From: Patescibacteria group bacterium
Lineage (GTDB): Bacteria > Patescibacteriota > Minisyncoccia > 2-02-FULL-40-12 > IGHO2-01-FULL-4-A
Reading direction: 5' to 3'
Length of the DNA: 64,000 nucleotides
NCBI GenBank assembly: GCA_038064915.1
Contig: JBBTSB010000004.1
Coordinates: 24,874 to 88,873 of the forward strand
Part shown: piece by piece, positions 1 to 64,000 of the stretch
Layout of the letters: each line of letters opens with the position of its first letter
Position numbering within the stretch: the first letter of the stretch is position 1
The notes under the pieces: generated by a model
The model's database searches: none
What the model was told of the DNA's origin: nothing
The model's input: only the letters and a program-made list of their open reading frames with translations
Program-made: the position numbers and the translations under genes

Positions 1-123
1 ATGCGTTTCGAGTTGCGGAGAATACCTACAAAACATCCGTACGTGCCGCAAAAGAAAAGCGTGATGCCGCGGTTCGAGCGAAACAAGTTTGTCTCAAAAA
101 AGTAAGCGAGACGCGCAAGAGCC

Positions 124-381
124 CTACGCCTTCACCAGTGCGCTAAGGCGAGATTTGGTTCTACTAGCTTTGTTTTTGGCGATGGTGTGAGTCTTCGCCG
201 CTTTGTCGAGTGTTTTGTATACCTTCGGAAGGAGCGTCTTTGCTTTATCAAACTCTTTCGCAGAGATTGCCTTTTTGAATTCCTTTACCGCATTGCGATA
301 CAATCGCTTCCGGCGGTCATTGAAACCCTTTTTGCGCTTTGACTGCCTAAGCGCCTTTTTTGCTGATTTGGTGATTGGCAT
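124..381 (-). CDS. rpsT: 30S ribosomal protein S20
   Basis: 85-aa basic protein; N-terminal KSAKKALRQSKRKK is S20-like; sits immediately downstream of uvrB on the same strand. Confidence 0.85.
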   Translation of the reverse strand: MPITKSAKKALRQSKRKKGFNDRRKRLYRNAVKEFKKAISAKEFDKAKTLLPKVYKTLDKAAKTHTIAKNKASRTKSRLSALVKA

Positions 382-386
382 GAGAA

Positions 387-2387
387 CTATCCTACACTAT
401 TCTTTCTCAATTGTAAAATCTGTTCTCTAAGCCAAAGCGCTTTTTCGAATTGTAGGTCATGGACGGCGCGTTCCATTTGTTTTTGGAGTATTTCAATGCG
501 CTGATTCGGTGTGAGCTTGGATTCATCAAATTTGTCGTCAACGTCGTAGCTGTACCACTTGGATATCTTTTCTTGCTTTTTGGATCCACCTAAATCGGAG
601 CGTTTGATTGCTTTGATGATTGTCGCCGGCGTGATGTTATGCTTTTTGTTAAATTCCTCCTGGACCTTGCGACGGCGTGTCGTTTCATCGATGGCGTTTT
701 TCATTGAGCGCGTGACTTTGTCGGCATACATGATGACTTTGCCATCCAAGTGCCGTGCCGCGCGCCCCATCGTCTGGATGAGCGTGGTGGCATTTCGCAA
801 AAAGCCCTCTTTATCTGCATCTAAAATCGCCACGAGCGACACCTCTGGCAAATCTAAACCCTCTCTCAATAAATTTACCCCCACAATCACGTCATAGTTC
901 CCGAGACGCAGATCGTGAATAATTTCCAGGCGTTGCAGGGTTTTTATTTCCGAGTGGATGTAGTTTACCTTGATGCCAGCTTCGGCAAGATATTCCGTGA
1001 GATCTTCCGCCATGCGCTTAGTGAGGGTGGTCACGAGAATGCGCTGTTTTTCCCCGATACGCTTTTTGATTTCTCCTATCAAGTGATCTACTTGACCTTC
1101 CGTAGGATGGATTTCAATGGTGGGATCCAAAAGTCCCGTGGGACGCACGAGCTGTTCCACAATGCCCGCTTTTCCAGATTTTTTTAATTCAAATTCCTTT
1201 GGTGTGGCGGACACGTAAATTGCCTGCTGAATGAGTTTTGCAAATTCCGGAAACCGCAGGGGGCGATTGTCGAGAGCGGAAGGTAAGCGAAAGCCGTATT
1301 CAACTAACGTTCCCTTGCGTGATGCATCTCCAGCATGCATGCCATGGAGTTGCGGGACTGTGAGGTGAGACTCATCGATAACCGTCAAAAAATTACCCTT
1401 TGTCTTAAAAAAATCCACGAGGGTATAGGGCGGCGCGCCGGGCTCGCGAAATTCCAAATGACGTGAGTAGTTTTCGATACCGTAGCAGTAGCCGGTTTCT
1501 TTGAGCATCTGCATATCGCGTTCCGTGCGTTGCTTGAGCCGATCAGCTTCCAAAAACAAGCCGCGCTTCTCTAATTTTTTGATGGTCAGCAAAAGTTCTG
1601 TTTTGATATTGGCAATTGCTACATCAATCTTGTCGTCTATGGCAACCCAATATTTTGCCGGAAAAATTTTTGCCTGCAGCACGCGTTCGTATTTTGGTTC
1701 TTGATACTGAATTTTTTCCAGATCCACCTGTGCCACCGAAATCTTGGTATTCTTGAGATTGATTTTGATGACATGGTCTCCAGTCGCGGGAACAATTTCC
1801 ACTTCCTCGCGTGTTTTGCGAAACGTGCCGCGCTTCAGCTCAATGTCCTGGGTGTATTGGAGGCGACGCAAGGTCGCGACGATTTCAGAAGCTTTTATCT
1901 TTTGTCCATCAAATAGTTCAAAGCTCATTTTTTGGTAATCTTTTGGATCGCCTAGGTTGTAAATGCACGACACCGATGAAACGATGATCACATCATCTCT
2001 GCTCAACAGCGCTTCCGTGGCGGCGTGGCGAAGACGATCAATTTCTTCATTGATCTTTGCATCTTTTTCTATGTAAGTGTCAGAGTGGGGAATATACGCT
2101 TCTGGTTGATAATAGTCGTAGTAGGACACAAAATAGTGCACGGCATTGTTCGGGAAAAATTCCTTAAACTCCTGATACAGCTGTGCCGCCAGCGTCTTAT
2201 TATGCGAGATGACCAGCGTCGGCTTTTTGATGTTGGATATGACATTGGCGATCGTAAACGTCTTGCCACTGCCCGTAACTCCCACAAGCGTCTGATGTTT
2301 GTGTCCGTCCTGAAGCAGGCGAGTCAATTTCTCGATGGCTTCGGGCTGATCCCCCTTGGGCTTGAATTTGGAGTTTAATTGAAACAT
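387..2387 (-). CDS. uvrB: excinuclease ABC subunit B
   Basis: 666 aa; Walker A GVTGSGKTFT, helicase motifs and a C-terminal UvrB/UvrC interaction helix; full-length similarity to UvrB. Confidence 0.95.
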   Translation of the reverse strand: MFQLNSKFKPKGDQPEAIEKLTRLLQDGHKHQTLVGVTGSGKTFTIANVISNIKKPTLVISHNKTLAAQLYQEFKEFFPNNAVHYFVSYYDYYQPEAYIPHSDTYIEKDAKINEEIDRLRHAATEALLSRDDVIIVSSVSCIYNLGDPKDYQKMSFELFDGQKIKASEIVATLRRLQYTQDIELKRGTFRKTREEVEIVPATGDHVIKINLKNTKISVAQVDLEKIQYQEPKYERVLQAKIFPAKYWVAIDDKIDVAIANIKTELLLTIKKLEKRGLFLEADRLKQRTERDMQMLKETGYCYGIENYSRHLEFREPGAPPYTLVDFFKTKGNFLTVIDESHLTVPQLHGMHAGDASRKGTLVEYGFRLPSALDNRPLRFPEFAKLIQQAIYVSATPKEFELKKSGKAGIVEQLVRPTGLLDPTIEIHPTEGQVDHLIGEIKKRIGEKQRILVTTLTKRMAEDLTEYLAEAGIKVNYIHSEIKTLQRLEIIHDLRLGNYDVIVGVNLLREGLDLPEVSLVAILDADKEGFLRNATTLIQTMGRAARHLDGKVIMYADKVTRSMKNAIDETTRRRKVQEEFNKKHNITPATIIKAIKRSDLGGSKKQEKISKWYSYDVDDKFDESKLTPNQRIEILQKQMERAVHDLQFEKALWLREQILQLRKNSVG

Positions 2388-2397
2388 ACTGAATACA

Positions 2398-2985
2398 ATG
2401 ATTGGCTATCTTGCTGGCAAACTGCAGGCGATTACCCCAAAATACGCGATTCTTGACGTAAACGGCGTAGGCTATAGGGTGGTCATCGCAGAAAAAATGC
2501 ACTCTAGTCTAGCATCGGTAGGCGAAGAAATCAAGCTCTACACGCACTTTACGATGAACCCTCGGGATGGCCAAGTGGAGCTCTATGGATTTGCTACACA
2601 GGAAGAGTTGAGTTTCTTTGAACTGCTTACCAGTATTTCAGGCATCGGTCCCAAGAGCGCGCAAGGGATACTCGCCAAAGCCGAACTACAGCCATTACAG
2701 CTGGCAATCTTGCAGGGAGATGAAGTCTATCTCAAAAAAGTAGCAGGCCTAGGTCCCAAAACCGCCCAACGCCTCATCCTGGAACTCAAAGAAAAAATCG
2801 CCAGCGTCCACCTAAGTCCGGGCTCACAAGCAAACCTTACATCAGAATCCGAGGCGGTCGAAGCACTCATGGCCCTTGGATACTCGCAATATCAGGCACG
2901 AGATGCCTTGAAGCTCGTCGACTCCAAACTCGAAAAATCGGAGCACAAGATCACCGCGGCATTGAAAATATTGGCAAAAAAATGA
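2398..2985 (+). CDS. ruvA: Holliday junction DNA helicase subunit RuvA
   Basis: 195 aa; MIGYLAGKL start, OB domain and tandem HhH motifs (GIGPKSAQGIL, VAGLGPKTAQRLI). Confidence 0.9.
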   Translation: MIGYLAGKLQAITPKYAILDVNGVGYRVVIAEKMHSSLASVGEEIKLYTHFTMNPRDGQVELYGFATQEELSFFELLTSISGIGPKSAQGILAKAELQPLQLAILQGDEVYLKKVAGLGPKTAQRLILELKEKIASVHLSPGSQANLTSESEAVEALMALGYSQYQARDALKLVDSKLEKSEHKITAALKILAKK

Positions 2986-3818
2986 TTTCTTTTTTGCAAT
3001 CTGATGAGTGGGCGCAATTTCAAAGATCCCTTGGGCGGAAGGTTTTTGACGTCGAAGGCACAAAGGTGATTCGGCATGATTTGACGTTTAAAAAAAATTA
3101 CCTATATGTGCCGTACCCGGATACGGTGCCGAATTTGCTTCCATTGGCGGAGCAAGAAAAAAGCATTTTCATAAAAGCAGAGCCCATGCACGATGAAGTT
3201 GCTCAAGCGCTCGTGCATCAAGGCTATCAAAAATCATCCAAAAACGTCCAGCCACATCGGACCGTCGTACTTGATCTCACAAATAGCGAAGATGCATTGT
3301 TGAGCGCAATGCACCACAAGACGAGGTATAACATCCGCGTTGCGGAGCGGGAACATGTGGTCGTGGAGCAAAGCACGGATACTAATATTTTTTTGAGCTT
3401 AATGAAAAAGACTACCGCACGCGATAAATTTCACACACATTCCGAATGGTACTATCATCGCCTCATGGCATCTCGCGGATTGGATACAAAACTCTGGATC
3501 GCATGGCACGATGGCAAACCCATCGCCTCCGCTATCACGCTGACCTACGGCGATACGGCATATTATCTCCATGGTGCGTCAGACTACGAATATCGCTCTC
3601 TTATGGGCCCGTATCTTTTGCATTGGAAGATACTTTTAAACTTTAAACACTTAAACTTTAAACTTTATGATTTCTGGGGAATTGATGCAAAAAAATGGCC
3701 CGGCGTGACCCGATTCAAACTTGGCTGGGGAGGGCGGACAATCGAATATCCGGGGGCGTTTGATTTTGCTATTTCAAAACCTTGGTATTTTGCGTATACT
3801 TTATACCATGGATTATAG
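2982..3818 (+). CDS. FemAB-family peptidoglycan interpeptide aminoacyltransferase, copy 1
   Basis: 278 aa; FLQSDEWAQFQ N-terminus and C-terminal YYLHGASDYEYRSLMGPYLLHW...YDFWGI typical of FemX/FemAB; ATGA overlap with ruvA; contains the TTTAAAC repeat element. Confidence 0.75.
   Translation: MISFLQSDEWAQFQRSLGRKVFDVEGTKVIRHDLTFKKNYLYVPYPDTVPNLLPLAEQEKSIFIKAEPMHDEVAQALVHQGYQKSSKNVQPHRTVVLDLTNSEDALLSAMHHKTRYNIRVAEREHVVVEQSTDTNIFLSLMKKTTARDKFHTHSEWYYHRLMASRGLDTKLWIAWHDGKPIASAITLTYGDTAYYLHGASDYEYRSLMGPYLLHWKILLNFKHLNFKLYDFWGIDAKKWPGVTRFKLGWGGRTIEYPGAFDFAISKPWYFAYTLYHGL
3634..3667. repeat. TTTAAAC-heptamer repeat element, in frame in femAB copy 1
   Basis: TTTTAAACTTTAAACACTTAAACTTTAAACTTTA encodes LLNFKHLNFKL. 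Confidence 0.65.
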
Positions 3819-4077
3819 AGATATCATTCGCAAAAACCCCGGACTAATCTGGTACAGCCGAAATTATGACGGCTTTGAGGAGTCAACCGTGGTAGAGGCA
3901 GTTTTAAATTATGGTGATTGGGATGAATTTAAAGCATTAAAAGAATCTCTTAGTGTGGAGAGAGTTGCAGAGATTTTTCGAGAGAACGCCTTTCGCGAGC
4001 GCACCAACTACCGCGACGATGTTCGCCAATACTTCACCCTATATTTTGACAAACATGCACCGCGAGATACTCACTAA
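3808..4077 (+). CDS. small hypothetical protein (90 aa), possible partner of the downstream AbiEii-like gene
   Basis: ATG at 3808 overlaps the femAB stop by 11 nt; the ORF ends 23 nt inside the downstream nucleotidyltransferase gene; no recognisable domain. Confidence 0.35.
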   Translation: MDYRDIIRKNPGLIWYSRNYDGFEESTVVEAVLNYGDWDEFKALKESLSVERVAEIFRENAFRERTNYRDDVRQYFTLYFDKHAPRDTH

Positions 4078-4666
4078 AGAACAAATCGAACTACTTCCCG
4101 TGATATCGAAATTCAAAGGAGATTTTGGGCTCGTCGGAGGTACTGCCGCAGCCTTGCACATAGGACATCGGCGCTCAATTGACTTCGATATGTTTTCATT
4201 AAAGTCATTTGTCAATGAGGATATACGAAAAATTTTGACAAGCGCATTTCCCATTGAACAAGAATTAGTAGATCGAGATGGCGAATATACCATCAAGATA
4301 AATAGTGTAAAAGCCACATTTTATCAGTATCGCATTCCCATTGATTTTCCGGATGTTTTTGAAAACTCGATGCGAGTAGCTGATCTCGTGACCATTGCCG
4401 CCATGAAGATCCATGCGTTAGGGAGTCGCGCCAAGTGGAAGGATTACGTTGATCTCTACTTCATTTTAAAAAACAAACATACCATAGATGAGCTGGATGC
4501 AAAGGCGCATGAGATTTTGCATGGTGAATTCAATGCACGTCTTTTTCGACAGCGACTTGCGCTATTTTTCGATATTCGCTACGACGAACAGGTGGAGTTT
4601 ATGCCTGGATTTGAAGTCTCATCTCGCGAAATTAAAGAGTATTTACGAGAAGTGAGCTTAAGCTAA
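4055..4666 (+). CDS. AbiEii/DUF1814-like nucleotidyltransferase (putative type IV toxin-antitoxin or abortive-infection toxin)
   Basis: GLVGGTAAALHIGHRRSIDFDMF matches the GGTAL...R.S.DxD signature of AbiEii nucleotidyltransferases; start chosen at the in-frame ATG 4055 (the ORF track extends to 3953). Confidence 0.6.
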   Translation: MHREILTKEQIELLPVISKFKGDFGLVGGTAAALHIGHRRSIDFDMFSLKSFVNEDIRKILTSAFPIEQELVDRDGEYTIKINSVKATFYQYRIPIDFPDVFENSMRVADLVTIAAMKIHALGSRAKWKDYVDLYFILKNKHTIDELDAKAHEILHGEFNARLFRQRLALFFDIRYDEQVEFMPGFEVSSREIKEYLREVSLS

Positions 4667-4671
4667 ATAGC

Positions 4672-4698
4672 AAAAACCCTCATAAAATAAGGGTTTTT
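4672..4698. terminator. hairpin with flanking A and T runs after the AbiEii-like gene (bidirectional)
   Basis: AAAAACCCTcataaaataAGGGTTTTT. Confidence 0.4.
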
Positions 4699-4704
4699 AG
4701 CGTA

Positions 4705-4734
4705 TTGACAAATAGCACTCTACTGTGCTATACT
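4705..4734 (+). promoter_or_regulatory. sigma70-like promoter for the GC-rich islet A
   Basis: TTGACA, 18-nt spacer, TATACT. Confidence 0.45.
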
Positions 4735-4794
4735 ATTATCATACTGAAATCAGGGTCCGGTTGAGGAGCTAGACCTTTGAAAACTCGATTTTTC

Positions 4795-4834
4795 GGCACG
4801 TGTGGCCACCCAGGCCATACGTGCCCTTTTGTTT
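4795..4834 (+). promoter_or_regulatory. leader hairpin plus U tract (attenuator-like intrinsic terminator) in the 5' UTR of the small ORF at 4882
   Basis: GGCACGT...ACGTGCC 7-bp stem enclosing a tGGCC/GGCCa sub-stem, followed by CTTTTGTTT. Confidence 0.35.
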
Positions 4835-4881
4835 GCTCGCGACAATCCCGTCGTGGTGCAAACCGATGAGGAGGAATATAA

Positions 4882-5097
4882 ATGAAGAAGCTGGAAAAAA
4901 TCGCTAACCTCATGATAGGGGCCGGAGCTGGCATCATGATGATGACCAGTGGCATCCTCGCCCTGGGGGAGCCGACCGGCTATCTGAACATCCAGATTCT
5001 CGTCTGGATCTCCCGCGGCACATGGGGACTCATGCTCCTTGGCGGAGTTCTCATGGCAGCAGCGAAAGACCGGGAGCACGCCCACCGCAAGGCGTAG
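4882..5097 (+). CDS. small Gly/Ala-rich membrane protein (71 aa) in GC-rich islet A
   Basis: canonical SD GAGGAGG 8 nt upstream; two predicted TM segments; GC and GC3 far above genome average. Confidence 0.5.
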   Translation: MKKLEKIANLMIGAGAGIMMMTSGILALGEPTGYLNIQILVWISRGTWGLMLLGGVLMAAAKDREHAHRKA

Positions 5098-5227
5098 CTC
5101 CGGGATCGTACAAAGATGGAGGAGCGCCGACGGAACTCCGTCGTGATTTGCTCCTCCCTCCGAACTGGAGCGTGAGTGGATGTTCTTTTACCATATCTCC
5201 TCAACCCCTCATGCTCCAATTCGGGGA

Positions 5228-5260
5228 TGCCCGGTCGCTTGACTGGGCTTTTTTTATTTT
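5228..5260 (+). terminator. rho-independent terminator closing islet A
   Basis: GCCCGG tcgcttga CTGGGC followed by TTTTTTTATTTTT. Confidence 0.5.
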
Positions 5261-5284
5261 TAAAAGCGAGTATGCTTAGAGGTA

Positions 5285-6445
5285 ATGAGAAACCTCTACC
5301 ATTGGTGTCTTGCGGTACTTGCGTCGATCATCTATGGATTTCCCTCCCATGACGTAAAGGTCATTGGGGTTACGGGAACCAAGGGAAAGTCTACGACGGC
5401 TTTTATGATCGCAAAAATCTTTGCCGATCAGGGCCTTCCCATCGCCATGATCAGCTCCCTGGGCTATCGGATCAAGGATCAGGAATGGCCAAATCTTCTC
5501 AAGATGACCATGCCGGGACGCTTTCGACTACAGCAGTTTATAGCAAAAGCCCGACGGGCGAAATGCCAGTATGTCGTTGTAGAAGTCACTTCCGAAGGAA
5601 TCGCCCAGCATCGTCTCGTTGGCGTTCGTGTTGACTGTGCCGTGTTTACCAACTTACACAAGGAACACATTGAAAGCCACGGTGGTTTTGAACAATACAA
5701 AGAAGCCAAGAAAGTGCTATTTCACAAAACCAAGAACATCCACGTGATGAACGCTGAAAATCAGCATTCGGAGGAATTTTTGGCATTGCCCGCAATGAAA
5801 AAAATCAGTTTTGGTATGGAGCATGGCGATTTGAAACAGAATACCCTGGAGCTCCGTCTCAACCTAGCAGGTGAGTTCAATATCTACAACGCCCTCGCCG
5901 CAATGGGTGTTGCACATGCCTACGGACTGGATTCTTTGAAAGCGAAAGCGAGTGTTGAATCCATCGATCGCGTACCCGGACGAATGGAGTTTGTTGAACT
6001 AGGCCAACCATTTGAGGTTGTCGTTGATTACGCGCATACACCGGAATCGCTGGAGGGTGTTTACCAAACCCTCAAGCCAAAGAACGGCAAGCTGATTGCT
6101 GTTCTTGGAGCTGCAGGTGGGGGACGTGATACATGGAAAAGGCCAGTTTTTGGTGAGCTGGCTGATCGCTATTGTGATGAAATCGTTCTCACCAATGAAG
6201 ATCCGTACGAAGAGGATCCGGAAAAAATACTCAATGAAATCGCTTCCGGAATTCGTACGTCAAAGGCAAAACGCATCATTGATCGCCGCGAAGCGATAGC
6301 CACTGCCATTGCGGATGCACAAGTGGGTGATGTTGTGGTGATCACCGGGAAGGGTTCTGAAACCTCCATGGCGGTGGCGGGAGGCAAGCATATTCCCTGG
6401 TCTGATCTTGGGGTTGCATCGGAGGTACTTCACATGCGATCATAG
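5285..6445 (+). CDS. Mur ligase family protein (MurE-like, short form)
   Basis: 386 aa; GVTGTKGKSTT P-loop, Mur ligase central and C-terminal domains; lacks a long N-terminal domain. Confidence 0.65.
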   Translation: MRNLYHWCLAVLASIIYGFPSHDVKVIGVTGTKGKSTTAFMIAKIFADQGLPIAMISSLGYRIKDQEWPNLLKMTMPGRFRLQQFIAKARRAKCQYVVVEVTSEGIAQHRLVGVRVDCAVFTNLHKEHIESHGGFEQYKEAKKVLFHKTKNIHVMNAENQHSEEFLALPAMKKISFGMEHGDLKQNTLELRLNLAGEFNIYNALAAMGVAHAYGLDSLKAKASVESIDRVPGRMEFVELGQPFEVVVDYAHTPESLEGVYQTLKPKNGKLIAVLGAAGGGRDTWKRPVFGELADRYCDEIVLTNEDPYEEDPEKILNEIASGIRTSKAKRIIDRREAIATAIADAQVGDVVVITGKGSETSMAVAGGKHIPWSDLGVASEVLHMRS

Positions 6446-6448
6446 GGT

Positions 6449-6793
6449 ATGAGATGGTTTTTTATTTTTGTTGTTCTGATTTCGTTTACGACAGCGGTTT
6501 TTTTCTTTGGTAAGCCATCGCCGAATGAGCCGGCGCACATCGGACTGCCGGAATCACGTTCCTATGTCATCACCTATCGTGATGGGGTATTCAGCCCTAC
6601 GAATTTGAGGATCCGATCCCGCGATTCGATCACCTTTAGAAATGATTCACTCCGTGTGATTGCCATTCCCGAATTCAATTCTGGCGAAATAAGCCCGAGA
6701 GGTGATTATACGAGAGTTTTTTCTACGCCGGGGGTGTATTCATATACAAATCAATTTCAACCCAAGGAAGATGGTATGATAATAGTTCAATGA
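6449..6793 (+). CDS. hypothetical secreted/membrane-anchored protein, possibly cupredoxin-like fold
   Basis: N-terminal hydrophobic segment; beta-rich C-terminus; no metal ligands recognised. Confidence 0.35.
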   Translation: MRWFFIFVVLISFTTAVFFFGKPSPNEPAHIGLPESRSYVITYRDGVFSPTNLRIRSRDSITFRNDSLRVIAIPEFNSGEISPRGDYTRVFSTPGVYSYTNQFQPKEDGMIIVQ

Positions 6794-6794
6794 C

Positions 6795-8111
6795 ATGAAA
6801 CTTACCTTTTATGGTGGAGCAGGCGATGTGACAGGAGCAAACTACCTTCTCGAAGAAGGAAATCTTCAGCTAATCGTGGATTGCGGCCTTCACCAGGGAA
6901 GCAAGTATGCCGAGGATCTCAACTACACGCCGTTTGCATACGAACCCAAGCTTATTGAATTTGTTTTTATCACCCACAGTCACATTGACCATATCGGGAG
7001 ACTTCCAAAGCTCTACCGTGATGGATTTCGTGGGACGGTGTATGCGACGGATGCAACTGCGGATCTCATGGCGGTGGCATTGCCAGATAATATGTCTCAT
7101 ATCCTTCATGAGGCTGAACGTGATGGGCATGAGCCGTTGTTTGAACAAAGAGATCTCGATGGAATAATGAAGTTGGTGAGGGGGGTGGACTATGGTGAGA
7201 AGATTCCACTACGTGAAGGTGTTACGGCTACTCTTCACGATGCTGGGCATGTTCTGGGATCGGCAATTGTGGAAATTCAATGGCACGATAAAAAGATTTT
7301 CTTTTCCGGAGATTTGGGAAATCCTCCTACGCCACTTTTGCGGCCTACCGAATTCGTCCACGATGCAAATTATGTTGTTATGGAGTCTGCGTACGGTGAT
7401 CGTGTACATGAGGCTCGTGAAGAACGTCGTGAAAAACTTGCTCAAATAATTCAGGAAACTATTGCTCGCAAGGGGACATTGATGATTCCCTCGTTTGCTT
7501 TGGAGCGCACCCAGGATTTGTTGTTTGAGCTCAATGAGTTGCGTCAGCAGAATAAAATTTCCTCCGTTCCCATATTTCTCGACAGCCCTTTGGCGATAAA
7601 ACTGACAGGTGTGTATGAAAAATACTTCGGAAAAAATTCTTTTGATTTTCCCGGGATTGAATTTACCGCCACACCCGATGAGTCTAAACGCATAAATGAT
7701 GTTCCCGCCCCCAAAATCATTATCGCCGGTTCGGGTATGAGTCAGGGGGGAAGAATTTTGCATCATGAACGGCGGTATCTTTCTGATCCCGTCAGTACCA
7801 TTCTTTTTGTAGGTTACCAGGTAGATGGAAGTTTAGGCAGAAGAATACAACGGGGTGATCAGATGGTGACGATTTTTGGTGAAACCGTTGCTGTTCGCTG
7901 TCATGTAGAAACCGTGAGCGGGTATTCTGCTCATGCCGACCAGCCTGCACTCATGCACTGGGTGAAAGTCGCAAATTCAAATGGAAGCTTAAAAAAAGTA
8001 TTTGTTGTGCAAGGCGAGGAACATACAGCCAAAACCCTGGCAAATCTCATCCGTGAAGAGCTCGATGTGAGTGCTCTTGCCCCTCAGCCCGGAGAGGTCG
8101 TAGAACTTTAG
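6795..8111 (+). CDS. MBL-fold beta-CASP family ribonuclease/hydrolase
   Basis: 438 aa; HSHIDH metallo-beta-lactamase motif, beta-CASP region and C-terminal RNA-specificity-like domain. Confidence 0.7.
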   Translation: MKLTFYGGAGDVTGANYLLEEGNLQLIVDCGLHQGSKYAEDLNYTPFAYEPKLIEFVFITHSHIDHIGRLPKLYRDGFRGTVYATDATADLMAVALPDNMSHILHEAERDGHEPLFEQRDLDGIMKLVRGVDYGEKIPLREGVTATLHDAGHVLGSAIVEIQWHDKKIFFSGDLGNPPTPLLRPTEFVHDANYVVMESAYGDRVHEAREERREKLAQIIQETIARKGTLMIPSFALERTQDLLFELNELRQQNKISSVPIFLDSPLAIKLTGVYEKYFGKNSFDFPGIEFTATPDESKRINDVPAPKIIIAGSGMSQGGRILHHERRYLSDPVSTILFVGYQVDGSLGRRIQRGDQMVTIFGETVAVRCHVETVSGYSAHADQPALMHWVKVANSNGSLKKVFVVQGEEHTAKTLANLIREELDVSALAPQPGEVVEL

Positions 8112-8134
8112 TATTGGCCCGCCTGGCCGCGAGG

Positions 8135-8172
8135 CTGGCACTCTTGACATGAGAGTGCCAACGCAGTAACCT
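8135..8172 (+). promoter_or_regulatory. CIRCE-like inverted repeat (HrcA operator) overlapping the lon promoter
   Basis: CTGGCACTC-N9-GAGTGCCAA with TTGACA inside the spacer, 17 nt, TAACCT; the ATG follows 6 nt after the -10. Confidence 0.5.
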
Positions 8173-8178
8173 GATCAT

Positions 8179-10506
8179 ATGGATATTCCAAAAGAACTAC
8201 CATTAATTCCTCTCAAGAATGTTGTTTTATTTCCCCATGTGGCTATACCACTGTTGGTTCAGCGTCCAAAGTCAATGGGAAGTCTCGCCGAAGCGGTTGG
8301 AAAAGAACAACTTGCTGTTTTTGTTGCACAGAAAAATATCTACGACGACGTAGAACCAAAAGATCTTTTTACCGTGGGAACAGTGGGAAAAATCTTTGAA
8401 GTCCACCGTTTGCCGGACGGTTCTTCAAAGATCGATGTCGAAGGAATTGCGCGAGTACAGATCAAGAATTTTTCGCAGTTCGAACCATTTTTTACTGTTG
8501 AAGTTGAGGCCTTGCCGCAGACGATTCGCCACGATGTAGAAACCGAGGCCCTCATGCGTGCCACGGTAGAACAATTCAAGCAGCTTATTGAGGTTCGCAA
8601 TATGCCGGCCATCTTGCCGGATCTTATGAACATTTTGAATCAGATCAAAGATCCCTACCAAATAGTCTATCTCATTACGATTAATTTAAATCTCGATTTA
8701 AAAGAGCAACAGGAAGTTCTTGAAATCGGCGATGCAGCCGAAGCTTTAAAAAAAATGAATTTCTATATTACCCGTGAATTGGAAATCATTGAAGCAGAAA
8801 AACGGGTAGTCAAAGAAACTCGGAAATCGCTTGGCAAAATGCAAAAAGAGGTTTTCTTACGCGAGCAGATGCGCAGTATCGAAAAAGAGTTGGGCATGGA
8901 TAGTGAAAAAAGCGATATTGATACTATTCGAACGAAAATCAAAGAGGCACAGATGCCCAAGGACGTTGAGACCAAAGCGCTCAAGGAACTTGCTCGATTT
9001 GAAAAAATGCCGCCTTTCAGCCCGGAGATTTCCTATTTACGGACGTACTTAGATTGGCTCGTAGATCTGCCGTGGTCCAAGAAGAGTGGCGGAGAGATTG
9101 AACTTGCTGAAGCTGAAAAAATTCTCAATGAGGACCACTACGGTTTGAAAAAAGCGAAGGAACGTATAATCGAATATCTTGCTGTGCAGAAACAGGTGGG
9201 CAAAATCAAAGGTCCGATCTTGTGTCTTTTTGGTCCTCCCGGTGTAGGAAAGACCTCTATAGGAAAATCAATCGCTCGGGCACTGGGGAGAAAATTTGTC
9301 CGTATTTCCCTCGGCGGTCTTCGCGATGAAGCGGAAATTCGTGGACATCGTCGTACGTACGTGGGAGCGTTGCCGGGGCGCATCATACAGGGCATCAATA
9401 CTGCCGGTACTTCAAACCCCGTCTTTATGCTCGACGAGATAGACAAGGTTGGTGTTGATTTTCGTGGCGATCCCTCGGCCGCTCTTTTGGAGGCACTGGA
9501 TCCCGAGCAAAACTTTGCCTTTTCCGATCACTACCTTGAAGTTCCCTACGACCTGTCGGATGTATTTTTTATCGCAACGGCAAACCAACTCGATACCATC
9601 CCACCTGCACTCCGCGATCGCATGGAAATCATAGAATTTCCCGGCTACACCGAGCATGAAAAGCTCAACATTGCCAAAAACTACCTCATGCCAAAACAAC
9701 TCAAGGAAAACGGACTCAATGCACCGGCGGTTTCCATTGCTGATGCGGCGATTGCTGACGTGATTCGCAAGCATACGCGTGAGGCTGGCGTGCGCGACCT
9801 TGAACGTCAAATCGCAACGATCTTGCGTAAAGTCACTCGGCAAACCGTCGAAAAGAAGATTAAAGGTAAGCTTGCTGTCACGCAAAAAATGCTTCATGGC
9901 TATCTTGGACCCGAAAAATATACCCATCAGATGGCGGAGACAAAAGATGAAGTGGGCGTAGCGACCGGTCTTGCATGGACGCCCGTAGGCGGTGAGGTAC
10001 TTTCCATTGAGGCTTCGAAAATGCCCGGCAAAGGACGTCTTATTCTCACGGGTCATCTCGGGGACGTAATGAAGGAATCCGTAGAAGCTGCGCTCTCGTA
10101 CGCGCGCAGCAAGGCGGCGAGTCTGGGCATCAAGCAGGATTTTTACAAAGAAGATATCCACATCCACGTGCCGTCAGGGGCGATCCGAAAAGACGGCCCA
10201 TCTGCTGGTGTGGCCATGGCAAGCGCTATCATTTCCCTCATGACCAACCGCCCACTACGTAAAGATGTGGCGATGACCGGAGAGATCACTCTTCGTGGAA
10301 AAGTACTTGAAATCGGCGGCGTCAAAGAAAAAGTGCTCGCGGCACATCGTGCCGGTGTGAAGATTGTTATTTTGCCACAGGAGAACAAAAAAGATGTCGA
10401 AGAAGATATTCCGAGAGAAATCCGTCGCGATCTCAAATTTAAATTTGTCAAAACCATCGACAACGTCCTCTCGATCGCGATCAAGAACCATCTCTTTAAA
10501 GCGTAG
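8179..10506 (+). CDS. lon: ATP-dependent protease La
   Basis: 775 aa; N-terminal LON domain, AAA+ GPPGVGKTS, C-terminal protease domain with DGPSAG Ser. Confidence 0.95.
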   Translation: MDIPKELPLIPLKNVVLFPHVAIPLLVQRPKSMGSLAEAVGKEQLAVFVAQKNIYDDVEPKDLFTVGTVGKIFEVHRLPDGSSKIDVEGIARVQIKNFSQFEPFFTVEVEALPQTIRHDVETEALMRATVEQFKQLIEVRNMPAILPDLMNILNQIKDPYQIVYLITINLNLDLKEQQEVLEIGDAAEALKKMNFYITRELEIIEAEKRVVKETRKSLGKMQKEVFLREQMRSIEKELGMDSEKSDIDTIRTKIKEAQMPKDVETKALKELARFEKMPPFSPEISYLRTYLDWLVDLPWSKKSGGEIELAEAEKILNEDHYGLKKAKERIIEYLAVQKQVGKIKGPILCLFGPPGVGKTSIGKSIARALGRKFVRISLGGLRDEAEIRGHRRTYVGALPGRIIQGINTAGTSNPVFMLDEIDKVGVDFRGDPSAALLEALDPEQNFAFSDHYLEVPYDLSDVFFIATANQLDTIPPALRDRMEIIEFPGYTEHEKLNIAKNYLMPKQLKENGLNAPAVSIADAAIADVIRKHTREAGVRDLERQIATILRKVTRQTVEKKIKGKLAVTQKMLHGYLGPEKYTHQMAETKDEVGVATGLAWTPVGGEVLSIEASKMPGKGRLILTGHLGDVMKESVEAALSYARSKAASLGIKQDFYKEDIHIHVPSGAIRKDGPSAGVAMASAIISLMTNRPLRKDVAMTGEITLRGKVLEIGGVKEKVLAAHRAGVKIVILPQENKKDVEEDIPREIRRDLKFKFVKTIDNVLSIAIKNHLFKA

Positions 10507-10670
10507 TTGCTTTATCCATATTTCTCAAAAAGATTCATTGCCGATTCTTTCTCATGTCAGCTGGGCAAAGGAACTCACCGAGCCCTCAATAGATTCAGGT
10601 TGGGTACACTTTACAGATCATCGGGTGTTGAGGACAGCAACAAAACGTAGAGTATTCAAGCAAAATCAAT

Positions 10671-10699
10671 TTGACGCTCTTTGGGGACGGAGCTACAAT
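10671..10699 (+). promoter_or_regulatory. promoter upstream of the mgtC leader ORF
   Basis: TTGACG, 17 nt, TACAAT; the ATG of the 33-codon ORF lies 7 nt after the -10 (leaderless). Confidence 0.45.
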
Positions 10700-10705
10700 A
10701 GAGAC

Positions 10706-10807
10706 ATGAAGAAAAAAATGACCATCGAGGATTTAGCACGAATGCATGTTTTGGCAAAAAAAGTTGATAGAAGAGAAATCTTAGAACTAAAACATAAAAT
10801 TGCATGA
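10706..10807 (+). CDS. 33-codon upstream ORF translationally coupled (ATGA) to mgtC; possible leader peptide
   Basis: MKKKMTIEDLARMHVLAKKVDRREILELKHKIA; its stop overlaps the mgtC start. Confidence 0.3.
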   Translation: MKKKMTIEDLARMHVLAKKVDRREILELKHKIA

Positions 10808-11247
10808 TTGAACTCATCGTTCTCAAGCGGCTACTGATGGCGCTTCTCCTCGGGGCGATTATTGGGTATGAACGACAGCGTGCGCATAAAGCGGCCGGGT
10901 TGCGGACGCATATGCTCGTGTGTGTTTCCACAGCGCTCGTTACCATAGTTGCGATGTATGCGTTCGAAGAAATGGGCGGTGCTAATCCAGAATCGAGCGC
11001 GCGTATAATTTCGGGCATTTTGACCGGAATCGGATTTATTGGTGGAGGCGCAATTCTGCGGAATGAGTCGCGAGTTTCCGGCTTGACCACGGCGGCCAGT
11101 CTTCTAACCGTCGCAACGATCGGTATCGCGGTCGGTGTCGGGTTTACCTATGCAGCGATTGCGGTGACGCTTGTGAGCTATATCATCTTGACGTTGTTTT
11201 GGCGTATTGAGTCGAAGATTGAAGGCTATGAATCTCGGGATGAATAA
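10804..11247 (+). CDS. mgtC: MgtC/SapB family membrane protein
   Basis: 147 aa; GAIIGYERQRAHKAAGLRTHMLV signature of the MgtC family. Confidence 0.8.
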   Translation: MIELIVLKRLLMALLLGAIIGYERQRAHKAAGLRTHMLVCVSTALVTIVAMYAFEEMGGANPESSARIISGILTGIGFIGGGAILRNESRVSGLTTAASLLTVATIGIAVGVGFTYAAIAVTLVSYIILTLFWRIESKIEGYESRDE

Positions 11248-12367
11248 TTTTTGGTACGCAGTTGCCCTGCTCGTTGCTTCTATCATTGGCATAGGTTTTT
11301 TTGGCATACCGTACACCTTTGCGCAGACGGGATTTGGCATCAGCTTGATTATTTTTGTTGTGTTGACTGGTCTTGTTTTGCTTACGAGTCTGTTGTACGG
11401 AGAGGTCATCTTGCGGACACATAGCCGGCATCAATTTGTCGGTTTTGTACACGCCTATCTTGGGCCTTGGGCTCGCCGCATCAACCTCTTTACGTTTTGG
11501 GTTTCCGTTTATGGAGCTATTATCGGTATTTTGATTATTAACGGGCAGTTTTTGAGCACCATCATCGGCTCATTTGGTTTTCACATGAGTCCGGTTGCAC
11601 TCAGCATGGTGTTCTTGATACTTGCCACCATACTTGTATATGCGGGATTAAAAACTGTTTCTCATGTTGATTTTTTTGTGATGGTGGCCGCCATTGCGAT
11701 CATCCTGCTTCTGGTCATTGTGGGTATGCCGGAAATCAAGGCCGATCATTTTACGTTCGCCACCGGACTTCCTTGGTTTTTACCCTTTGGCGTGATTCTT
11801 TTTTCTCTCAATGGAACTCAGGGAATTCCTCTGGTTCGTGAAGCTCTCATTGGTAGAGAGCATTTATTTCGGCGGGCGCTTATGTATGGAACGCTTATTC
11901 CCGCTGGTGCTTACTTGATGTTCACGATTGCTGTTTTGGGTATCTCCGGTCCGGGAACCGTTCCCGAAGGAATTCCCGGTCTTGTCGGACATCTCGGGTC
12001 ATGGGTTGTTGTCATAGGGTCGCTTTTTGGCTTTCTGACATCATCAACTATTTTTCTGAGCATTGTCACTGCATTTCGTACCTCGCTTCGAGAAGATCTT
12101 CATTTGCGACGGCGGGGAGATTTTTTACTACCGCTTCTTCCGCCGGTGATTTTGTTTTTGCTTGGTGTGCAAAACTTTATTGAAATCATTGGTCTCGTTG
12201 GAGGAGTGGCAGTGAGCATTGATATGATCTTGCTCCTGTTCGTATACGCAAAAGCAAAAGATCATGGCACGCGCATTCCCGAATATTCCATGAATATCCC
12301 AAATTCTGTGCTCTATGGTATGATGCTCTTGTTCGCATGTGGCGCACTCTACACACTTATTGCTTGA
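11228..12367 (+). CDS. amino acid permease-like polytopic membrane transporter
   Basis: about 11 TM segments; resembles the aromatic/neutral amino acid transporter family; start uncertain (11207, 11228 or 11243). Confidence 0.5.
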   Translation: MNLGMNNFWYAVALLVASIIGIGFFGIPYTFAQTGFGISLIIFVVLTGLVLLTSLLYGEVILRTHSRHQFVGFVHAYLGPWARRINLFTFWVSVYGAIIGILIINGQFLSTIIGSFGFHMSPVALSMVFLILATILVYAGLKTVSHVDFFVMVAAIAIILLLVIVGMPEIKADHFTFATGLPWFLPFGVILFSLNGTQGIPLVREALIGREHLFRRALMYGTLIPAGAYLMFTIAVLGISGPGTVPEGIPGLVGHLGSWVVVIGSLFGFLTSSTIFLSIVTAFRTSLREDLHLRRRGDFLLPLLPPVILFLLGVQNFIEIIGLVGGVAVSIDMILLLFVYAKAKDHGTRIPEYSMNIPNSVLYGMMLLFACGALYTLIA

Positions 12368-13530
12368 GGTGGTTATTTCCGGTATTCGTTTTTTCCGTGC
12401 CTTTTCAGGCGCGTTTTGTTCTTGGATCGTGGACGCAACCCTTCAATGAATGGACGAGCGCGTTTTTGTGGGGAACGGATATTTTATTTGTTCTTCTCAT
12501 AATTTTCAATTTCCAATTTTCAATTTCCAAAAAAGACTTGTTGCTGTTTGCCTTTTTGGCAATCGCGGCGATTTCTATTTCCCAGGCTCTCATTCCCGCT
12601 GTTTCATGGTATCGGTTTGCGAAATTGCTTGAATACATACTTCTTTTTTTCTTCGTGCGGCAGCAAAAGCTTTCTCCACTCGTATACAAGGCCGTTGTGG
12701 CTTCAGCTCTATTGCAATCGCTGATCGCCATCGTCCAATATGTCGTTCAACATGATCTTGGCTTGCGCCTCCTTGGCGAGAGTGTACTTGATCCCCATGG
12801 TCAAGGCGTTGCGGTGGTCGCTGCAAATTCTCAGACGTACCTTCGCGCCTATGGCACGACGCCACATCCCAATATTCTTGCAACATGGCTCATGCTGGGA
12901 ATTTGGGCTCTGTGGGCATGGAGGCCAAAATGGCACCTATTCGTACTTCCTGTTTTGCTTGTTTCACTATTTCTGACTTTTTCCCGCACTGCCATCGCCG
13001 TGTGGGTCTTGTGTTCGATGATTATGTGGTTCTTTCACCGTCGAGACCCTCTCAAGATCATTGCGGTCACCGCTGTAGTTGGTTTTCTTTTCGCAATCAG
13101 TTTTTGGCCTCAAGTGTATTCTCGTTTACATATTTCTTCTAGCGATGAAGCTGTTTCGCAAAGAGTATTTTACAATGATATAGCCGGAAAAAATATACTA
13201 ACCGTTGGCAACGGCATTGGCCAGTTTGTTCCAAATCTTATGCAGAAGCTTCCTCTCTATCCTGATTTTATCTACCAGCCTGCGCACAATATGTTCTTGC
13301 TCATGATGAACGAAATAGGAATTTTGGGATTGGCAACTTTTTTACTATGGCTTTTTGTTGCTGTTCGGAAGTCTCACGTCTTGTTGGCAATTATCTTGTT
13401 GGCGGTATTTGATCACTATTTTTGGACACTTCAGCAAGGGGGATTAATCATGTGGGGATTGTTGGGATTTTTTGTTCGTGATAGAATACAAGAGCCAACT
13501 TATGAGCAAGAAAATCCTTCTATTTCCTAG
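12337..13530 (+). CDS. O-antigen ligase (Wzy_C/WaaL-like) family membrane protein
   Basis: polytopic protein with TFSRTA motif in a periplasmic loop; start uncertain; carries a tandem AATTTTCAATTTCC repeat in frame. Confidence 0.55.
   Translation: MWRTLHTYCLRWLFPVFVFSVPFQARFVLGSWTQPFNEWTSAFLWGTDILFVLLIIFNFQFSISKKDLLLFAFLAIAAISISQALIPAVSWYRFAKLLEYILLFFFVRQQKLSPLVYKAVVASALLQSLIAIVQYVVQHDLGLRLLGESVLDPHGQGVAVVAANSQTYLRAYGTTPHPNILATWLMLGIWALWAWRPKWHLFVLPVLLVSLFLTFSRTAIAVWVLCSMIMWFFHRRDPLKIIAVTAVVGFLFAISFWPQVYSRLHISSSDEAVSQRVFYNDIAGKNILTVGNGIGQFVPNLMQKLPLYPDFIYQPAHNMFLLMMNEIGILGLATFLLWLFVAVRKSHVLLAIILLAVFDHYFWTLQQGGLIMWGLLGFFVRDRIQEPTYEQENPSIS
12495..12522. repeat. tandem 2 x AATTTTCAATTTCC inside the waaL-like CDS
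   Basis: aattttcaatttcc aattttcaatttcc encodes IIFNFQFSIS; same 14-mer family as the groES-groEL spacer inverted repeat. Confidence 0.5.
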
Positions 13531-14278
13531 TGTTTTCTTCTTTTTTGTGGTTTCCGTTTCTTCCGCGCAAGCAGCATCGGACTCCAACCGGTATCTCATC
13601 CACTCTTCAAGTAGTTTTTCTCGAAAAGCTTTGGGAACCGTTCGCCATGATTTTGGCGATAGCTTTAGCGTCGAACTCAACGGTTTTCAGTTTCGCATGG
13701 CCAAAATGCTCAAGCTAGATATTGAAAAAGTTCCGGCTCTGTATATTTCGGCTCACGGTAATGGCCAAGCAACGACTGCAATCGTTGCATCTGATACTAT
13801 AGTAGACGTTGCCGTGCTTGACACGGCGACTTCCCACGGCATTTCTGTCATGGATATCATCGGTGAACGCTCCCGTTTGTATGAAGTGTGCAATAGTCGT
13901 GGTGTTTGTTTTGCCGATGATGTTGCGGTCGCAATCAGAAATGCTGTTCATGATGGAGCAGACGTTATCAATATGAGTTTTGGGGCGGAAGACGCAAACG
14001 ATCTTATGGATGCCGCTATTAATGCTGCTGCACGCGAAGGAGTATTGCTTGTTGCAGCCGCAGGAAATAATGGACCATTTCTCGACACAGTAGAGTATCC
14101 CGCAAGCCACCCCTCGGTCGTTTCCGTGGGAGCGCTTACCCGTGAAGGTGATGTGGCAGAATGGAGTTCTCGAGGGGATGTGGACGTTTGGGAAATAGGT
14201 GAATATGAAAATGTTGCCGGAACTTCAATTGCTTCAGCATACTTCACCGCGCGCCAAGTTCATCTTTTGGAACAATGA
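13502..14278 (+). CDS. secreted subtilisin-like serine peptidase (S8)
   Basis: signal peptide MSKKILLFPSVFFFFVVSVSSAQA; Asp (AVLDTA), His (SHGISV) and Ser (GTSIAS) boxes. Confidence 0.7.
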   Translation: MSKKILLFPSVFFFFVVSVSSAQAASDSNRYLIHSSSSFSRKALGTVRHDFGDSFSVELNGFQFRMAKMLKLDIEKVPALYISAHGNGQATTAIVASDTIVDVAVLDTATSHGISVMDIIGERSRLYEVCNSRGVCFADDVAVAIRNAVHDGADVINMSFGAEDANDLMDAAINAAAREGVLLVAAAGNNGPFLDTVEYPASHPSVVSVGALTREGDVAEWSSRGDVDVWEIGEYENVAGTSIASAYFTARQVHLLEQ

Positions 14279-14931
14279 TAAATCGAGTCATACGATACCT
14301 TATCGCTTATGACTTTGTGCTCAACTTTGCGTTTGGGCTTTTGTCGCCGATTTTTGCTATTTTTGTATTGCAAAGAATCGCAGGTGATAATATTCGTGTT
14401 GTCGGCACGGCCATAAGTATTTACTGGCTTGCTCGTATTCTTTCCACGACACCACTTTCTCGTTTTATGGATAAAACCGACGGGGAACGCGACGAGTTTT
14501 ACTTTACGATCATTGGTACAATCATCACCTCCACGGTACCGATTCTCCTCATTTTTGCCGATGTACCCTGGCATCTGTATCTCATCCAATTCATCCATGG
14601 ACTTTCAAACTCCATGGCGGTGCCGGGATGGCGGATTTTGTTTACTGATCATATTGATAAAGACAAAGTCGGTTACGAGTGGTCGGTTGAAGATATTGCC
14701 ATTGGTATTGCAGTGGGTTCGAGTGGTTACCTTGGCGCATTGCTGGCCGACAAATTTGGATTTGAGACGGTACTCATATTGCTAGCAGGCCTTGGCTACA
14801 TGGCGGCAATCTTGCTGGTTCCGCTGTCGCCGGAATTTAAGCGTCTCAAGGAACTCCGCCGCGAACATCGCATGGCCGATATCCGTCACCGCAGGGAGCA
14901 TGCTGTACATCCATCGCATCACGTGAAATAA
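14275..14931 (+). CDS. MFS-like membrane protein (half-size, 6 TM)
   Basis: six hydrophobic segments; weak similarity to the C-terminal half of MFS transporters. Confidence 0.4.
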   Translation: MINRVIRYLIAYDFVLNFAFGLLSPIFAIFVLQRIAGDNIRVVGTAISIYWLARILSTTPLSRFMDKTDGERDEFYFTIIGTIITSTVPILLIFADVPWHLYLIQFIHGLSNSMAVPGWRILFTDHIDKDKVGYEWSVEDIAIGIAVGSSGYLGALLADKFGFETVLILLAGLGYMAAILLVPLSPEFKRLKELRREHRMADIRHRREHAVHPSHHVK

Positions 14932-14939
14932 TTTATATT

Positions 14940-15944
14940 ATGGCTTTTCGGATTATGCTTGCTGGCGGGGGGAGTGGGGGACATGTATATCCTCTTGTTG
15001 CCATTGCTGAAGAAATCAAACGTCTTGCGCCGGAGTACCACAAGCATGTTCGCATGCGGTTTATTGGCGACGGCGTTCTCTTGGCGCAGGAGGCGAAAAA
15101 AACTGGTGTTTCATGTTGTTTGATCCTTGCACCGAAATGGCGACGCTACAAAAGTGGTAAAAATTTTTTGGATATTCTCAAAGTCCCTGTCGCACTTCTT
15201 CAATCTCTTTTTTATGTTTGGACCTACATGCCCGATGTCATGCTCGTAAAGGGCGGTTATGCGGCATTTTTTCCGGCACTTGCGGCTCGGCTCATGTTTA
15301 TCCCTCTGGTGGTGCATGAGTCGGACTCTGTCCCCGGCAAAACAAACGCCTACTGGGGGCGACATGCGCGGCGCGTATTTGTCTCATTTGAGCATGCGGC
15401 GCAATTTTTTTCCTCCGGACAGGCGGAACTCGTCGGGCAACCAATTCGTCACGAATTTCGTGCTCTTCCTGCAATAAAGCCCCATGACAAGCCCATTGTC
15501 TTTGTTACGGGAGGGAGTCAAGGCGCGCAGGCCATCAACGAAATTGTTGACCTAGCTATGGCGGAACTTTCCAAGTCTTTCCATGTCATTCATCAGCGTG
15601 ATGGATCCTGGGATGCAGAGCAAATGGCCCAGGCTTATGCGGATGCGGATGTCATCGTATCGCGCGCAGGATCGGCAATATTTGAAATCGCAGCCGTTGG
15701 AAAACCCGCCGTTCTGATTCCCCTCGATGGCTCCGCACAACAACACCAGCTTTTCAATGCGGAGGAATTTTCCGGGCATGGTGCGATTGTGGTTCCGCAA
15801 GCCAACCTTCAACCCCACATCCTCATCCATGAGATCCAGCGGGCTTATGATGAGAGGGAAAAGCGAAGCCTCGCGATAAGAGCTTTTGCAAAGCCCGACG
15901 CCGCAATGATCATAGCAAAAGAACTTCTTACCGCACGACGATGA
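14940..15944 (+). CDS. murG: undecaprenyldiphospho-muramoylpentapeptide beta-N-acetylglucosaminyltransferase
   Basis: 334 aa; GGGSGGHVYPLVAIAEE N-terminal motif and GT28 C-terminal domain. Confidence 0.9.
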   Translation: MAFRIMLAGGGSGGHVYPLVAIAEEIKRLAPEYHKHVRMRFIGDGVLLAQEAKKTGVSCCLILAPKWRRYKSGKNFLDILKVPVALLQSLFYVWTYMPDVMLVKGGYAAFFPALAARLMFIPLVVHESDSVPGKTNAYWGRHARRVFVSFEHAAQFFSSGQAELVGQPIRHEFRALPAIKPHDKPIVFVTGGSQGAQAINEIVDLAMAELSKSFHVIHQRDGSWDAEQMAQAYADADVIVSRAGSAIFEIAAVGKPAVLIPLDGSAQQHQLFNAEEFSGHGAIVVPQANLQPHILIHEIQRAYDEREKRSLAIRAFAKPDAAMIIAKELLTARR

Positions 15945-16681
15945 CTATCCTAGGATTCAATACCATTGCCCTTTCGCCTGGATCCTATCTTTTTCATGGA
16001 CAGGAAATGATTGGGAAAAAGTCGTTCTCGCTGCAGCTTGCACGTGATCTTGCTGATTCTGCCGACATCATCATGGTGCAATCTGATATTGATTCTGTGA
16101 GGGAGATGAAGCGTTTTCTATCATTGAGCCCTCTCAATGGCGATTACAAAATCGCGATTGTTGACAATGCGCATAACATGCAAGAAGAAGCGCAAAACGC
16201 GCTGCTCAAAATTCTCGAAGAACCAACCGCGAGCTCTATTCTCATTCTTATTTCTTCACAACCCGAATCTTTACTCCAAACAATTACATCTCGTTGCCGA
16301 CAGATATTTTTTCCTCCCCACAAACCGGAAACAGTACGTGCGTTTTTGAAAGAAAGGTCATTCACCAAAGAACAGGAAGATTTTTTGGTGCAGTTTTGTA
16401 ACGGAAGTATCGGCCTTTTGGCGAATCAGGAAAATATCAAGGAATTCATTCAGGAATATAGTGTCCTTGCAAAAGCTACGCTTGATCAAAAGTTTACGCT
16501 TGCCAAAAAACTCGCGGACGACGAGAAGCTTCAGCAAAAAATTCTCTATTGGATGCTCTACTTGCGATCAAAAAACATCTACAAGCCGTTACAAGGACTT
16601 CTCGCGCTTCACAAGACTATCTCGCAACCACAATTCAATAAGCAATTGGCTTTAGAAAATTTTATGCTACAGTTATTATGA
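15941..16681 (+). CDS. holB: DNA polymerase III delta-prime subunit
   Basis: AHNMQEEAQNALLKILEEP and SRCRQIFF motifs of the clamp-loader delta prime subunit. Confidence 0.8.
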   Translation: MTILGFNTIALSPGSYLFHGQEMIGKKSFSLQLARDLADSADIIMVQSDIDSVREMKRFLSLSPLNGDYKIAIVDNAHNMQEEAQNALLKILEEPTASSILILISSQPESLLQTITSRCRQIFFPPHKPETVRAFLKERSFTKEQEDFLVQFCNGSIGLLANQENIKEFIQEYSVLAKATLDQKFTLAKKLADDEKLQQKILYWMLYLRSKNIYKPLQGLLALHKTISQPQFNKQLALENFMLQLL

Positions 16682-17196
16682 TGGACAAAACCAAATTTGA
16701 TCATATAGTAGATTTTTATAAATCGGACATCTCTTCGGTTCGTACGGGCCGTGCGACGCCGGCGCTCGTCGAGGATGTCGCAGTAGATGCGTACGGACAA
16801 AAAATGACCATCAAAGAGCTAGCTTCAATCAGTACGCCGGAGCCGCGCACGGTGGTAATTCAACCGTGGGACAAGGGCGTCCTGGAGAATATTGTTTCCG
16901 GCATTCAGAAGAGTAGTGTTGGGCTTGCCCCGATCGTGGACGGCGACCTCATCCGACTCTCCGTTCCTGCGCTTACCGAGGAGCGGCGAAAAGAGTTTAT
17001 CAAGATCGTCAAGCAGAAAACAGAAGAAGCGAAAATCAAAATCCGCCGTGTTCGCGAGGAACTACACAAGTCATTTGATGACATGAGCAAGGATGAAGCG
17101 TTCCGCGCAAAAGAAGATCTCCAAAAAATCGTGGACGAATACAATCACAAACTCGAAGAACTCGAAAAGAAAAAAGAATGGGAGTTGATGCAATGA
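16678..17196 (+). CDS. frr: ribosome recycling factor
   Basis: 172 aa; full-length match to the RRF fold sequence pattern. Confidence 0.95.
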   Translation: MMDKTKFDHIVDFYKSDISSVRTGRATPALVEDVAVDAYGQKMTIKELASISTPEPRTVVIQPWDKGVLENIVSGIQKSSVGLAPIVDGDLIRLSVPALTEERRKEFIKIVKQKTEEAKIKIRRVREELHKSFDDMSKDEAFRAKEDLQKIVDEYNHKLEELEKKKEWELMQ

Positions 17197-17204
17197 CATC
17201 GAGT

Positions 17205-17234
17205 TTGACTCGGTGTTTTTGTTTGGCGTATAAT
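17205..17234 (+). promoter_or_regulatory. promoter positioned for a leaderless mRNA
   Basis: TTGACT, 18 nt, TATAAT; the ATG at 17240 is about 6 nt after the -10. Confidence 0.5.
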
Positions 17235-17239
17235 GCATC

Positions 17240-17485
17240 ATGCACAAGATTAATAGGAAAACGAGGGTAGAAGTGTTGCTAGAGCAAAATAATAGCGATA
17301 TCAAAGCTGTTCTTGAATATGTAAGCATACTTCCTGGAATGAAAAAGACTTTGGATCAACACACTAAACAGCTCGAGAAAATTACTGATGACGTAGAGGC
17401 AATTAAGGTGGGTCAGAAAGGGTTTGAAGAGCGATTGACGAAGGTTGAAACAAAACTCGAACGCCGTTTGCTGAAAACGGCATGA
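17240..17485 (+). CDS. small coiled-coil protein, paralog family member 1
   Basis: 81 aa; LDQHTKQLEKI...GFEERLTKVETKLERRL shared with the ORFs at 36423 and 36695. Confidence 0.5.
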   Translation: MHKINRKTRVEVLLEQNNSDIKAVLEYVSILPGMKKTLDQHTKQLEKITDDVEAIKVGQKGFEERLTKVETKLERRLLKTA

Positions 17486-18483
17486 CCGTTCTTATTTTTC
17501 TCATCGTTTTGTCGGTGATCATTTTTGTCCACGAGTTGGGGCATTTTGTGATGGCGAAGCGGGCGGGGATGAAAGTCGAAGAATTTGGATTTGGATTCCC
17601 ACCGCGACTGTGGGGGTACAAGCCGAAAGACAGCGAGACGACCTATACTATTAATGCGATCCCGTTCGGTGGGTTTGTAAAAATTCTCGGAGAAGACGGA
17701 GAATCCAAAGACAACCGTAGTTTCACGGCAAAAAAGTTCTGGCCGCGCGTCAGCGTCATCATTGCCGGCGTGGTGATGAATTTTCTCCTCGCCGCCGTGC
17801 TCTTTAGTATCGTGAATGGTATTGGTAGCGAAGCAAAAATATTAATCACTGCCGTTGCAAAAGACAGCCCCGCGTATACCGCCGGAATTCGCATGGGTGA
17901 TGAACTCATTGGGTTTGAGAGCATTGACGCTGTGCAGTATTATATTGCTCAACACAAAGGTGAGGAAATCACACTTCAACTCTCACGTGGTTCGGTAAAG
18001 CTCACACCTCGTGAAAATCCACCTCCCGGGGAAGGCGCAATCGGTATTGCATTTACCAAAACGGAAGCAGTTTCCTATTCCTGGTATGAATCTATTGTGT
18101 TTGGCTTTCGAGACGCGGCGGTGGGTGTATGGATGATTCTCAAGGGATTTGGGACGATTATAAAAAATCTGTTTATCACGGGCAAGGCGGGAGTGGAGCT
18201 TGCCGGTCCGGTGGGAATCGCGATTATTTCCGGTCAGGCCGCACGTTTAGGCTTGGTCTATTTGCTTCAATTTGTTGCCGTCATTTCACTGAATCTTGCG
18301 GTTATCAACATTGTTCCATTTCCGGCTCTGGACGGTGGACGGTTGCTGTTTCTGATCATAGAAAAAATCAAAGGCAGTCCGCTTCCCAAACGCCTCGAGA
18401 ACGGCTTTAACACCGTTGGCTTTATTTTCCTCCTGCTCCTGATGTTTTATATTACGACAAAGGATGTGCTAAAATTCTTCTAG
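17482..18483 (+). CDS. rseP: RIP metalloprotease RseP (site-2 protease)
   Basis: HELGHFVMAKRAG zinc motif, PDZ domain and C-terminal LDGG motif. Confidence 0.85.
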   Translation: MTVLIFLIVLSVIIFVHELGHFVMAKRAGMKVEEFGFGFPPRLWGYKPKDSETTYTINAIPFGGFVKILGEDGESKDNRSFTAKKFWPRVSVIIAGVVMNFLLAAVLFSIVNGIGSEAKILITAVAKDSPAYTAGIRMGDELIGFESIDAVQYYIAQHKGEEITLQLSRGSVKLTPRENPPPGEGAIGIAFTKTEAVSYSWYESIVFGFRDAAVGVWMILKGFGTIIKNLFITGKAGVELAGPVGIAIISGQAARLGLVYLLQFVAVISLNLAVINIVPFPALDGGRLLFLIIEKIKGSPLPKRLENGFNTVGFIFLLLLMFYITTKDVLKFF

Positions 18484-18484
18484 T

Positions 18485-19678
18485 ATGAGATTATCTAATC
18501 TATTCACTCGCACCACCCGCGAGAATCCTGCTGATGAAGTGTCGGTCAATGCACAATTGCTTGAACGGGCGGGGTTTGTGTATAAAAACAACGCTGGCAT
18601 CTATTCGTATTTACCTCTTGGATGGCGCGTGATTGAAAAAATTAAAAAAATAATAAAAGAAGAAATGGATGCGGTTGGGGGTACTGAAGTACTCATGCCA
18701 GCGTTGATTGATAAAAAATACTATGAGGCCGCCGGACGGGCTGATATAAAAGTGGGTTTTAAGACAGGAGATGATCAGTTTATTCTTGGCTGGTCACACG
18801 AAGAAATATTGACGTCGATGGTCGGGAGGTACTTGAGTTCCTACAAGGATTTGCCATCTTCCATTTATCAAATTCAGACAAAATTTAGAAACGAAGCCCG
18901 GGCAAAATCGGGTCTCCTTCGTGGCCGCGAGTTCATGATGAAAGATATGTATAGTTTTCATGCCAATGAGCATGATTTTTTGGAATATTACGAAAAAGTT
19001 GGGCGGGCCTACCAGAATGTATTTGAACGATGCGGCCTCAAGGCATACTACACGCTTGCGGCGGGCGGGGATTTTACAGCGAGCAATACCCATGAATTCC
19101 AGGTTTTGACAAAGTCCGGAGAGGATTTAATTTTGCTCTGTCCGAAGTGCAGTTGGGCGATCAACAAGGAAATTGCCAATATGACGATTTGTCCAAAGTG
19201 CGGTGAGGAGCTTATCGAAGAGAAATCCATTGAAGCTGGAAATATTTTTCCACTGGGAACAAAGTACAGCAAAGCGCTCGGTTTGCAGTTCACTGATGAG
19301 AAAGGAGAAAAACAGCATGTCATCATGGGTTGCTATGGTATCGGTATTTCGAGGCTTTTGGGGACGATCGTAGAGGTTCATCATGATGATAGAGGCATGA
19401 TGTGGCCAGACACTGTGTCGCCATTCAAAGTGCATCTCGTTGCGCTACCTGGCGGGGACGATGAGGCAGAAAAAATATATAGCGAAGGCATGTTGTATGA
19501 TGATCGCCAAGATAAAACTGCCGGTGAGAAATTTGCCGATGCCGATCTCATTGGTTGTCCGATTCGCGTTGTAGTGAGCAAGAAAACCTTGGAACAAAAT
19601 TCTGTTGAAGTAAAACAACGCGCCGAAAAGGAATTCACGCTCATCCCCTTGACACAAATCCACGAAATGCTAAAGTAA
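18485..19678 (+). CDS. proS: prolyl-tRNA synthetase (compact form with inserted Cys4 ribbon)
   Basis: class II motifs, CPKC...CPKC insertion and C-terminal anticodon-binding domain. Confidence 0.85.
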   Translation: MRLSNLFTRTTRENPADEVSVNAQLLERAGFVYKNNAGIYSYLPLGWRVIEKIKKIIKEEMDAVGGTEVLMPALIDKKYYEAAGRADIKVGFKTGDDQFILGWSHEEILTSMVGRYLSSYKDLPSSIYQIQTKFRNEARAKSGLLRGREFMMKDMYSFHANEHDFLEYYEKVGRAYQNVFERCGLKAYYTLAAGGDFTASNTHEFQVLTKSGEDLILLCPKCSWAINKEIANMTICPKCGEELIEEKSIEAGNIFPLGTKYSKALGLQFTDEKGEKQHVIMGCYGIGISRLLGTIVEVHHDDRGMMWPDTVSPFKVHLVALPGGDDEAEKIYSEGMLYDDRQDKTAGEKFADADLIGCPIRVVVSKKTLEQNSVEVKQRAEKEFTLIPLTQIHEMLK

Positions 19679-19684
19679 TCGACG

Positions 19685-19773
19685 AACCTAGAAAACAGTC
19701 TCTCGAATAGGTGTTTGCCTGTTCTTTCAATACTATTCGAGACTGTTTTCTAGGTTTTTTGCTTGTTGATCAT
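19685..19773 (+). terminator. long-stem rho-independent terminator after proS
   Basis: AACCTAGAAAACAGTCTCTCGAATAG ... CTATTCGAGACTGTTTTCTAGGTT, about 24-bp stem, then TTTTTT. Confidence 0.7.
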
Positions 19774-19793
19774 TTTTTTGATAGGGTACGCAC

Positions 19794-20843
19794 ATGCTCA
19801 ATAAGTTTTTCGGCTTGTTCTCAAAAGATATCGGTATTGACCTAGGAACGGCCAATACGCTCGTATATGTGAAAAATGAAGGTATTATCATTAACGAGCC
19901 CTCGATTGTTGCACTCAACCAAAAGACGGGACAAATTTTAGCCATCGGACAGGAAGCTCGAAAAATGGTCGGAAGAACACCGGCATTCATAGCTGTCACG
20001 AAACCACTCATTGCGGGAGTAGTTTCTGATTTTGAGGTGACTGAACAAATGCTCAAATATTTCATTGATCGCGCACATCAAAAATCATTCACGCTTGCTC
20101 CGCGACCTCGAGTTGTCATTGGTATTCCTTCGAGTATCACCGAAGTGGAAAAAAAAGCGGTAGAAGATGCCGCATACAATGCCGGTGCCCGCGAGGTATA
20201 CCTGATTGAGGAGCCAATGGCTGCGGCTCTCGGTGCCCGACTTCCTGTGCAGGAAGCCGCCGCGAACTTTATCGTTGATATAGGAGGTGGAACCACGGAT
20301 GTCGCCATGATCTCCATGGGAGGTGTTGTTGCATCCCGATCGTTGAAAATTGCTGGAGATCGGCTTACGCAAAATATTTCCCAATTTGTGCGTGAGGAGC
20401 ACAACATGCTCATTGGCGAGACCACGACTGAAACGATCAAGACCACCATTGGCTCTGCCTATCCGCTGGCCGAGGAGCAGACCATGCGCATTCGTGGGAG
20501 GGACGTTCTCACCGGTTTACCAAAGGAGATGACGATCACTTCTCAAGAAGTCCGCAAGGCAATGCATTCCTCTATTCGCTCGATCGTCGTTTCCATCAAG
20601 AGTACGATAGAAGAAACACCGCCAGAACTTATTGCTGATCTCATAAACCGAAGTATTATTTTGACCGGAGGCGGCAGCTTGCTCCGTGGTCTCGACGAAC
20701 TTATCCACCATGAGACAAATCTTCCTGTTCAAATTATTGATGATCCTCTTACGTCCGTCGTGCGTGGATGTGGAATGGTTCTCGAGCACATTGAAGAGTT
20801 AAAACCTATTCTCGTATGGTCGGCAAAAGAAGCATATATTTAA
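19794..20843 (+). CDS. mreB: rod shape-determining protein MreB
   Basis: DIGIDLGTANTLVYV actin-like ATPase start; full length. Confidence 0.95.
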   Translation: MLNKFFGLFSKDIGIDLGTANTLVYVKNEGIIINEPSIVALNQKTGQILAIGQEARKMVGRTPAFIAVTKPLIAGVVSDFEVTEQMLKYFIDRAHQKSFTLAPRPRVVIGIPSSITEVEKKAVEDAAYNAGAREVYLIEEPMAAALGARLPVQEAAANFIVDIGGGTTDVAMISMGGVVASRSLKIAGDRLTQNISQFVREEHNMLIGETTTETIKTTIGSAYPLAEEQTMRIRGRDVLTGLPKEMTITSQEVRKAMHSSIRSIVVSIKSTIEETPPELIADLINRSIILTGGGSLLRGLDELIHHETNLPVQIIDDPLTSVVRGCGMVLEHIEELKPILVWSAKEAYI

Positions 20844-21517
20844 ATTTTCTTTTTCTCCTGTTGGCGTGTGGAATTGTTTTTTTTCTCAATGCCGCTGTTT
20901 TGCATAATATTCTTCCCGACCGTATGTATCGCGTGCTTGGGCTAGTTGTCAAAAAAGATGTGCGAGTGATCGGGGAATCCATCGCTTCAGAAGCGCTTGA
21001 GCGTGAGAACGCCATCTTACGGAAACAGTTGGATGTTGCACAAAAAATTTCCCGAACACTGAAGCTCGCGAACATTATTTCTATCGAGCGGACCATTCTC
21101 GTTTCGACGATTGTTATTGATTTGGGCGTTGCAGATGGTATCGAGGAGGGGATGGTCGTGATTGGCTCCGGAAACGTGCTCACCGGCAGGGTGAGCGAAG
21201 TTTTTGAGCACACCTCGCGCGTGATACTTGTCGATGATCCGCGCATCATCGTGAGTGTCCGCCTTCAGGGAACTTCGCTTCTTGCCGAGTCACGTGGAAA
21301 TCGCAGCAATCGAATTGATCTGAACCTCGTCGCACACAACGAAACGGTGCACGTTGATGATACGATTGTCACGAGCGGATTGGACCAGTTTCCCGAGGGA
21401 TTGGCCGTGGGATGGGTTACCGATGTCCAGCCCGGCGACAACAGCCTTTTCCAAAAAATTTCTGGATCGGTGTTTTTTAATTTTTATGAAAGTCCACTAC
21501 TTTTTGTTATTTTTTAG
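20816..21517 (+). CDS. mreC: rod shape-determining protein MreC
   Basis: N-terminal TM, coiled coil and beta-rich C-terminal domain; position in the mreBCD operon. Confidence 0.8.
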   Translation: MVGKRSIYLNFLFLLLACGIVFFLNAAVLHNILPDRMYRVLGLVVKKDVRVIGESIASEALERENAILRKQLDVAQKISRTLKLANIISIERTILVSTIVIDLGVADGIEEGMVVIGSGNVLTGRVSEVFEHTSRVILVDDPRIIVSVRLQGTSLLAESRGNRSNRIDLNLVAHNETVHVDDTIVTSGLDQFPEGLAVGWVTDVQPGDNSLFQKISGSVFFNFYESPLLFVIF

Positions 21518-21758
21518 TCTTGGTTTCATCCTGGATCAGTTCGGGAGTCTCCTTTTTCCTGGACGATTGTGGGTGACGCCACTGGTTCTGATCGCCTGCA
21601 TGATTGCGGATAGATTGTTGTATCAGCATCTTTTGGTTTTCCTTTTCTGTGCGATCATCATGGATCTTTTTTCAGGACTGCCATTTGGGTTGACGACCAT
21701 GATGTTTGTCATTTTTGGCCTTTGCATTGAGGTTTTGCGCAAATGGATTAGGATATAG
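21486..21758 (+). CDS. mreD: rod shape-determining protein MreD (short)
   Basis: small polytopic protein after mreC; start chosen at the in-frame ATG 21486. Confidence 0.5.
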   Translation: MKVHYFLLFFSLGFILDQFGSLLFPGRLWVTPLVLIACMIADRLLYQHLLVFLFCAIIMDLFSGLPFGLTTMMFVIFGLCIEVLRKWIRI

Positions 21759-21760
21759 AT

Positions 21761-23494
21761 ATGTTACCAAAAAAGTACAACGTACAGCGGCTCGAGGAAG
21801 AGGCCGTAAGTCCGGAAGAAACGCTTTTGGACACGGAGAGCAGACATTCGGCGGTTGAACTGCCCATCAGCCGCAACGTGGTTCGCGCCCTCTATGGCAT
21901 AGTAGGATTGGTGATGCTTGGTTTTCTCGTGCAGGCGTTCCAACTCCAAATTGTTGAAGGAAAAACGTTTGCACTCCTTGCTGATCAAAGTCGATTTAAT
22001 CGCTACCCGGTGCCGTCCTTGCGCGGAGTCATATATGACAGAAACGGAAAGCCCATCGTGGAAAATGAACCTGTTTTCGACTTGGTCGCCGTACGCAGTG
22101 AACTCAACGATGAGGAGCTTCTTGAGGGGCATCAGCATGAGGGAGTTTTTGTAGTAAAAAAAAATATTCCCAAAGAAGAAGCTATTCGTCTTCAAGTTGC
22201 TGAACAGCCGGGTTTGTATGTTGCCACCTATGCTCGAAGGTCGTATGTGTATGGAAAAGCGTTTGGACACGTGGCGGGCTATACGTCGCAAGTCACGCCC
22301 GATGATATTCTTGAAAATGATTCGTTTCATTTACAGGAGCGTACGGGGCGTATAGGACTTGAAGCATTTTATGATTCCATCATTAGGGGAGAAGGATATG
22401 AAATATTTCTCAATCCTGAAACGATTCGGACACAATCTCCCATTTCAGGTCAGAGTATTTTTACCACGTTGGATATTGATGTTCAGCTAAATCTATTTGC
22501 ATCGGTTGATGCGGTATTTCGTTCTGCGGGCGTCCGGCGGGGCGCGGCGATTGTGCAAAACGTAAAGACGGGCGAGGTGCTTGGCATTGTGAGTATGCCT
22601 ACGTTTGATCCAAACGATATCACCGGAGAAGTTCTGCAAAATCAAGATCATCCTTTGTTCAATAGGGTTATTAGCGGTCTTTACAGTCCCGGGTCAACAA
22701 TTAAACCCCTTTACGCTCTCGTTGGACTTACGGAAGGCGTCGTTAATCCTTCGACGACGATTTTTGCGGATGGAGCCATTGAAGTGCAAAGCGAGGTCGA
22801 TTCGTCGCAGTATTTTACTTTTCGAGATTGGAAGGTGCATGGGTGGACTGATATCTATAAAGCGATCGCGGATTCCGTCGATGTCTATTTTTATGCGCTT
22901 GGCGGGGGGTATGGGGAAATTCGAGGTGTCGGTATCGATGTGATTGAAAAGTATTTGCGGTCAGCGCACGCCGATCAGAAAACAGGTATTGATCTTCCGT
23001 TTGAAACAAAGGGGTTTGTGCCTTCAAAAAAATGGAAGAGAGAAACGAAGAATGATTCTTGGTATATTGGAGACACCTACAACGTTTCCATAGGACAAGG
23101 CGACCTTCTGGTGACTCCCCTATGGCTTAATACGTATATTGGGGCAATTGCAAACGGTGGGAAACTCATGAAACCGTACATCGTACAGAGTGAGCCTGAA
23201 GTTGTGGGAACGTTGCCGTTTGATGAAAAAACGATGGCGATTGTGCGCAAGGGAATGCGCCAAACCATTACAGACGGCACGGGACAATTGCTCAAAGATT
23301 TGCCAAAGCCTGTTGCCGCAAAGACGGGAACTGCTCAAGTTACGGGCCGGGGTTTGAATTCTCTTTTTGTCGTCTACGGTCCTACCGATGATCCGGAAAT
23401 TGTCATGACGATACTGGTAGAAAATATCCCACAAAGCCAATCTCTTGCCATGCAGGTTGCACGCCAGTTTTTAATGTGGTATTTTACTCGGTAG
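21761..23494 (+). CDS. mrdA: penicillin-binding protein 2 (transpeptidase)
   Basis: SPGSTIKP, SIGQG and KTGTA motifs; dimerisation and transpeptidase domains. Confidence 0.9.
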   Translation: MLPKKYNVQRLEEEAVSPEETLLDTESRHSAVELPISRNVVRALYGIVGLVMLGFLVQAFQLQIVEGKTFALLADQSRFNRYPVPSLRGVIYDRNGKPIVENEPVFDLVAVRSELNDEELLEGHQHEGVFVVKKNIPKEEAIRLQVAEQPGLYVATYARRSYVYGKAFGHVAGYTSQVTPDDILENDSFHLQERTGRIGLEAFYDSIIRGEGYEIFLNPETIRTQSPISGQSIFTTLDIDVQLNLFASVDAVFRSAGVRRGAAIVQNVKTGEVLGIVSMPTFDPNDITGEVLQNQDHPLFNRVISGLYSPGSTIKPLYALVGLTEGVVNPSTTIFADGAIEVQSEVDSSQYFTFRDWKVHGWTDIYKAIADSVDVYFYALGGGYGEIRGVGIDVIEKYLRSAHADQKTGIDLPFETKGFVPSKKWKRETKNDSWYIGDTYNVSIGQGDLLVTPLWLNTYIGAIANGGKLMKPYIVQSEPEVVGTLPFDEKTMAIVRKGMRQTITDGTGQLLKDLPKPVAAKTGTAQVTGRGLNSLFVVYGPTDDPEIVMTILVENIPQSQSLAMQVARQFLMWYFTR

Positions 23495-23496
23495 AC

Positions 23497-23952
23497 ATGA
23501 CACAATATTTTTCTGCTGAAGGTCTAGAAAAGCTTAAACAAGAGTTGGCTGAACGCGAAGGAACCATTCGTGCCGAGATAGCTCGGCGTATTTTGGATGC
23601 AAAAGAACTGGGTGATCTTTCCGAGAATGCGGAATATGCAGAAGCAAGAGAATCGCAAGGGATGAATGAAGGGAGAATTCAAGAACTGCAAGATATCATC
23701 AAAAACGCCATCGTCATCGGGCCGAACCAGCAAAACAAAACCGTCATGGTTGGTTCTACAGTGAGTGTAAAATTCAATGGCAATGAACGGCAATTTACCA
23801 TTGTTGGTCCGTCGGAGTCCAATCCTACGCAAGGCTTTATTTCCAACGAATCTCCGCTGGGTATGGCATTTATCGGCAAAAAAAAGGGAGAAGAGTTTGA
23901 AGTTCTCGTTCCCAGTGGTAAAATGAAGTATAAGATTTTAGATATCAAGTAA
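23497..23952 (+). CDS. greA: transcription elongation factor GreA
   Basis: MTQYFSAEGLEKLKQEL... coiled-coil N-domain and FKBP-like C-domain. Confidence 0.9.
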   Translation: MTQYFSAEGLEKLKQELAEREGTIRAEIARRILDAKELGDLSENAEYAEARESQGMNEGRIQELQDIIKNAIVIGPNQQNKTVMVGSTVSVKFNGNERQFTIVGPSESNPTQGFISNESPLGMAFIGKKKGEEFEVLVPSGKMKYKILDIK

Positions 23953-25196
23953 TGCCACTGGATGAAATCAAGCAAGCTCGGCTTGAAAAATTAAAGAAGA
24001 TCGAAGATCCCTACCCCACGCATACATCGCGTACGCATACGATTGCGCAAGCCGATGGTGAGGACGTTTTGATTTTGGTGGGTCGTGTGATGGCAATGCG
24101 GGGCCACGGAGCGATCACGTTTATGGATTTGCGGGATGGGACGGGATCAATTCAACTTTTTCTTGAAGGCGAGAAAAATCTCATAGACATTGGGGATTTT
24201 ATAGAAGCCGAAGGAAAGCTTTTTATCACAAAAGCTGGCGAGAAAACCCTCCGCGTCTCGAGCTGGAAGATGCTCGCAAAATCTCTCCTCCCACTTCCTG
24301 AAAAATGGCACGGATTGCAGGATGTCGAAGAGCGCTATCGCAAGCGTTACCTGGATTTGCTCATGAATCCGGAGACCAAGGCCATTTTTGAACAGCGGGC
24401 GTTGATTATCCAGAAAATGAGAACTTTTCTCCTAGAACATCATTTCGTAGAAGTGCAAACTCCTACGCTACAGCCTCTCTATGGCGGTGCGTCGGCGCGG
24501 CCGTTTAAGACGCACATGAACGCCTTGGATATGGATTTATTTTTGCGGATAGCCCCGGAGCTTTATCTTAAGCGATTATTGGTGGGGGGTTTTGAGCGTG
24601 TGTTTGAATTTACAACTAATTTTCGCAATGAAGGCATGGATCGGGAGCACAATCCGGAATTTTCCGCCGTGGAGTTTTATATTGCATACAAAGATTACGA
24701 ATGGGGAATGGATTTTATTGAGGATTTGCTGTGCACGATTGCACCGGAAAAATTCAAAAAACCCTTCAAAAGAATTAGATATGCCGAGCTTATGCAACCG
24801 TATAATTCATTGGAAGACGAAGTTTTCAAAGAGAAAGTACGCCATACGCTCATCCAGCCAACATTTGTCTACGATTATCCAAAAGACATGTTCCCGCTGG
24901 CAAAAGACGTATTTCAGTTTTATGCAGGAGGGTTTGAATTGGTTAAGGCGTTCAGTGAACTCAATGATCCGATTGACCAGCGCGAGCGTTTTGCTGCACA
25001 GGAAAATTTGAGAGCGAAGGGCGATGAGGAAGCACAACGTATGGATGAGGATTTTATTGAAGCACTCGAATATGGTATGCCGCCAGCCGCAGGTTTTGGC
25101 ATCGGCCTGGATCGTTTGATTGCCTATTTGACCGACTCTCACTCCATCCGGGAAGTAATCCTGTTTCCGTTGATGAAACGAAAGAAAGACGAATAA
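23952..25196 (+). CDS. lysS: lysyl-tRNA synthetase (class II)
   Basis: OB anticodon-binding domain and class II motifs 1-3. Confidence 0.9.
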   Translation: MPLDEIKQARLEKLKKIEDPYPTHTSRTHTIAQADGEDVLILVGRVMAMRGHGAITFMDLRDGTGSIQLFLEGEKNLIDIGDFIEAEGKLFITKAGEKTLRVSSWKMLAKSLLPLPEKWHGLQDVEERYRKRYLDLLMNPETKAIFEQRALIIQKMRTFLLEHHFVEVQTPTLQPLYGGASARPFKTHMNALDMDLFLRIAPELYLKRLLVGGFERVFEFTTNFRNEGMDREHNPEFSAVEFYIAYKDYEWGMDFIEDLLCTIAPEKFKKPFKRIRYAELMQPYNSLEDEVFKEKVRHTLIQPTFVYDYPKDMFPLAKDVFQFYAGGFELVKAFSELNDPIDQRERFAAQENLRAKGDEEAQRMDEDFIEALEYGMPPAAGFGIGLDRLIAYLTDSHSIREVILFPLMKRKKDE

Positions 25197-25251
25197 AAAG
25201 CCAAAACCCCGTCGTACAGACCGGGGCGGCCGCGCGCGGGGTTGGGTGGTA

Positions 25252-25455
25252 CTAGAAATGCGAGTAGGGATCTAGACGTCGCATGTCACTCTTGAGCTCA
25301 GAAAATCGACCCGGATAGAGTCGGTCAAGCTCTTGGATGACCTCCAGGACTTCGCCGAAATCCGGACCATCGGCAAGCCACGCTCGAATCCTACTTTCAA
25401 TTATGCGCTTCGAGGCGCTTCTGTCCTGGGAGAGTTTTCGGAGCTGTTCTTTCAT
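25252..25455 (-). CDS. small hypothetical protein (67 aa) in GC-rich islet B/C
   Basis: SD GAGAGGAG 4 nt upstream; palindrome GCTACGatatataaCGTAGC in its promoter region; terminator hairpin CCCCG...CGGGG plus T run at its 3' end. Confidence 0.45.
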   Translation of the reverse strand: MKEQLRKLSQDRSASKRIIESRIRAWLADGPDFGEVLEVIQELDRLYPGRFSELKSDMRRLDPYSHF

Positions 25456-25718
25456 ATCTCTCCTCTCGCTTCCTGACGGGTGGAAGCTACGATATATAAC
25501 GTAGCAACTGTCAATAAGTGACAGTGAGCCTCCCGCTCAAAAAACGAAGCCCCGTTCAACACTCTGTCGAACGGGGGTTCGACTAGCGCGAGCGGGGCAG
25601 GGCGGGGGAGCAATCTTCATTGAAGTCCTCCAATGGTTTTATAAATAGCATGAAAAATATGTACTGTCAAGCATAAAAAATGACGCCGCCCCGCTATGGT
25701 CGACTGTGGTTAAGTCGT

Positions 25719-25964
25719 TCAGCGGGGCGTGGAACCTTCCTCCTTCAGAAGCTCTAGATGTCCGATTACTTGCTGGTCTTTCCACCAGCGTGCCGCCTTT
25801 CCGATCACTTCTCCCTCTAGTACCCACCACTGGGAGTTGATGAAGGGAAACGGACATCGAATTCGATGCAGCGTGTAGATGCCTGGCTGTAACAGATGTG
25901 TCCGCGCATCGGAGAGATCGGAGGCATCGATGAGCTCCAGGGGGTACTTCGTTCTGACCTTCAT
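25719..25964 (-). CDS. small hypothetical protein (81 aa) in GC-rich islet B/C
   Basis: SD AAGGAGG 5 nt upstream of ATG; followed (minus strand) by a 9-bp stem plus T6 terminator; the ORF track extends it to 26141 antisense of serS, which is rejected. Confidence 0.45.
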   Translation of the reverse strand: MKVRTKYPLELIDASDLSDARTHLLQPGIYTLHRIRCPFPFINSQWWVLEGEVIGKAARWWKDQQVIGHLELLKEEGSTPR

Positions 25965-26018
25965 GGGACCCTCCTTGGGATTCCAAGAATACGATATTTG
26001 TGCTAAATTTACAAGATC

Positions 26019-27290
26019 ATGCTTGATATCAAATTTATTCGCGAAAACCCCGACATCGTAAAGCAAGCGGCGAAAAACAAAAACGTTGCCGTTGATATTG
26101 ATAAACTTCTCGCACTTGATGAGCGCCGGAGACATTTGCAAGGGGAACTTGATCAGGCAAATAGCTTTCGCAATGCCATTGCTGATGCGTCAAAGAGCGG
26201 GAAGCCCAGCCCCGATCAAATCGCCGAAGGCAAAAAATATAAAGAGCAAGCGAGTACGCTTGAGGGAGAGTTGAAGATCGTAGAAACTGAATTTCATGAG
26301 CTCATGCTCATGGTGCCGCAAATTTCAGATCCATCAGTGCCTGAAGGTGCGAAGGATGATGATAACAAAGAAATCCGAACATGGGGCGAAATTCCAAGCT
26401 TTGATTTTGAACCAAAAGATTATATGGCCATCATGGAGTCATTGGATTTGGTGGATGTGGAACGTGGCGCAAAAGTTTCCGGCTTCCGCGGCTATTTTCT
26501 CAAAAATGAAGCTGTTCTGCTTTCGCAGGCATTGTGGATGTTCGCGCTTTCCCAGCTTATAAAAAAAGGCTTTACACCGATTATCGCTCCCGCCATTGCA
26601 AAAGAGTTGGCATTTCGTGGTACAGGCTGGTTACCGCAAGGGAAAGATGAGATATACAAAATAGGGGAGGACGAATTTTTGATCGGAACTTCAGAAGTTT
26701 CCGTCATGGCATACCATAGCGATGAAATTTTGAAAGAAAGCGATCTTCCAAAAAAATACGTTGCATTCTCGCCTTGTTTTCGCTCCGAAGCCGGGTCATA
26801 TGGCAAAGATACGAAAGGCATCCTTCGTGTACATGAATTTTATAAAATCGAGCAAGTCATTCTTGGCAAGGCCGATCATGAGGATTCGGTGCAGTGGCAT
26901 GAAGAAATTACCAAAAATTCTGAAGAACTTGTCCAGGCTTTGAATCTACCCTATCGGGTTGTACTGAATTGTGCAGGAGATCTGGGGCTTGGCCAGGTCA
27001 AAAAATACGATATTGAAACGTGGCTTCCGTCGCAACAGCGCTACCGCGAAACGCACTCGGCCTCCTATTTTCATGACTTTCAGACACGCCGGTTGAATAT
27101 CAAATATCGAGACAACAAAGGTGATACGCAGTTTGCCTACTCACTCAACAACACCGCCATTGCCACCCCGCGAATTCTAGCCAACATCCTAGAGAACTAC
27201 CAGACTAAATCGGGAACCGTCAAAATCCCCGAAATTCTCAAGCCCTGGATGATGGGCTGTGACGAAATATTCCCGCCGTCCACTTCGTGA
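26019..27290 (+). CDS. serS: seryl-tRNA synthetase
   Basis: MLDIKFIRENP N-terminal coiled-coil arm and class II catalytic core. Confidence 0.95.
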   Translation: MLDIKFIRENPDIVKQAAKNKNVAVDIDKLLALDERRRHLQGELDQANSFRNAIADASKSGKPSPDQIAEGKKYKEQASTLEGELKIVETEFHELMLMVPQISDPSVPEGAKDDDNKEIRTWGEIPSFDFEPKDYMAIMESLDLVDVERGAKVSGFRGYFLKNEAVLLSQALWMFALSQLIKKGFTPIIAPAIAKELAFRGTGWLPQGKDEIYKIGEDEFLIGTSEVSVMAYHSDEILKESDLPKKYVAFSPCFRSEAGSYGKDTKGILRVHEFYKIEQVILGKADHEDSVQWHEEITKNSEELVQALNLPYRVVLNCAGDLGLGQVKKYDIETWLPSQQRYRETHSASYFHDFQTRRLNIKYRDNKGDTQFAYSLNNTAIATPRILANILENYQTKSGTVKIPEILKPWMMGCDEIFPPSTS

Positions 27291-27929
27291 AAGTTTTGTC
27301 TCGATCTCCGGATGCCGTTTGAGATAATCGGCGACTTTTGGTGCGATGATGTCTTCTTGGCAAATCAACTGGATATGTTTTGGCATCAAGCTTTTGAGAA
27401 CGCCGTAGTGCGTACAACCAAGTATCAAAGTATCAATGTTGTGTTGTGAAAGCGGTTTTACGTACTCATCGACAGTTTTTTTATAAATTTTTCCCGATTC
27501 GATCATCGGTACGAGCTTGGGTGCGGCTTGTTGGAAGACTTCAGCATCAGGAAGAAGTTTTTTTATTTCAGATACATAGGTGCCCGAGTCGACGGTACTT
27601 TGTGTCGCAAGAACTCCGATCCGCTTACCGTGGGCCTCTTCTGCGGTCGGAATTATAATACCCAATGCGCGGTACCCCTCGTGCTGTAATCTGCGCAAGG
27701 CACGAGCAGAGGCCGTATTGCAAAACAAAAAAACTATTGCGCAATCGTGCGAGAATAAAAAGTCTAATGCCCTTTTTGTGAAGCGATAAACGTCCTCTTG
27801 AGATTTGTCGCCGTAGGGAAGGTTTTTGGTATCGCCCAGATATACGTAATCGTATTGTGGTAACGCCGCAACCACCGGCTTCATCAAAAAAAGCCCTCCA
27901 AGTCCTGAATCAAATACACCGATTTTCAT
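27189..27929 (-). CDS. murI: glutamate racemase
   Basis: VFDSGLGGL and GCTHYG motifs; the C-terminal ~30 codons overlap serS convergently. Confidence 0.85.
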   Translation of the reverse strand: MKIGVFDSGLGGLFLMKPVVAALPQYDYVYLGDTKNLPYGDKSQEDVYRFTKRALDFLFSHDCAIVFLFCNTASARALRRLQHEGYRALGIIIPTAEEAHGKRIGVLATQSTVDSGTYVSEIKKLLPDAEVFQQAAPKLVPMIESGKIYKKTVDEYVKPLSQHNIDTLILGCTHYGVLKSLMPKHIQLICQEDIIAPKVADYLKRHPEIETKLSRSGRREYFVTAHHPGLENFGDFDGSRFSLVVL

Positions 27930-27997
27930 GATTTGTCAAATTTAGCGTTCTATGCTACAGTAAAGCCTCGCCCAACAAGCGATTTTATTTTACCACA

Positions 27998-29314
27998 ATG
28001 TTGATTCCCTGGCTTGCTATCTTCGATATTGGCACGATTCGGGCAAACTTCAAAAAGCCGATCGATGTCGCTAAACTCACAACTAAAAGTGAAAATTTTG
28101 CGTTGCTCGTACCCATTTTTAACGACATCAAGTTTCTCCACAATGTAGAATTTCTCAAAGATTACGCCGAACATGTCGTCCTGTGTACGACCACGCAGGA
28201 AACGCCGGAGTTTCTAAGCAAGCTTACCAACCTTGCCAACGAGCACAAGTTTCGCATTAGCTACTCTACGATCGCTCCCGGAAAAAAGAATCCGTGGGCC
28301 ATTTACAACAAAACCCTTCTCGCCCACGAAACAGTACTCAAAGAAAGTGTCGCAGGCATGCGTGAAAAATTTGTGATTTTCATTGACGCGGACACGGTTG
28401 TAGATGGGGATTTGCGTTTACTTGCTGGTGCCATGGAAGATCATAATTTTGATCTGGCATCCGTCAAAGTCTTGCCGATGCATCGAACAAGAATCATCCA
28501 AAAACTCCAAGGCGTGGAGTATGACATCGCGATGCAAGCGCGCCTCATTTATCCGTGGCTTACCAGTGGGGCAGGTATGATCGCCAAGCGGGAGATGATG
28601 GAAAAGATCATGAAAAATCATTCGCTGTTTTTTAACGGTGGCGATATCGAAATCGGCAAGCTCGCGGATCTCCTGGGCTACCACGTGGGCCACATTCCAA
28701 TGAAGTTCTATACGGAAATTCCAGCTACCACCATGGCGTGGATCCGTCAGCGCTTCTCCTGGATGTCCGGATGTTTTCGCCACGCGATCATCAACTTTCA
28801 TCACAATCTACGTCACCCGTTTCACTTTATCTACTTCTCGTTCATGATCTATTTTCTGTTCCCGCTCAAAGTCTATCAGATGGCGCAGCACTGGATGATC
28901 CTTCCCTATATCCTAGCGCTTTACACGTTGCTTACGATTGTCGCCAACTGGAAAGTCCGTAGCCGTTGGATGCTCGTATTTCCCATTTACGCGCTTTTTC
29001 AGGTGCTCGTGCTGATTTGGTTTGGTGTCTTTCGCTATGTTGTCACGGTGTATAAAACGGGAAACTTTGGGCGTATCAAAATCCATCACGCCCATCATGC
29101 AAAAGCCCCGAAGCGATTTGCCTCCTTCAAGGCCGTTCTGAATCACTCGACCATTTTTGCCGTGATCGCGCTGATTATTTTCTCTACGAGCTTCTCCCTC
29201 CAAAAACGCGTATTTGGTAGAACCTTTGAAACCGAGCTGATTATTATTTCTGCAAAAAATGCTACGTATAACGCTGTTGCACAACTCTTTCCTATCCGCG
29301 TAGCGAAGAATTAA
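27998..29314 (+). CDS. membrane-embedded family 2 glycosyltransferase (processive synthase-like)
   Basis: FIDADT (DxD) and QRFSW (QxxRW-like) motifs; C-terminal TM bundle. Confidence 0.7.
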   Translation: MLIPWLAIFDIGTIRANFKKPIDVAKLTTKSENFALLVPIFNDIKFLHNVEFLKDYAEHVVLCTTTQETPEFLSKLTNLANEHKFRISYSTIAPGKKNPWAIYNKTLLAHETVLKESVAGMREKFVIFIDADTVVDGDLRLLAGAMEDHNFDLASVKVLPMHRTRIIQKLQGVEYDIAMQARLIYPWLTSGAGMIAKREMMEKIMKNHSLFFNGGDIEIGKLADLLGYHVGHIPMKFYTEIPATTMAWIRQRFSWMSGCFRHAIINFHHNLRHPFHFIYFSFMIYFLFPLKVYQMAQHWMILPYILALYTLLTIVANWKVRSRWMLVFPIYALFQVLVLIWFGVFRYVVTVYKTGNFGRIKIHHAHHAKAPKRFASFKAVLNHSTIFAVIALIIFSTSFSLQKRVFGRTFETELIIISAKNATYNAVAQLFPIRVAKN

Positions 29315-29425
29315 AAAGTATGTCGAACTTGTGTCATGTCGCCGACGCTTCGCTCTTCTGAAAGAGGTGGTCACTCCGGTCACCTCTTTCAAACCTTATT
29401 AACAACATTAACGTCTAAACTATAT

Positions 29426-29611
29426 ATGGAAGATCCAATAATCATACAACAACCGTCAGGTGGTTCCGGATGGGGAGCAGGGTTTGGAATGGTTATCGCG
29501 GTGATTATTTTGGTCGCCGCCGCTATCTATCTTGTTCCCCGTATTCGCAGTCAGGACAAAGAACGAGATGTAGATATAAAGGTCAATCTCCCCACGGGCG
29601 AGCAACAATAA
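29426..29611 (+). CDS. small single-TM protein (61 aa)
   Basis: Gly-rich N-terminus, one TM segment; GC above average; no SD. Confidence 0.3.
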   Translation: MEDPIIIQQPSGGSGWGAGFGMVIAVIILVAAAIYLVPRIRSQDKERDVDIKVNLPTGEQQ

Positions 29612-29820
29612 ATCCGGGGTATTAAAAAGCGCACAGTTGCCTGGCGCTCTTTCCCCGCAGCCCAATTGCTGCGGGGTTGCGTCGTGCTGGCGTGGTGGAA
29701 TCTTGAAAGCCATACAGAAGCGTCGACGGCTCGTCATAACATAAACTCCTATTGGGGGGATCCCGGTCCCCGTGCCGTACTCCGCTTCCATGGTATGCTT
29801 TTTTGCGGTATAGTCAATCA

Positions 29821-30486
29821 ATGCTTGAGTTTTTAAAGTTCTATAATCGTCCTCAAACCTACAAGGCGGAGATTCGCGTTGAGGTAGAAAATAGGAGCAA
29901 TAAAAAAGCAAAAGGACATCTTGTGGTGCCGTTGCCGCGGACGACGGAATATCAGACAACAACACCGGAGTTTCGCGAGCCGACGATGGCATTTGATCTT
30001 GAACTGGAAGCAGGAGAAAAAAAATCCGTGTCGGTTGTTTTCAAGGCCCACGTGATGCCACGCAAATACAATGGCAAGATTGCACCAGAAATTGTCCAGG
30101 CAAATGAATTTGTGATAAGCTACCTGACCTACGGCAATGCTATAGATGGGTTGTACACCGCGCAAGAGGCGCGAGAGAAGCGGGTCGTGGACTGTGGCGG
30201 ATTTGATACGCTCTTGCAAGATGAGCTCAAGAAGAAGGGCATTGCGAGCAATGTAGTGGCCGGATTTTGGAGCGATGGGAAAATGCATGCTTGGCTAGAG
30301 ATTGAAGGAAATATTTCCGCGGATCCGTCTATGGAATGGCTTCGTGCACGAAGAAAAACCAAAAAATCGGGAAAACTTGGTTTTGTCGGCAGTGACCGGA
30401 TAGTTTTTTCGATGGGAGAGCCCTTCTTACAAAAACCAATCACTGATTTACCACATGAAAACCATCTTTACATCACTCGCGCCTAA
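29821..30486 (+). CDS. transglutaminase-like cysteine peptidase domain protein
   Basis: CGGFDTLL...GKMHAWLEIEG fits the Cys...His-x-W-x-E core of the transglutaminase-like superfamily. Confidence 0.55.
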   Translation: MLEFLKFYNRPQTYKAEIRVEVENRSNKKAKGHLVVPLPRTTEYQTTTPEFREPTMAFDLELEAGEKKSVSVVFKAHVMPRKYNGKIAPEIVQANEFVISYLTYGNAIDGLYTAQEAREKRVVDCGGFDTLLQDELKKKGIASNVVAGFWSDGKMHAWLEIEGNISADPSMEWLRARRKTKKSGKLGFVGSDRIVFSMGEPFLQKPITDLPHENHLYITRA

Positions 30487-31615
30487 CGTCGAAAAAGACG
30501 ATGCTCAACTTGCGTTTCGGCTTTTGTTTTCGCCGTGGCAATGGAAGCGTGGTCCATATATACAAAAATTTTATGAAACGCTGAAAAACTATCTCGGTCG
30601 CGAATATGCGTTCGTGTTTGAAAGCGGCCGTACGGCACTCTATGCAATTCTCAAGTGTTTGGATCTGAAAACAGATGACGAAGTTCTTTTACAGGCTTTT
30701 ACATGCGTTGCCGTGCCCAATGCGGTACTTTGGGCAGGAGCAAAGCCGGTGTATGTGGATTGCAACGATAGCTATACGATGTCAGTTGAAGATCTGAAGC
30801 GAAAAATTACCCCGCGGAGCAAAGTACTTATCATCCAACATACGTTTGGAATTGAATCGGATATGCCCGAACTCATGGCTGTCGCGCGAGAGCACAAGCT
30901 TTTTGTCATTGAAGATTCAGCACATGCACTTGGGTTGGTCAAGCCTCAAGCTGATGCGGCGTTTTTTAGTTTTGGACGCGACAAGATTATATCTTCTACG
31001 TTTGGTGGCGCGGTGGCGACGAATGATCCGGTTTTGGGAGAGCACCTTCGCGCGATCAAGCTCGGTATGCTGTATCCTTCGGGAAGATGGATTTTACAGC
31101 AGTTATTTTACCCCATCATCATGTACATCGTACGAAAAACATACGATTATGGAATCGGGAAAGTATTACTCTCCCTTGTACGATCATTTCGATTGATTTC
31201 CAAGCCGGTGTATCCGGAAGAAAAACTTGCAAAAAAGCCCGCGTGGCAACCACGCCGATTGCCCAATGCCATAGCACTACTCGCTTTGCAACAGTTTGTG
31301 AAACTTGAGAGATTTAATACGCACCGCAAACGTATTGCTTCGATGTATCAAAAACATTTTTCCGGTTCAGGAATTTTGCGATTTGCGCTTCATGCAAACG
31401 TTCCTCGGCAAAAAGGAATATTCCTGGGAGATTGGTACACGACCGCAATAGCGCCTGCTGGAGTGAGCTATGATGCCATCGGCTACGATCCTTCAACCTG
31501 TCCAAATGCCGAGCGGCTTACTAGGGACATCATCAACCTTCCTACCGATATTCATATTACCGAACAAGATGCACAGCGGATCATTTCTACAATCAAAAGC
31601 CTGGGAGCAAACTAA
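30455..31615 (+). CDS. DegT/DnrJ/EryC1/StrS family PLP-dependent aminotransferase
   Basis: AFTCVAVPNAVLWAGAKPVYVDC, EDSAHALG and SFGRDKIISSTFGGAV motifs. Confidence 0.8.
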   Translation: MKTIFTSLAPNVEKDDAQLAFRLLFSPWQWKRGPYIQKFYETLKNYLGREYAFVFESGRTALYAILKCLDLKTDDEVLLQAFTCVAVPNAVLWAGAKPVYVDCNDSYTMSVEDLKRKITPRSKVLIIQHTFGIESDMPELMAVAREHKLFVIEDSAHALGLVKPQADAAFFSFGRDKIISSTFGGAVATNDPVLGEHLRAIKLGMLYPSGRWILQQLFYPIIMYIVRKTYDYGIGKVLLSLVRSFRLISKPVYPEEKLAKKPAWQPRRLPNAIALLALQQFVKLERFNTHRKRIASMYQKHFSGSGILRFALHANVPRQKGIFLGDWYTTAIAPAGVSYDAIGYDPSTCPNAERLTRDIINLPTDIHITEQDAQRIISTIKSLGAN

Positions 31616-32420
31616 CCAAGCGCTCGGCCATCAGACATTCCGGGTCGGTGGTGTGCTTTGTATAAAAACGATTGCCCGTCGCGGGACGTTTTTACTTGTT
31701 CCCCATACACGGACGATCAATCAGGAAATCATCGAACTCGGGCGGAACGAGCACTGCGATTTTATCCGCGTTTGTCCGTTGACTCTCGATTCTCCGGAGG
31801 CACGTTTAAACTTTAAACTCTTAAACTTTAAACGTGCTCCTATTCACGTCCATCCGGAACACGCATGGATTGTGGAACTCAAGGATGATGAGACATTGTT
31901 TGCAGGTATGCGCAAAACCACACGCTACTCTATAAAAAAAGCACAAAAGGACGGAATAGTTGCCCACATCAGTACGGACCTTGAAGCATTTTGGAAGCTG
32001 TATATACTAACTGCTCAACGACAGCAGTTTGTGCCATTTTCGCGAAAGTTACTGGAAGCGGAATTCCAAGCTTTTGGAGACGATGCATTCATCGTCATGA
32101 CTGACCACGCCTCTGCATTTGTCGTGACAACGGAAGATGAAGCCTTCTATCATCATGGTGCATCAACCCATCACCCAACGGCTTCGTATCTAGTGCAATG
32201 GACGGCGATGCAGGAGGCACGGCGCCGCGGAAAGAAATTTTACAATTTCTGGGGGGTGTGGGACGATCCCCATTCACCGCAGTATGGATTGTCTCAATTC
32301 AAACGAGGCTTTGGAGGGTTTCAAGAATCATACGTGCCGACGCAAGATTTTATTTTGACAAAAAAATACTGGCTTAATTACATCATTGAAAAAATTCGCA
32401 AGCTACAAAGAGGATTTTGA
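31569..32420 (+). CDS. FemAB-family aminoacyltransferase, copy 2
   Basis: FLQSKAWEQ N-terminus and C-terminal YLVQWTAMQEARRRGKKFYNFWGV; start set at ATG 31569 to avoid overlap with the DegT gene; contains the TTTAAAC repeat element. Confidence 0.7.
   Translation: MHSGSFLQSKAWEQTNQALGHQTFRVGGVLCIKTIARRGTFLLVPHTRTINQEIIELGRNEHCDFIRVCPLTLDSPEARLNFKLLNFKRAPIHVHPEHAWIVELKDDETLFAGMRKTTRYSIKKAQKDGIVAHISTDLEAFWKLYILTAQRQQFVPFSRKLLEAEFQAFGDDAFIVMTDHASAFVVTTEDEAFYHHGASTHHPTASYLVQWTAMQEARRRGKKFYNFWGVWDDPHSPQYGLSQFKRGFGGFQESYVPTQDFILTKKYWLNYIIEKIRKLQRGF
31804..31833. repeat. TTTAAAC-heptamer repeat element, in frame in femAB copy 2
   Basis: GTTTAAACTTTAAACTCTTAAACTTTAAAC encodes RLNFKLLNFKR. Confidence 0.65.
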
Positions 32421-33198
32421 GGAGCAAAAACGCCGCAAGTTTATTTCGCGTGCGAACCGTTTTATTATTTCTGCTCTCATCACTTCTGCGATCGCAGTTG
32501 TTCTTTTGTTTTTAGCGAATCTTTTTGATGTTCGGGTATTGACGATTCAGTCGCCGTCGTTGATTCCTGCCGAAGACGTGGAAGCAAAAGCGTGGGAAGT
32601 GCTCAATGACCGTCGTTTTGGCATAGCTCGCAAGAAGAATATTCTCCTTTTTTCCCCGCAAAAAATCGGTCCCGCGCTGCAAAAAGAATTTCCGCGTATT
32701 GATGCAGTCGATATCCGTCGCACCTCACTACACGAACTTTCCATTGTTGTTTACGAGCGGGTATCTGTGGGTTTGTGGTGTATTATGATCATGCAACAGT
32801 GCTACTACTATGACGCGTCGGGAACCGCATATGCCAACATCGTGCCATCCTCCGGATATCTTTTTGTTGCGGTTAATGATTATCGGGATCGCAACATATC
32901 ACTTGGTGAGTCAGTCGCCCCTGAAGACTGGCGTTTGCATATCTCTGAAGTCAAAAAAATTCTTCAGTTTGGAGGAATACCTATCACCTCAATTGAAATA
33001 CCCGGAGATTCTCATGATGAGTTTATTATCATTACCCGTGAAGGATGGAAGATTTTTTATGTTAACGATGGCTCGATTCGCACGCAGACCAACAGTCTCT
33101 TGGTGTTTTTGCGCGAAAAACTTGCCCCTTCAGCACGTGCAAATCTGGAATATGTTGATCTTAGAATCGAGGACCGGATATATTATAAACAAAAATAG
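32386..33198 (+). CDS. FtsQ/DivIB-like cell division protein (single TM plus POTRA-like domain)
   Basis: N-terminal cytoplasmic tail, one TM, then a beta-rich extracytoplasmic domain. Confidence 0.5.
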   Translation: MKKFASYKEDFEEQKRRKFISRANRFIISALITSAIAVVLLFLANLFDVRVLTIQSPSLIPAEDVEAKAWEVLNDRRFGIARKKNILLFSPQKIGPALQKEFPRIDAVDIRRTSLHELSIVVYERVSVGLWCIMIMQQCYYYDASGTAYANIVPSSGYLFVAVNDYRDRNISLGESVAPEDWRLHISEVKKILQFGGIPITSIEIPGDSHDEFIIITREGWKIFYVNDGSIRTQTNSLLVFLREKLAPSARANLEYVDLRIEDRIYYKQK

Positions 33199-34855
33199 AG
33201 TTACCGATGGTAGTGACGGGCTGATAGTCGGCAAGCCAGGAGTATTTTTTGTATTTTTCGTTTTGCAGGAAGGTCGCTGATATTGCGAGCCAGCCATCGG
33301 TTTGGCTCTTTTGCAAAAAATCTCGCTCATTTTTATATTTATCCGATGTAAGCCACACGAAGGAATCACCCAAGTAGTACTGCTGGTCCGCCCAGCCGAA
33401 GTAATCAAGCTCGATCTTTTTGATATCGTTTTTCTCAACCCAATCAGCGAAACGCTTCAGGTCTTGTCCCCAATCCAGGTTTGAATCGACGACATACCGA
33501 TAGCCACCACTCGGACCACCGACGGTTTGGTTAAAATATGTTAAGTAATATGGGAAAATTCGAAAGTTTTCCAAAAGAAACCATGCGATCAATACCGGCA
33601 CCGCAAAAAATACTTTCCTAGGCAAACGAACAAGTTGCCCGGAAACCAGAATGATCATGAACGGATATACGGGCAGGAGATGCCTCACGCCGATATTCAA
33701 GGTGCTATGGATGCTCGTGGCCCAATAGATCACGAGCCATAAAATCATCGCGATTTCGTCGATGTGATCTTTAAACTTGAAACGTGAAACTTTAAACCTT
33801 GCTATCGCGATTGTGATAGCGGTCAATAACAGCGCGAGCCAGGAAAGCGGTTCTTTGATCAGATAAACGAACGGAAAATAGATCGGTCCCGCGCTCGTGG
33901 TAACGGTATCTCGAAAGTAGACCGTATTTCCGCCGGCGGATCGTTGTGTTACCATAAGCAACCCCAAACCATACTGCGCAGGAGCCCGCAGGATCGGTTT
34001 TCCGGATGCCCACACAACCGGATCAGCAAGTAGTCGATTTCCAAATGTTTGGAGCAACGTTTCGGTGTCGTGATGTTGGCGGTCAATTGGATAGTGCCAA
34101 ACGTGAAATGCATACACAGGCCATACGACAACAACAAACCCAACGATCATCAACAAGGCTGTCTTGGTGATCATTCGCCAATTCCAAGTGCAAGCGACAA
34201 TCACGAAAAGAGGAATAAGAAGAACAGTCGAAAATTTCATGAGCAAAGCCAGTCCAAACATAACAGCTGCATACCAAAAATATTTTCGTGTTGGTTCTTT
34301 TAAGTAACGTACAAACCAATAAGTTGCAATGAGTACGCCAAGCGCCGCAGGAATATCGGTAGTCACAAAGCGGCTATGCGCCATGACGGTCGGTGAAAAT
34401 GAAAAGAGCGTGACCGCCAAAAGGCCAGCCTTGTCTCCATAGCGTTGTCGCGTCCACCAAAACACCATCCATCCAGCAATAATAAAGATGATAAGCGGAG
34501 GAATTTTTGCTACATGAGTAATGAGCTCAGCATTGTTGCCGGTATGGTAAATCAGTTTCCGACCAAACTCCCACTGGTCGTTGATGTTGGTGGTCCAGGA
34601 ATTTGTTGCAAATGCGTCGTGATTGAGTTCAAGAGGTAGGAGCGCAATACCGGCAAGATCTTTTGCCAACGGCGGATGCTCGGGATTGAGCCGCATATCC
34701 TGCTTTGCAACATACGAATATCCTGCACCAATGTGAGGATCCTCATCAACGATAATTGAATCATTCCAAGCGCTGGCATAAGCAACGACAGCGGCGATTG
34801 CGATAATGATTACTGCACTAGCGCGTGACAATCGAAATGAGAGTTTCATATTCAT
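33161..34855 (-). CDS. GT-C glycosyltransferase, PMT/ArnT (GT39/GT83)-like
   Basis: IVDEDPH loop-1 motif and about 11 TM segments; contains the TTTAAAC repeat element. Confidence 0.7.
   Translation of the reverse strand: MNMKLSFRLSRASAVIIIAIAAVVAYASAWNDSIIVDEDPHIGAGYSYVAKQDMRLNPEHPPLAKDLAGIALLPLELNHDAFATNSWTTNINDQWEFGRKLIYHTGNNAELITHVAKIPPLIIFIIAGWMVFWWTRQRYGDKAGLLAVTLFSFSPTVMAHSRFVTTDIPAALGVLIATYWFVRYLKEPTRKYFWYAAVMFGLALLMKFSTVLLIPLFVIVACTWNWRMITKTALLMIVGFVVVVWPVYAFHVWHYPIDRQHHDTETLLQTFGNRLLADPVVWASGKPILRAPAQYGLGLLMVTQRSAGGNTVYFRDTVTTSAGPIYFPFVYLIKEPLSWLALLLTAITIAIARFKVSRFKFKDHIDEIAMILWLVIYWATSIHSTLNIGVRHLLPVYPFMIILVSGQLVRLPRKVFFAVPVLIAWFLLENFRIFPYYLTYFNQTVGGPSGGYRYVVDSNLDWGQDLKRFADWVEKNDIKKIELDYFGWADQQYYLGDSFVWLTSDKYKNERDFLQKSQTDGWLAISATFLQNEKYKKYSWLADYQPVTTIGNSIFVYNISGPRF
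33769..33798. repeat. TTTAAAC-heptamer repeat element (reverse orientation), in frame in the GT39-like gene
   Basis: CTTTAAACTTGAAACGTGAAACTTTAAACC; the minus strand encodes RFKVSRFKFK. Confidence 0.55.
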
Positions 34856-35762
34856 TCAACATAATACCCAGAAGTAGTAGGAATAACGCTAGTGTTGCGA
34901 TTGCATGGCTTTCCTGTACGCGATGTTCATGCAGTACAACCTCATGCACGTCATATATTTGATACCATTTCCGACTGAAATCATATATCCACCACAATCC
35001 TTCCCCGGCGAAAATCATCAAGACGGGCAATAGGAGAACACTTTGACAACTTGCCACAAGCCACGATAGCAGAAGTACTTGCACGGTGGGAAAGTGTCCG
35101 TGAATTTTCCGACGTCGCCAGAGTTTTATGATGTTTCTCAACAAGCCAATAGCGCTCAATAGAGCAACGGGCCAAAAAAGCATGGGATACCCTACTACCC
35201 AGTTCATGCTGCCAAATCCATTCACCAGGTAGTGCCAGATGACGGGTGTAGCGACAATAATGCCCGTCACCATAAGCAGTGCAAACCCACTCATGAGATG
35301 ATTACGCGACGCAAGGTATTTATCATGCGAAAAATCACGCTTGATCGAGTGCCAGTAGGCCGCAACAACAACGATCAGGACCAAAGGTACGAAAACAAAA
35401 GATGTTGATGAGTAAAAGCCGAGGCCGAGCAAGCCTCCTGAAAGCGCAAAGTCAGAGAGTCGAGCGGACGTTTTTCCTTTCCAGAAAAAATACAAGCCCC
35501 ACACCAAAAAAAACGGTGCTGGAGAAATATCCCATGAAGAAACAGCCAGGAAGAAACTTGCGAGACCAGCAATTTCCCAATTAAAAAGTTTCTTGGTCAG
35601 TAGGTACGTTCCGGCAACCGTAAGCACACTTAACAGAGCGTAGGGAATAAAGACGTGATCAAGGCCTCGGAACCGAAACACAATGGCGACTACCAAAACA
35701 ATCACCACCACCCACCATTCGTGATTTCTGTGTTTCGTAGGATATATTGGCATTGAAATCAT
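34818..35762 (-). CDS. polytopic membrane protein, GT-C/ArnT-like N-terminal region
   Basis: multiple TM segments; adjacent to and overlapping the GT39-like gene. Confidence 0.45.
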   Translation of the reverse strand: MISMPIYPTKHRNHEWWVVVIVLVVAIVFRFRGLDHVFIPYALLSVLTVAGTYLLTKKLFNWEIAGLASFFLAVSSWDISPAPFFLVWGLYFFWKGKTSARLSDFALSGGLLGLGFYSSTSFVFVPLVLIVVVAAYWHSIKRDFSHDKYLASRNHLMSGFALLMVTGIIVATPVIWHYLVNGFGSMNWVVGYPMLFWPVALLSAIGLLRNIIKLWRRRKIHGHFPTVQVLLLSWLVASCQSVLLLPVLMIFAGEGLWWIYDFSRKWYQIYDVHEVVLHEHRVQESHAIATLALFLLLLGIMLNEYETLISIVTR

Positions 35763-35799
35763 TATACTCTTGCATTGTGCACTTTAGTATGCTAAAGTT

Positions 35800-36102
35800 G
35801 TGGATATGCAATGGAACACCAAGCAAACAAATGAGCTTTTCATGGCTATTTTACAGCTCAAAACGACCGACGAGGCTCGACGCTTTTTCCGTGATTTGCT
35901 TACGGAAGACGAGCTTATAGAATTCGGTAACCGTTGGCTTGCCGCACGGCTCCTTGCCAAAGGCGTTTCCTATACAAAAATCCAAGACCGCACCCGTCTT
36001 TCCAGCACCACCATCGCCCGCGTCTCCAAATGGCTGAACAAAGGTATGGATGGGTACAAATTGATGATCGCCCGCCTCTCTCATCACACCAAACCCTTGT
36101 AG
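35800..36102 (+). CDS. YerC/YecD-like TrpR-related DNA-binding protein
   Basis: LAARLLAKGVSYTKIQDRTRLSSTTIARVSKWL HTH pattern of the YerC family. Confidence 0.7.
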   Translation: MDMQWNTKQTNELFMAILQLKTTDEARRFFRDLLTEDELIEFGNRWLAARLLAKGVSYTKIQDRTRLSSTTIARVSKWLNKGMDGYKLMIARLSHHTKPL

Positions 36103-36181
36103 GAAGGGATTGTTTGCTTTCTCACGCGTTCAATCTCTTCCTGGAAGGGATTTTTTACTTTCAGGAAGGAGAGGAGAATTC

Positions 36182-36340
36182 ATGGAGTTCGAGATCGTCA
36201 ATGAGTTCATCCGCAAGGTTCAACAGCTTATCCTGGACCGAGAAGCAGGTCTCGAGACGCGCGATGCGGTACTTGATGCACTCGAAGAGCTTCTTGAAGA
36301 CGCCAAGCGTTCTCTCCATAAGCTACGCGTTGCTGAATAG
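36182..36340 (+). CDS. small acidic helical protein (52 aa)
   Basis: SD AGGAGAGGAG 6 nt upstream of ATG; the ORF track extends it upstream to 36110. Confidence 0.35.
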   Translation: MEFEIVNEFIRKVQQLILDREAGLETRDAVLDALEELLEDAKRSLHKLRVAE

Positions 36341-36385
36341 TACAACAGGGGTTGGCAGATATCCCAAAAACTGCCTTTTCAAGAA

Positions 36386-36413
36386 TTGACATCCAGGAGG
36401 TAGACGATATAAT
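36386..36413 (+). promoter_or_regulatory. promoter for the coiled-coil gene pair
   Basis: TTGACA, 16 nt, TATAAT; the ATG at 36423 is about 9 nt downstream (near leaderless). Confidence 0.5.
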
Positions 36414-36422
36414 TGAGAAATC

Positions 36423-36698
36423 ATGGCAAAGCAAACAATTCTAACAAAAGAGGATTTTGAAAGCATTTTGGATAAAAAGCTCAAGAGTCACACAAAGGAT
36501 ATTAAAGTTCATGTGACTAAAGAAATCAAAAGAGAGGTTGGTGATCTAGCCGCAATGACTGCGCGTGGATTTCGATCTGTTGATGAGCGTTTTGACCAAG
36601 TTGACCGAAAGATTGATAAATTGACGACTATATCCGAAAATCACGAGAAACGCATCAAACGCGTGGAAAAGGCGGTTGGCATTCCTGAAATTGTATGA
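36423..36698 (+). CDS. small coiled-coil protein, paralog family member 2
   Basis: 91 aa; shares LxxHTKxI...GF...ER...KL with members 1 and 3. Confidence 0.45.
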   Translation: MAKQTILTKEDFESILDKKLKSHTKDIKVHVTKEIKREVGDLAAMTARGFRSVDERFDQVDRKIDKLTTISENHEKRIKRVEKAVGIPEIV

Positions 36699-36979
36699 AA
36701 AACAAAGTGAGTAAAGAACTCCAGGAGACGGCAAATCAAGTACAGCAAGAAATCGCGGATAGATTTGTTAAGATTTTTGCACAAAAAATCGAGGAAATGG
36801 TTGAGGAATTTAGCGGGCATTTGGACAAGCACATGGATGAGCTCGAGGATTTAATTGAAGAAGGTTTTATGAGCCTCCATGAGCATTTGCAAACTTCCGA
36901 GCGTGTGAAGCAAATCGAGAAGCGGCTGAAGAAACTCGAAAAGCTTGACGAAAAAATCGAAAAGCGCTATATTACCTAA
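36695..36979 (+). CDS. small coiled-coil protein, paralog family member 3
   Basis: 94 aa; overlaps member 2 by 4 nt; shares the family motif. Confidence 0.45.
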   Translation: MKNKVSKELQETANQVQQEIADRFVKIFAQKIEEMVEEFSGHLDKHMDELEDLIEEGFMSLHEHLQTSERVKQIEKRLKKLEKLDEKIEKRYIT

Positions 36980-37064
36980 AGCATGATTTTCAACACACGC
37001 AAAACTGGATTCTGGAGCTGGACTTCACGTAACCCGTAAAGTCCGAATTTAATTTGAAAATACG

Positions 37065-37097
37065 ACTCCCTTCGGACTTTCCGGAGGGAGTTTTTTG
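37065..37097 (+). terminator. rho-independent terminator after the coiled-coil pair
   Basis: ACTCCC ttcggactttccgga GGGAGT followed by TTTTTT. Confidence 0.55.
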
Positions 37098-37173
37098 TTG
37101 GCCAGATTGATCAGAACTATTGATACATCAAGCCAGCACGGAGCCCCCGATGCTGGAGAAGGAGAGATAAACT

Positions 37174-37389
37174 ATGTCGTATGGCATACTGACCCACGTT
37201 CCGTGTAACGAGCGGAACTTCGATACTCATGGCCGCGAGCTTCGCTGCGTGTCGAAGGCGGGACACCTCGATGACCAGATTGGACATCGGTTCGAGTACC
37301 TGAACGAGGCCGAGAAGCCTCAGCCCGAGCCTCCTGAGCCACCACGTGGATGGGCACAGATGGGCCCGACGATGGGCTGGCTCACGTAA
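37174..37389 (+). CDS. small hypothetical protein (71 aa) in GC-rich islet D
   Basis: SD AAGGAG 10 nt upstream; very high GC3; Pro/Glu-rich C-terminus. Confidence 0.4.
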   Translation: MSYGILTHVPCNERNFDTHGRELRCVSKAGHLDDQIGHRFEYLNEAEKPQPEPPEPPRGWAQMGPTMGWLT

Positions 37390-37424
37390 TTCCGTTCCAT
37401 TGAGCGGTCCAACCGCTCAACTGC

Positions 37425-37462
37425 GCCGCGGAGGGGAGACCTTCCGCGGCTGTTTTATTTTT
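37425..37462 (+). terminator. rho-independent terminator after islet D ORF
   Basis: GCCGCGGA ggggagacc TCCGCGGC followed by TGTTTTATTTTT. Confidence 0.55.
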
Positions 37463-37467
37463 CAAGT

Positions 37468-37494
37468 AAAAAAAACCGCTCATGGGCGGAAAAT
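37468..37494 (-). terminator. minus-strand intrinsic terminator
   Basis: minus strand reads CCGCCCATGAGCGG followed by TTTTTTTT. Confidence 0.45.
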
Positions 37495-37549
37495 AATATC
37501 TAGCAGGGGCGGGGGTAGGACAAAACACTGTACTACCCCGCGCCCCCTA

Positions 37550-37711
37550 TCAGGTACTGGTTGCCCGGGCTTCTGCGCCCGGTTTTCCCTCCGTTGTGTC
37601 GGGGTTGTCCTTTGGAGGCGGAGTGTACCGCCTCTTCACCTCAGCGTGACGGGCCTTCTTGCGAAGATCCGCCTCCCCGAGGTCATCCATGCCTTCTCCG
37701 TAAACGGGCAT
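37550..37711 (-). CDS. small basic/disordered protein (53 aa), convergent to the islet D ORF
   Basis: SD AGGGGGA 5 nt upstream; perfect TATAAT about 60 nt upstream on the minus strand; followed by long hairpins and a U8 terminator; below the 60-aa ORF-track cutoff. Confidence 0.3.
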   Translation of the reverse strand: MPVYGEGMDDLGEADLRKKARHAEVKRRYTPPPKDNPDTTEGKPGAEARATST

Positions 37712-37813
37712 GTTTCCCCCTACATTGTCGAGCTACTCGCGCGATAGCCCGAGATTGGCGAGTTTCTACGCGATAATCCATTATAGAACTGACATTATCA
37801 ACAAGTAAAGCGT

Positions 37814-37856
37814 TTGGCACTCACCCCTTGACAGTGCCAACGCATTTTACTAAGAT
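37814..37856 (+). promoter_or_regulatory. CIRCE-like HrcA operator overlapping the groES promoter
   Basis: TTGGCACTC-N9-CAGTGCCAA (consensus TTAGCACTC-N9-GAGTGCTAA) with TTGACA inside, 17 nt, TAAGAT. Confidence 0.6.
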
Positions 37857-37865
37857 ACACATACT

Positions 37866-38153
37866 ATGAAAATCAAACCACTTCATGACCGGGTGCTTCT
37901 CGAGGCGGTAAAAGAGGAGCGCAAAAAGGGCGGAATCATTTTGCCCGAGACGGTCGAAAAGGAACGTCCGCAGGAAGGTATCGTCATTGCCGTCGGTCCC
38001 GGCAAGTTTGACGAAGATGGGAAGCGTATGCCCATGACCCTCAAAAAGGGCGACAAGGTTTTGTTTACGAAGTATGGTCCATCAGAGGTCAAGGTGGACG
38101 ATAAGGAGTACTTGATAGCACGAGAAGACGATATTATAGCAGTAATTGAATAA
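37866..38153 (+). CDS. groES: co-chaperonin GroES
   Basis: 95 aa; MKIKPLHDRVL...IIAVIE. Confidence 0.95.
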   Translation: MKIKPLHDRVLLEAVKEERKKGGIILPETVEKERPQEGIVIAVGPGKFDEDGKRMPMTLKKGDKVLFTKYGPSEVKVDDKEYLIAREDDIIAVIE

Positions 38154-38155
38154 TT

Positions 38156-39877
<1,722 letters not shown>

Positions 39878-39917
39878 GCGAAGCGAAACCCTGAGCCTGT
39901 CGAAGGGCTAACAACCT

Positions 39918-39953
39918 CACAAGCCTCACAGAAATGCTGGGCTTGTGGGTTTA
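39918..39953 (+). terminator. hairpin terminator after groEL
   Basis: CACAAGCC tcacagaaatgct GGCTTGTG followed by GGTTT. Confidence 0.4.
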
Positions 39954-40198
39954 AATTCCAAAAACTCGAAACCCCGCGGCCGTTCACTTTTAGCAAACCG
40001 GTTATCGCAGGGTCGAGGTACTACTAGTCTTTCGGAGGCAAAAGCCCCGCGAAGGCGATGTTTCGACGAAGCCATTTCCGTTCTTCGGGTGGGGTTTCTT
40101 CCCACCGCCGAAGTACTTCCTTGTCGTCAACGCTCATGCTTTTAGTATAGATCCAATTTTAAAATCTTTGCAAGCACGGACTTGCAGCGTTTAGGGTT

Positions 40199-40972
40199 GT
40201 GGTTATGATGGTTTTCAGATATCTTAAAAAAATGCCTCACTCGATAAAAATTGCATTTTTTGTATTTCTTCTCTTAATTGCAACGGGAACATATTTTTTA
40301 TTTCACTCGCCTCAAGGCATCCCTGTCACTGAGATAACCATTGACGACATTGAATATCAAACGGCGGAATATCCCAATGGAGCAACTGGATACGCAATTT
40401 CATGGCCGCAATGTGGAGGGGAGTATCCTCGAATGCCTTATGATTTTGGCATTATTGGAGTTACCAATGGGCATTCACTAAGTTATAATCCGTGTTTTAA
40501 ATCCGAGTTGATATGGGCGCAAAAAGCAAAATATCTTCCATCATTTTATCTGAACTTGGATTTTCCCTCTCGTATGCATGATACTCCGCCGCGTTCGTAT
40601 GGATATCGTACGGCCCAAGACGCATATGAATTTGCGAAATCTCAGGGTGTCGAAGGTGGTACTTGGTGGCTTGATGTACAAATCATGAGCCGGTGGTCAT
40701 CGGATAAAGCCACCAATGCTCAAATTGTTCTCGGTGCAATTGAATACTTTAACGAGCAAAATGTTTTTATTGGTCTTTCTACGACGCCCTACCAGTGGCA
40801 TGAGGTGGTAGGAGATTTACAAACAAACCTACCCAATTGGATTCCCGGGCGAGCCAACAAGGAAGCGGCGGCAACATACTGTACCGAAGGAATAAGTTAC
40901 TCCGGAGGCCCTGTGCTTCAGCTTGCATATATCGAAAACGGTTTTGAGGCAGTTTACTCATGCGGGCAGTAG
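40199..40972 (+). CDS. secreted GH25/DUF1906-like putative peptidoglycan hydrolase
   Basis: N-terminal TM/signal; GYAISWPQCGG ... FGIIGVTNG ... pattern resembling the GH25 lysozyme TIM barrel. Confidence 0.45.
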   Translation: MVMMVFRYLKKMPHSIKIAFFVFLLLIATGTYFLFHSPQGIPVTEITIDDIEYQTAEYPNGATGYAISWPQCGGEYPRMPYDFGIIGVTNGHSLSYNPCFKSELIWAQKAKYLPSFYLNLDFPSRMHDTPPRSYGYRTAQDAYEFAKSQGVEGGTWWLDVQIMSRWSSDKATNAQIVLGAIEYFNEQNVFIGLSTTPYQWHEVVGDLQTNLPNWIPGRANKEAAATYCTEGISYSGGPVLQLAYIENGFEAVYSCGQ

Positions 40973-41073
40973 CAGAAGAAATGCGGGGCAGGTTTGCTGC
41001 GTTTAGATAGACTTTTCTCATATTTTTTGCGATACTGACCCCGTCCAGGCTAGAGCTTGGCGGAGGAGGGAAT

Positions 41074-41250
41074 ATGTCACCGGTGCGAGCAATTATGGGG
41101 GTGGCGGGTGCGCTCGTAGCATGCTTCAGTTTTCTTGGCATGATGAGCGGGATCGCTCCCGGATTCCTTTTTTACCTAGTCGCTTTTATCGTCGGCGGCG
41201 CATTGGTAGTGTACGCACTGCCGTCGCATTCCTACCCACCGAGACGATGA
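41074..41250 (+). CDS. small Gly/Ala-rich two-TM protein (58 aa) in GC-rich islet E/F
   Basis: SD GGAGGAGGG just upstream of ATG; hydrophobic. Confidence 0.4.
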   Translation: MSPVRAIMGVAGALVACFSFLGMMSGIAPGFLFYLVAFIVGGALVVYALPSHSYPPRR

Positions 41251-41393
41251 TACCAAACTGGACCCGGTGCTGGGCCGCGACAGCCGGAATGATTGCGGCC
41301 GGCTTCGGCGGGCACATCATCATCGCCACACTTTGCGGAATAGCGGCCCTGATATTCTGGGTTTGTTATCTCTGCGAGGACGAAGTTCGTTAA
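41247..41393 (+). CDS. small TM protein (48 aa), translationally coupled to the previous ORF
   Basis: ATGA start/stop overlap; hydrophobic with Cys pairs. Confidence 0.35.
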   Translation: MIPNWTRCWAATAGMIAAGFGGHIIIATLCGIAALIFWVCYLCEDEVR

Positions 41394-41457
41394 ACCGGGG
41401 TCGTCATGCCAAACAGGTGGACTACCCCGGGAGCTGTACTTGTGTTAGTATTTTAAT

Positions 41458-42390
41458 ATGGATATTCAAACAAAACCCAAGTCTGGTCCTCGCGACTTTT
41501 TTATACATTTACTGGGATTCGGGACGCTCTATGCAAGCGCGGTAAGTCTTATTTCACTTTGGTTTCAATACATCAATATCAAACTTCCTGATCCTCTGAA
41601 TCAATACTATTCATACGGATACGAGCAGCTTCGGGTGCCGATGGCGGTGCTTTTTGTGGTGTTTCCGGTATTTTTGTTTTTATCACGCTGGATGAACAGT
41701 AAGATCGCAGAGGATCCGGCAAGAAAAGAGCTTCGCATTTACAAATGGCTGGTGTACTTTACATTGTTTGTATCTGCGGTGACGGTAATCATCGATCTCA
41801 TCACGCTTATCTACAATTTTCTTGGAGGTGAGTTGACCGCACGATTCGGACTCAAGGTTCTCGTGGTGCTGATCGTAGCACTTGGCGTATTTGGCTATTA
41901 TCTGTGGAATTTGCGAGCTGATCTTGCGATGGCGCGAAGTAAACGCAAAGCGCTTTTTTGGGGAGCGATCGTGGCAATTGTCGGAAGCATCATTGCAGGA
42001 TTTGTGATTGTGGGTTCTCCTACGACAGCTCGAGCTCTGAGATTTGATGAGCGTCGAGTACAGGATTTGCAAAGCATCCAATGGCAAATTACCGATTACT
42101 GGCAGCGGACTGAAAAATTACCCACGGCACTTTCGGTGCTAGAAAATGAACTTGCTGGCTACACAAATCCTATGGATCCTGAAACGCAGGTTCTGTATGA
42201 GTATCGTGTAGTTAACCCACTCACGTTTGAATTGTGCGCAGTATTTACTACGGAAGGGACATGGCCGTCTAGGGAAAAATATCCTGCCGTTGTTCGTGTT
42301 CCGGAACAGTCGAATTGGAGCCACGAAGTCGGTCGTGCGTGTTTTGAAAGGACGATAGACCCCACACTCTACCCCAAGCCACTACGGTAA
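41458..42390 (+). CDS. membrane protein with 4-TM N-terminal domain and extracytoplasmic C-terminal domain (hypothetical)
   Basis: 310 aa; no confident family assignment. Confidence 0.45.
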   Translation: MDIQTKPKSGPRDFFIHLLGFGTLYASAVSLISLWFQYINIKLPDPLNQYYSYGYEQLRVPMAVLFVVFPVFLFLSRWMNSKIAEDPARKELRIYKWLVYFTLFVSAVTVIIDLITLIYNFLGGELTARFGLKVLVVLIVALGVFGYYLWNLRADLAMARSKRKALFWGAIVAIVGSIIAGFVIVGSPTTARALRFDERRVQDLQSIQWQITDYWQRTEKLPTALSVLENELAGYTNPMDPETQVLYEYRVVNPLTFELCAVFTTEGTWPSREKYPAVVRVPEQSNWSHEVGRACFERTIDPTLYPKPLR

Positions 42391-43559
42391 TGTTCGAGAT
42401 TCTCAAAAAAGATTCTAAATCAAACGCCCGTCTGGGCGTTTTGACGACACCGCATGGTGAGATCCACACGCCGGCGTTTTTGCCGATCGGTACCAAGGGT
42501 GCGGTGAAGGCGCTTACCAACGAAGAGCTCGTCGGCTTGGGCGCGGAAATCATCCTCGCAAACACCTACCACCTCATGGTGTCACCGGGAAGTGAAATCA
42601 TCCGCAAGGCAGGAGGGCTGCATAAATTTATGAATTGGGATCGGCCCATTTTTACGGACTCGGGTGGATATCAGGTGTTTAGTTTGGGTGAGAAAATCTC
42701 CTCCCGACCTCCCCTTAATGGTAAGGGGAGGAGCGAAGGGGATAGTGAAGTAGGAGCATTTAATAAAAAAATCAGCGAAGAAGGCGTGACGTTTCAATCC
42801 GGAATTGATGGGAGAGAGTTTACGCTTACTCCGGAGCATTCGGTGAAGGTACAGCAAGATCTCGGCAGTGATATCACTGTGGTGCTTGATGAATTTACAG
42901 GAGAAATTACCAATTATTTACGTGTAAAAGAAACCGTGGAGAGAACAACACGCTGGGCAAAGCGTTCCCGTGAGGCATTGAGAGGTGAAACCTCTCAATT
43001 GCAGTATGCGGTGGTGCAAGGGGCTATCTTTGAAGATTTGCGGAAACAGTCGGCGTTGGAATTGCGCGAAATGGATTTTGATGGGTATTGTATTGGCGGC
43101 GTGGCTGTGGGAGGAGAAACGAGTGAAGAGCAATACAAAGCAGTTGAGTACTCTCTTCCGCATTTGCCCGAAGACAAGCCTCGACATCTATTGGGCGTTG
43201 GTACTCCGGAGCAAATCATCGAAGCAGTAAAGCGCGGGATTGATACGTTTGATTGCGTCATTCCCACGAGAGAAGCTCGTCACGGGAAAATTTACTTAGG
43301 GGTGAAACCCCTAAACTCCGAATTGAGGGGTTTCACCCCTCAAACTTTGGACATCAGCAAAACAATTTTTAAAGAAGATTTTACTGCGCTCGATTCCACG
43401 TGTGACTGCGAAGCGTGTACGAAGTATACACGAGCCTATCTACATCATTTATTTAAATCCAGCGAAATATTGGCAATGCGACTACTCACGATGCATAATG
43501 TGAGATTTTATTTGCGACTTATGGAAAAGATACGGGAGGCGGTCGCCGCGTCGGGTTAG
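42390..43559 (+). CDS. tgt: queuine tRNA-ribosyltransferase
   Basis: GAVKALT, DSGGYQVFSL and zinc site CDCEAC...H; carries two extra in-frame segments relative to E. coli Tgt. Confidence 0.9.
   Translation: MFEILKKDSKSNARLGVLTTPHGEIHTPAFLPIGTKGAVKALTNEELVGLGAEIILANTYHLMVSPGSEIIRKAGGLHKFMNWDRPIFTDSGGYQVFSLGEKISSRPPLNGKGRSEGDSEVGAFNKKISEEGVTFQSGIDGREFTLTPEHSVKVQQDLGSDITVVLDEFTGEITNYLRVKETVERTTRWAKRSREALRGETSQLQYAVVQGAIFEDLRKQSALELREMDFDGYCIGGVAVGGETSEEQYKAVEYSLPHLPEDKPRHLLGVGTPEQIIEAVKRGIDTFDCVIPTREARHGKIYLGVKPLNSELRGFTPQTLDISKTIFKEDFTALDSTCDCEACTKYTRAYLHHLFKSSEILAMRLLTMHNVRFYLRLMEKIREAVAASG
42708..42731. repeat. GC-rich perfect palindrome inside tgt (in-frame insertion 1)
   Basis: CCTCCCCTTA atgg TAAGGGGAGG; lies within an extra ~22-codon segment (SSRPPLNGKGRSEGDSEVGAFNK). 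Confidence 0.6.
43298..43340. repeat. GC-rich perfect palindrome inside tgt (in-frame insertion 2)
   Basis: AGGGGTGAAACCCCT, 13-nt loop, AGGGGTTTCACCCCT; perfect 15-bp arms; encodes about 12 extra residues. Confidence 0.65.
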
Positions 43560-43583
43560 GACGGGCGACCGCTCTCGAGGGAG

Positions 43584-43766
43584 CTAGCGACGGGTGACGC
43601 TCATCAGACGAGGGAGGGGGATTTCGATTTCTCCTACGCCTGCAACGTCGACACGAACGCGGACCTGGGCGTTGCCGTTGTCCTTGTACCCTTTGTAGAC
43701 CACGGCGAGGGGTATCGTGACGACATCCCCCTCTTTTGCCTCCTGTAAGAACTGGTCGAGTATCAT
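43584..43766 (-). CDS. small beta-rich protein (60 aa), weakly CsrA-like, in GC-rich islet G
   Basis: SD AAGGAGGTG 3 nt upstream of ATG; GDVVTIPL...NAQVRVRVDV loosely resembles CsrA GDEVTVTVL...GNQVRIGV; the ORF track extends it antisense into the exonuclease gene, which is rejected. Confidence 0.4.
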   Translation of the reverse strand: MILDQFLQEAKEGDVVTIPLAVVYKGYKDNGNAQVRVRVDVAGVGEIEIPLPRLMSVTRR

Positions 43767-43811
43767 GCGCACCTCCTTGGACTTTATAGCTATATCATAT
43801 ATCATGGATGC

Positions 43812-44492
43812 ATGTCCAAACTTGTTTTTGATATAGAAACCATCGGTGAGGATTTTGATCTGATTGACGAGACCACCCAGGAAATTCTCACCAAGTACGA
43901 TGATGATATCGAAAAAGTAAAAAACGGCCTTGGATTTTCGCCGTTGACCGGACAAATCGTTTGTATTGGCGTGCTTGATGTTGAAAAAAACAGGGGCGCA
44001 CTGTATTATCAAGCGCCAGACGACGACTCCTCCTTCGCTAAAGCTTCGGAGGACGAGGCTTCTAATTTTAAATTTATCGTAGCCTCGGAAAAAGAAATGC
44101 TTGAAAAGTTTTGGCAGGGGATTACCGCGTACGATCAAGTAGTCAGCTTCAACGGTCGCGCCTTTGATGCTCCATTTCTTGCAATCCGCTCCGCCATCCA
44201 CAGCGTTCGTCCCTCAAAAAATCTCATTCCTTATCGTTACGCGACTGACACCAACCACATCGATCTCTACGATCAACTGACGTTTTATGGATCGAGTCGG
44301 AGCAAAGGGAATTTGCATATGTTTTGTCGGGCGTTTGGCATCAAAAGCCCGAAAGCTGACGGTGTCACTGGTGATGATGTGACGAGGCTCTTTAAGGAAA
44401 AAAAATACCTCGACATCGCCCGCTACAACGTCGGCGATCTCAAAGCCACGGCGGAACTCTACAAATATTGGAATGAATTTATTAGATTTTAA
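43812..44492 (+). CDS. DEDD-type 3'-5' exonuclease (PolB-exo/YprB-like RNase H fold)
   Basis: LVFDIETIG Exo I motif and downstream Exo II/III-like acidic residues. Confidence 0.6.
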   Translation: MSKLVFDIETIGEDFDLIDETTQEILTKYDDDIEKVKNGLGFSPLTGQIVCIGVLDVEKNRGALYYQAPDDDSSFAKASEDEASNFKFIVASEKEMLEKFWQGITAYDQVVSFNGRAFDAPFLAIRSAIHSVRPSKNLIPYRYATDTNHIDLYDQLTFYGSSRSKGNLHMFCRAFGIKSPKADGVTGDDVTRLFKEKKYLDIARYNVGDLKATAELYKYWNEFIRF

Positions 44493-47205
44493 AAAATATT
44501 ACCAGCAACTCAACAAAGAACAGCGTCTTGCTGTAGATTCAATCGAGGGGCCGGTAATGGTGATTGCTGGTCCCGGCACGGGGAAGACGCAGATATTGAC
44601 GCTCCGCATTGCAAATATTCTCCAGAGAACGGATATTCCTGCGGAGGCGATTTTGGCAGTGACATTTACGGAAGCTGGTGTGATTGCGATGCGAAAACGG
44701 CTTACTGAAATCATCGGCTCACAGGCCTACGAAGTCAATATCAATACTTTCCACGGCTTTGCGCAAAACGTCATACAAACCTACCCCGAATCATTTCCTC
44801 GCATCATTGGCTCGGTAAATATCACGGAAGCTGATCAGATCCGTATCATGGAAGAAATTTTGGAAGAAACGAAGGGATTGAAAATTTTGCGTCCTTTTGG
44901 TGACCGCTTGCACTATCTACGCGACGCTTTGCACGCGATTCAAACTCTCAAACGCGAAGGCCTAAGCGTGGAAGATTTTGAAAAAATCGTGGAACAAGCA
45001 GCAAAGGCCTATGATCCTGAAGAAATCAATACAAAAGCAGAGCGTATCAAACTGGAAAAACAAATAGAAAAAAACGCCGAGCTCGCCACGATTTACGGCG
45101 AATACGAGAAAAGATTAACCAAAGAAAAACTCTATGATTTTGACGATATGATCACCGAAGTGCTTGCAGCACTAATGACGAATGATGAATTACGAATGAT
45201 TTTGCAGGAGCAATATCAGTACGTGCTCGTAGATGAACATCAGGATACGAACAACGCACAGAATAGGATCTTGGAATTGTTGATGAGTTATCATGATGAT
45301 CCCAATCTTTTCATAGTAGGCGATGAGAAGCAGGCGATTTTTCGATTTCAGGGCGCGAGTCTCGAAAACTTTCACTATTTTAAAAATAAATTTCCGGAAG
45401 CAAAGCTCATTACGCTCACTGAAAATTATCGTTCTACGCAATCAATTCTCGATGCGGTAGCTACAAAATTAAGAGCACTTGCTGGACACAAGGAAAAAAA
45501 AATTCAACTTCTTGAGGCCAGTGATTCAGATAGCGAACTCTTTACAATTGCCAAGCTCATTAAAGCAAATGAAAACAGCGCTGTGCTCTATCGCGATAAT
45601 CGTGATGTAATCCCACTTGCGAGGATGTTTGATAAGCTCGGCATTCCCTACCACATTGAGTCTGACCTCGATATTTTGACTGATCCCGACATCCGTAAGT
45701 TGCTTCTCATTTTTCATGCCATTGAGCAGTTTGACAAAAAAGTCATCTACCTTGATCTTTGGGGAGTCGATGCTTTTGAGGCAGAACAGCATCTTCCTCG
45801 AATCCAGAAGCAACTTTCTCTGTGGAAGACCGTGGCGTACAACAAATCGCTCTTGGAACTGTTCGATACGGTGGTGCAGGAGTCGGGTCTTCTCAAGTCT
45901 ATCTTAGCTCGGCCAGATGCAGTCGAAGCCATTGAAAAACTGTCGGTTCTTCTCGATCAAATCCGTCGCATGCTCGAGGTGCATCCGGGAGCGAATTTGC
46001 AGGATTTTTTGGCGCAGCTTGACCGCATGGATCGCCATAGACTATCCATCAAGGGCGCACTAGCCGGTGCGCATCCAGGAAAAGTACGTCTCATGACCGC
46101 ACATCGCTCCAAGGGTCTTGAATTTGACTATGTCTATGTTATCAATGCGTATGATGGACATTGGGGGAATCGAAAGCGAGTAGAGAAATTAAAGTTATTG
46201 ATACCAGAACAACAAGGCGCAGATGATGATCGCAATCTTTTTTATGTCGCTCTAACGCGCGCTCGCAAAGAAATCACTATTAGCTACGCAAAGATGTCTC
46301 TCGATCAGCGTGAGCAGATTCCATCACAGTTTATAGGAGAACTCAAGCAAGAATTAATCGAAAAAATCGAAGAAGAAAAGTTTGACAAACAAATACTATT
46401 TTCACCATCACGGCACACGGGAGCGACGGATATCAAGAATTTGGATTTTGTCAGAGAATTATTTAAGAAACGGGGTTTTGCGGTTACACACCTGAATAAT
46501 TACATCGAATGTCCCTGGAAGTATTTCTTTGTAAACCTGCTGCGCGTCCCCAAGGCCCCCGAAGCTCCGCAGATGTATGGAACAGCAGTGCATGCGGCGT
46601 TGAGCGATATTTTGAATGCCGAAACAAAATCAAAAACATATCTCATTAGTCAATTTAAAAAGCACTTAGCTGTTCAACACCTAAGTGTACATGAGCGGGA
46701 GGATTATGAGGAGCGCGGAGTGGAGGCGTTAGGGAAATATTGGGATGAATATCATGCAACATGGACAAATCCAGTGCTGACGGAGTATAAAATAAAGGGT
46801 GTAGAACTGACGTCTGAAATCTTGCTTACGGGGAACTTAGATAAAATAGAATTACTCAATGACCACGATGTAATTGTAACTGATTTCAAGACAGGCAAAC
46901 CAAAAAGCAGAAACGAAATTATGGGGAAAACTCGCACAGGTGATGCAAGCTATTATCGACAACTGGTCTTTTATAACTTGCTTCTGAATAAACACAAGAA
47001 CGGCATGTATAAAATGCAAGCAGGGGAATTGGATTTTGTTGAACACGGGAGGAAAGAGCAATTTCGAATTACGAATGACGAATGTCGAAATTTGGAAAAA
47101 GAAATTAAAAGAGTTGCAAACGAGATACTAAATCTCAAATTCTGGAACAAAAAATGTGATGAAAAAAACTGCGAATGGTGCAGTTTGAGGGGGATGATGA
47201 AGTGA
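44473..47205 (+). CDS. UvrD/PcrA-type helicase fused to a C-terminal Cas4/AddB-like PD-(D/E)xK nuclease with Cys cluster
   Basis: GPGTGKTQ Walker A, DEHQDTN, TAHRSKGLEFDYV helicase motifs; C-terminal DFKTGK...YYRQL nuclease core and Cys at C...C-x4-C-x2-C. Confidence 0.8.
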   Translation: MNLLDFKKYYQQLNKEQRLAVDSIEGPVMVIAGPGTGKTQILTLRIANILQRTDIPAEAILAVTFTEAGVIAMRKRLTEIIGSQAYEVNINTFHGFAQNVIQTYPESFPRIIGSVNITEADQIRIMEEILEETKGLKILRPFGDRLHYLRDALHAIQTLKREGLSVEDFEKIVEQAAKAYDPEEINTKAERIKLEKQIEKNAELATIYGEYEKRLTKEKLYDFDDMITEVLAALMTNDELRMILQEQYQYVLVDEHQDTNNAQNRILELLMSYHDDPNLFIVGDEKQAIFRFQGASLENFHYFKNKFPEAKLITLTENYRSTQSILDAVATKLRALAGHKEKKIQLLEASDSDSELFTIAKLIKANENSAVLYRDNRDVIPLARMFDKLGIPYHIESDLDILTDPDIRKLLLIFHAIEQFDKKVIYLDLWGVDAFEAEQHLPRIQKQLSLWKTVAYNKSLLELFDTVVQESGLLKSILARPDAVEAIEKLSVLLDQIRRMLEVHPGANLQDFLAQLDRMDRHRLSIKGALAGAHPGKVRLMTAHRSKGLEFDYVYVINAYDGHWGNRKRVEKLKLLIPEQQGADDDRNLFYVALTRARKEITISYAKMSLDQREQIPSQFIGELKQELIEKIEEEKFDKQILFSPSRHTGATDIKNLDFVRELFKKRGFAVTHLNNYIECPWKYFFVNLLRVPKAPEAPQMYGTAVHAALSDILNAETKSKTYLISQFKKHLAVQHLSVHEREDYEERGVEALGKYWDEYHATWTNPVLTEYKIKGVELTSEILLTGNLDKIELLNDHDVIVTDFKTGKPKSRNEIMGKTRTGDASYYRQLVFYNLLLNKHKNGMYKMQAGELDFVEHGRKEQFRITNDECRNLEKEIKRVANEILNLKFWNKKCDEKNCEWCSLRGMMK

Positions 47206-47301
47206 TGGTAGGGGGGATGAGTGCTCGGCACTTGGCGTCATCACACCCACCCCCAGGAGCAATTAGTTGTATAGTATAGAAAATATCGCTACACTGCAAG
47301 C

Positions 47302-47982
47302 ATGAAAAAAGTCGCAGTATTTGATATCGATGGTACGATTTTTCGATCAAGCCTGTTGCTAGAGCTTGTTGAGGCACTTATCCAGGCAAAAGTTTTTAGT
47401 AAATATGCCCAGGCGCATTATCTTGATACCTGGGAAAAGTGGCGGGATCGCGAGGGAAGCTATAGTGAGTTTATCGAGAGCGTGATCCAAGCTTATTTGC
47501 ATTATATCAAAGGCGTGCGGCGTGCTGATGTATGGAAAGTAGCCGAGCGTGTGATTGAAATCCAGAAGAAGCGTACCTACCGCTATACTCGTGATCTCGT
47601 AAAAAAACTCCAAAAAACTCATTTCCTCTTGGCCATCTCGCACTCACCCTACGAAGCTGTGGCGCCATTTGCAAAAAGTTGGGGATTTTCAAAGGTGTAT
47701 GCCCTAGTTTATGAAGTAGACAAAAAAGTACGATTTACGGGCAAGACGCTTTATGAGGATATTATTTTTGATAAAGCAAAGGTTCTCCAACGCGCTTTGG
47801 AGCACAACGATCTAGATTTGAAAGGTTCTATTGGTGTCGGTGACACAGAATCAGACATCAGATTTCTCGAGATGGTCGAGCACCCAATCGCCTTTAATCC
47901 GTCCTCAAAACTCTACGCTGTTGCCAAAAAGAAAAAATGGGATATAATTGTAGAGCGAAAAGATGTTATCTATAAAATTTAA
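47302..47982 (+). CDS. HAD-IB family hydrolase (phosphoserine phosphatase-like)
   Basis: VAVFDIDGTI motif I, and GVGDTESD motif IV. Confidence 0.7.
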   Translation: MKKVAVFDIDGTIFRSSLLLELVEALIQAKVFSKYAQAHYLDTWEKWRDREGSYSEFIESVIQAYLHYIKGVRRADVWKVAERVIEIQKKRTYRYTRDLVKKLQKTHFLLAISHSPYEAVAPFAKSWGFSKVYALVYEVDKKVRFTGKTLYEDIIFDKAKVLQRALEHNDLDLKGSIGVGDTESDIRFLEMVEHPIAFNPSSKLYAVAKKKKWDIIVERKDVIYKI

Positions 47983-49273
47983 AAAGGAACAAGGTGCAAT
48001 AGCAGTTCGCTTGAGCGAAGAAAAAATAAGCTACTTTACGGGTAGCGAGCTTGTGGTTGGCATCGGGCCCAAAAAAGATCTTACGACTCGCAAGTGGAGA
48101 CTTATTGCACGCCAAGTAATCTCTATGGCGAAGCAGTACAAGCTCAAGGAAATCAGTGTCAACGCAAAAGACTTTGACTTGGACGGTGTAGAGCTGGCTA
48201 TCAATTTTGAAATGGCCAACTATCAATTTTCGAAGTATAAATCAATAAAAGATGACATTGTGGAAACGATCTATTTGCAACACGCTAACCAAAAAGAGGT
48301 TGAACGGGGTCAGATCATTGGCGAAGAAGTTAATAACACTCGATCGCTTGCGAATACTCCCGGTGGTGACATGACTCCTCTGATTTTTGCAGAACGCGCA
48401 AAGGAAGCCGCCAAAGGCACGAAGGTGCAAGTGAAGGTTTTGGATAAAGACGATATGAAATCTCTGAAAATGGGAGGTGTGCTCGGAGTGGCGCAGGGAT
48501 CCAGCGAAGAGCCGAAGTTTGTTATTTTGGAATATTATGGCTCAAAAAAAAGCGATGCTCCGATCGTCCTCGTTGGCAAAGGAATTACATTTGATTCTGG
48601 CGGATTGAATGTTAAACCCGGCGATTATATGACCGATATGCACCTGGATATGTCCGGAGGTGCGGCGGTGGTTCATAGCATAGTCGCGGCGGCAAAGCTC
48701 GGAATCAAAAAAAACATTGTTGGTCTCATTCCAACCGTAGAAAACATGCCCTCCGGTTCCAGCTATCGTCCCGGTGATGTACTGCGCACCATGTCTGGTC
48801 AAACCATCGAAGTGGGCAACACGGATGCTGAAGGGCGCGTGGTGCTCTCTGATGCCTTGACCTACGCTGAAAAGTACAAACCCATGCTCGTAGTGGATGT
48901 GGCAACGCTCACGGGAGCGGCGGAAGTGGCGCTCGGTCAGCGAGCAAGCGCTATTTTTAGCAAAGACAAAGATCTCCTGCAAAAATTTCAAGAACTCGGT
49001 GAAGCAAGCGGCGATTATGTCTGGCCACTGCCACTATGGGATGAATACGAAGATGAAATCAAAGGAAATTTTGGTGATTGGTCAAATATTGGCAAAACAA
49101 AATGGGGCGGGGCCATCACAGGTGCAATATTTTTGTATCAGTGGGCAAAAAACTATCCGTGGGTGCACATTGACATGGCGCCACGTATGCTTGCGGTAGA
49201 AGGCGAGTATCTTGCCAAGGGTGCCGCCGGAGCGCCGGTGAGACTTCTTGTGAAGGTATTGGAGATGGTATAA
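47963..49273 (+). CDS. pepA: leucyl aminopeptidase (M17)
   Basis: NTDAEGRVVLSDAL signature and VGKGITFDSGG motif. Confidence 0.85.
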   Translation: MLSIKFKKEQGAIAVRLSEEKISYFTGSELVVGIGPKKDLTTRKWRLIARQVISMAKQYKLKEISVNAKDFDLDGVELAINFEMANYQFSKYKSIKDDIVETIYLQHANQKEVERGQIIGEEVNNTRSLANTPGGDMTPLIFAERAKEAAKGTKVQVKVLDKDDMKSLKMGGVLGVAQGSSEEPKFVILEYYGSKKSDAPIVLVGKGITFDSGGLNVKPGDYMTDMHLDMSGGAAVVHSIVAAAKLGIKKNIVGLIPTVENMPSGSSYRPGDVLRTMSGQTIEVGNTDAEGRVVLSDALTYAEKYKPMLVVDVATLTGAAEVALGQRASAIFSKDKDLLQKFQELGEASGDYVWPLPLWDEYEDEIKGNFGDWSNIGKTKWGGAITGAIFLYQWAKNYPWVHIDMAPRMLAVEGEYLAKGAAGAPVRLLVKVLEMV

Positions 49274-49280
49274 TGATTTC

Positions 49281-50924
49281 ATGTATGAACTCGCTCTCGT
49301 AGTCATTGTTGCCGCGCTTTTGGCGATCGTGATGCGCATGCTGAAGCAGCCGCTGGTTTTGGCATACCTCGCGACTGGCTTGCTGTTCAGTGCGCTGGGA
49401 CTGTACCACATCGCTTCCAATGAATCATTTTCCCTTCTCTCTGATCTTGGAGTGATGTTTTTGCTGTTTCTTGTCGGCCTTGAAATCAACTATACGTCGA
49501 TTAAAATGGTCGGAAAAACAGCCGTTCTCCTTGGCTTGGGGCAAATTCTCCTGACCTTCGGTGTGGGGTTTGTCATAGCGCTCCTGTTTCATTTTTCCAC
49601 CCTCACCGCGGCCTACATCGCCATCGCACTTACCTTTTCCAGCACCATCATTGTCGTAAAACTGCTTTCCGAGAAAAAAGATCTCAACAGTTTGTATGGA
49701 AAAATCAGTATTGGTTTTTTGCTCGTACAAGATTTTGTGGCGATTTTGTTGTTGGTCGTGCTTTCGGGAGGGCCACTTGTTTCTACGCTCATCAAGGGTG
49801 TAGTCCTCCTTGCGGTCATGTTTTGGCTTGGTCGCAAGGCGATTCCGCTCTTGTTTAACAAAATCGGCCGATCTCAAGAGCTTCTCTTCATCGTGAGCCT
49901 TGCCTGGGTGTTTGTGGTGACATCGATTGTTCAAAAGCTCGGCTTTTCTGTGGAGATTGCGGGATTTCTCGCGGGTATCGGCCTTGCAAACTCCTATGAA
50001 AACTTTCAAATTGCAAGCCACATACGCCCACTGCGAGACTTTTTCATACTCATTTTCTTTGTGATGCTGGGGGCTTCGATCACGTTCTTTAATTTTGCTG
50101 GTCTTGGCTGGCCTATTATCATTTTTTCACTCTTTGTTCTCATTGGAAATCCGCTCATCGTCCTTGTTCTTATGGGACTTACTGGGTATCGGCGAAGGAC
50201 GAGCTTTATGACAGGCATCACGATGGCGCAGGTTTCGGAATTTAGCCTTATTCTTGCTGCTCTTGGTTTTAAGCTCCACCACATCAATGAGCAGGCCGTG
50301 GGTTTGATCACTGCAGTGGGAGTCATCACCATTGTTGTATCAACGTATCTCATTATCCACGGTGATTCTATTGTACAAAAACTATGGCATATGTTGGCTG
50401 TCTTTGAAAAATTGGATCCGTTGAGCGAAGACGGTTTTGCTTCGATGGAGTTTCACCGACCCACGATTCTTATCGGTGCCCAGCGAATTGGCCACATCAT
50501 AGCTTCACATATTCGAAAAGACGAGCTTTTGATCATTGATTTTGATCCGTCGGTTGTCGAGCGGTTTAAGAAACACGGCTATGCATGTTTGCTTGGCGAT
50601 ATTTCCGATCGCGATATTTTTGAAAAGGCCAATTTTGACGAGAGTAAGCTCGTCATTTGCACGAGTCCGGATGTGCAGGACAACTTGTCTTTGTTAACGC
50701 AGCTAAGGCACACCAAAGGTCCCCGGAAGATTATTTTGCGAGCGGACAATGATCATGATTCCACGATTCTTTACAAAAAAGGCGCTGACTATGTCATCCG
50801 GCCGCATCTGACTTCAGGCCATTATATTGGAGAAATTTTGGGCAATAAGGAAGAGCGCGACCGCTCCCTCTGGCACGCCCGAGAAAAAGATTTTAAGATT
50901 GTCTCAAGAGAACTACAACATTAA
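49281..50924 (+). CDS. CPA2-family cation:proton antiporter with C-terminal RCK/TrkA-N domain (Kef-type)
   Basis: about 12 TM segments followed by a Rossmann-like RCK domain. Confidence 0.8.
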   Translation: MYELALVVIVAALLAIVMRMLKQPLVLAYLATGLLFSALGLYHIASNESFSLLSDLGVMFLLFLVGLEINYTSIKMVGKTAVLLGLGQILLTFGVGFVIALLFHFSTLTAAYIAIALTFSSTIIVVKLLSEKKDLNSLYGKISIGFLLVQDFVAILLLVVLSGGPLVSTLIKGVVLLAVMFWLGRKAIPLLFNKIGRSQELLFIVSLAWVFVVTSIVQKLGFSVEIAGFLAGIGLANSYENFQIASHIRPLRDFFILIFFVMLGASITFFNFAGLGWPIIIFSLFVLIGNPLIVLVLMGLTGYRRRTSFMTGITMAQVSEFSLILAALGFKLHHINEQAVGLITAVGVITIVVSTYLIIHGDSIVQKLWHMLAVFEKLDPLSEDGFASMEFHRPTILIGAQRIGHIIASHIRKDELLIIDFDPSVVERFKKHGYACLLGDISDRDIFEKANFDESKLVICTSPDVQDNLSLLTQLRHTKGPRKIILRADNDHDSTILYKKGADYVIRPHLTSGHYIGEILGNKEERDRSLWHAREKDFKIVSRELQH

Positions 50925-51834
50925 GAAGTTTCTCAACTTCCTTGAGACTGTCGAGGTCGTGAATTGAAATTAGCAGAGGGTTTAAATGTTTAAAAGTTTC
51001 AAGTTTAAAGTTAGGAACTAAGTCGCTTTTGGTAACAAAAATATATTCCGGTTTTTCTAAGAGTTTTTTGTTGAATGTCGCAAGTTCCGAGCGTACTATT
51101 TCGTAGTCTTTTTCCGGGTGAGGGGAATCTGCGGCAATACAGTGAAAGAGCACTTTAGTGCGTTCTATGTGGCGCAAAAATTTAATTCCCAATCCTTTGC
51201 CACTCGACGCACCTTCAATGAGCCCCGGGATATCTGCGAGAATAAGTCCGCCATGCCAAACGCCAAGATTCGGTTCCAGCGTAGTAAACTGATAGTTTGC
51301 AACTTTGCTTTTAGCGTTGGTGAGTTCATTGAGAAGACTCGACTTACCGACATTGGGTAGACCGATGAGGCCGACATCGGCGATCAGTTTGAGCTCAAGG
51401 CGGATGGTATACTCTTCTCCTTTTGTGCCAGGTTCAAACTCCTTGGGACTTGTGTTTTCGGGACCTCGAAAGTGAAAGTTGCCACGGCCTCCTTTACCGC
51501 CTTGGGCGATCATGACGCGCTCGCCGACTTTGGTGATTTCGATATTTTTGGGATGGACTACCGTACCCACGGGAACTTTTAAAACTAAATCTTCCCCTCG
51601 AGGTCCATCCACAAATTGCCCACGGCCATTGCCACCATCCTGGGCTTTCCAGTCTTTTTTATTGCGAAATTGGTAGAGCGCCCCTAAATCTGAAATTCCT
51701 TCCAGGTACACGCTTCCACCGTGTCCGCCTGAACCACCCACGGGGCCGAGGGATTTCATGTTGGAGTTAAATGCAACCTTTCCATTACCACCGTTGCCGG
51801 CCTTTACGTTGATTGTCACGTCATCAATAAGCAT
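50893..51834 (-). CDS. obg: GTPase Obg/CgtA
   Basis: N-terminal Gly-rich Obg fold (GNGGNGKVAF...GGSGGHGGSV) and G1-G5 GTPase motifs; C-terminal tail contains the TTTAAAC repeat. Confidence 0.9.
   Translation of the reverse strand: MLIDDVTINVKAGNGGNGKVAFNSNMKSLGPVGGSGGHGGSVYLEGISDLGALYQFRNKKDWKAQDGGNGRGQFVDGPRGEDLVLKVPVGTVVHPKNIEITKVGERVMIAQGGKGGRGNFHFRGPENTSPKEFEPGTKGEEYTIRLELKLIADVGLIGLPNVGKSSLLNELTNAKSKVANYQFTTLEPNLGVWHGGLILADIPGLIEGASSGKGLGIKFLRHIERTKVLFHCIAADSPHPEKDYEIVRSELATFNKKLLEKPEYIFVTKSDLVPNFKLETFKHLNPLLISIHDLDSLKEVEKLLNVVVLLRQS
50979..51012. repeat. TTTAAAC-heptamer repeat element (reverse orientation), in frame in the obg C-terminal tail
   Basis: GGTTTAAATGTTTAAAAGTTTCAAGTTTAAAGTT; the minus strand encodes NFKLETFKHLNP. 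Confidence 0.55.
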
Positions 51835-51847
51835 GTACTATTAAACC

Positions 51848-52951
51848 ATGGAACTCACAGTTTCTCAATTTTTGGAAGCGGTGAATCTGCATTTGCGTCA
51901 GCAACAGGTCACCGTGTATGGAGAGGTGACCGGGCGCATCAACCGGCGTGGGGGAGTGACATACTTTACGATTCATGATCAAGAGGAAGACGCAAGCATG
52001 ACCTGCATGGGGTTTAACTCGATCATGGACAAGCTTGGAATAGAGTTGGAGGAGGGGATGGTGATTAAAGTCAGCGGGTATCCCGAAATTTGGAAACGCA
52101 ACGGAATGTTTTCATTCAAAGCTTTTCAGATCATGCTTGCGGGTGAAGGGACACTCAAGCGACAGTTTGAAGCCTTGAAGAGAAAGTTAGAGACAGATGG
52201 GTTATTTAGTGAAGAGTACAAAAAACCTCTTCCCAGTTTTATTAAATCCCTAGGTTTGATTACGGCGGAGGGTCGCGAAGCGCAAAATGATTTTTTAAAG
52301 CATCTCACATCTGTTGGAATTTCGGTCAATTTATATGATGTACGCGTGGAAGGTGCAAGCGCCGTAGAGCAGGTTTGCGAGGCTATCGCATATTTTAATC
52401 AGCACGAACCGGAAACAGAAGTCTTGGTCATCACCCGCGGTGGAGGCTCCATGGAGGCTCTACAAGCCTTTAATAGCGAAGATATCGCCCGAGCCATATT
52501 TGCGTCACGTATTCCTGTGATTTCGGCCATAGGACATGAACGGGATGTGACGATTGCCGATTTTGTGGCAGATGTGCGGGCTTCTACACCAACCGATGCG
52601 GCCAAAATCATCAGTGCTGACTGGCAATCGGCTCCTCTCACACTTCAAAATATAGCGCAATCTCTCAATACAGATGTGAACCGGCTTATTGCTGAGCTTC
52701 GACAGACGATGGCGGTATGGAATTCGCAGGTTCAGCAAAGTATAGACCATACATTTAAACACTTAAACTTGAAACTCTTAAACTACGAGCATCAACTCAC
52801 GCTTTCCAATCCTGAATTAAAACTAAAACAAGGATATGCGATTGTACGGGATAGTAAAAACAAAATTATTAAAAATATTGCAGATATAGCTGACAGTGAT
52901 ATAGTAGAAGCGCAATTCGCATATGGCAAAACAAAGCTCAAAAGAATTTAA
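51848..52951 (+). CDS. xseA: exodeoxyribonuclease VII large subunit
   Basis: N-terminal OB fold, catalytic core and C-terminal coiled region; followed by xseB; contains the TTTAAAC repeat. Confidence 0.8.
   Translation: MELTVSQFLEAVNLHLRQQQVTVYGEVTGRINRRGGVTYFTIHDQEEDASMTCMGFNSIMDKLGIELEEGMVIKVSGYPEIWKRNGMFSFKAFQIMLAGEGTLKRQFEALKRKLETDGLFSEEYKKPLPSFIKSLGLITAEGREAQNDFLKHLTSVGISVNLYDVRVEGASAVEQVCEAIAYFNQHEPETEVLVITRGGGSMEALQAFNSEDIARAIFASRIPVISAIGHERDVTIADFVADVRASTPTDAAKIISADWQSAPLTLQNIAQSLNTDVNRLIAELRQTMAVWNSQVQQSIDHTFKHLNLKLLNYEHQLTLSNPELKLKQGYAIVRDSKNKIIKNIADIADSDIVEAQFAYGKTKLKRI
52753..52783. repeat. TTTAAAC-heptamer repeat element, in frame in xseA
   Basis: ATTTAAACACTTAAACTTGAAACTCTTAAAC encodes TFKHLNLKLLN. 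Confidence 0.55.
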
Positions 52952-53132
52952 CTTTAAAAAAGCCTTCGCAGAACTCGAGGATATTTCATCATGGTTTCAA
53001 AATCCGGATATTGATCTGGACGAAGCGCTCAAAAAGTATGAACGAGGCTTAGTCTTGATCAAAGAAGCCCAAGCACATCTCAAAGAAACCGAGAATCAGT
53101 TCAAGGTGATCAAAAAGAGTGAGGTTGATTAG
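52923..53132 (+). CDS. xseB: exodeoxyribonuclease VII small subunit
   Basis: 69 aa; FEEALAELEDI-like helical hairpin (FKKAFAELEDISSWFQNPDIDLDEALKKYERG). Confidence 0.8.
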   Translation: MAKQSSKEFNFKKAFAELEDISSWFQNPDIDLDEALKKYERGLVLIKEAQAHLKETENQFKVIKKSEVD

Positions 53133-53461
53133 CGTGGTAGTTGTTTCTCGAGGTGCTCTTTTTCTCTAGCAAGTTCCTGGATGCGCGCAGTGAGATGTAT
53201 AATTTCATCATTTAGTTCTTTTTTCAATGCTCGGTCTCGTGCGGCCTGATTTGGATTAAGTTGCATGAGTGATAGCCGCTCATTTACGGCATCCAGCGCA
53301 TCTCTTTTTTCCGCTACGATTTTTTGAGCGGCCGCGAGTTCTTTATTAAGTTTATCGATTGGCGTCTCAAAATCACTTGCAAGTCGTAAATTTCGACGCG
53401 CAACGGCTTCCTCTAAATCCGCTAGTGATTTCGCTTTTGGTTTGAATTCGTTTTCCTTCAT
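53129..53461 (-). CDS. coiled-coil hypothetical protein (110 aa)
   Basis: heptad-rich sequence; no domain recognised. Confidence 0.4.
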   Translation of the reverse strand: MKENEFKPKAKSLADLEEAVARRNLRLASDFETPIDKLNKELAAAQKIVAEKRDALDAVNERLSLMQLNPNQAARDRALKKELNDEIIHLTARIQELAREKEHLEKQLPR

Positions 53462-54762
53462 GTCAATACTTTATCAGTTTCTCGGCGGAGAAGTATCCAC
53501 AAAAGAATAATTTTAACCAAACTGCCAACAAAAAAGCCCAGTGCGAGGCCGCGCACGCCCATGAAGCGGGAAAAATAGTATCCGGCGCCAAGAGCAAAGA
53601 CGAGGCCGCCGATGCTGATAAGGGTGGGGGTGAGACTATTTTTGAGTGCATAAAAACTTCGGGCCAAGAGATGACTCAAGCTTTCCGTAGGAATAGCGAG
53701 TGCAAAAAATGAAAACGTGGCCGCCGTAAGTGCAATTTCATCAGCACCAAACTCTCCTCCTCCGAGCAAAATACTGATGAGTGGACGGCGGATCAGGTAC
53801 ATCACCAATGCAGCAAGAATAGTGACGGAGACGATTACTTTTCCCGTAAACCATAGCTCGTTGTTGAAATCATCCTTTGTTTTTGCGCGCGAAAGTGCAG
53901 GAAATACCGTGAGAGCAAATGTCGCGCCGATGACATTGACCGGCATGCTTTCAAAATTGCGTGCAAAATTCATGATCGCGATTGATCCAGCACCCAATGA
54001 CGAAGCAATGATCGTAAATCCCGCAAAAGTGAGTTGTTCGATCGGATGTCCTGCCATCTTGGGAATCATGAGCCGAACAAAATTGCGATAGACATCACTA
54101 AAATGAATTTTTGGTCGGTAGGCAAGCCACTTTCTCGTTGCGATCAAGCGGGGGATCAAATGCAAGACTGCTCCTGCAAGTGTCCCTACGGCAACGCCAT
54201 AAATTCCCCAAATAGGCACAAGGAATATTGTTCCCAAAATAATGCCGGTATTGTAAAGCGCAGCGGATATCCCAAACCAAAAAAACCGTTCATGGCTCAC
54301 GAGGATACTTCCCAGCGTATTGCTGATTGCAAAAATAATTGGGGAGAGCAGGAGGATGCGCATGAGAATGACAAAACTGTGTCGAGCAACATCATCAAAA
54401 CCAGGTACGATAAGATGACTCAGTTGCGGCGCAAGAAAAAAAGAAATAACACCGCACACAAAAACTACCAAAAGAGAGCTATTCAGAACAGAATTAATAA
54501 ACTCTGGTCGCTCTTCGTCTTTCGTGGAGGTAAAGAGGGGAATAAATGCGGCTGTAAGAGCCCCCGCAACAAAGATATTTAAGATCAAATCCGGTACCGT
54601 GAATGCCGCATTATAGGCATCCAGTACGGGAGAGGCTCCAAAGGTGTGAGCAAACTGCCGATCACGCAAAAGGCCTAATATATAGCTCAAAACGGTGGTA
54701 ATTGCGAGTGCCGCTGACCCCTTGAAAAAAGTTTTTCGATTTATGATATAATGGAGTTGCAT
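53458..54762 (-). CDS. murJ: lipid II flippase MurJ/MviN (short form)
   Basis: LSYILGLLRDRQFAHTFGASPVLDAYNAAFTVPDLILNIFVAGALTAAFIPLF N-terminal signature; 12 TM segments. Confidence 0.75.
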   Translation of the reverse strand: MQLHYIINRKTFFKGSAALAITTVLSYILGLLRDRQFAHTFGASPVLDAYNAAFTVPDLILNIFVAGALTAAFIPLFTSTKDEERPEFINSVLNSSLLVVFVCGVISFFLAPQLSHLIVPGFDDVARHSFVILMRILLLSPIIFAISNTLGSILVSHERFFWFGISAALYNTGIILGTIFLVPIWGIYGVAVGTLAGAVLHLIPRLIATRKWLAYRPKIHFSDVYRNFVRLMIPKMAGHPIEQLTFAGFTIIASSLGAGSIAIMNFARNFESMPVNVIGATFALTVFPALSRAKTKDDFNNELWFTGKVIVSVTILAALVMYLIRRPLISILLGGGEFGADEIALTAATFSFFALAIPTESLSHLLARSFYALKNSLTPTLISIGGLVFALGAGYYFSRFMGVRGLALGFFVGSLVKIILLWILLRRETDKVLT

Positions 54763-56077
54763 GAAACGATTCGCCTATATCCTGCTGATTATGGCATGTT
54801 TTTTGGTCCCTGTGAATGGGACAGCTTCGGTGCAAGAAGAAATTGAATCGAGAAACAAGCAGATTGAGGAGCTCCAACGGCAAATCGCTGAATACCAAGA
54901 ACAAATCCTCGCTACGAGTAGTAAGGCGAAGACGTTGAGCACCGAGATTTCCCGATTGAATAACCAGATCTCCAAAATTCAGCTCGAAATAAAAAGCCTA
55001 GGACTTGCCATTACACAAACAGATTCTGAAATTGATGTGACGCAAAAAAGTATCGGTGAAACACAGGCGGAAATTGATATTCACAAACAGGCGCTGGGCA
55101 GCGCTCTACTGACACTTTACCAAACCGATCAGCAAAACCTTACCCAAGTTTTGGTAAAAAATCCTCGCCTCTCTGATTTTTTTAGTAGCGTAAAAACACT
55201 TGATGATGCCCAAAATGTTCTTCGCACCAATATTATTGCGTTGAGAGATTTAAAAGCTGATCTTGAATATAAGCAAAATAACCTTGAGGAGAAACGCTCC
55301 GAACTCCAAGAATTGAAATCTCTCCAGGAATCTCAACGCCGCACCCTTGATCTGAATAAAAATACAAAAGACAAGCTTCTGAAGGATACCAAAGGGGAGG
55401 AAAAAAAGTACCAAACACTTCTCAATCAGTCACAAGATCAACTCAAAAAAATTCGCGAACAAATAACTTACCTCAACCAGAGCGGTGTTACGGTCGAGGA
55501 GGCCATCAAATTTGGCCAAATGTCGGCTATTCGCGTAGGTATGAGACCGGCGTTTCTTATCGCGATACTGGAAGTGGAGTCTCGGTTGGGAAAAAATGTC
55601 GGCACCGGTACTTGGGAAAAGGATATGTATCAGTGCTACTTGAACCTTGCAAAAATTTATCCAACACGCGCGGCATACTATACGAAACGTGCCGAAGATG
55701 AAAAGGCGGCATTTTTCAAGATTATCAACAAGCTTGGCCTCGATCCGAATACGGTAAAGGTGTCTCGCGAACCCAGTTATGGATGCGGGGGAGCGATGGG
55801 ACCGGCGCAATTTATCCCGACCACCTGGCTTGGGTATGAAGCGGATGTGATACGATATACAGGGCATGACCCCGTAAGTCCATGGAATATCGAAGATGCG
55901 TTTATGGCTGCTGCCATCAAGCTATCACGTGGCGGTGCGGCGGCGGGAACACGTGCAGGAGAAATACGCGCCGCGAAAGCATATATTAGTGGAAATGCCA
56001 ATTGTACTTCAAGTATATGTAACTATTATGCAAATTTGGCGCTCGACAAGGCGGCTATTATCGAACAAAATCTTTAG
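54761..56077 (+). CDS. secreted coiled-coil protein with C-terminal MltB-like lytic transglycosylase domain (PcsB/CwlO-like architecture)
   Basis: signal peptide, about 230 aa of coiled coil, then GCGGAMGPAQFIPTTW resembling the MltB active-site region. Confidence 0.55.
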   Translation: MKRFAYILLIMACFLVPVNGTASVQEEIESRNKQIEELQRQIAEYQEQILATSSKAKTLSTEISRLNNQISKIQLEIKSLGLAITQTDSEIDVTQKSIGETQAEIDIHKQALGSALLTLYQTDQQNLTQVLVKNPRLSDFFSSVKTLDDAQNVLRTNIIALRDLKADLEYKQNNLEEKRSELQELKSLQESQRRTLDLNKNTKDKLLKDTKGEEKKYQTLLNQSQDQLKKIREQITYLNQSGVTVEEAIKFGQMSAIRVGMRPAFLIAILEVESRLGKNVGTGTWEKDMYQCYLNLAKIYPTRAAYYTKRAEDEKAAFFKIINKLGLDPNTVKVSREPSYGCGGAMGPAQFIPTTWLGYEADVIRYTGHDPVSPWNIEDAFMAAAIKLSRGGAAAGTRAGEIRAAKAYISGNANCTSSICNYYANLALDKAAIIEQNL

Positions 56078-57185
56078 CGGAACACTGGTGGTACTGACGC
56101 TTCTGGTGACCAGTAGTTTTTTGTTTTCGCGAACGATTGACGTTTCGAAGCAAGCGTTTTCGCTGTTCACGAATACGGAATTTTCCATTTCAAAAAAAAT
56201 CCAAGATGGCATTGCGATGCTCAAAGCTTCTCCACCGCTTGCATATTCAGGATCGCGACAGCAAGTGGCACTTGCTATTTTGAATAAACAAACGGGGGAA
56301 ATTCAAGAAGAGCGGATTTGGATCACTCCCGGAGGCGATCTCATTTCCAGTTCACTGCCGATTCGAATACAATGGTGGAATTCGTTCAATACCTACTATG
56401 AAATTGACGATCGTCCGGAACTAATCGTCGTAGCTAATAAATTTTTAGTGGAACGCAAGTATCTCCCCGAGCAGACCACACTGCGTCTTGATCTTGATGC
56501 CCCACGGAGCAAGTATACCGACATGGTATATGCACCATACTCGGAAAATCTTCACTGGCCCGATGTTGTTGACGACGGGAAGGAATATATCAACCGTCAT
56601 GCCGAGCAGGCATTTAAAGAACTGAAAACCGCCAAGGTGCAATCGCGCTCTCAACCCGGGAAGCTTGTAGTTGACGTAGTACCCAAGGACCTCGTAAAAA
56701 CCATAGTTTTAGTCGAGCATGTCGATCCGGGATGGCTGGAATTTTCTGACGACGGAGGTAGGGCTCTGGTGGAGCGTGCTTTAGTGATCATTGGAGCAAA
56801 TCAGCAGTGGGCGTATCGCTATACGAGCTCAAAAGCGAACGCTTACGGCCTTGCGCAGTTTATCGAACCCACCTACGACCTTATGGTTGATCGTTACCCG
56901 GATGCTGGGTTGATCAAAGACCACACGCTTGGCATGGTGGACCATACGAACGCTTTTAAGGCAATTGCGTTGTTATTTGACAACGAGGCCCATGAAATCC
57001 AAAGCAAAGCCAGCATTCCTGCAACTCGCGAAATGCTCGCCGCGGCCTACAACGGCGGCCCGGGTCGCGTCATTCAAGCAGTAAAAAGCGATGGACAGGA
57101 TTGGGCGAATAGTGATATATTTCCCGACGAAACTAGCAACTATGTCAAAAAATACGGCCTCATCAAAAAGCTCAATATCTTCTAA
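56028..57185 (+). CDS. membrane-anchored SLT-domain lytic transglycosylase
   Basis: AYGLAQFIEPTY...AAAYNGGPGRV SLT motifs; start uncertain (the ORF track begins at 55896 inside the upstream gene). Confidence 0.5.
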   Translation: MQIWRSTRRLLSNKIFSGTLVVLTLLVTSSFLFSRTIDVSKQAFSLFTNTEFSISKKIQDGIAMLKASPPLAYSGSRQQVALAILNKQTGEIQEERIWITPGGDLISSSLPIRIQWWNSFNTYYEIDDRPELIVVANKFLVERKYLPEQTTLRLDLDAPRSKYTDMVYAPYSENLHWPDVVDDGKEYINRHAEQAFKELKTAKVQSRSQPGKLVVDVVPKDLVKTIVLVEHVDPGWLEFSDDGGRALVERALVIIGANQQWAYRYTSSKANAYGLAQFIEPTYDLMVDRYPDAGLIKDHTLGMVDHTNAFKAIALLFDNEAHEIQSKASIPATREMLAAAYNGGPGRVIQAVKSDGQDWANSDIFPDETSNYVKKYGLIKKLNIF

Positions 57186-58203
57186 AATCTACGTCGCCAT
57201 GTCTGGCGGTGTTGATTCTTCTGTTGCAGCAGCACTCCTCAAACAACAAGGACATCAGGTAACCGGAGTGTTTTTCAAACCGTGGCAACCCGAGGGATTT
57301 TACTGCAATTGGAAGCAGGATCGGCAAGACGCAATGCGAGTGGCGGCAAAACTCGGCATTCCATTCAAAACCTGGGATTTTTCTATAGAATATGGCCGCG
57401 AAGTCGCGCAGTATATGATTGATGGATATCGGGATGGAATTACGCCAAATCCCGACGTGATGTGCAACAAAGAAATCAAGTTTGGTCTATTTTTGAAAAA
57501 AGCTCTTGCCGATGGTGCAGATTACATAGCAACAGGGCATTATGCACGCCTTCGTCAAGGCTCCGACGGACAAGCGCATCTTCTCAAATCAAAAGACAAA
57601 AATAAAGACCAGACGTATTTTTTGTGGACACTGAAGCAAGATCAACTCAAGCACGTGTTTTTTCCGATTGGCGGGTATACAAAACCTGAAGTAAGAAAGC
57701 TCGCCAAAAAATTCGGCCTGCCTACACACGCCAAAAAAGACAGTCAGGGCGTATGTTTTGTCGGTAAGCTGGATATGCATGACTTTTTGACAGAATATAT
57801 AAAACCTGAACCTGGGCCAATTATTTTCGACGGAAAAGAAGTTGGAACTCATGACGGCACAGCCTACTACACCATCGGCCAACGACATGGACTGAATATT
57901 ACTACTGGAGGAGGGCCATTTTATGTCATCGACAAAAAGCGCAATACGCTTTTTGTCTCAAAATCAAAAATAAAAAATCAAAATGCAAAATTGGCGGAAA
58001 TAAATTGGATTTCAAACCCAAAACTGCCACTAAAAGCAAGCGTGAAAATTCGTTATCGGACAAAAGAAGTTCCTGTGATGATTAGTCCTGACTTTAGACT
58101 ATCAACTACGCACTTCTTCACTTCTCCAAGCCCTGGTCAGTCTGCGGTGTTGTATCGCGGGCAGGAAGTTTTGGGAGGAGGGATACTCCAGTCATCTCAA
58201 TAG
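57142..58203 (+). CDS. mnmA: tRNA-specific 2-thiouridylase
   Basis: SGGVDSSVAA PP-loop and catalytic Cys region; start uncertain (57142 or 57199). Confidence 0.85.
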   Translation: MSKNTASSKSSISSKIYVAMSGGVDSSVAAALLKQQGHQVTGVFFKPWQPEGFYCNWKQDRQDAMRVAAKLGIPFKTWDFSIEYGREVAQYMIDGYRDGITPNPDVMCNKEIKFGLFLKKALADGADYIATGHYARLRQGSDGQAHLLKSKDKNKDQTYFLWTLKQDQLKHVFFPIGGYTKPEVRKLAKKFGLPTHAKKDSQGVCFVGKLDMHDFLTEYIKPEPGPIIFDGKEVGTHDGTAYYTIGQRHGLNITTGGGPFYVIDKKRNTLFVSKSKIKNQNAKLAEINWISNPKLPLKASVKIRYRTKEVPVMISPDFRLSTTHFFTSPSPGQSAVLYRGQEVLGGGILQSSQ

Positions 58204-59590
58204 GCTGTGGAATTCCCATAAGTTCAAGGATTGTGGGTGCAACATCTGCGAGAATACCATCGGGCTCAGTGGGTAGTGTGTAGTTGGTGGTGTTATATTG
58301 ATTTCCGATGAAATAGATCGGAACGGGACTTCCATCGTGACGGCTTTCCGGCTCGCTGGTAAAGCGATCAATCAATGCTTCAGCATTTCCGTGGTCGGAC
58401 GTAATGAGCAGTATGCCGTCTTGTGCCAGTACAGCATCCATAATGATACCAACCGCATTATCCACCGTTTCCACACCCGTTCGTGTTGCCTCATAGTTTC
58501 CCGTATGCGCAAGCATGTCGGCATTGGCAAAATTTGCAACGATAACATCGTAGTTTGGGAGTTCAGCAACGATACGATTTGCAACGTTCTCCGCTCCCAT
58601 GGTGGGTTCCGCCTCAATATCCTTCACGGATTGAATAAGGACATCATTTTCATTCTCGTATGGCTCATTTTTCAATCCGTTAAAAAAGTATGTAACATGT
58701 GCATATTTTACGGTTTCCGCAATGTGAAGTTGTGTAAGGCCAGCTTTGCTGATGAGTTCCGAAAGATTGTTATTGAGTTCAGGTGGGCCAAACAGAAAAC
58801 GCTCATCCTTGTCCGTATACTTTGTCATAGTATAAGCATCGGGAAACAGCGAATACAACTGCCGAATACTATCTTCACGAAAATTGAAAAAAAAGAAAGC
58901 ATCGCCAGGGCGCGTTCCTTCATACGTCGTGGCTGCCAACGCAGGGATTTTTGTGTCCGGTGTACCTTGCTTGTACAATTCTTCGATTTTGGCAGTAAAA
59001 TCTTCTGTCTTTTCTCCTTTTGCCAGCGCGATGAGGTCGTAAGCTTGTTGAGTCAGATCCCAATTCTTGTCTCGATCCATTCCATGGTTGCGGCCGATGA
59101 TAGTTGTCGGCGATACAGGGAGTTTTTTGAGAAGCCCTGCGCCATCATGGATTCCGGAATCTTTGCCATCCGTAAACAAATGGAGAAAGATTTGAGATGT
59201 CGTTCCCATTTCGATGAGTGCTTGCAGGTGGGAGAGATCAGCATGGACATTTCCCGCCGTAAGGAGTCCTATGATATGAACGCGCGGATGAGAAAAAACG
59301 TCTACTAAAACTTTATTGGAAAAGAAAGAACCATCTTTAATTGCGCGACCGATTCGCGTCGAATACTGTTGTACGGTTCGTCCGGCGCCGATTGTGAGAT
59401 GTCCTACCTCACTATTGCCAAAATCTCCCCAGTTTAGCCCCACGGCAAGACCTGATGCCTGAAGTAAAAGAAGTGGATAGTGGTTAGTGATATAGTCCAG
59501 ATTGGGTTTCCGTGCCTCGAGCAGAGGATTACCCGCGCGCTTCAGAGAATATCCCCAGCCGTCGAGAATTGCCAAAACAAGTGGTTTCAT
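58118..59590 (-). CDS. gpmI: 2,3-bisphosphoglycerate-independent phosphoglycerate mutase
   Basis: MKPLVLAILDGWGYS start, metal-binding and phosphotransferase domains; the 3' end overlaps mnmA convergently by about 86 nt. Confidence 0.9.
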   Translation of the reverse strand: MKPLVLAILDGWGYSLKRAGNPLLEARKPNLDYITNHYPLLLLQASGLAVGLNWGDFGNSEVGHLTIGAGRTVQQYSTRIGRAIKDGSFFSNKVLVDVFSHPRVHIIGLLTAGNVHADLSHLQALIEMGTTSQIFLHLFTDGKDSGIHDGAGLLKKLPVSPTTIIGRNHGMDRDKNWDLTQQAYDLIALAKGEKTEDFTAKIEELYKQGTPDTKIPALAATTYEGTRPGDAFFFFNFREDSIRQLYSLFPDAYTMTKYTDKDERFLFGPPELNNNLSELISKAGLTQLHIAETVKYAHVTYFFNGLKNEPYENENDVLIQSVKDIEAEPTMGAENVANRIVAELPNYDVIVANFANADMLAHTGNYEATRTGVETVDNAVGIIMDAVLAQDGILLITSDHGNAEALIDRFTSEPESRHDGSPVPIYFIGNQYNTTNYTLPTEPDGILADVAPTILELMGIPQPIEMTGVSLLPKLPARDTTPQTDQGLEK

Positions 59591-59628
59591 ATATACTCGT
59601 ATCATAATGAATTTTAACCCCAATCACA

Positions 59629-61161
59629 ATGTCATTGGAACTATCTACGCTCATCAAAGCGGTTATTGCGTTATGTCTCGGTGCGGTCGGTGGATATCTT
59701 CTTAGCGTACTCATCATCAGTCGTCGGGTAAACTCTGCAAAGGAAAGGGCAGACAAAATGCTTTCCGAGGCCAGACAAAAGGCCCAGGATTTGCAGTTGG
59801 AAGCTAACGAAAAATCACTCAAGATTCTTGAGGATGCTAAAAAAGAGGAAGAGGTGAGAAACCAGCAGATTTTGCGCATAGAGAATCTGTTATCCAAGAA
59901 GGAGTCGGAAATGGAATCAAAGTCGCGAGAACTTGAAGGAACCAAGAAACAGCTTGAACTGAAGCTCGTAGAAAGTGAAAGCGTAAAAAAAGAACTTGAA
60001 GAAAAGCGCCAACAGCAACTGACGGAACTAGAACGTATCACGGGTCTTCGACGCGACGAGGCAAAGGACATGATGATGAAAAGTATCGAAGATGAATATC
60101 GCGACGAACTGTATCAAAAAATGAAAAAACTCGAACAGATGAATCGGGACGAACTTGATGGCAAGGCTCGCGAAATTCTCACCATGTCAGTTCAGCGTTA
60201 CGCTGGCTCGCATATTGCAGACGCTACGACGACGGTGGTCAGTCTTCCTTCCGATGAATTGAAAGGTAAAATCATCGGCAAAGAAGGAAGAAATATCAAG
60301 ACAATTGAGAGACTTACGGGTGTGGATATTATCATTGATGACACGCCTGAGGCTCTTGTCGTTTCGGGGTTTGATCCGGTTCGCCGCCAAATAGCAAAAC
60401 TCGCCATTGATAAACTAATCCAAGACGGCCGAATACATCCTGGCAAAATTGAAGAAATGGTAGAGAAAGCGAAAGAAGATATCAATGAAAAAATCAAGCA
60501 AGCAGGTGAAGCTGCGCTCTTTGAGGTTGGAGTTGGCGTCGTTGATCCAAAACTTACGTATTTGCTTGGCCGCCTTGCGTACCGTACCAGTTTTGGTCAA
60601 AATGTCCTCGTGCACTCCATAGAAATGGCTCATGTTGCGGGCATGCTCGCTTCGGAACTCGGCGCAGATGCTACGGTTGCAAAGAAGGGCGCACTCTTCC
60701 ATGATATCGGCAAAGCAGTGGATCATGAAGTTCAGGGAACACATGTAGAAATCGGGCGCAAGATTTTGCAAAAATTCGGGATGGATGAAAAAGTCATTCG
60801 TGCCATGGAAGCACACCACGAAGAGTATCCCTACTCCAGTCTCGAGTCACGCATTGTGCAGGCCGCTGATGCTATTTCCGGCGCTCGTCCCGGTGCTCGG
60901 CGCGATACGGTGGAAGTCTACATCAAACGCCTTGAAGAATTGGAGCGTATTGCAAATTCCTTCGAGGGTATCGAAAAATCATATGCCATCCAAGCAGGTC
61001 GTGAACTACGAGTGTTTGTGACACCAGCGAAGGTTGATGACCTATCGGCAATGAAATTGTCGAGGGATATAGCCAAAAAAATCGAATCGGAAATGAAATA
61101 TCCAGGAGAAATCAAAGTCAATGTCATACGCGAAACGAGGGCCATAGAATACGCGAGATAG
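59629..61161 (+). CDS. rny: ribonuclease Y
   Basis: N-terminal TM, coiled coil, KH domain and HD domain (FHDIGKA). Confidence 0.9.
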   Translation: MSLELSTLIKAVIALCLGAVGGYLLSVLIISRRVNSAKERADKMLSEARQKAQDLQLEANEKSLKILEDAKKEEEVRNQQILRIENLLSKKESEMESKSRELEGTKKQLELKLVESESVKKELEEKRQQQLTELERITGLRRDEAKDMMMKSIEDEYRDELYQKMKKLEQMNRDELDGKAREILTMSVQRYAGSHIADATTTVVSLPSDELKGKIIGKEGRNIKTIERLTGVDIIIDDTPEALVVSGFDPVRRQIAKLAIDKLIQDGRIHPGKIEEMVEKAKEDINEKIKQAGEAALFEVGVGVVDPKLTYLLGRLAYRTSFGQNVLVHSIEMAHVAGMLASELGADATVAKKGALFHDIGKAVDHEVQGTHVEIGRKILQKFGMDEKVIRAMEAHHEEYPYSSLESRIVQAADAISGARPGARRDTVEVYIKRLEELERIANSFEGIEKSYAIQAGRELRVFVTPAKVDDLSAMKLSRDIAKKIESEMKYPGEIKVNVIRETRAIEYAR

Positions 61162-61232
61162 GGGCTGTTGATAGGATACTTGCAAAAACCTAGCAAATAC
61201 GCCTATAATTAAATATCAAGGTCGATATGTAC

Positions 61233-61262
61233 TTTAAATCTTAAACATTTAAACTCTAAACC
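61233..61262. repeat. TTTAAAC-heptamer repeat element copy in the hup 5' UTR
   Basis: CTTTAAATCTTAAACATTTAAACTCTAAACC between a TATAAT at 61205-61210 and the hup ATG. Confidence 0.6.
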
Positions 61263-61265
61263 TAT

Positions 61266-61547
61266 ATGCAATCAGTAAAAAAGACCCAGTTTATTCAGTC
61301 ACTTGCGGAGCGTTTCAACGTCCCCAAGAAGCAGGCAGCCGAATGGCTCGAAGGATTTGTTGAGGAAATCACCAAGATCATGAAGCGTGGAGATAAACTC
61401 AATATCAGCGGTTTTGGCATCTTCAAGGTTGCCGCCCGCGCCGCTCGCGAAGGACGCAATCCTCGCACTGGAGAGACCATCCAGATCAAGGCATCCAAGA
61501 AAGCAAAGTTTGTGCCCTCAAAGGCTCTGAAAGAAGCCGTACTGTAG
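61266..61547 (+). CDS. hup: DNA-binding protein HU
   Basis: 93 aa; GFGIFKV and RNPRTGE arm motifs. Confidence 0.9.
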   Translation: MQSVKKTQFIQSLAERFNVPKKQAAEWLEGFVEEITKIMKRGDKLNISGFGIFKVAARAAREGRNPRTGETIQIKASKKAKFVPSKALKEAVL

Positions 61548-61553
61548 GTTATT

Positions 61554-61590
61554 AAGGTTCGACCTTAATGAAGTCTCAAGGTCGAACCTT
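61554..61590. other. perfect 13-bp hairpin downstream of hup
   Basis: AAGGTTCGACCTT, 11-nt loop, AAGGTCGAACCTT; no U tract on the + strand. Confidence 0.4.
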
Positions 61591-61598
61591 AAAATCCC

Positions 61599-62504
61599 TT
61601 GGATAGAAATTTGGCATTAGAATTTGTAAGAGTCACCGAAGCCGCGGCAATAGCCGCGGCTTCATGGATTGGGAAGGGCGACAAAAATGCCGCAGATAAG
61701 GCGGCGGTTGATGAGATGCGTGATCGCTTTAATCAGATTGATTTCAAGGGCCGTGTCGTTATCGGTGAGGGAACAAAAGACGAAGCGCCGGAATTGTTTG
61801 AAGGTGAATTGCTTGGCACAGGCAAAGGATCTGAAATGGATATTGCAGTGGATCCCTTGGAAGGCACGACAAATACTGCATTCGGGTATCCCAATGCCAT
61901 GTCAGTCATTGTGGCCGGTGCAGCGGGTTCGCTCATGCCTATGCCGAAGGGTAAGTTTTATATCGAGAAGATTGCCGTTGGACCTCAAGCTGCAAAAGTC
62001 ATCGATCTGGAAGCACCCGTCAAAGTAAATATAAATAAAGTCTCCAAAGCTCTCGGCAAATCGCCTCAAGAAGTCACAGTTGTGGTCTTGGAACGCGATC
62101 GACATAAGGCATTGATCAATGATCTCCGCAAAGCTGGTGCTCGCGTACGCTTGATAAATGCCGGCGATTTGGCTCCTGGCATCGCAACATGCTTTCCGGA
62201 TTCGGGTATCGATATGGTCATGGGCACGGGTGGGACACCCGAAGCAGTCCTTGCCGCCGCTGCTATCAAAATCATGGGCGGGCAGATTTTCGCTCGTTTT
62301 CCTGAAGAAAAAAAGATTTTTGATGCAAATGATCTTGCAAAAGGAAATCAGCTTACATTTACCGCCACTGGCATCATTGAAGGTCCGCTTTTGAAAGGTA
62401 TAACTATATCAGATCATATTATCACGACCCATTCCGTCGTCATGCGTTTAGCCTCAAAAACTATTCGATACATAACTACTCACCACCATGCCAAGTCTCA
62501 ATGA
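61599..62504 (+). CDS. glpX: fructose-1,6-bisphosphatase class II
   Basis: LALEFVRVTEAAAIAAASWIGKGDKNAADKAAVDEMR GlpX N-terminus; TTG start codon. Confidence 0.85.
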   Translation: MDRNLALEFVRVTEAAAIAAASWIGKGDKNAADKAAVDEMRDRFNQIDFKGRVVIGEGTKDEAPELFEGELLGTGKGSEMDIAVDPLEGTTNTAFGYPNAMSVIVAGAAGSLMPMPKGKFYIEKIAVGPQAAKVIDLEAPVKVNINKVSKALGKSPQEVTVVVLERDRHKALINDLRKAGARVRLINAGDLAPGIATCFPDSGIDMVMGTGGTPEAVLAAAAIKIMGGQIFARFPEEKKIFDANDLAKGNQLTFTATGIIEGPLLKGITISDHIITTHSVVMRLASKTIRYITTHHHAKSQ

Positions 62505-63417
62505 AGTTGCAAAAAAACTCGTAGCACCTGGGAAGGGAATTCTCGCCGCAGATGAAAGTTTTGGAACGATAGAAAAGCGTTTTGCAAAGATTGGCATCGA
62601 ATCAACACACGAGAATCGTCGAACATATCGTGAATTACTATTCTCTACTCCGGGCCTAGATCAATATATTTCTGGTATTATCCAATTTGACGAAACAATA
62701 AGAGACCAAATTTTAAAAAACCCAAACATTATTTCGATCATCAAGGTTGACGAAGGCTTCGACAAGGAAACGGGCGTCATAAAACCAATGTCTGGCCTTG
62801 CACAGCGTCTTGAGGAGTATAAAAAACTTGGAGCGCAGGCCGCAAAGGCCCGATCAGTTATTATCGTGGGCAAGGAGCAGTATATTATAGAAAATGCAAA
62901 GGCACAGGCTGAATATGCAAAACTATGCCAGGATCTGGGAATTGTGCCCATGGTGGAGCCGGAAGTGCTTATGGATGGCGGTCACGGCATTGAGGAATGC
63001 GAAAAAACCACCGAGGAGACACTTCGCGTGGTGTTTGATGAATTGAACTCCGCTGGTGTTGCCATTGATGGTATCATTCTGAAACCCAACATGGTGGTAT
63101 CAGGCATGGTATCTGGACAAAAAGCTACTCCGCAACAAATTGCTGAAGCGACGGTCCGAGTACTCAAGAAGACTGTTCCCGACAATTTGCCGGGCATTAC
63201 TTTTCTTTCCGGTGGACAATCCGAAGAGGAAGCCACAGAAAATCTTCAAGCGATCAACCGTATCGGCGGTCCGTGGCGGCTTACGTTTTCCTACGGTCGT
63301 GCGCTACAAGATTCCGTTCTCAAAACCTGGGCGGGCAAAGCCGAAAACATCCCTACCGCGCAGGCAAAACTCCTCGAACGCGCTAGGGCGAATAGTGAAG
63401 CGACTGCCAGTGCTTGA
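62488..63417 (+). CDS. fba: fructose-bisphosphate aldolase class I
   Basis: KGILAADESFGTIEKRF and Schiff-base Lys region of class I aldolases. Confidence 0.85.
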   Translation: MPSLNEVAKKLVAPGKGILAADESFGTIEKRFAKIGIESTHENRRTYRELLFSTPGLDQYISGIIQFDETIRDQILKNPNIISIIKVDEGFDKETGVIKPMSGLAQRLEEYKKLGAQAAKARSVIIVGKEQYIIENAKAQAEYAKLCQDLGIVPMVEPEVLMDGGHGIEECEKTTEETLRVVFDELNSAGVAIDGIILKPNMVVSGMVSGQKATPQQIAEATVRVLKKTVPDNLPGITFLSGGQSEEEATENLQAINRIGGPWRLTFSYGRALQDSVLKTWAGKAENIPTAQAKLLERARANSEATASA

Positions 63418-63994
63418 TCTCTTTTTTGACGAAACGCTCTTCTGGAATTTGAGGAATCTTTCGTAGCTCGCGCAAGGCATCATCGGAAAGTGTGGCCAAA
63501 TACTCCACATCCAATTTTCCAGTTGTAGCGAAGCGATCTATATTTTTGCGCGCAATAAACGCGTCGGGATTGCCGATATTGATGCCGGCAAGAAATACCA
63601 GAGCAATGATGAATATGTTGAGCGCAAACGGTTCCTCGCGCTGATGGGCGAGAATTTTATACACGAGCACAAAAAATATTATGGCGAGAAAGATAATAAC
63701 CAGGTAACTATAGAGGCGCAATTCAGTAAATCCATACGCGGTTTCGTATAGGTGCAAACGCTTGAATGCCGATGCCATGATCACAAACACCTGGGCAATC
63801 AACGCGCTACTCAACCAACGCGGTGAGCGTTCTGCGTACTTGTCTACCGCAAAAAGGAGGAGGAAGGATAGCAACGCTACCGCAATGAGCTCAAAGAATC
63901 CTTTTCGTGCGTACTCTGCATAGGTAAACCCCTCGAGAGTAATATTTTCAATACCTCCGAAAAGATAACGAAGCTGAATGAGAATAAAAAGCAA
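63383..63994 (-). CDS. polytopic membrane protein, N-terminally truncated by the window edge
   Basis: ORF open to the window end; several TM segments; no family assigned. Confidence 0.4.
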   Translation of the reverse strand: MLFILIQLRYLFGGIENITLEGFTYAEYARKGFFELIAVALLSFLLLFAVDKYAERSPRWLSSALIAQVFVIMASAFKRLHLYETAYGFTELRLYSYLVIIFLAIIFFVLVYKILAHQREEPFALNIFIIALVFLAGINIGNPDAFIARKNIDRFATTGKLDVEYLATLSDDALRELRKIPQIPEERFVKKEIKHWQSLHYSP

Positions 63995-64000
63995 GAATAG

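Follow-up and report, generated by a model that had tools for sequence, protein, structure and literature searches.

Dispersed TTTAAAC repeats in a Patescibacteria group bacterium as a possible family of short heptanucleotide tandem arrays filtered by reading frame

Copies of a TTTAAAC-based repeat are scattered over a 64000-nucleotide stretch of a Patescibacteria group bacterium genome (the whole stretch that was analysed, referred to below as the window), and their presence in frame inside unrelated genes raises the question of what kind of element they are and how they came to be there. The original prediction was of a dispersed family of at least six copies, and we confirmed six arrays of 29–30 nt each, with four TT(T/G)AAAC-like units apiece, five of which lie inside ORFs, the hosts being FemAB (twice), a PMT_2 glycosyltransferase, Obg and XseA:

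3635-3663, + strand: copy 1, TTTAAAC TTTAAAC AC TTAAAC TTTAAAC, sense in FemAB-1 (2982-3818), peptide LLNFKHLNFKL, amino acids 218-229
31805-31833, + strand: copy 2, TTTAAAC TTTAAAC TC TTAAAC TTTAAAC, sense in FemAB-2 (31470-32420), peptide RLNFKLLNFKR
33770-33797, + strand: copy 3, TTTAAAC TTGAAAC G TGAAAC TTTAAAC, antisense to the PMT_2 gene (33161-34855, − strand), peptide RFKVSRFKFK
50980-51009, − strand: copy 4, TTTAAAC TTGAAAC TTTTAAAC ATTTAAAC, sense in the C-terminal tail of obg (50893-51834, − strand), peptide NFKLETFKHLN
52754-52783, + strand: copy 5, TTTAAAC AC TTAAAC TTGAAAC TC TTAAAC, sense in xseA (51848-52951), peptide FKHLNLKLLN
61233-61261, + strand: copy 6, TTTAAAT C TTAAAC ATTTAAAC TCTAAAC, the bulk of the hup 5′ leader, which has no Shine–Dalgarno sequence

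TRF assigned a period of 7 to the TTTAAAC copies. When the 14-mer was searched for with up to two mismatches, 12 matches were found in the window against 1.03 expected, a number attained in none of 100 shuffles, and clusters of at least three TTTAAAC units numbered five against 0.1 expected. The repeat is a genuine multi-copy family at the DNA level, and an exact 14-mer is indeed common to both femAB paralogs at non-homologous positions, as had been claimed. A further, degenerate copy suspected after groEL (39951-39975) was undetected at any threshold used, and the premise of an AT-rich genome was mistaken, its GC content being 0.43–0.49. The exact FemAB-1 protein is also present in two independent public assemblies, the NCBI metagenome-assembled genome GCA_964360345.1 and an independent Logan assembly, which rules out an assembly artefact and shows that the array is a natural feature.

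We found no shared termini, conserved flanks or target duplications around the six copies, and a known RNA family or a tRNA-derived origin was rejected, the window containing no match to an Rfam family or a tRNA. Folding is restricted to two of the six copies: strong in femAB-2, where the flanks GCAC/GTGC extend the palindrome (predicted hairpin of −15.4 kcal/mol, z = −7.6), weak in femAB-1 and absent from the other four, and a hairpin function was rejected for this reason. Variation between units is concentrated at T positions, for which a DGR-like adenine mutagenesis was considered and set aside, many loci being involved.

The statement that every coding copy is in frame proved to be true but uninformative. 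Read in the orientation of the host gene, each coding copy has a single stop-free frame (two for the glycosyltransferase copy), so that being in frame is essentially forced. Pure arrays of TTTAAAC or of AATGACG contain stops in every frame, and the breaks in periodicity coincide with would-be stops, 8-nt units or T-to-G units (TTGAAAC) being placed exactly where a stop would otherwise arise. Judged from the sequence, lying in frame appears to be a selection filter and not a property of the TTTAAAC element. The phase of a U_UUA_AAC slippery heptamer is correct in femAB-1, femAB-2 and obg, and a programmed −1 frameshift site was considered; it was rejected, as the −1 frame (TTT AAA CTT TAA) stops immediately. 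The other heptamer families are not slippery.

The TTTAAAC copies are not alone, as the window holds six further arrays built of other units:

12501-12530, + strand: AATTTTC AATTTCC AATTTTC AATTTCC, in frame in a Wzy_C-family ORF (12337-13530), peptide IFNFQFSIS
38152-38180, with an inverted partner at 38198-38222, + strand: AATTTTC-type array in the groES–groEL spacer
45174-45200, + strand: AATGACG AATGATG AATTACG AATGAT, in frame in a UvrD-helicase/PD-(D/E)XK nuclease ORF (44473-47205), peptide LMTNDELRMI
47060-47089, + strand: AATTTCG AATTACG AATGACG AATGTCG AA, in the same UvrD-helicase/PD-(D/E)XK nuclease ORF, peptide RITNDECRN
57958-57991, + strand: a weaker A-rich period-7 array of TCAAAA / AAAATCA units, in an MnmA-like ORF (57091-58203)

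The inverted pair in the groES–groEL spacer is predicted to form a hairpin of −17.7 kcal/mol (z = −3.1). The Wzy_C array is also found at the same site in L126, where the protein is 49% identical, and there the same codons are used in 8 of 9 cases within the array against 77 of 196 in the background. An AATGACG-type unit, together with the peptide MTNDELRM, reappears in the N-terminal region of FemAB in L128 and L132. Related Parcubacteria-type DNA amounting to 808 kb contained 61 period-7 arrays of at least three copies against 2.3 in shuffles, with 17 against 1.7 for period 6 and 10 against 1.3 for period 8. A class of such arrays therefore exists in which period 7 dominates, and its location is largely coding, long ORFs holding 52 of the 71 arrays of period 7–8. 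Copy number is 3–5, with a single array of more than five units, and the ceiling of ~5 units applies to non-coding DNA as well. This format is common to no fewer than 20 distinct units, several of them within one genome, and the units TTTAAAC, AATGACG and AATTTTC recur at many unrelated sites; TTTAAAC is, on the sequences compared, the commonest family of the wider class. Its arrays, at 3–5 units and ~21–35 nt, are in a format common to the Parcubacteria-type lineage and are not transposed insertions with ends. They are unusually constant at the DNA level, have a density of ~0.1 per kb (7 copies in ~71 kb) and show no orientation bias, ~6 independent loci being sense to their gene and 5 antisense.

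Comparisons between close relatives show how the arrays of the class change. L139 and L144 are 98.5% identical, and a non-coding array differs between them by exactly one ATTTGGG unit; no such one-unit polymorphism was seen among the window's own copies. L143 and L144, with flanks that are ~90% identical, have arrays unrelated to each other at the same position of a beta-CASP gene.

The FemAB site bears out the claim that the element overwrites native sequence of equal length. The FemAB-1 array is length-neutral, 58 of 61 ortholog comparisons being gap-free, and is found at identical codons in L123 and L124, for which the same codons are used in 9 of 11 cases within the array against 61 of 149 in the gene background. 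In the predicted structure it maps to the end of a helix (209-223), a turn and a strand (228-230) with pLDDT >90, a well-folded helix-turn-strand and not a loop. The site is also a hot spot that carries different unit families in different lineages (TTAAAC, GCTATAA, GCTCTACA, GTTACAT, AACCAGN or AATTCAA arrays), mostly of equal length. TTTAAAC arrays themselves are patchily distributed among FemAB orthologs, ‘patchy’, as opposed to ‘polyphyletic’, being what a plain NJ tree that carries no support values can sustain. In distant FemAB orthologs the peptide LNLKRLNFK is encoded by TTAAAC DNA too, and not by unrelated DNA, so that the check proposed for refuting the original prediction left it standing. 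In FemAB the segment forms an amphipathic helix, and its native Leu-Lys spacing resembles the array. FemAB-2 is ~3 residues longer than its distant relatives, in alignments that are only 25–32% identical.

Overwriting also holds for XseA, whose ortholog in L206 has RFAELDQALTEH at the array position without a gap; the xseA region around the array is generally hypervariable, which makes a comparison of local divergence uninformative with regard to replacement. Length neutrality does not extend to Obg, which is ~4 amino acids longer than its nearest array-less orthologs, nor to the relatives at large, in which many arrays are true in-frame insertions of +7 to +16 amino acids. The Obg ortholog in L206 carries the same array, displaced by a single unit at either end, with a 24-nt core that is 100% identical, and the same codons are used in 10 of 10 cases within the array against 95 of 244 in the background (p = 1e-4). 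A recent recombination tract was rejected as the source of this identity because the flanks diverge directly at the array borders.

The hup copy, in sense orientation, ends 4 nt upstream of the ATG (61266) and lies downstream of a predicted sigma-70-like promoter site (61180-61209). At the equivalent position the hup leader of L269 reads TTGAAAC TTTAAAC TCTTAAAC TTTAAAC, that of L267 contains a degenerate array, those of L263 and L271 are plain AU-rich sequence, and the closest hup relative (HU 94% identical) has no array at all. A dispersed AAGGTTCGACCTT motif near hup was not above chance within the window.

TTTAAAC arrays are found well beyond this lineage. A scan of a genome collection gave more than 120 loci among the matches listed, mostly in Bacteroidota and all intergenic, and among such intergenic arrays of other phyla, 29 of 109 sense copies lay ≤15 nt in front of an ATG, against 11 of 96 antisense copies. 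On viral contigs, however, where composition-matched control units were run alongside, (TTTAAAC)4 was found at 9 loci and the controls (TTATAAC)4 and (TTAATAC)4 at 12 and 34 respectively. As the TTTAAAC count on viral contigs is no higher than those of the controls, we rejected a cosmopolitan element, and the cross-phylum matches represent general heptamer repeats and no shared element.

The explanation that we favour, with a confidence just short of even, is that the TTTAAAC elements make up a single family within a class of short heptanucleotide tandem arrays, i.e. microsatellites generated by slippage or short-tract conversion and filtered by reading frame. Arrays would arise and stay periodic through strand misalignment 7 nt out of register, whether as replication slippage, template switching or short-tract conversion among adjacent units and perhaps from one array to another, with the outcome that whole units are gained or lost, or that adjacent sequence is copied over at unchanged net length. 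Selection would pass only those versions in which the frame is kept, stops are avoided and the peptide is tolerable, and such a filter would account for the TTGAAAC variants and for units spaced 7+8, and would leave arrays only where sequence is permissive and evolves fast and in AU-rich leaders that lack a Shine–Dalgarno sequence. Length-neutral coding copies would arise by templated copy-over that starts, perhaps, with an incomplete native seed like FemAB CTTAAG...TTGAAA (Leu-Lys ... Leu-Lys), and conversion may keep the copies near the family consensus. Gene-conversion-like copying, which had been proposed at the outset, fits better than insertion. However, a step of ±7 nt is lethal inside a gene, so that length-neutral copies would need such copy-over, the window's own copies gave no one-unit polymorphism, and neutral slippage would not lead one to expect the strong nucleotide conservation between diverged genomes (Obg, Wzy_C and FemAB), the recurrence of the same three units at unrelated sites or the sharp ~5-unit ceiling even in non-coding DNA. 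It is conceivable, although we consider it unlikely, that the heptamer arrays are an actively maintained sequence-specific system, in which either copy-over writes ~30 nt or the arrays are read by a single-strand-binding protein. If so, nucleotide-level selection or drive would in either case override synonymous drift and create hot spots shared across genomes, and copy-over would write arrays even over folded parts of essential genes.

The version of this idea in which the arrays are functional nucleic-acid motifs, their four ~7-nt units serving as recognition sites for a single-strand-binding protein of several domains or subunits, or for a DNA-binding protein, we likewise hold to be an outside prospect. 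Candidate readers would be of the cold-shock-domain or S1 type, and purifying selection would keep arrays in leaders and in tolerant genes. Such recognition would suit synonymous-site conservation that is confined to the array, the recurrence of an array at one and the same place in genomes that have diverged (in FemAB, Obg and Wzy_C and ahead of hup), a size fixed at ~4 units in non-coding DNA as well, a spacing of 7 or 8 nt that flexible single-strand recognition could tolerate, a hup copy that fills the leader just upstream of the ATG, and the start-proximal sense arrays of other phyla. Many readers would nevertheless be needed for the 20 or more unit sequences that share the format, several of them in one genome, and the lack of orientation bias, the array-less closest hup relative and the complete turnover of arrays between 90%-identical strains also speak against it. 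The model built on the original prediction, of a tiny selfish repeat that resembles Rickettsia palindromic elements or miniature mobile repeats and spreads by insertion or non-reciprocal conversion, seems to us improbable. The Rickettsia elements are palindromic insertions of ~100–150 bp that add residues to their host proteins, and the present arrays share with them the placement of short repeats in frame inside unrelated coding genes that are not destroyed. A multi-copy family that is patchy among orthologs would fit such spread, as would in-frame insertions of 7–16 amino acids in many relatives, inverted pairs that form hairpins, and the near-identity of a 29-nt TT[T/G]AAAC TTTAAAC TC TTAAAC TTTAAAC array in femAB-2 and the non-coding L269 hup leader, the latter free of frame constraint. 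But the copies are 30-nt tandem heptamers, mostly non-palindromic and folding in only two of six cases, they lack termini, terminal inverted repeats, target-site duplications and conserved flanks, in which they also differ from MITEs and other transposed elements, and they are length-neutral at two tested sites (FemAB-1 and XseA), Obg alone being longer, and lie in FemAB within ordered secondary structure. Moreover, unit order and spacing differ between copies as the local frame dictates, change occurs by single units as in microsatellites, the family is one of many heptamer families, and no candidate mobilizing gene was found.

We give still less weight to a drive like that of uptake signals, in which the array would be favoured by the uptake or recombination machinery of naturally transformable bacteria and would, by analogy with USS and DUS, build up where sites are permissive, by way of point mutations and homologous replacement. 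USS and DUS, of the Pasteurellaceae and Neisseriaceae, occur at ~1 per kb, and in coding regions USS are length-neutral and found at poorly conserved positions, the extended Haemophilus USS measuring ~30 nt. The arrays resemble these signals in size, in their length-neutral positions at poorly conserved, permissive places inside genes, in occurring in both orientations and in intergenic DNA, and in being conserved at the nucleotide level across genomes, whereas their density is ten-fold lower, their architecture is tandem, several unrelated unit families coexist, and whole-unit slippage and insertion-type arrays are foreign to USS and DUS. That LNFK-type peptides were selected as such, or arose by chance from codon and amino acid usage, is scarcely credible: the amphipathic FemAB helix with its array-like Leu-Lys spacing would agree with it, but one copy is non-coding and another antisense, the excess over shuffles is large, a period of 7 is no multiple of 3, and it is the synonymous positions that are conserved.

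Several known repeat systems share part of this picture. The small dispersed repeats of Nostoc, reportedly described by Elhai and colleagues in 2008, are said to be 21–27 nt long with an unexplained mode of spread; they would be very small dispersed families of similar size, but reportedly no simple heptamer arrays inside housekeeping genes. Borg tandem repeats (PMC9879509) also arise de novo, evolve fast, occupy ORFs as well as intergenic DNA, have been discussed in terms of slippage and sit in ORFs kept open by strong selection. In their ORFs, however, unit lengths are divisible by three and disordered regions are created, whereas the present units measure 7 nt, their arrays halt at ~5 units and the FemAB copy encodes ordered helix and strand. 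TAACTGA repeats of Beggiatoaceae, Cyanobacteria and Bacteroidetes (MacGregor 2015, PMC4679880) consist of 2–6 units in sense orientation a few nt upstream of start codons, where a start-codon-proximal role has been proposed for them (PMC4679880). The hup copy, alone among the six window copies, and many TTTAAAC arrays of other phyla (mostly Bacteroidota) are placed similarly, and in both kinds of array in-frame stops limit overlap with genes; the unit is a different one, however, and the window copies are mostly intragenic, which 8-nt or variant units make possible. Close in kind are also the long simple-sequence repeats (LSSRs) of prokaryotes, of which heptanucleotide repeats are the most abundant class, with slippage as the proposed origin (Mrazek 2007, as summarized in PMC4679880). 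With these and the cyanobacterial STRR heptamers, as there described, the arrays share head-to-tail 7-nt units, an excess of period 7, genome-specific families and one-unit polymorphism. In the accounts given by PMC4679880 and PMC4692102, however, LSSRs are mainly intergenic and under-represented in genes, whereas here some three-quarters of arrays are in frame inside ORFs, and folded parts of housekeeping enzymes, frequent length neutrality and synonymous-site conservation across genomes set the present arrays apart from LSSRs so described. The GGGAATC arrays of Xanthomonas show a four-unit preference and occasional inverted pairs (PMC4692102), but the G-quadruplex explanation of the four units is inapplicable to arrays that are AT-rich.

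That no other long simple repeats of bacteria are as over-represented as heptanucleotide repeats has been known since 2007, by the account summarized in that literature. The window locus and ~80 related loci show such repeats in an unexpected setting, in frame in housekeeping genes of ultra-small bacteria, where frequent length neutrality goes with conservation of synonymous sites and where sister lineages carry other heptamer arrays in their stead at the same codons. For annotation, LNFKxLNFK, MTNDELRM and IFNFQFS should be taken as products of DNA repeats and not as protein motifs. With the helix of FemAB, the tail of Obg and the leader of hup, three sites are at hand on which 7-nt-register copying, conversion drive and binding function can be compared as forces that may shape these repeats.

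The window was scanned for the 14-mer TTTAAACTTTAAAC with up to two mismatches, and 12 matches were found against 1.03 expected, a number that none of the shuffles reached; all are located at the six sites named in the original prediction. In a unit-cluster scan against order-3 Markov sequences, TTTAAAC-like units formed five clusters of three or more (0.1 expected), with the glycosyltransferase copy as a weaker cluster at the sixth site. These data show that the six copies that had been proposed are real and that the 14-mer exceeds its expected frequency in the window. The suggested seventh, degenerate copy after groEL was not detected in the unit-cluster scan, and the sequence, with a GC content of 0.43–0.49, is not AT-rich. 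Each copy, for example TTTTAAACTTTAAACACTTAAACTTTAAACTTTA at 3634–3667, comprises four TT(T/G)AAAC units with spacers of 0–2 nt and a total length of 29–30 nt, and the coding hosts are, by Pfam, two FemAB paralogues, a PMT_2 glycosyltransferase, Obg and XseA. The flanks of the six copies have no termini or target duplications in common; the copies are one family of a class and not an element with ends. In addition, neither tRNA genes nor Rfam families at the gathering threshold were found in the 64 kb window. Five of the six copies are forward on the + strand, which is not significant; this is probably the leading strand, since GC skew is positive across 1–64000. The element is natural, because the exact FemAB-1 protein is also encoded in an NCBI MAG (GCA_964360345.1, ‘Patescibacteria group bacterium’) and in a second, independent assembly (Logan).

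With respect to the surrounding genes, an AbiEii-family toxin gene (3953–4666) lies directly 3′ of FemAB-1, after a small ORF (3808–4077) with no Pfam match. The FemAB-2 ORF as listed, from 31470 onward, overlaps the end of a DegT-family aminotransferase ORF (30455–31615) at 31470–31615, and its true start is probably the internal methionine before HSGSFLQSKAWEQ. The planctomycete MAG PLDW01000499.1 (Gemmataceae, locus L098) contains, near 4802–4830, TTTAAACTTTAAACTCTTAAACTTTAAAC, identical with the femAB-2 copy over 29 nt, TC spacer included.

Using Tandem Repeats Finder, we also identified sister arrays of period 7 and four units.

Sister arrays in the window
12501–12530: AATTTYC array, in a Wzy_C-family ORF
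38152–38222: AATTTTC-type array with an inverted partner, making up the groES–groEL spacer
45174–45200 and 47060–47089: two AATGACG-type arrays, in a UvrD-helicase/PD-(D/E)XK nuclease ORF (44473–47205)
57958–57991: A-rich array, in an MnmA-like ORF

The groES–groEL spacer is predicted to form a hairpin (−17.7 kcal/mol, z = −3.1) just 5′ of the groEL ATG at 38237. The nuclease is an AddA-like protein of 910 residues whose arrays encode LMTNDELRMI and RITNDECRN, and the same unit and an MTNDELRM peptide are also found in the N-terminal region of the FemAB proteins of two related loci, L128 and L132. In addition, 36900–36966 holds 3.2 repeats of the 21-nt unit AGCGTGTGAAGAAAATCGAAA; these overlap a mechanical ORF (36695–36979) and would, if in frame, encode a 7-residue peptide repeat. 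In a census of 808 kb (80 metagenomic loci with FemAB orthologues, the window, L123 and L125), arrays with three or more copies numbered 61 against 2.3 in shuffles for period 7, 17 against 1.7 for period 6 and 10 against 1.3 for period 8. Among the 71 arrays of period 7–8, 52 lie in long ORFs, and 15, 34 and 21 have three, four and five units respectively, with one longer; the ceiling of approx. five units is seen in non-coding DNA too. Some units (TTTAAAC, AATGACG, AATTTTC encoding IFNFQFS, AAACTCT and AAATCCC) were found again at unrelated sites and in other genomes.

A pure TTTAAAC array contains TAA in all frames and both orientations. For every coding copy, exactly one frame in the orientation of its gene is free of stops (two for the glycosyltransferase copy), and the 8-nt units (xC-TTAAAC) and TTGAAAC variants are located exactly at the would-be stops; in the AATGACG family, the in-frame TGA is likewise removed by an AATTACG variant. 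Array periodicity is thus as high as the reading frame permits. Coding copies are indeed in frame, as had been claimed, but with approximately one stop-free frame per copy this is a filter and not a property of the element.

It had also been claimed that the element overwrites native sequence without adding length. This holds for FemAB-1, where the array fills the stretch bounded by the invariant HW and YD(F/L)WG and this stretch is equally long in 58 of 61 orthologue comparisons, and for XseA, where RFAELDQALTEH in L206 aligns without gaps opposite TFKHLNLKLLNY, in a region that is hypervariable throughout. It does not hold for Obg, approx. four residues longer than its nearest array-free orthologues, and appears not to for FemAB-2, seemingly approx. 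three residues longer than distant relatives; many other arrays in related loci are true in-frame insertions of 7–16 residues. Taken together, these alignments indicate that both modes, insertion and replacement, occur. The AlphaFold model of FemAB-1 (mean pLDDT 91.7) places residues 218–229 at the end of helix 209–223, a turn and strand 228–230, with pLDDT >90 throughout, so that the segment is predicted to be ordered and not a loop.

The original prediction allowed that relatives might encode the same peptide from unrelated DNA. Two FemAB orthologues 56–58% identical with the query (loci L123 and L124, the latter also L132) have the same DNA, CTTAAACCTTAAACGCTTAAACTTTAA(A/G)C, at precisely the same codon positions. 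In the closer orthologues P0002 (69%) and P0003 (67%) the array is absent, confirmed in DNA for P0003 (locus L125), and the three array-carrying FemABs are scattered in a simple NJ tree. The site is occupied in other lineages by arrays of different 7- or 8-nt units: GCTATAA ×4 (L128), GCTCTACA ×3 with three additional residues (L129), GTTACAT-type (L127), AACCAGN (L149) and AATTCAA ×4.9 with seven additional residues (L152). The common version of the site, IIKQLKAEGLKQ, is non-periodic, but holds CTTAAG...TTGAAA at 15-nt spacing, a plausible seed for the array. In the Obg of L206, which is 82% identical, the array is also present, offset at both ends by one unit, and its 24-nt core is 100% identical; the Wzy_C of L126 (49% identical) has an AATTTTC array at the same site as the window.

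The hup copy is found downstream of a sigma-70-like promoter (61180–61209) and ahead of the hup start codon, an ATG at 61266. Between RNase Y and hup, the promoter-like region (within 61161–61265), TTGCAAAAAC...TATAAT...GGTCGAT, is conserved in relatives (L263–L271), but the 32–39 nt leader beyond it, AU-rich and without a Shine–Dalgarno sequence in the window and these relatives, is freely variable: it reads TTGAAAC TTTAAAC TCTTAAAC TTTAAAC ahead of the ATG in L269, is a degenerate array in L267 and is plain AU-rich sequence of similar length in L263 (HU 94% identical) and L271. Two inverted copies of AAGGTTCGACCTT (61554–61590) immediately follow the stop codon of hup and have the look of a terminator hairpin, unflagged by the terminator scan; in the rest of the window, this motif shows no over-representation. 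Turnover is also seen in a beta-CASP (RNase J-like) gene, whose flanks are approx. 90% identical between L143 and L144, yet which holds wholly different in-frame inserts at one site: (AAATCCC)×4 plus 22 nt (L143, 4784–4840) and GTTTCTAG/CTAGAAAC arrays in an inverted pair of 85 nt (L144, 15640–15726). The L143 in-gene unit reappears reverse-complemented in the L144 5′ leader of the same gene (15112–15136, ATTTGGG ×3.6), and the number of ATTTGGG units differs by exactly one between L139 and L144 (98.5% identical), which is direct evidence for microsatellite-type slippage.

We then compared codon use, between pairs of genomes, at codons for identical amino acids. The same codon was far commoner inside arrays than outside in all four comparisons.

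Same-codon use at identical amino acids
Obg, window versus L206: array 10/10, outside 95/244, p 1e-4
Wzy_C, window versus L126: array 8/9, outside 77/196, p 0.004
FemAB, L123 versus L124: array 9/11, outside 61/149, p 0.01
FemAB, window versus L123: array 7/8, outside 69/145, p 0.03

A recent recombination tract was ruled out, because identity ends at the array borders. Some process keeps the arrays to the family consensus, be it nucleic-acid selection, biased conversion or repeated acquisition.

A scan for the four-unit TTTAAAC pattern, with one genome per species, gave at least 120 loci; those among the matches listed are mostly from Bacteroidota, with others from Acidobacteria, Planctomycetota, Verrucomicrobia, Cyanobacteria and one Moraniibacteria MAG, and all 120 arrays among them are intergenic. 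For the listed arrays that precede an ORF start, 29 of 109 sense against 11 of 96 antisense arrays lie ≤15 nt 5′ of the ATG, a sense-oriented placement resembling that of TAACTGA repeats (PMC4679880). One element common to these phyla was not accepted, because in viral contigs (TTTAAAC)4 occurs at nine loci and composition-matched control heptamers at 12 and 34.

The best-supported account is that the arrays are heptanucleotide microsatellite-like, in which 7-nt out-of-register misalignment and short-tract conversion would generate and homogenize them, and reading frame and protein tolerance would then act as a filter. This explains why period 7 dominates and unit families are many, as well as the one-unit polymorphism, the hot spots that stay periodic despite a change of unit, the frame-dictated irregularities and the absence of ends. 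The account does not by itself explain the synonymous-site conservation, the few recurring units or the ceiling of 4–5 units, and these three observations leave room for a binding function, for conversion-driven selfish spread, close to the original prediction, or for an uptake-like drive. A single dedicated reader of the arrays is opposed by the unbiased orientation of TTTAAAC arrays relative to host genes (approx. six sense to five antisense independent loci) and by the large number of unit families.

Heptanucleotide arrays are a known class (long simple-sequence repeats, STRR, TAACTGA and GGGAATC arrays; PMC4679880, PMC4692102). In the literature searched, we found no description of pervasive in-frame heptamer arrays in Patescibacteria genes, of their length-neutral occupation of ordered protein segments, of shared hot spots with unit swapping or of synonymous-site conservation.

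Follow-up and report, generated by a model that had tools for sequence, protein, structure and literature searches.

A small SD-led cassette, probably acquired horizontally, between the femAB and Mur ligase genes of a Patescibacteria chromosome

Overall organization of islet A and related islets

The analysed window, a 64,000-nt stretch of a groundwater Patescibacteria MAG with 46% GC, contains between femAB and a Mur ligase gene a GC-enriched islet (islet A), in which a promoter, a structured leader, a single SD-led ORF for a 71-residue ORFan peptide (A1), and a terminator follow one another. Islet A is probably a small, self-contained, horizontally acquired transcription unit that resembles a phage moron and resides in a cellular Patescibacteria chromosome, and its site is likely to be a variable intergenic hotspot, also occupied by a separately acquired AbiE pair. 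Four other islets (B–E) and a cassette at 36182..36340 are unrelated to islet A and have a similar architecture (Table 1). The best reading of the islets is that they are moron-like acquired ORFan cassettes that kept SD-dependent translation.

Table 1. Positions of the islets, of the elements of islet A, and of neighbouring and related small ORFs in the 64,000-nt window
Feature	Position	Strand	Remarks
AbiE-type type IV toxin-antitoxin pair	3811..4666	+	left half of 1.47-kb insertion; GC ~0.42
DUF6922-like ORF, 89 aa	3811..4077	+	weak Pfam DUF6922; overlaps AbiEii ORF
AbiEii nucleotidyltransferase ORF	4052..4666	+	Pfam AbiEii E=2e-11; PADLOC AbiEii
Hairpin AAAAACCCTCAT/ATAAGGGTTTTT (inverted repeat I3)	4672..4698	+	ends AbiEii unit; left edge of islet A
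Islet A promoter (putative)	4705..4734	+	TTGACA 4705-4710, 18-nt spacer, TATACT 4729-4734
Islet A	4741-5284		intergenic, between femAB and Mur ligase gene
5' leader, ~140 nt	4742..4881	+	hairpin P1, terminator-like hairpin, hairpin P3
Leader hairpin P1	4750-4780	+	SD-like GAGGAG in and around loop
Candidate leader ORF, 30 codons, TTG start	4777..4869	+	ORF list
Terminator-like hairpin, candidate attenuator	4795..4835	+	terminator scan
Leader hairpin P3	4831-4863	+	
A1 SD GAGGAGG	4868..4874	+	7 nt upstream of ATG 4882
A1, ORFan peptide, 71 aa	4882..5097	+	ORF list
Two long 3'-UTR hairpins	5118..5226	+	
Islet A intrinsic terminator	5229..5258	+	stem 5229-5248 and T7 run; terminator scan
Islet B	25197-26018		intergenic
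B1, 67 aa	25252..25455	-	SD GAGAGGAGAG, -9.1 kcal/mol
B2, 81 aa	25719..25964	-	SD AAGGAGGG, -10.6 to -11.7 kcal/mol
Helical ORF, 52 aa, outside the earlier note's list	36182..36340	+	SD AGGAGAGGAG, -10.0 kcal/mol
Islet C	37100-37800		intergenic
C1, 71 aa	37174..37389	+	SD GAAGGAGAG; terminator 37425-37450
C2, 53 aa	37550..37711	-	SD-like GGGGGA; convergent with C1
Islet D	40975-41457		intergenic
Two overlapping hydrophobic peptides, D1 and D2	41074..41393	+	in islet D
D1, 58 aa	41074..41250	+	SD GGAGGAGGG
D2, 48 aa	41247..41393	+	coupled to D1 via ATGA overlap
Islet E	43560-43811		intergenic, 252 nt
E1, 60 aa	43584..43766	-	SD AAGGAGGTG

The promoter of islet A shows 11 of 12 matches to the sigma-70 consensus and is TG-extended by a TG before the -10 element, in agreement with the TTGACA-18-TATACT motif, structured leader of about 140 nt, and terminator that an earlier note on this DNA had assigned to the islet; transcription would start at about 4741–4743. 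The leader has an MFE of -58.8 kcal/mol against -41.7 ± 4.0 kcal/mol for shuffles (z, -4.1 to -4.3), with a z of only -2.5 for the minus strand. Its terminator-like hairpin, found in both the MFE and the centroid fold, is composed of 13 bp (9 G–C pairs; 4795–4825) with a 5-nt loop, followed by the tail CTTTTGTTTG. The candidate leader ORF that spans this hairpin has GAGGAG 8 nt upstream and terminates at a TGA that overlaps the A1 SD; it is speculative as a gene, and lacks a coding signature because its GC3 is only 0.42. The SD of A1 has a duplex energy of -11.5 kcal/mol with the generic anti-SD. In the MFE fold it is weakly base-paired to the U-tracts on either side of the leader hairpin, a pairing absent in the centroid fold.

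Downstream of A1, GGAGGAGC pairs with GCTCCTCC in the first 3'-UTR hairpin (5118–5157), and the second (5158–5226) has a stem of at least 18 bp. The 3' UTR (5098–5262) folds with an MFE of -74.2 kcal/mol against -47.2 ± 3.9 kcal/mol for shuffles (z, -6.9; -7.8 with an independent shuffle set), and the intrinsic terminator has an 8-bp stem (6 G–C pairs) followed by TTTTTTTATT. For the full transcript, z is -7.6 in the sense and -4.2 in the antisense direction (native controls, -0.2 ± 1.06), the fold strength being concentrated in the UTRs (CDS, only -2.6). SD-like tracts are located at 4763, 4868, and 5119, and anti-SD-like tracts at 5152 and 5197. A 13-nt complementarity between the 5' and 3' regions (4759–4771 with 5194–5206) may be due to chance.

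The very strong folds and their asymmetry towards the plus strand would also be expected of a structured non-coding RNA, in which the GC-richness stems from RNA structure and the 71-codon ORF is incidental; GC-rich intergenic islands in lower-GC genomes are a known signature of structured RNAs. We regard this as very improbable, because the SD is placed at the optimal 7 nt from an ATG start, the ORF occupies the whole stretch from leader to 3' UTR with a coding-type composition (GC1/GC2/GC3 = 0.58/0.42/0.76, GC1 > GC2), and the structure lies mostly in the UTRs; moreover, the same architecture is repeated in seven unrelated ORFs against 0.33 expected. Rfam gave no match in the whole window at gathering score, and the best sub-threshold matches to islet A in the E-value search scored 17–22 bits against cut-offs of 49–97.

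On the reading of islet A as an acquired cassette, the near-consensus promoter may give rise to an unusually folded mRNA of ~520 nt, of which just a fraction would get to the ORF past the terminator-like hairpin in the leader. Since such an mRNA is leadered and structured, unlike those of the host, initiation at A1 would depend on its strong SD (GAGGAGG, 7-nt spacing), which could be a signal retained from the donor. The arrangement is similar to that of pyrBI-type leader attenuators, in which a leader terminator hairpin is spanned by a short upstream ORF with an SD-like lead and a stop overlapping the SD of the main ORF; the upstream ORF of islet A differs in its TTG start and missing coding signature, and the comparison is purely structural.

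Contrast of translation initiation signals

Measured with a generic anti-SD (the organism's own 16S anti-SD lies outside the window), the SD duplex energies of the 51 native long ORFs average -1.5 kcal/mol, which is less strong than the -2.65 kcal/mol of the window background, and only one of these ORFs reaches -6 kcal/mol, whereas the energies of the first-cistron islet ORFs (A1, B1, B2, C1, C2, D1, and E1) range from -9.1 to -12.3 kcal/mol. A strong SD is thus found in 7/7 islet ORFs and 1/51 native genes. The islets contain seven SD-led ATG ORFs of at least 45 aa against 0.33 ± 0.58 expected from dinucleotide shuffles, and none of 300 shuffles reached seven; all intergenic SD-led ORFs of the window are within islets, except the cassette at 36182..36340. 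A TANNNT hexamer ends 4–12 nt, in most cases 6 nt, upstream of the start codon in 15 of 27 operon-first genes against 10% in the background and, judging from this element, many native genes are leaderless. The picture drawn in the earlier note, of nearly SD-less and often leaderless native genes beside small islet ORFs with textbook SDs, therefore holds within the 64-kb window. No description of such a pattern was found in the literature on SD or leaderless usage in Patescibacteria/CPR.

In SD-poor bacteria, SD-bearing exceptions are exemplified by rpsU/bS21 in Bacteroidota. The islets resemble this case in having a few strong SDs in a mostly SD-less genome, but rpsU is a conserved, autoregulated ribosomal gene, whereas the islet genes are non-conserved ORFans of foreign composition.

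The strong SDs could alternatively belong to a native special class of leadered small genes, many of them encoding membrane peptides, with islet A as a fast-evolving member. Such a distinct class, which had already been raised as an alternative to acquisition, finds some support in SD-poor relatives, whose intergenic gaps contain 27 SD-led ATG ORFs of at least 45 aa against 5.3 ± 2.4 after shuffling. Two-TM peptides that combine native GC with an SD, a promoter, and a terminator were seen in L002, L003 (two), L007, and L045; those next to lon in L003 and L007 are syntenic and have the promoter context GAACATTTGAC in common. With such peptides in relatives, an SD could be the sign of a native gene class and not of foreign origin. 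However, response-regulator receiver domains, acylphosphatase-like ORFs, and similar ordinary small genes or internal starts account for several of the 27, and the window cassettes have foreign GC3, are missing in syntenic relatives, and are unlike one another and the relatives' peptides, which makes a native class doubtful as the explanation of the islets. For the acquired-cassette reading, the same relatives suggest that SD-led cassettes should be translatable, since a minority of the native-GC small genes there carry SDs.

Composition of the islets

The islets are GC-richer than the window, although less so than the 58–62% given for them before: over the coordinates of the earlier note their GC content is 52.6–56.5% (islet A, 54.2%) against 46.0% outside the islets, where 500-nt windows have a standard deviation of 2.9% and a maximum of 54.6%. 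The excess is moderate (+2 to +3.6 standard deviations of 500-nt windows), and 57–59% is reached by the 400-nt islet cores only (57% in islet A). A very high GC3, likewise claimed for all islets, applies to A1 (0.76 vs ~0.47 in native genes; P=3.5e-7), E1 (0.70), and C1 (0.69); the values are moderate in B2, C2, and D2 (0.63–0.65), and in B1 and D1 (0.56–0.58) the bias relative to native genes is not significant.

Insertion site and comparison of assemblies

Islet A forms part of a 1.47-kb insertion that separates femAB from the Mur ligase gene. In the relatives L046, L002, L004, and L008, these two genes are spaced by ~100 nt or less, and both the AbiE pair and islet A are absent. The site was probably hit twice, because the AbiE pair and islet A differ in GC (0.42 vs 0.54). 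Insertions at the same site in L003 and L007 were considered as cassettes and rejected, as they represent a conserved Trp-repressor-like gene. The syntenic contig L064 (proteins 72–86% identical) has neither islet D nor islet E, and the absence of islet E is evident from the next gene starting 3 nt after tgt; elsewhere, L064 has a GC-rich insertion of its own, a Peptidase_S46 gene with the textbook SD AGAGGAGGTG, which forms an independent parallel to the islets. These presence/absence comparisons, proposed in the earlier note as a check, indicate from aligned gene order that the islets are lineage-specific insertions, and together with GC3 and SD evidence they bear out its view of accessory insertions with foreign composition and translation signals. 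We infer the polarity (gain vs loss), because the nearest relatives share only 59–86% protein identity.

As the source is a metagenome-assembled genome and the end of one Logan contig, at 4662, coincides with the left border of islet A, chimeric joining of DNA from a higher-GC organism during assembly or binning has to be considered. This is effectively refuted: all islets are recovered, seamless between native genes, in both the ENA (metaSPAdes) and the Logan assemblies from three replicate samples with 99.95–100% identity, they fill the intergenic spaces exactly, and they have divergent promoters in common with native genes. The islets are present in independent assemblies of three samples and therefore are not chimeras; the loss on re-assembly that would have spoken against them did not occur.

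Comparison of the islets with one another, with the remaining window, and with 60 related loci revealed no repeats in common, no terminal inverted repeats, and no target duplications. The islets contain no integrase or direct repeats, and no tRNA or tmRNA genes were found as integration anchors. Integron gene cassettes were rejected as a model, because the islets are scattered across 40 kb, each with a promoter of its own, and show neither an integrase nor attC cores; by eye, no RYYYAAC/GTTRRRY cores are present in the 3' hairpins.

The A1 peptide and its possible function

A1 is rich in Gly, Ala, Leu, and Met, and has a basic N-terminus (MKKLEK), a charged C-terminus (KDREHAHRKA), and two hydrophobic Gly/Ala-rich helices with small-xxx-small motifs. 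The AF2 model is a helical hairpin (H2–27 and H33–70; pLDDT, 77), consistent with the two-TM peptide of 71 aa described before. The product is predicted to enter the cytoplasmic membrane as an N-in/C-in hairpin with Gly/Ala small-xxx-small faces, and would most plausibly be a membrane-active small protein that could resemble a toxin or holin or else modulate a membrane complex.

Among 5.8 billion clustered proteins, A1 matched only itself, and an exhaustive phmmer search of 1.84 billion representatives gave no convincing homologue; matches to a eukaryote-like tandem-repeat protein and an ABC-ATPase fragment were rejected as compositional. Pfam, PHROGs, PADLOC, and NCBIfam yielded nothing above noise for any islet small protein. 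Matches of the A1 model in the fold search were also discarded, being only generic helical hairpins with E > 0.4.

The size and topology of A1 agree with the earlier comparison to type I toxins and holins, but the search for an antisense promoter/terminator, lysis genes, and a homologue was negative. According to this explanation, A1 would permeabilise the membrane and be checked by mRNA structure (SD sequestration, 5'–3' pairing, and leader termination), perhaps with an RNA antitoxin; we consider it possible, though unlikely. A toxin or holin function is suggested by topological analogy only. Type I toxins (Hok, TisB, Fst, and AapA) are usually shorter than 60 aa with one helix. Similar to these and to the type V toxin GhoT, A1 is small and hydrophobic, would reside in the membrane with its two predicted helices, has charged termini, and is encoded in a chromosomal intergenic region. 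Its mRNA is likewise long and exceptionally structured, with long UTRs and a strong SD that has potential intramolecular anti-SD partners, as seen in the SD-like and anti-SD-like tracts, the 13-nt complementarity, and the weak SD pairing of the MFE fold, and the neighbouring AbiE pair is another TA module. However, with 71 aa and two TM helices, A1 stands at the large end of the range and exceeds typical type I toxins, the SD pairing is missing from the centroid fold, and neither sequence nor Rfam family searches gave a match. No antisense RNA gene was detected: a sequence scan, which weak promoters could escape, revealed no antisense or divergent promoter–terminator pair in or beside islet A and no minus-strand pair within 4700–5300, and the sole minus-strand promoter-like site nearby (4711->4684) is directed away from the ORF.

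Class II holins and pinholins, such as S21 of phage 21, have about 65–95 aa, two TM helices, and a charged C-terminus. The modelled A1 is comparable in length, N-in/C-in topology, the Gly/Ala/Ser-rich first helix, and the short, highly charged C-tail, but differs in having no M-K-M dual start, no match to PHROG (holin families included) or Pfam holins, no endolysin/spanin genes or other lysis cassette nearby, and no surrounding phage or prophage.

Origin of the islets

A search of 50,697 phage and 72,556 plasmid records by tblastn/blastn gave no match to the islet sequences. IMG/VR contained none for A1 and no convincing match for the islet proteins; weak matches, one each to B2 and E1 (32–38% identity over 28–50 aa, their E-values referring to the candidates alone), were judged spurious. 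The phage or plasmid source put forward earlier is thus not borne out by phage/plasmid records, IMG/VR, or PHROG. The homology searches suggested at that time establish A1 and B2 as ORFans and revealed no homologue, family, or donor for either. The horizontal origin therefore rests on composition and presence/absence, not on phylogeny.

Phage morons are autonomous promoter–ORF–terminator units between conserved genes, often with deviant GC, and the concept reportedly goes back to Hendrix and Juhala. The islets share with them the own promoter, single small ORF, own terminator, and deviant composition, as well as the precise insertion between conserved neighbours, the absence in syntenic relatives, and the mutual unrelatedness; in islet A, the autonomy of promoter and terminator is recognized by consensus matches only. 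They differ from morons in residing in a cellular chromosome with housekeeping neighbours, with no nearby phage genes and no relatives in PHROG, phage databases, or IMG/VR. Islet A is also comparable to the genomic islets and ORFan genes at hotspots or defence islands, in that it is lineage-specific, atypical in composition, located beside an AbiE module, and found at an intergenic site that varies among relatives; the window islets differ from these in their extremely small size and in lacking an integrase, tRNA, direct repeat, or inverted terminal repeat. Islet A, real and tidy, is a well-documented yet ordinary case of small genomic islets.

If the acquired-cassette reading is true, tiny, streamlined CPR genomes still acquire, at intergenic hotspots, self-expressing ORFan cassettes of less than a kilobase, and the mismatch of initiation signals (SD-led vs leaderless) is a sharp and cheap marker of acquisition. 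A broader idea, to which we give little credence, is that SD-led structured mRNAs for tiny ORFan, often membrane, peptides form a separately translated and continually renewed class in leaderless, SD-poor Patescibacteria. Its members would be GC-rich on arrival by horizontal transfer, as in the window, and would later drift to native GC without losing SD, promoter, or terminator (as in L003 and L007); they could act as type-I-toxin-like addiction modules, in defence, or in host interaction, with translation gated by mRNA structure or a change in ribosome state.

Other islets and small ORFs

The islets are 0.25–0.8 kb in size with one or two ORFs each (48–81 aa), and their peptides are dissimilar to one another and to those of relatives. 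The intrinsic terminators ascribed to every islet are present as canonical hairpins with T-runs in A, B, and C; B2 has its own at 25576–25550. This does not extend to islets D and E, where weak matches with 3–4 G–C pairs fall inside the D1 CDS (41148–41167) and the hairpins downstream of D2 and E1 have no T-run. The transcripts of C1 and C2 both fold with a z of -5.6.

B2 is an ORFan with a self-match only, and its AF2 model was discarded because of a pLDDT of 43; the islet small proteins other than A1 and B2 gave no match in curated-family, phage, and plasmid searches. The exact D1 and D2 proteins were both missing from a collection of 15 billion proteins, and C1 and C2 are absent from NCBI records. 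Since several of these small proteins are unannotated or mis-started publicly (the record of A1 puts its start at Met11), the SD marker could bring to light overlooked small proteins of uncultured symbionts, candidate membrane toxins among them. B1 corresponds to the NCBI hypothetical protein AAB420_01355, a singleton cluster, and the ORF at 36182..36340 is called as a gene in the Logan contig L144.

Translation signals of native and islet genes

Taking the duplex energy with a generic anti-Shine–Dalgarno (SD) sequence as a measure of SD strength, the native long ORFs in the window (n = 51) averaged -1.5 kcal/mol, weaker than random positions (-2.65), with one of them reaching -6 kcal/mol. A TANNNT hexamer ends 4–12 nt (mostly 6 nt) 5' of the start codon in 15 of 27 operon-first genes, against a background rate of 10%. 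Both the lack of SDs and the leaderless expression of native genes, proposed in the earlier note, are thus supported by these sequence signals. The GC-richer intergenic islets A–E, as also described there, carry small ORFs (named by islet) with strong SDs, those of A1, B1, B2, C1, C2, D1, and E1 ranging from -9.1 to -12.3 kcal/mol. Seven SD-led ATG ORFs of ≥45 aa were observed in the islets versus 0.33 ± 0.58 in dinucleotide shuffles, none of 300 of which reached seven. In a scan of the whole window, intergenic SD-led ORFs all lay within the islets, with the sole exception of a cassette at 36182..36340. This ORF (+ strand), previously missed, encodes a helical 52-aa product behind the SD AGGAGAGGAG (-10 kcal/mol), has a GC of ~0.50–0.52, and lies immediately past a Trp-repressor-like gene and its terminator; no promoter could be recognized for it. 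The region 36386–36979 holds two AT-rich coiled-coil ORFs (91 and 94 aa) that form a leaderless pair; their ATG comes 9 nt after the end of a perfect sigma-70 promoter (TTGACA-16-TATAAT; 12/12 matches).

The base composition of the islets proved less extreme than claimed, with 52.6–56.5% GC (islet A, 54.2%) instead of 58–62%, in a window of 46.4% GC. All islet ORFs show a coding-type pattern (GC1 > GC2) with raised GC3, which is very high, as stated earlier, in A1 (0.76), E1 (0.70), and C1 (0.69), moderate in B2, C2, and D2, and not significant in B1 and D1. Canonical intrinsic terminators were located in islets A, B, and C; none was found for D and E.

Islets as insertions

In four related loci (L046, L002, L004, and L008), the femAB-like gene and the Mur ligase gene behind it are separated by about 100 nt at most; the distance in the window is 1.47 kb, the extra DNA consisting of an AbiE-type toxin-antitoxin pair, missing there in the four relatives, and then islet A. 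The pair comprises a DUF6922-like 89-aa ORF overlapping an AbiEii nucleotidyltransferase ORF, and since it differs from islet A in composition, the sequences suggest two separate acquisitions at one hotspot. The related contig L064 (protein identities of 72–86%; gene order, groES-groEL-DUF5671-tgt-exonuclease-helicase) has 250 nt in place of a 257-aa ORF plus islet D, and 3 nt in place of islet E. Conversely, L064 contains at 5095–7950 a 2.9-kb insertion of ~60% GC between PolB-exonuclease-like and UvrD-like helicase genes that lie side by side in the window. The gene within it, with the SD AGAGGAGGTG upstream, specifies a Peptidase_S46 dipeptidyl-peptidase (Pfam E = 7e-193; closest solved structures, DAP BII/DPP enzymes) that has a signal-peptide-like N-terminus. 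Therefore, foreign-composition insertions in this clade come with canonical SDs, and resident genes without them.

The ORF accompanying islet D (40199–40972, + strand; 246–257 aa; GC3, 0.38) has no match in Pfam or NCBIfam and adds a second accessory gene, one leaning to AT, to that hotspot. At the tgt/islet E junction, a 1-nt G-run indel between assemblies (43541; window versus ENA contig L151) alters the Tgt C-terminus (389 vs 398 aa), bringing tgt and E1 into overlap; relative to L064, the last four tgt codons are replaced by islet E.

An assembly artefact is ruled out, all islets being recovered with 99.95–100% identity in metaSPAdes contigs of two ENA analyses and Logan contigs of three sequencing runs. 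Groundwater samples from Hainich H51 yielded identical DNA in their ENA and Logan assemblies, and the nearest genomes found are Paceibacteria-type CPR lineages (Mur ligase, ≤59% identity; Tgt, 72%). Logan contigs of different runs end at common positions (4662, the exact AbiEii/islet A boundary, 27528, and 37919), possibly because strains differ or coverage is low at the cassette edges.

The relatives are as SD-poor as the window, and initiation with few SDs extends across the clade, as sampled by the Paceibacteria-like relatives retrieved (L002–L064): their first starts mostly average -1 to -4 kcal/mol, and the fraction of starts at or below -6 is near the 13% background in most loci and higher in L003, L006, L021, L023, and L063. 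Loci with this gene order span 31%–58% GC. The intergenic gaps of SD-poor relatives nevertheless hold 27 SD-led small ORFs versus 5.3 ± 2.4 expected, including native-GC two-TM peptides with their own promoter and terminator, and small SD-led genes lie syntenically beside lon in L003 (6045–6345) and L007 (7435–7700). These ORFs show that SDs, where present, are very probably used by the clade's ribosomes. Alternatively, as raised in part by the earlier note, a native SD-using gene class may exist, or older cassettes may lose their foreign GC yet retain the SD. For the window's own islets, however, composition and presence/absence favour recent acquisition. Acquired mini-cassettes, with foreign composition, canonical SDs, and absence from relatives on their side and no donor match found, are the best supported interpretation, which we consider moderately probable; in kind, they are small genomic islets, or ORFan cassettes resembling morons. 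A phage or plasmid source, as suggested earlier, was not borne out, since searches of phage, plasmid, and IMG/VR collections with the islet sequences gave no convincing match. For practical purposes, such contrasting translation signals make a useful marker of acquired cassettes.

The lon-adjacent genes of L003 and L007 share a promoter context (GAACATTTGAC), a short leader, a strong SD, an intrinsic terminator, and native GC; their 61–72-aa two-TM peptides have diverged beyond recognition.

Organization and RNA structure of islet A

Every part of islet A listed in the earlier note was located as stated.

Coordinates of the islets and of features around islet A
Feature	Position	Details
Islet A	4741–5284	
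Islet B	25197–26018	
Islet C	37100–37800	
Islet D	40975–41457	
Islet E	43560–43811	
AbiE-type (type IV) toxin-antitoxin pair	3811–4666	GC ~0.42; Pfam AbiEii E = 2e-11
Islet A promoter	4705–4734	TTGACA-18-TATACT; 11/12 matches, TG-extended
Islet A leader		~140 nt, upstream of ATG 4882
Putative leader ORF	4777..4869	TTG start, 30 codons; GAGGAG 8 nt upstream
Terminator-like leader hairpin	4795–4825	13 bp, then CTTTTGTTTG
SD of A1		GAGGAGG, 7 nt upstream of ATG at 4882
A1 ORF	4882..5097 (+)	71 codons
Islet A terminator	5229–5258	hairpin + T7 run

The inferred islet A transcript (4744–5262) folds at -238 kcal/mol, versus -181.6 ± 7.4 for shuffles (z, -7.6; opposite strand, -4.2), the signal residing mostly in the UTRs (3' UTR, -6.9 to -7.8; leader, about -4.2; CDS, -2.6); the 3' UTR includes two long hairpins and the terminator. 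With z-scores of about -5.2 to -5.6 for B2, C1, and C2, -2.7 for D, and -0.2 ± 1.06 for native 400-nt controls (n = 18), the cassette mRNAs are therefore unusually structured and leadered amid leaderless native mRNAs, which provides a functional rationale for their requiring an SD. No tRNA genes or Rfam families were found in the 64-kb window.

Transcription of islet A would begin near 4742, and part of the transcripts should terminate at the leader hairpin and its U-rich tail. The putative leader ORF, without a coding signature, runs across this hairpin, and its TGA stop falls within the A1 SD. In a manner resembling pyrBI-type attenuation, where the likeness lies in a leader ORF spanning a terminator-like hairpin and possible coupling to read-through, it could link leader translation to read-through and A1 initiation. 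The SD would drive translation of the read-through mRNA, and the peptide would then enter the membrane.

Islet products

The predicted A1 structure is a helical hairpin (H2–27 and H33–70; pLDDT, 77), its helices rich in Gly and Ala, its N-terminus basic, and its C-terminus charged; searched by fold, it matched only generic hairpins. The type I toxin- or holin-like activity previously suggested is possible, but its defining companions are missing: no antisense RNA gene was detected at islet A, and no lysis cassette was found. The nine small ORFs show no similarity to each other, the rest of the window, or roughly 60 related loci, and the islet proteins have no match in Pfam, PHROGs, PADLOC, or NCBIfam. 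In an indexed collection of 5.8 billion proteins, A1 and B2 matched nothing but themselves, as did A1 when 1.84 billion representatives were searched exhaustively with HMMER. A 15-billion-protein collection contains no exact copy of D1 or D2, and C1 and C2 are known only as Logan gene calls. D1 and D2 are likewise hydrophobic, Gly/Ala-rich peptides, and the remaining ORFs appear soluble. A1 matches the NCBI entry 'MAG: hypothetical protein AAB420_01240 [Patescibacteria group bacterium]', which begins at Met11 (61 aa), overlooking the SD-supported Met1.

Follow-up and report, generated by a model that had tools for sequence, protein, structure and literature searches.

The junction between lysS and serS in a groundwater Patescibacteria MAG probably holds a lineage-specific accessory islet, made up of three self-contained units on the minus strand. 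One of its small genes, ORF-A, is a fast-evolving member of a new and rare protein family, and the other two, ORF-B and ORF-C, would be orphans. In the model we favor, a Parcubacteria-type Patescibacterium gained the islet by insertion into its greA-lysS-serS cluster, which is otherwise compact. Each unit would begin with a sigma-70-like promoter, carry a short ORF behind a strong Shine-Dalgarno (SD) site, and end in a hairpin of the CCCCG...CGGGG type followed by a U-tract; ORF-A would belong to the first unit, ORF-C or a small RNA to the second and ORF-B to the third. With the lysS-serS junction broken by the islet, serS would be transcribed from a promoter of its own within the 54 bp between the divergent genes. 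The three minus-oriented terminators, and T3 in particular, would keep islet transcription from running antisense into lysS.

An islet between lysS and serS

The window, by which we mean the whole 64-kb stretch of DNA that was analyzed, places greA and a PBP2-type gene upstream of lysS and murI downstream of serS (Table 1). A first-pass annotation had described the lysS-serS spacer as a GC-rich segment of about 820 nt carrying two minus-strand small genes, each with an SD site. The spacer is indeed GC-rich, although the enrichment is modest: its GC content ranks among the highest 1.6% for segments of 822 nt without being the maximum, the segment at 37100-37800 being richer. Both small genes were also recovered as annotated, the 81-aa ORF with its AAGGAGG and the 67-aa ORF with its own SD site, but a third unit between them had been overlooked. 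The minus strand therefore holds three separately bounded units, and every one of the three ORFs has an SD site of its own. ORF-A and ORF-B appear at NCBI as 'hypothetical protein AAB420_01360' and 'AAB420_01355', labelled Patescibacteria group bacterium. Overlapping ORFs of 115 and 140 aa that also lie within this stretch are spurious.

Table 1. Coordinates of the islet, its features and the flanking genes, numbered along the window.
Feature	Coordinates	Strand	Details
lysS	23952-25196	+	
T3	25195-25243	-	hairpin ~25243-25205, AACCCCG...CGGGGUU; U-rich tail UUUUGGCUUUUU; abuts lysS stop codon
Islet (lysS-serS spacer)	25197-26018		822 nt; GC 0.526 vs window mean 0.464
ORF-B	25252-25455	-	67 aa; SD GAGAGGAG, core AGGAG at 25464-25460, 4 nt before ATG
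Two adjacent inverted repeats upstream of ORF-B	25486-25524		
Palindrome GCTACGatatataaCGTAGC	25486-25505		20 bp, 9/10 pairs; GCTACG-N8-CGTAGC
Inverted repeat CTGTCA-N5-TGACAG	25524-25508		contains TTGACA at 25514-25509
ORF-C	25537-25620	-	27 codons (MKIAPPPCPARASRTPVRQSVERGFVF); SD GGAGG at 25631-25627
T2	25539-25600	-	long GC hairpin, core 25576-25550; U6 at 25544-25539
P2	25642-25670	-	perfect TTGACA (25670-25665), 17-nt spacer, extended -10 TGcTATTTA
T1	25675-25729	-	stem 25729-25721 / 25695-25687; U6 at 25680-25675; overlaps ORF-A stop codon
ORF-A	25719-25964	-	81 aa; SD AAGGAGG at 25976-25970, 5 nt before ATG
Putative serS promoter	25981-26009	+	TTCCAA, 17 nt, TGcTAAATT
P1, putative ORF-A promoter	25986-26014	-	TTGTAA, 17 nt, TATTCT; overlaps divergent serS promoter
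serS	26019-27290	+	

The order greA-lysS-serS recurs among the Patescibacteria loci that we recovered. Spacers of 1-70 nt between lysS and serS are the commonest in these relatives, with a single nucleotide in one locus (L002); where the spacer is longer, it contains plus-strand genes that are unrelated and have the native composition. Given that most relatives have such short spacers, the islet interrupts what was ancestrally a compact greA-lysS-serS junction. The first-pass annotation had proposed this comparison, and the outcome is not the one that it had named as counter-evidence, an equally long, coding spacer of native composition in relatives. Neither ORF-A nor ORF-B has a homolog in 160 related loci, and ORF-B has none in 168 loci. 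A metagenome scan with the SerS N-terminus turned up no close relative, the best match being 65% identical, and none of its 80 loci carries a homolog of either ORF.

Four independent assemblies of the population show no difference in the islet sequence, and assemblies from the Hainich H51 well carry the same sequence. Within the 64-kb window there are no paralogs or repeat copies of it, and searches of phage, plasmid and IMG/VR collections returned no relatives of the islet. At the locus itself we found neither a phage nor an integrase, and neither an att site nor a flanking repeat. A flanking 12-nt direct repeat was considered as a target-site duplication and rejected as chance. An integron cassette was rejected as well: each ORF would be followed by an attC site, an imperfect inverted repeat with the core sites R'' (RYYYAAC) and R' (GTTRRRY) at its ends, and T1 contains ACTTAAC (ACCTAAC in the related contig L085, described below) but has no GTTRRRY partner downstream and no integrase nearby.

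All three stem and U-tract terminators listed by the first-pass annotation fold on the minus strand, where all of their U-tracts lie; the positions given for them were approximate, and a simple scan catches T2 only. T2, the strongest terminator of the islet, is a full intrinsic terminator match (12 pairs, 7 of them GC), the only one of the three that satisfies the strict scan, and it stands third among the 31 terminator-like sites that the scan listed in 20001-40000. T1 is a hairpin in two tiers, CGCCCCGCU...AGCGGGGCG enclosing an inner CGACU/AGUCG stem; its fold reaches -27.2 kcal/mol (z = -5.35) and its U6 begins 6 nt past the stem. The fold of T3 is weaker, at -24.9 kcal/mol (z -1.9). T1, T2 and T3 are built alike, each with CCCCG...CGGGG as an outer clamp that encloses an inner hairpin. 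Hairpins of the form CCCCG-N(8-38)-CGGGG occur four times in the 64 kb, against 1.14 expected for the whole window, and three of the four fall in the islet.

ORF-A and its protein family

ORF-A is certainly a real protein gene. Scored by host codon usage, its frame comes first among the six, and an exhaustive HMMER search of 1.84 billion representatives yielded three true homologs. P0004 is a full-length homolog of 85 aa (44% identity, E 5e-15), P0007 (177 aa) carries the ORF-A domain twice in tandem, and P0008 (183 aa) carries it at the N-terminus. This count leaves out P0006 (3212 aa) and P0009 (2962 aa), which are long multi-stretch hits; P0003 and P0005, also listed by HMMER, proved on inspection to be repetitive junk. 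An alignment of ORF-A, P0004, both copies from P0007 and P0008 (alignment A1) defines the family motif L-x-PG-x-Y-x3-R-x-x-(C)P ... W-x-VL-x-G-x-x-IG-x-A-x-x-WW, in which L25, G28, P38, W46, V48, L49, G51, I54 and G55 are invariant. An HMM built from A1 picks up every family member and nothing else in the 168 loci or the window. In a word-indexed search of 5.8 billion proteins, the ORF-A query returned only itself and A1 returned only P0004. The promoter of ORF-A is less clear than the gene: P1 is a weak match to the promoter consensus, and it stays putative because it was read from the sequence and lies under the promoter scan threshold.

The first-pass annotation recognized no family for either of its two proteins, and the database searches agree. 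Searches of Pfam, NCBIfam, PADLOC and PHROGs at E<=10 with ORF-A and ORF-B produced only a chance PHROG line (E 0.52), and PDB sequence searches with each protein singly and with profile A1 gave nothing relevant. IMG/VR and JGI metagenomes, scanned with A2, P0007, P0008, ORF-B and the pattern of the conserved hairpin, contained no relatives, and tblastn and blastn searches of GenBank phages and PLSDB plasmids found nothing. One phage protein, gp72 of Gordonia phage Bachita (E = 4), was considered as an ORF-A relative and rejected by the A1 HMM. 

With five sequences as input, AF2 gave a model of ORF-A with seven strands and one C-terminal helix (pLDDT 86.9, pTM 0.71); prediction from the single sequence was useless (pLDDT 43). 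Foldseek found no significant neighbor for this model in PDB (best E 0.85, TM <=0.45) and nothing significant in BFVD, where the best viral match had an E of 0.15 and a TM of 0.48-0.50. The model is small and beta-rich like the SH3-like small beta-barrel domains, and SH3 domains are among the weak top Foldseek matches, as are small uncharacterized phage proteins. However, none of these matches is significant, and there is no relation to SH3-like domains at the sequence level. The ORF-A family is thus undescribed, very rare and mostly beta, and it is not represented in Pfam, NCBIfam, PHROGs or PDB. A confidently predicted fold that has no significant structural neighbor and is absent from family databases could make this domain of interest to those who study Patescibacteria. 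We infer that ORF-A is a small binding module without catalytic motifs, with an accessory or conflict-type role.

The homologs occur in two kinds of setting. P0004, the ortholog from a sister bacterium, is carried by two short contigs from other metagenomes (L085 and L086), where it lies divergent from serS, and the orthology of ORF-A is documented by one related contig of 677 nt. The first 55 residues of the serS product beside P0004 in L085 are 85% identical to the SerS of the window. After P0004, L085 has a homologous hairpin and then a convergent MazG-like gene, with neither ORF-C nor ORF-B. Identity between the window and L085 at the three codon positions is 0.52/0.67/0.48 for ORF-A and 0.82/0.95/0.55 for serS. 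Third-position divergence is thus alike in the two genes, which suggests that the ORF-A orthologs are as old as the flanking serS. If they are, the ORF-A protein evolves much faster than SerS and the terminator is under constraint: DNA identity is 80% in the T1 hairpin region and 61% in the ORF-A coding region. The L085 version of T1 folds at -30.2 kcal/mol (z -4.26), and one compensatory change, U-A to C-G, adjoins a loop, UAACCAC, that is invariant between the two.

ORF-A appears, from these comparisons, to have resided beside serS since before the two lineages split, and the resemblance of its third-position divergence to that of serS points to long residence. Simple vertical drift does not account for the high GC3 kept in both ORF-A genes. 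GC3 is 0.64 in ORF-A and 0.55 in ORF-B, against 0.47 in host genes, and in L085 it is 0.68 in P0004 against 0.35 in the adjacent serS fragment. Independent site-specific acquisition may have taken place. P0007 and P0008, in turn, come from short contigs with GC contents of 0.67 and 0.37, where they lie in tight same-strand arrays of small unknown genes (L087 and L088); a partial ORF upstream in L087 is not a member of the family. This setting fits a mobile or phage-like distribution, though no phage hallmark was found.

Among known systems, the islet is reminiscent of small accessory ORFan islets such as 'morons' and horizontally acquired cassettes. It shares with them an atypical composition, broken synteny, promoters and terminators of its own, proteins without known families and, in the case of ORF-A, distant homologs in compact same-strand arrays. 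It departs from them in lacking any detected phage, integrase or att site, and in that ORF-A is seemingly a long resident by serS. A foreign origin of the islet is not proven.

ORF-B, ORF-C and competing explanations of the islet

ORF-B is a basic, probably helical orphan. Its frame, like that of ORF-A, outscores the other five under host codon usage, and its GC content follows the order GC1>GC3>GC2 (0.63/0.39/0.55 by codon position). A 67-codon ORF in DNA of 52% GC is nevertheless not very improbable by chance. In the word-indexed search of 5.8 billion proteins, which finds relatives sharing 5-residue words, ORF-B matched only itself, and it had no family, PDB-sequence, phage, plasmid or metagenome match. 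Upstream of ORF-B lie two adjacent inverted repeats, one of which the first-pass annotation had singled out as an operator-like palindrome. The palindrome is real but only marginally beyond chance, with four such 20-mers in the 64 kb and a probability of ~0.05 for one inside 822 nt, and its role as an operator is conjectural. The ORF-B promoter, P3, has no canonical -10 at the right distance from the TTGACA at 25514-25509, which makes the promoter itself uncertain. ORF-B may be an autoregulator that binds these inverted repeats, which lie over the promoter of its gene.

The unit that had been overlooked is a complete promoter-to-terminator unit between ORF-A and ORF-B. P2 is near-consensus and the best promoter match in the islet, and TTGACAGT of its region occurs again at 25514-25507. 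ORF-C runs across T2, with its UGA stop directly after the U-tract. The 105-nt RNA from P2 to T2 folds at -37.6 kcal/mol (z = -3.75), and in this fold the SD and AUG of ORF-C form part of a 5' hairpin. ORF-C has a negative coding score and no detectable homologs, and a C-rich segment within it resembles the non-coding ORF-B 3' UTR upstream of T3. P2-T2 would yield an RNA of ~100 nt, with or without a 27-aa peptide; the negative coding score and the likeness of the C-rich segment to non-coding DNA incline us toward the RNA over a peptide gene. Complementarity of this RNA to neighboring mRNAs was no better than in shuffled controls. The signs that ORF-B and ORF-C may be genes are SD sites, frame score and terminators; in our reading both would be lineage-specific orphans.

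The same region can be read in other ways. ORF-A may be the only functional gene, with ORF-B and ORF-C as chance ORFs in the debris of an old insertion (a prophage or mobile element) and the hairpins as relics or insulators. This would be in keeping with the lack of an ORF-B or ORF-C homolog in anything searched, with the absence of both from L085, and with the tendency of GC-rich DNA to give long chance ORFs, of which the spurious 115- and 140-aa ORFs in the same stretch are examples. We nonetheless consider such decay unlikely. Each of the ORFs has an SD core of at least five nucleotides at a spacing of 4-6 nt, a coincidence expected at about 1% per ORF and seen at 0/49 host starts; ORF-B combines the best frame with coding-type GC periodicity; an intact terminator follows each ORF; and the four independent assemblies agree in every nucleotide of the islet. 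More doubtful still, though attractive, is an attenuator, in which the progress of a ribosome on ORF-C as a leader peptide (by EF-P-dependent stalling at its Pro-Pro-Pro motif, for example) would set read-through of T2 into ORF-B. P2 is the sole near-consensus promoter upstream of ORF-B, P3 having no properly spaced -10, and ORF-C, with a strong SD, spans the entire T2 hairpin and stops right after the U-tract. The P2-T2 layout, with a short ORF over an intrinsic terminator and a gene downstream, recalls trp/his/pheST-type attenuators and polyproline stalling leaders, and the spacer at 4700-5100 has the same layout of a promoter, a short terminated leader and an SD-led small ORF. Unlike the known attenuators, however, ORF-C has no regulatory codon run tied to the downstream gene, and no antiterminator fold was found, as both competing folds retain the GC stem beside the U-tract. 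The coding score of ORF-C and its C-rich stretch, which with its counterpart upstream of T3 looks like part of a terminator module, also count against a leader peptide, and there are no homologs by which to gauge conservation of the peptide.

The first-pass annotation had suggested that its two genes form a toxin-antitoxin or regulator-effector pair, in which ORF-B would bind the palindrome and control or neutralize ORF-A. Two small same-strand genes in an atypical, accessory locus with a palindrome before one of them do resemble a type II toxin-antitoxin module, and such loci are frequently orphan-like and fast-evolving. Yet the islet genes form no operon: ORF-A and ORF-B are 263 nt apart, where under 30 nt is typical, and with T1, P2, ORF-C and T2 in the gap they are not co-transcribed. 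The ORF-A ortholog in L085 is followed by the convergent MazG-like gene and not by ORF-B, and the two are conserved together neither in L085/L086 nor in any of the 168 loci. The ORF-A domain is also found duplicated (P0007) and fused (P0008) in small-gene arrays, unlike a toxin with one antitoxin. Neither protein matched PADLOC, Pfam, NCBIfam or PDB, and none of the recognized toxin or antitoxin superfamilies (RelE/ParE, MazF, VapC, HicA, Phd, RHH, HTH) gave a match to ORF-A or ORF-B at E<=10. With separate promoters and terminators, an ORF-A that occurs without ORF-B in L085, and no family match, the pair is unsupported, and we regard it as very improbable. Long structured leaders are frequent in aminoacyl-tRNA synthetase genes, and the strong hairpins of the spacer might suggest that it regulates serS or lysS in cis, as a T-box or another riboswitch leader would, with the ORFs being incidental. 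The likelihood of this is close to nil. An Rfam search of 24900-26300 on both strands at E<=10 detected no T-box or leader, the sole match being a chance-level sX5, and nothing in the window matched Rfam at the gathering threshold. The U-tracts of all the hairpins are on the minus strand, the promoter of serS itself ends 9 nt from its ATG, and ORF-A has protein homologs. A cis-regulatory leader for serS is thereby excluded.

We return, then, to an accessory islet of three bounded units. As a locus it is ordinary, a set of hypothetical small genes that solves no long-standing question, but it is an example of a conserved synthetase gene cluster that has been split and, in this model, given a new promoter.

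Translation signals of the islet and the host genome

The position of the putative serS promoter, which ends 9 nt before the ATG, implies a leaderless or near-leaderless mRNA; in L085, a TATAAT lies 6 nt before the serS ATG. We asked how common this arrangement is among 49 non-overlapping ORFs of at least 150 aa in the window, seeking SD cores at -20 to -4. A 5-mer SD core was present in none of the 49 host genes, against 3.8% at random positions, and a 4-mer core in four of the 49 (10.6% at random). A TAnnnT ending 4-12 nt before the ATG, on the other hand, was present in 22 of the 49, serS included, against 10.4% at random. Judged by these signals, the core genome looks largely leaderless and SD-independent, which fits the reported absence of the anti-SD motif from a subgroup of Parcubacteria (PMC9297842). 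Set against the host genes, all three islet ORFs (3/3) have a 5-mer SD core.

In a bolder and rather improbable version of our model, ORF-A would found a new, fast-diversifying family of small beta domains common to Patescibacteria and mobile or phage-like elements, acting in genetic conflict (anti-defense, exclusion or host-symbiont interaction), and ORF-A, along with the further GC-rich spacers that carry small genes, would belong to a translation class of their own, dependent on SD sites, amid a leaderless, SD-free core. If this were true, the use of SD sites would set apart a group of regulatory or imported genes in a cell that is otherwise SD-independent.

Two other GC-rich spacers of the window, at 4667-5284 and 40973-41457, do contain small ORFs with strong SD sites, which encode putative two-helix membrane peptides. 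The leaders of the islet and of the spacer at 4700 have no sequence similarity. Given these SD-led small ORFs in other GC-rich spacers, the style of the islet may mark a native class of small genes and not imported DNA. The SD contrast may thus be a sign of either, imported DNA or a native SD-dependent class. The SD-bearing small ORFs offer a concrete approach to the partitioning of translation initiation in lineages that reportedly lost the anti-SD motif (PMC9297842).

The lysS-serS junction and its neighbourhood

Several other Patescibacteria also carry plus-strand genes between lysS and serS. These genes have native composition and are unrelated to the islet, the GC-rich 822-nt lysS-serS spacer with its small minus-strand transcription units. 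DNA seems to have been inserted repeatedly at this junction. The LysS encoded beside the islet (23952-25196) has 414 aa, while its alignments to relatives span ~440-490 columns, and it is therefore shorter than its relatives.

In two short metagenome contigs of a sister organism, L085 and L086, a MazG-like fragment, identified through weak Pfam and PHROG matches, converges on the ortholog of ORF-A, the 81-aa islet gene divergent from serS. No counterpart of this gene was detectable within the 64-kb window, and thus the serS neighbourhood has been rearranged between the two lineages.

Features of the junction, of GC-rich regions and of core genes
Feature	Position	Strand	Details
Inserts between lysS and serS	L001 7369-7689; L010 4852-5568; L014 4355-5046; L073 5326-6033; L027 3770-4372	+	other Patescibacteria
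MazG-like fragment	L085 467-676; L086	-	converges on ORF-A ortholog
Promoter	4705-4734	+	TTGACA-18-TATACT
Strong terminator	4795-4825	+	closes short leader 3' of promoter
71-aa putative two-helix membrane peptide ORF	4882-5097	+	SD GAGGAGG upstream; GC3 0.76
Terminator	5229-5248	+	3' of 71-aa ORF
Terminator-like hairpins	37064-37092; 37425-37450; 37565-37582	+	at or near GC-richest stretch
58-aa hydrophobic peptide ORF	start 41074	+	SD GGAGGAGGG; begins MSPVRAIMGVAGALVACFSFLGMM
Core genes (examples)	8179; 26019; 27929; 49281; 54761		SD-site survey

Other GC-rich regions

A second GC-rich spacer (4667-5284, plus strand, GC 0.516) has an islet-like layout of promoter, short terminated leader and SD-led small ORF; its 71-aa peptide has no Pfam match. 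The third (40973-41457, plus strand, GC 0.542) encodes a 58-aa peptide, probably with another small hydrophobic ORF directly 3' of it. GC content peaks at 37100-37800 (0.54-0.63), a stretch with no convincing ORF, no ARAGORN match and a single, sub-threshold Rfam match, RT-3 (E 0.15). This stretch may be a divergent structured RNA.

Translation signals of core genes

A 5-mer SD core precedes none of the 49 core genes in the window, and a -10-like TAnnnT ends 4-12 nt 5' of the ATG in 22 of them, versus 10% of random positions. Judging by these start-site sequences, most of the mRNAs translated in this organism are apparently leaderless. Loss of the anti-SD motif is reported for some Parcubacteria (PMC9297842), and the SD-less core genes and leaderless pattern fit such a loss.
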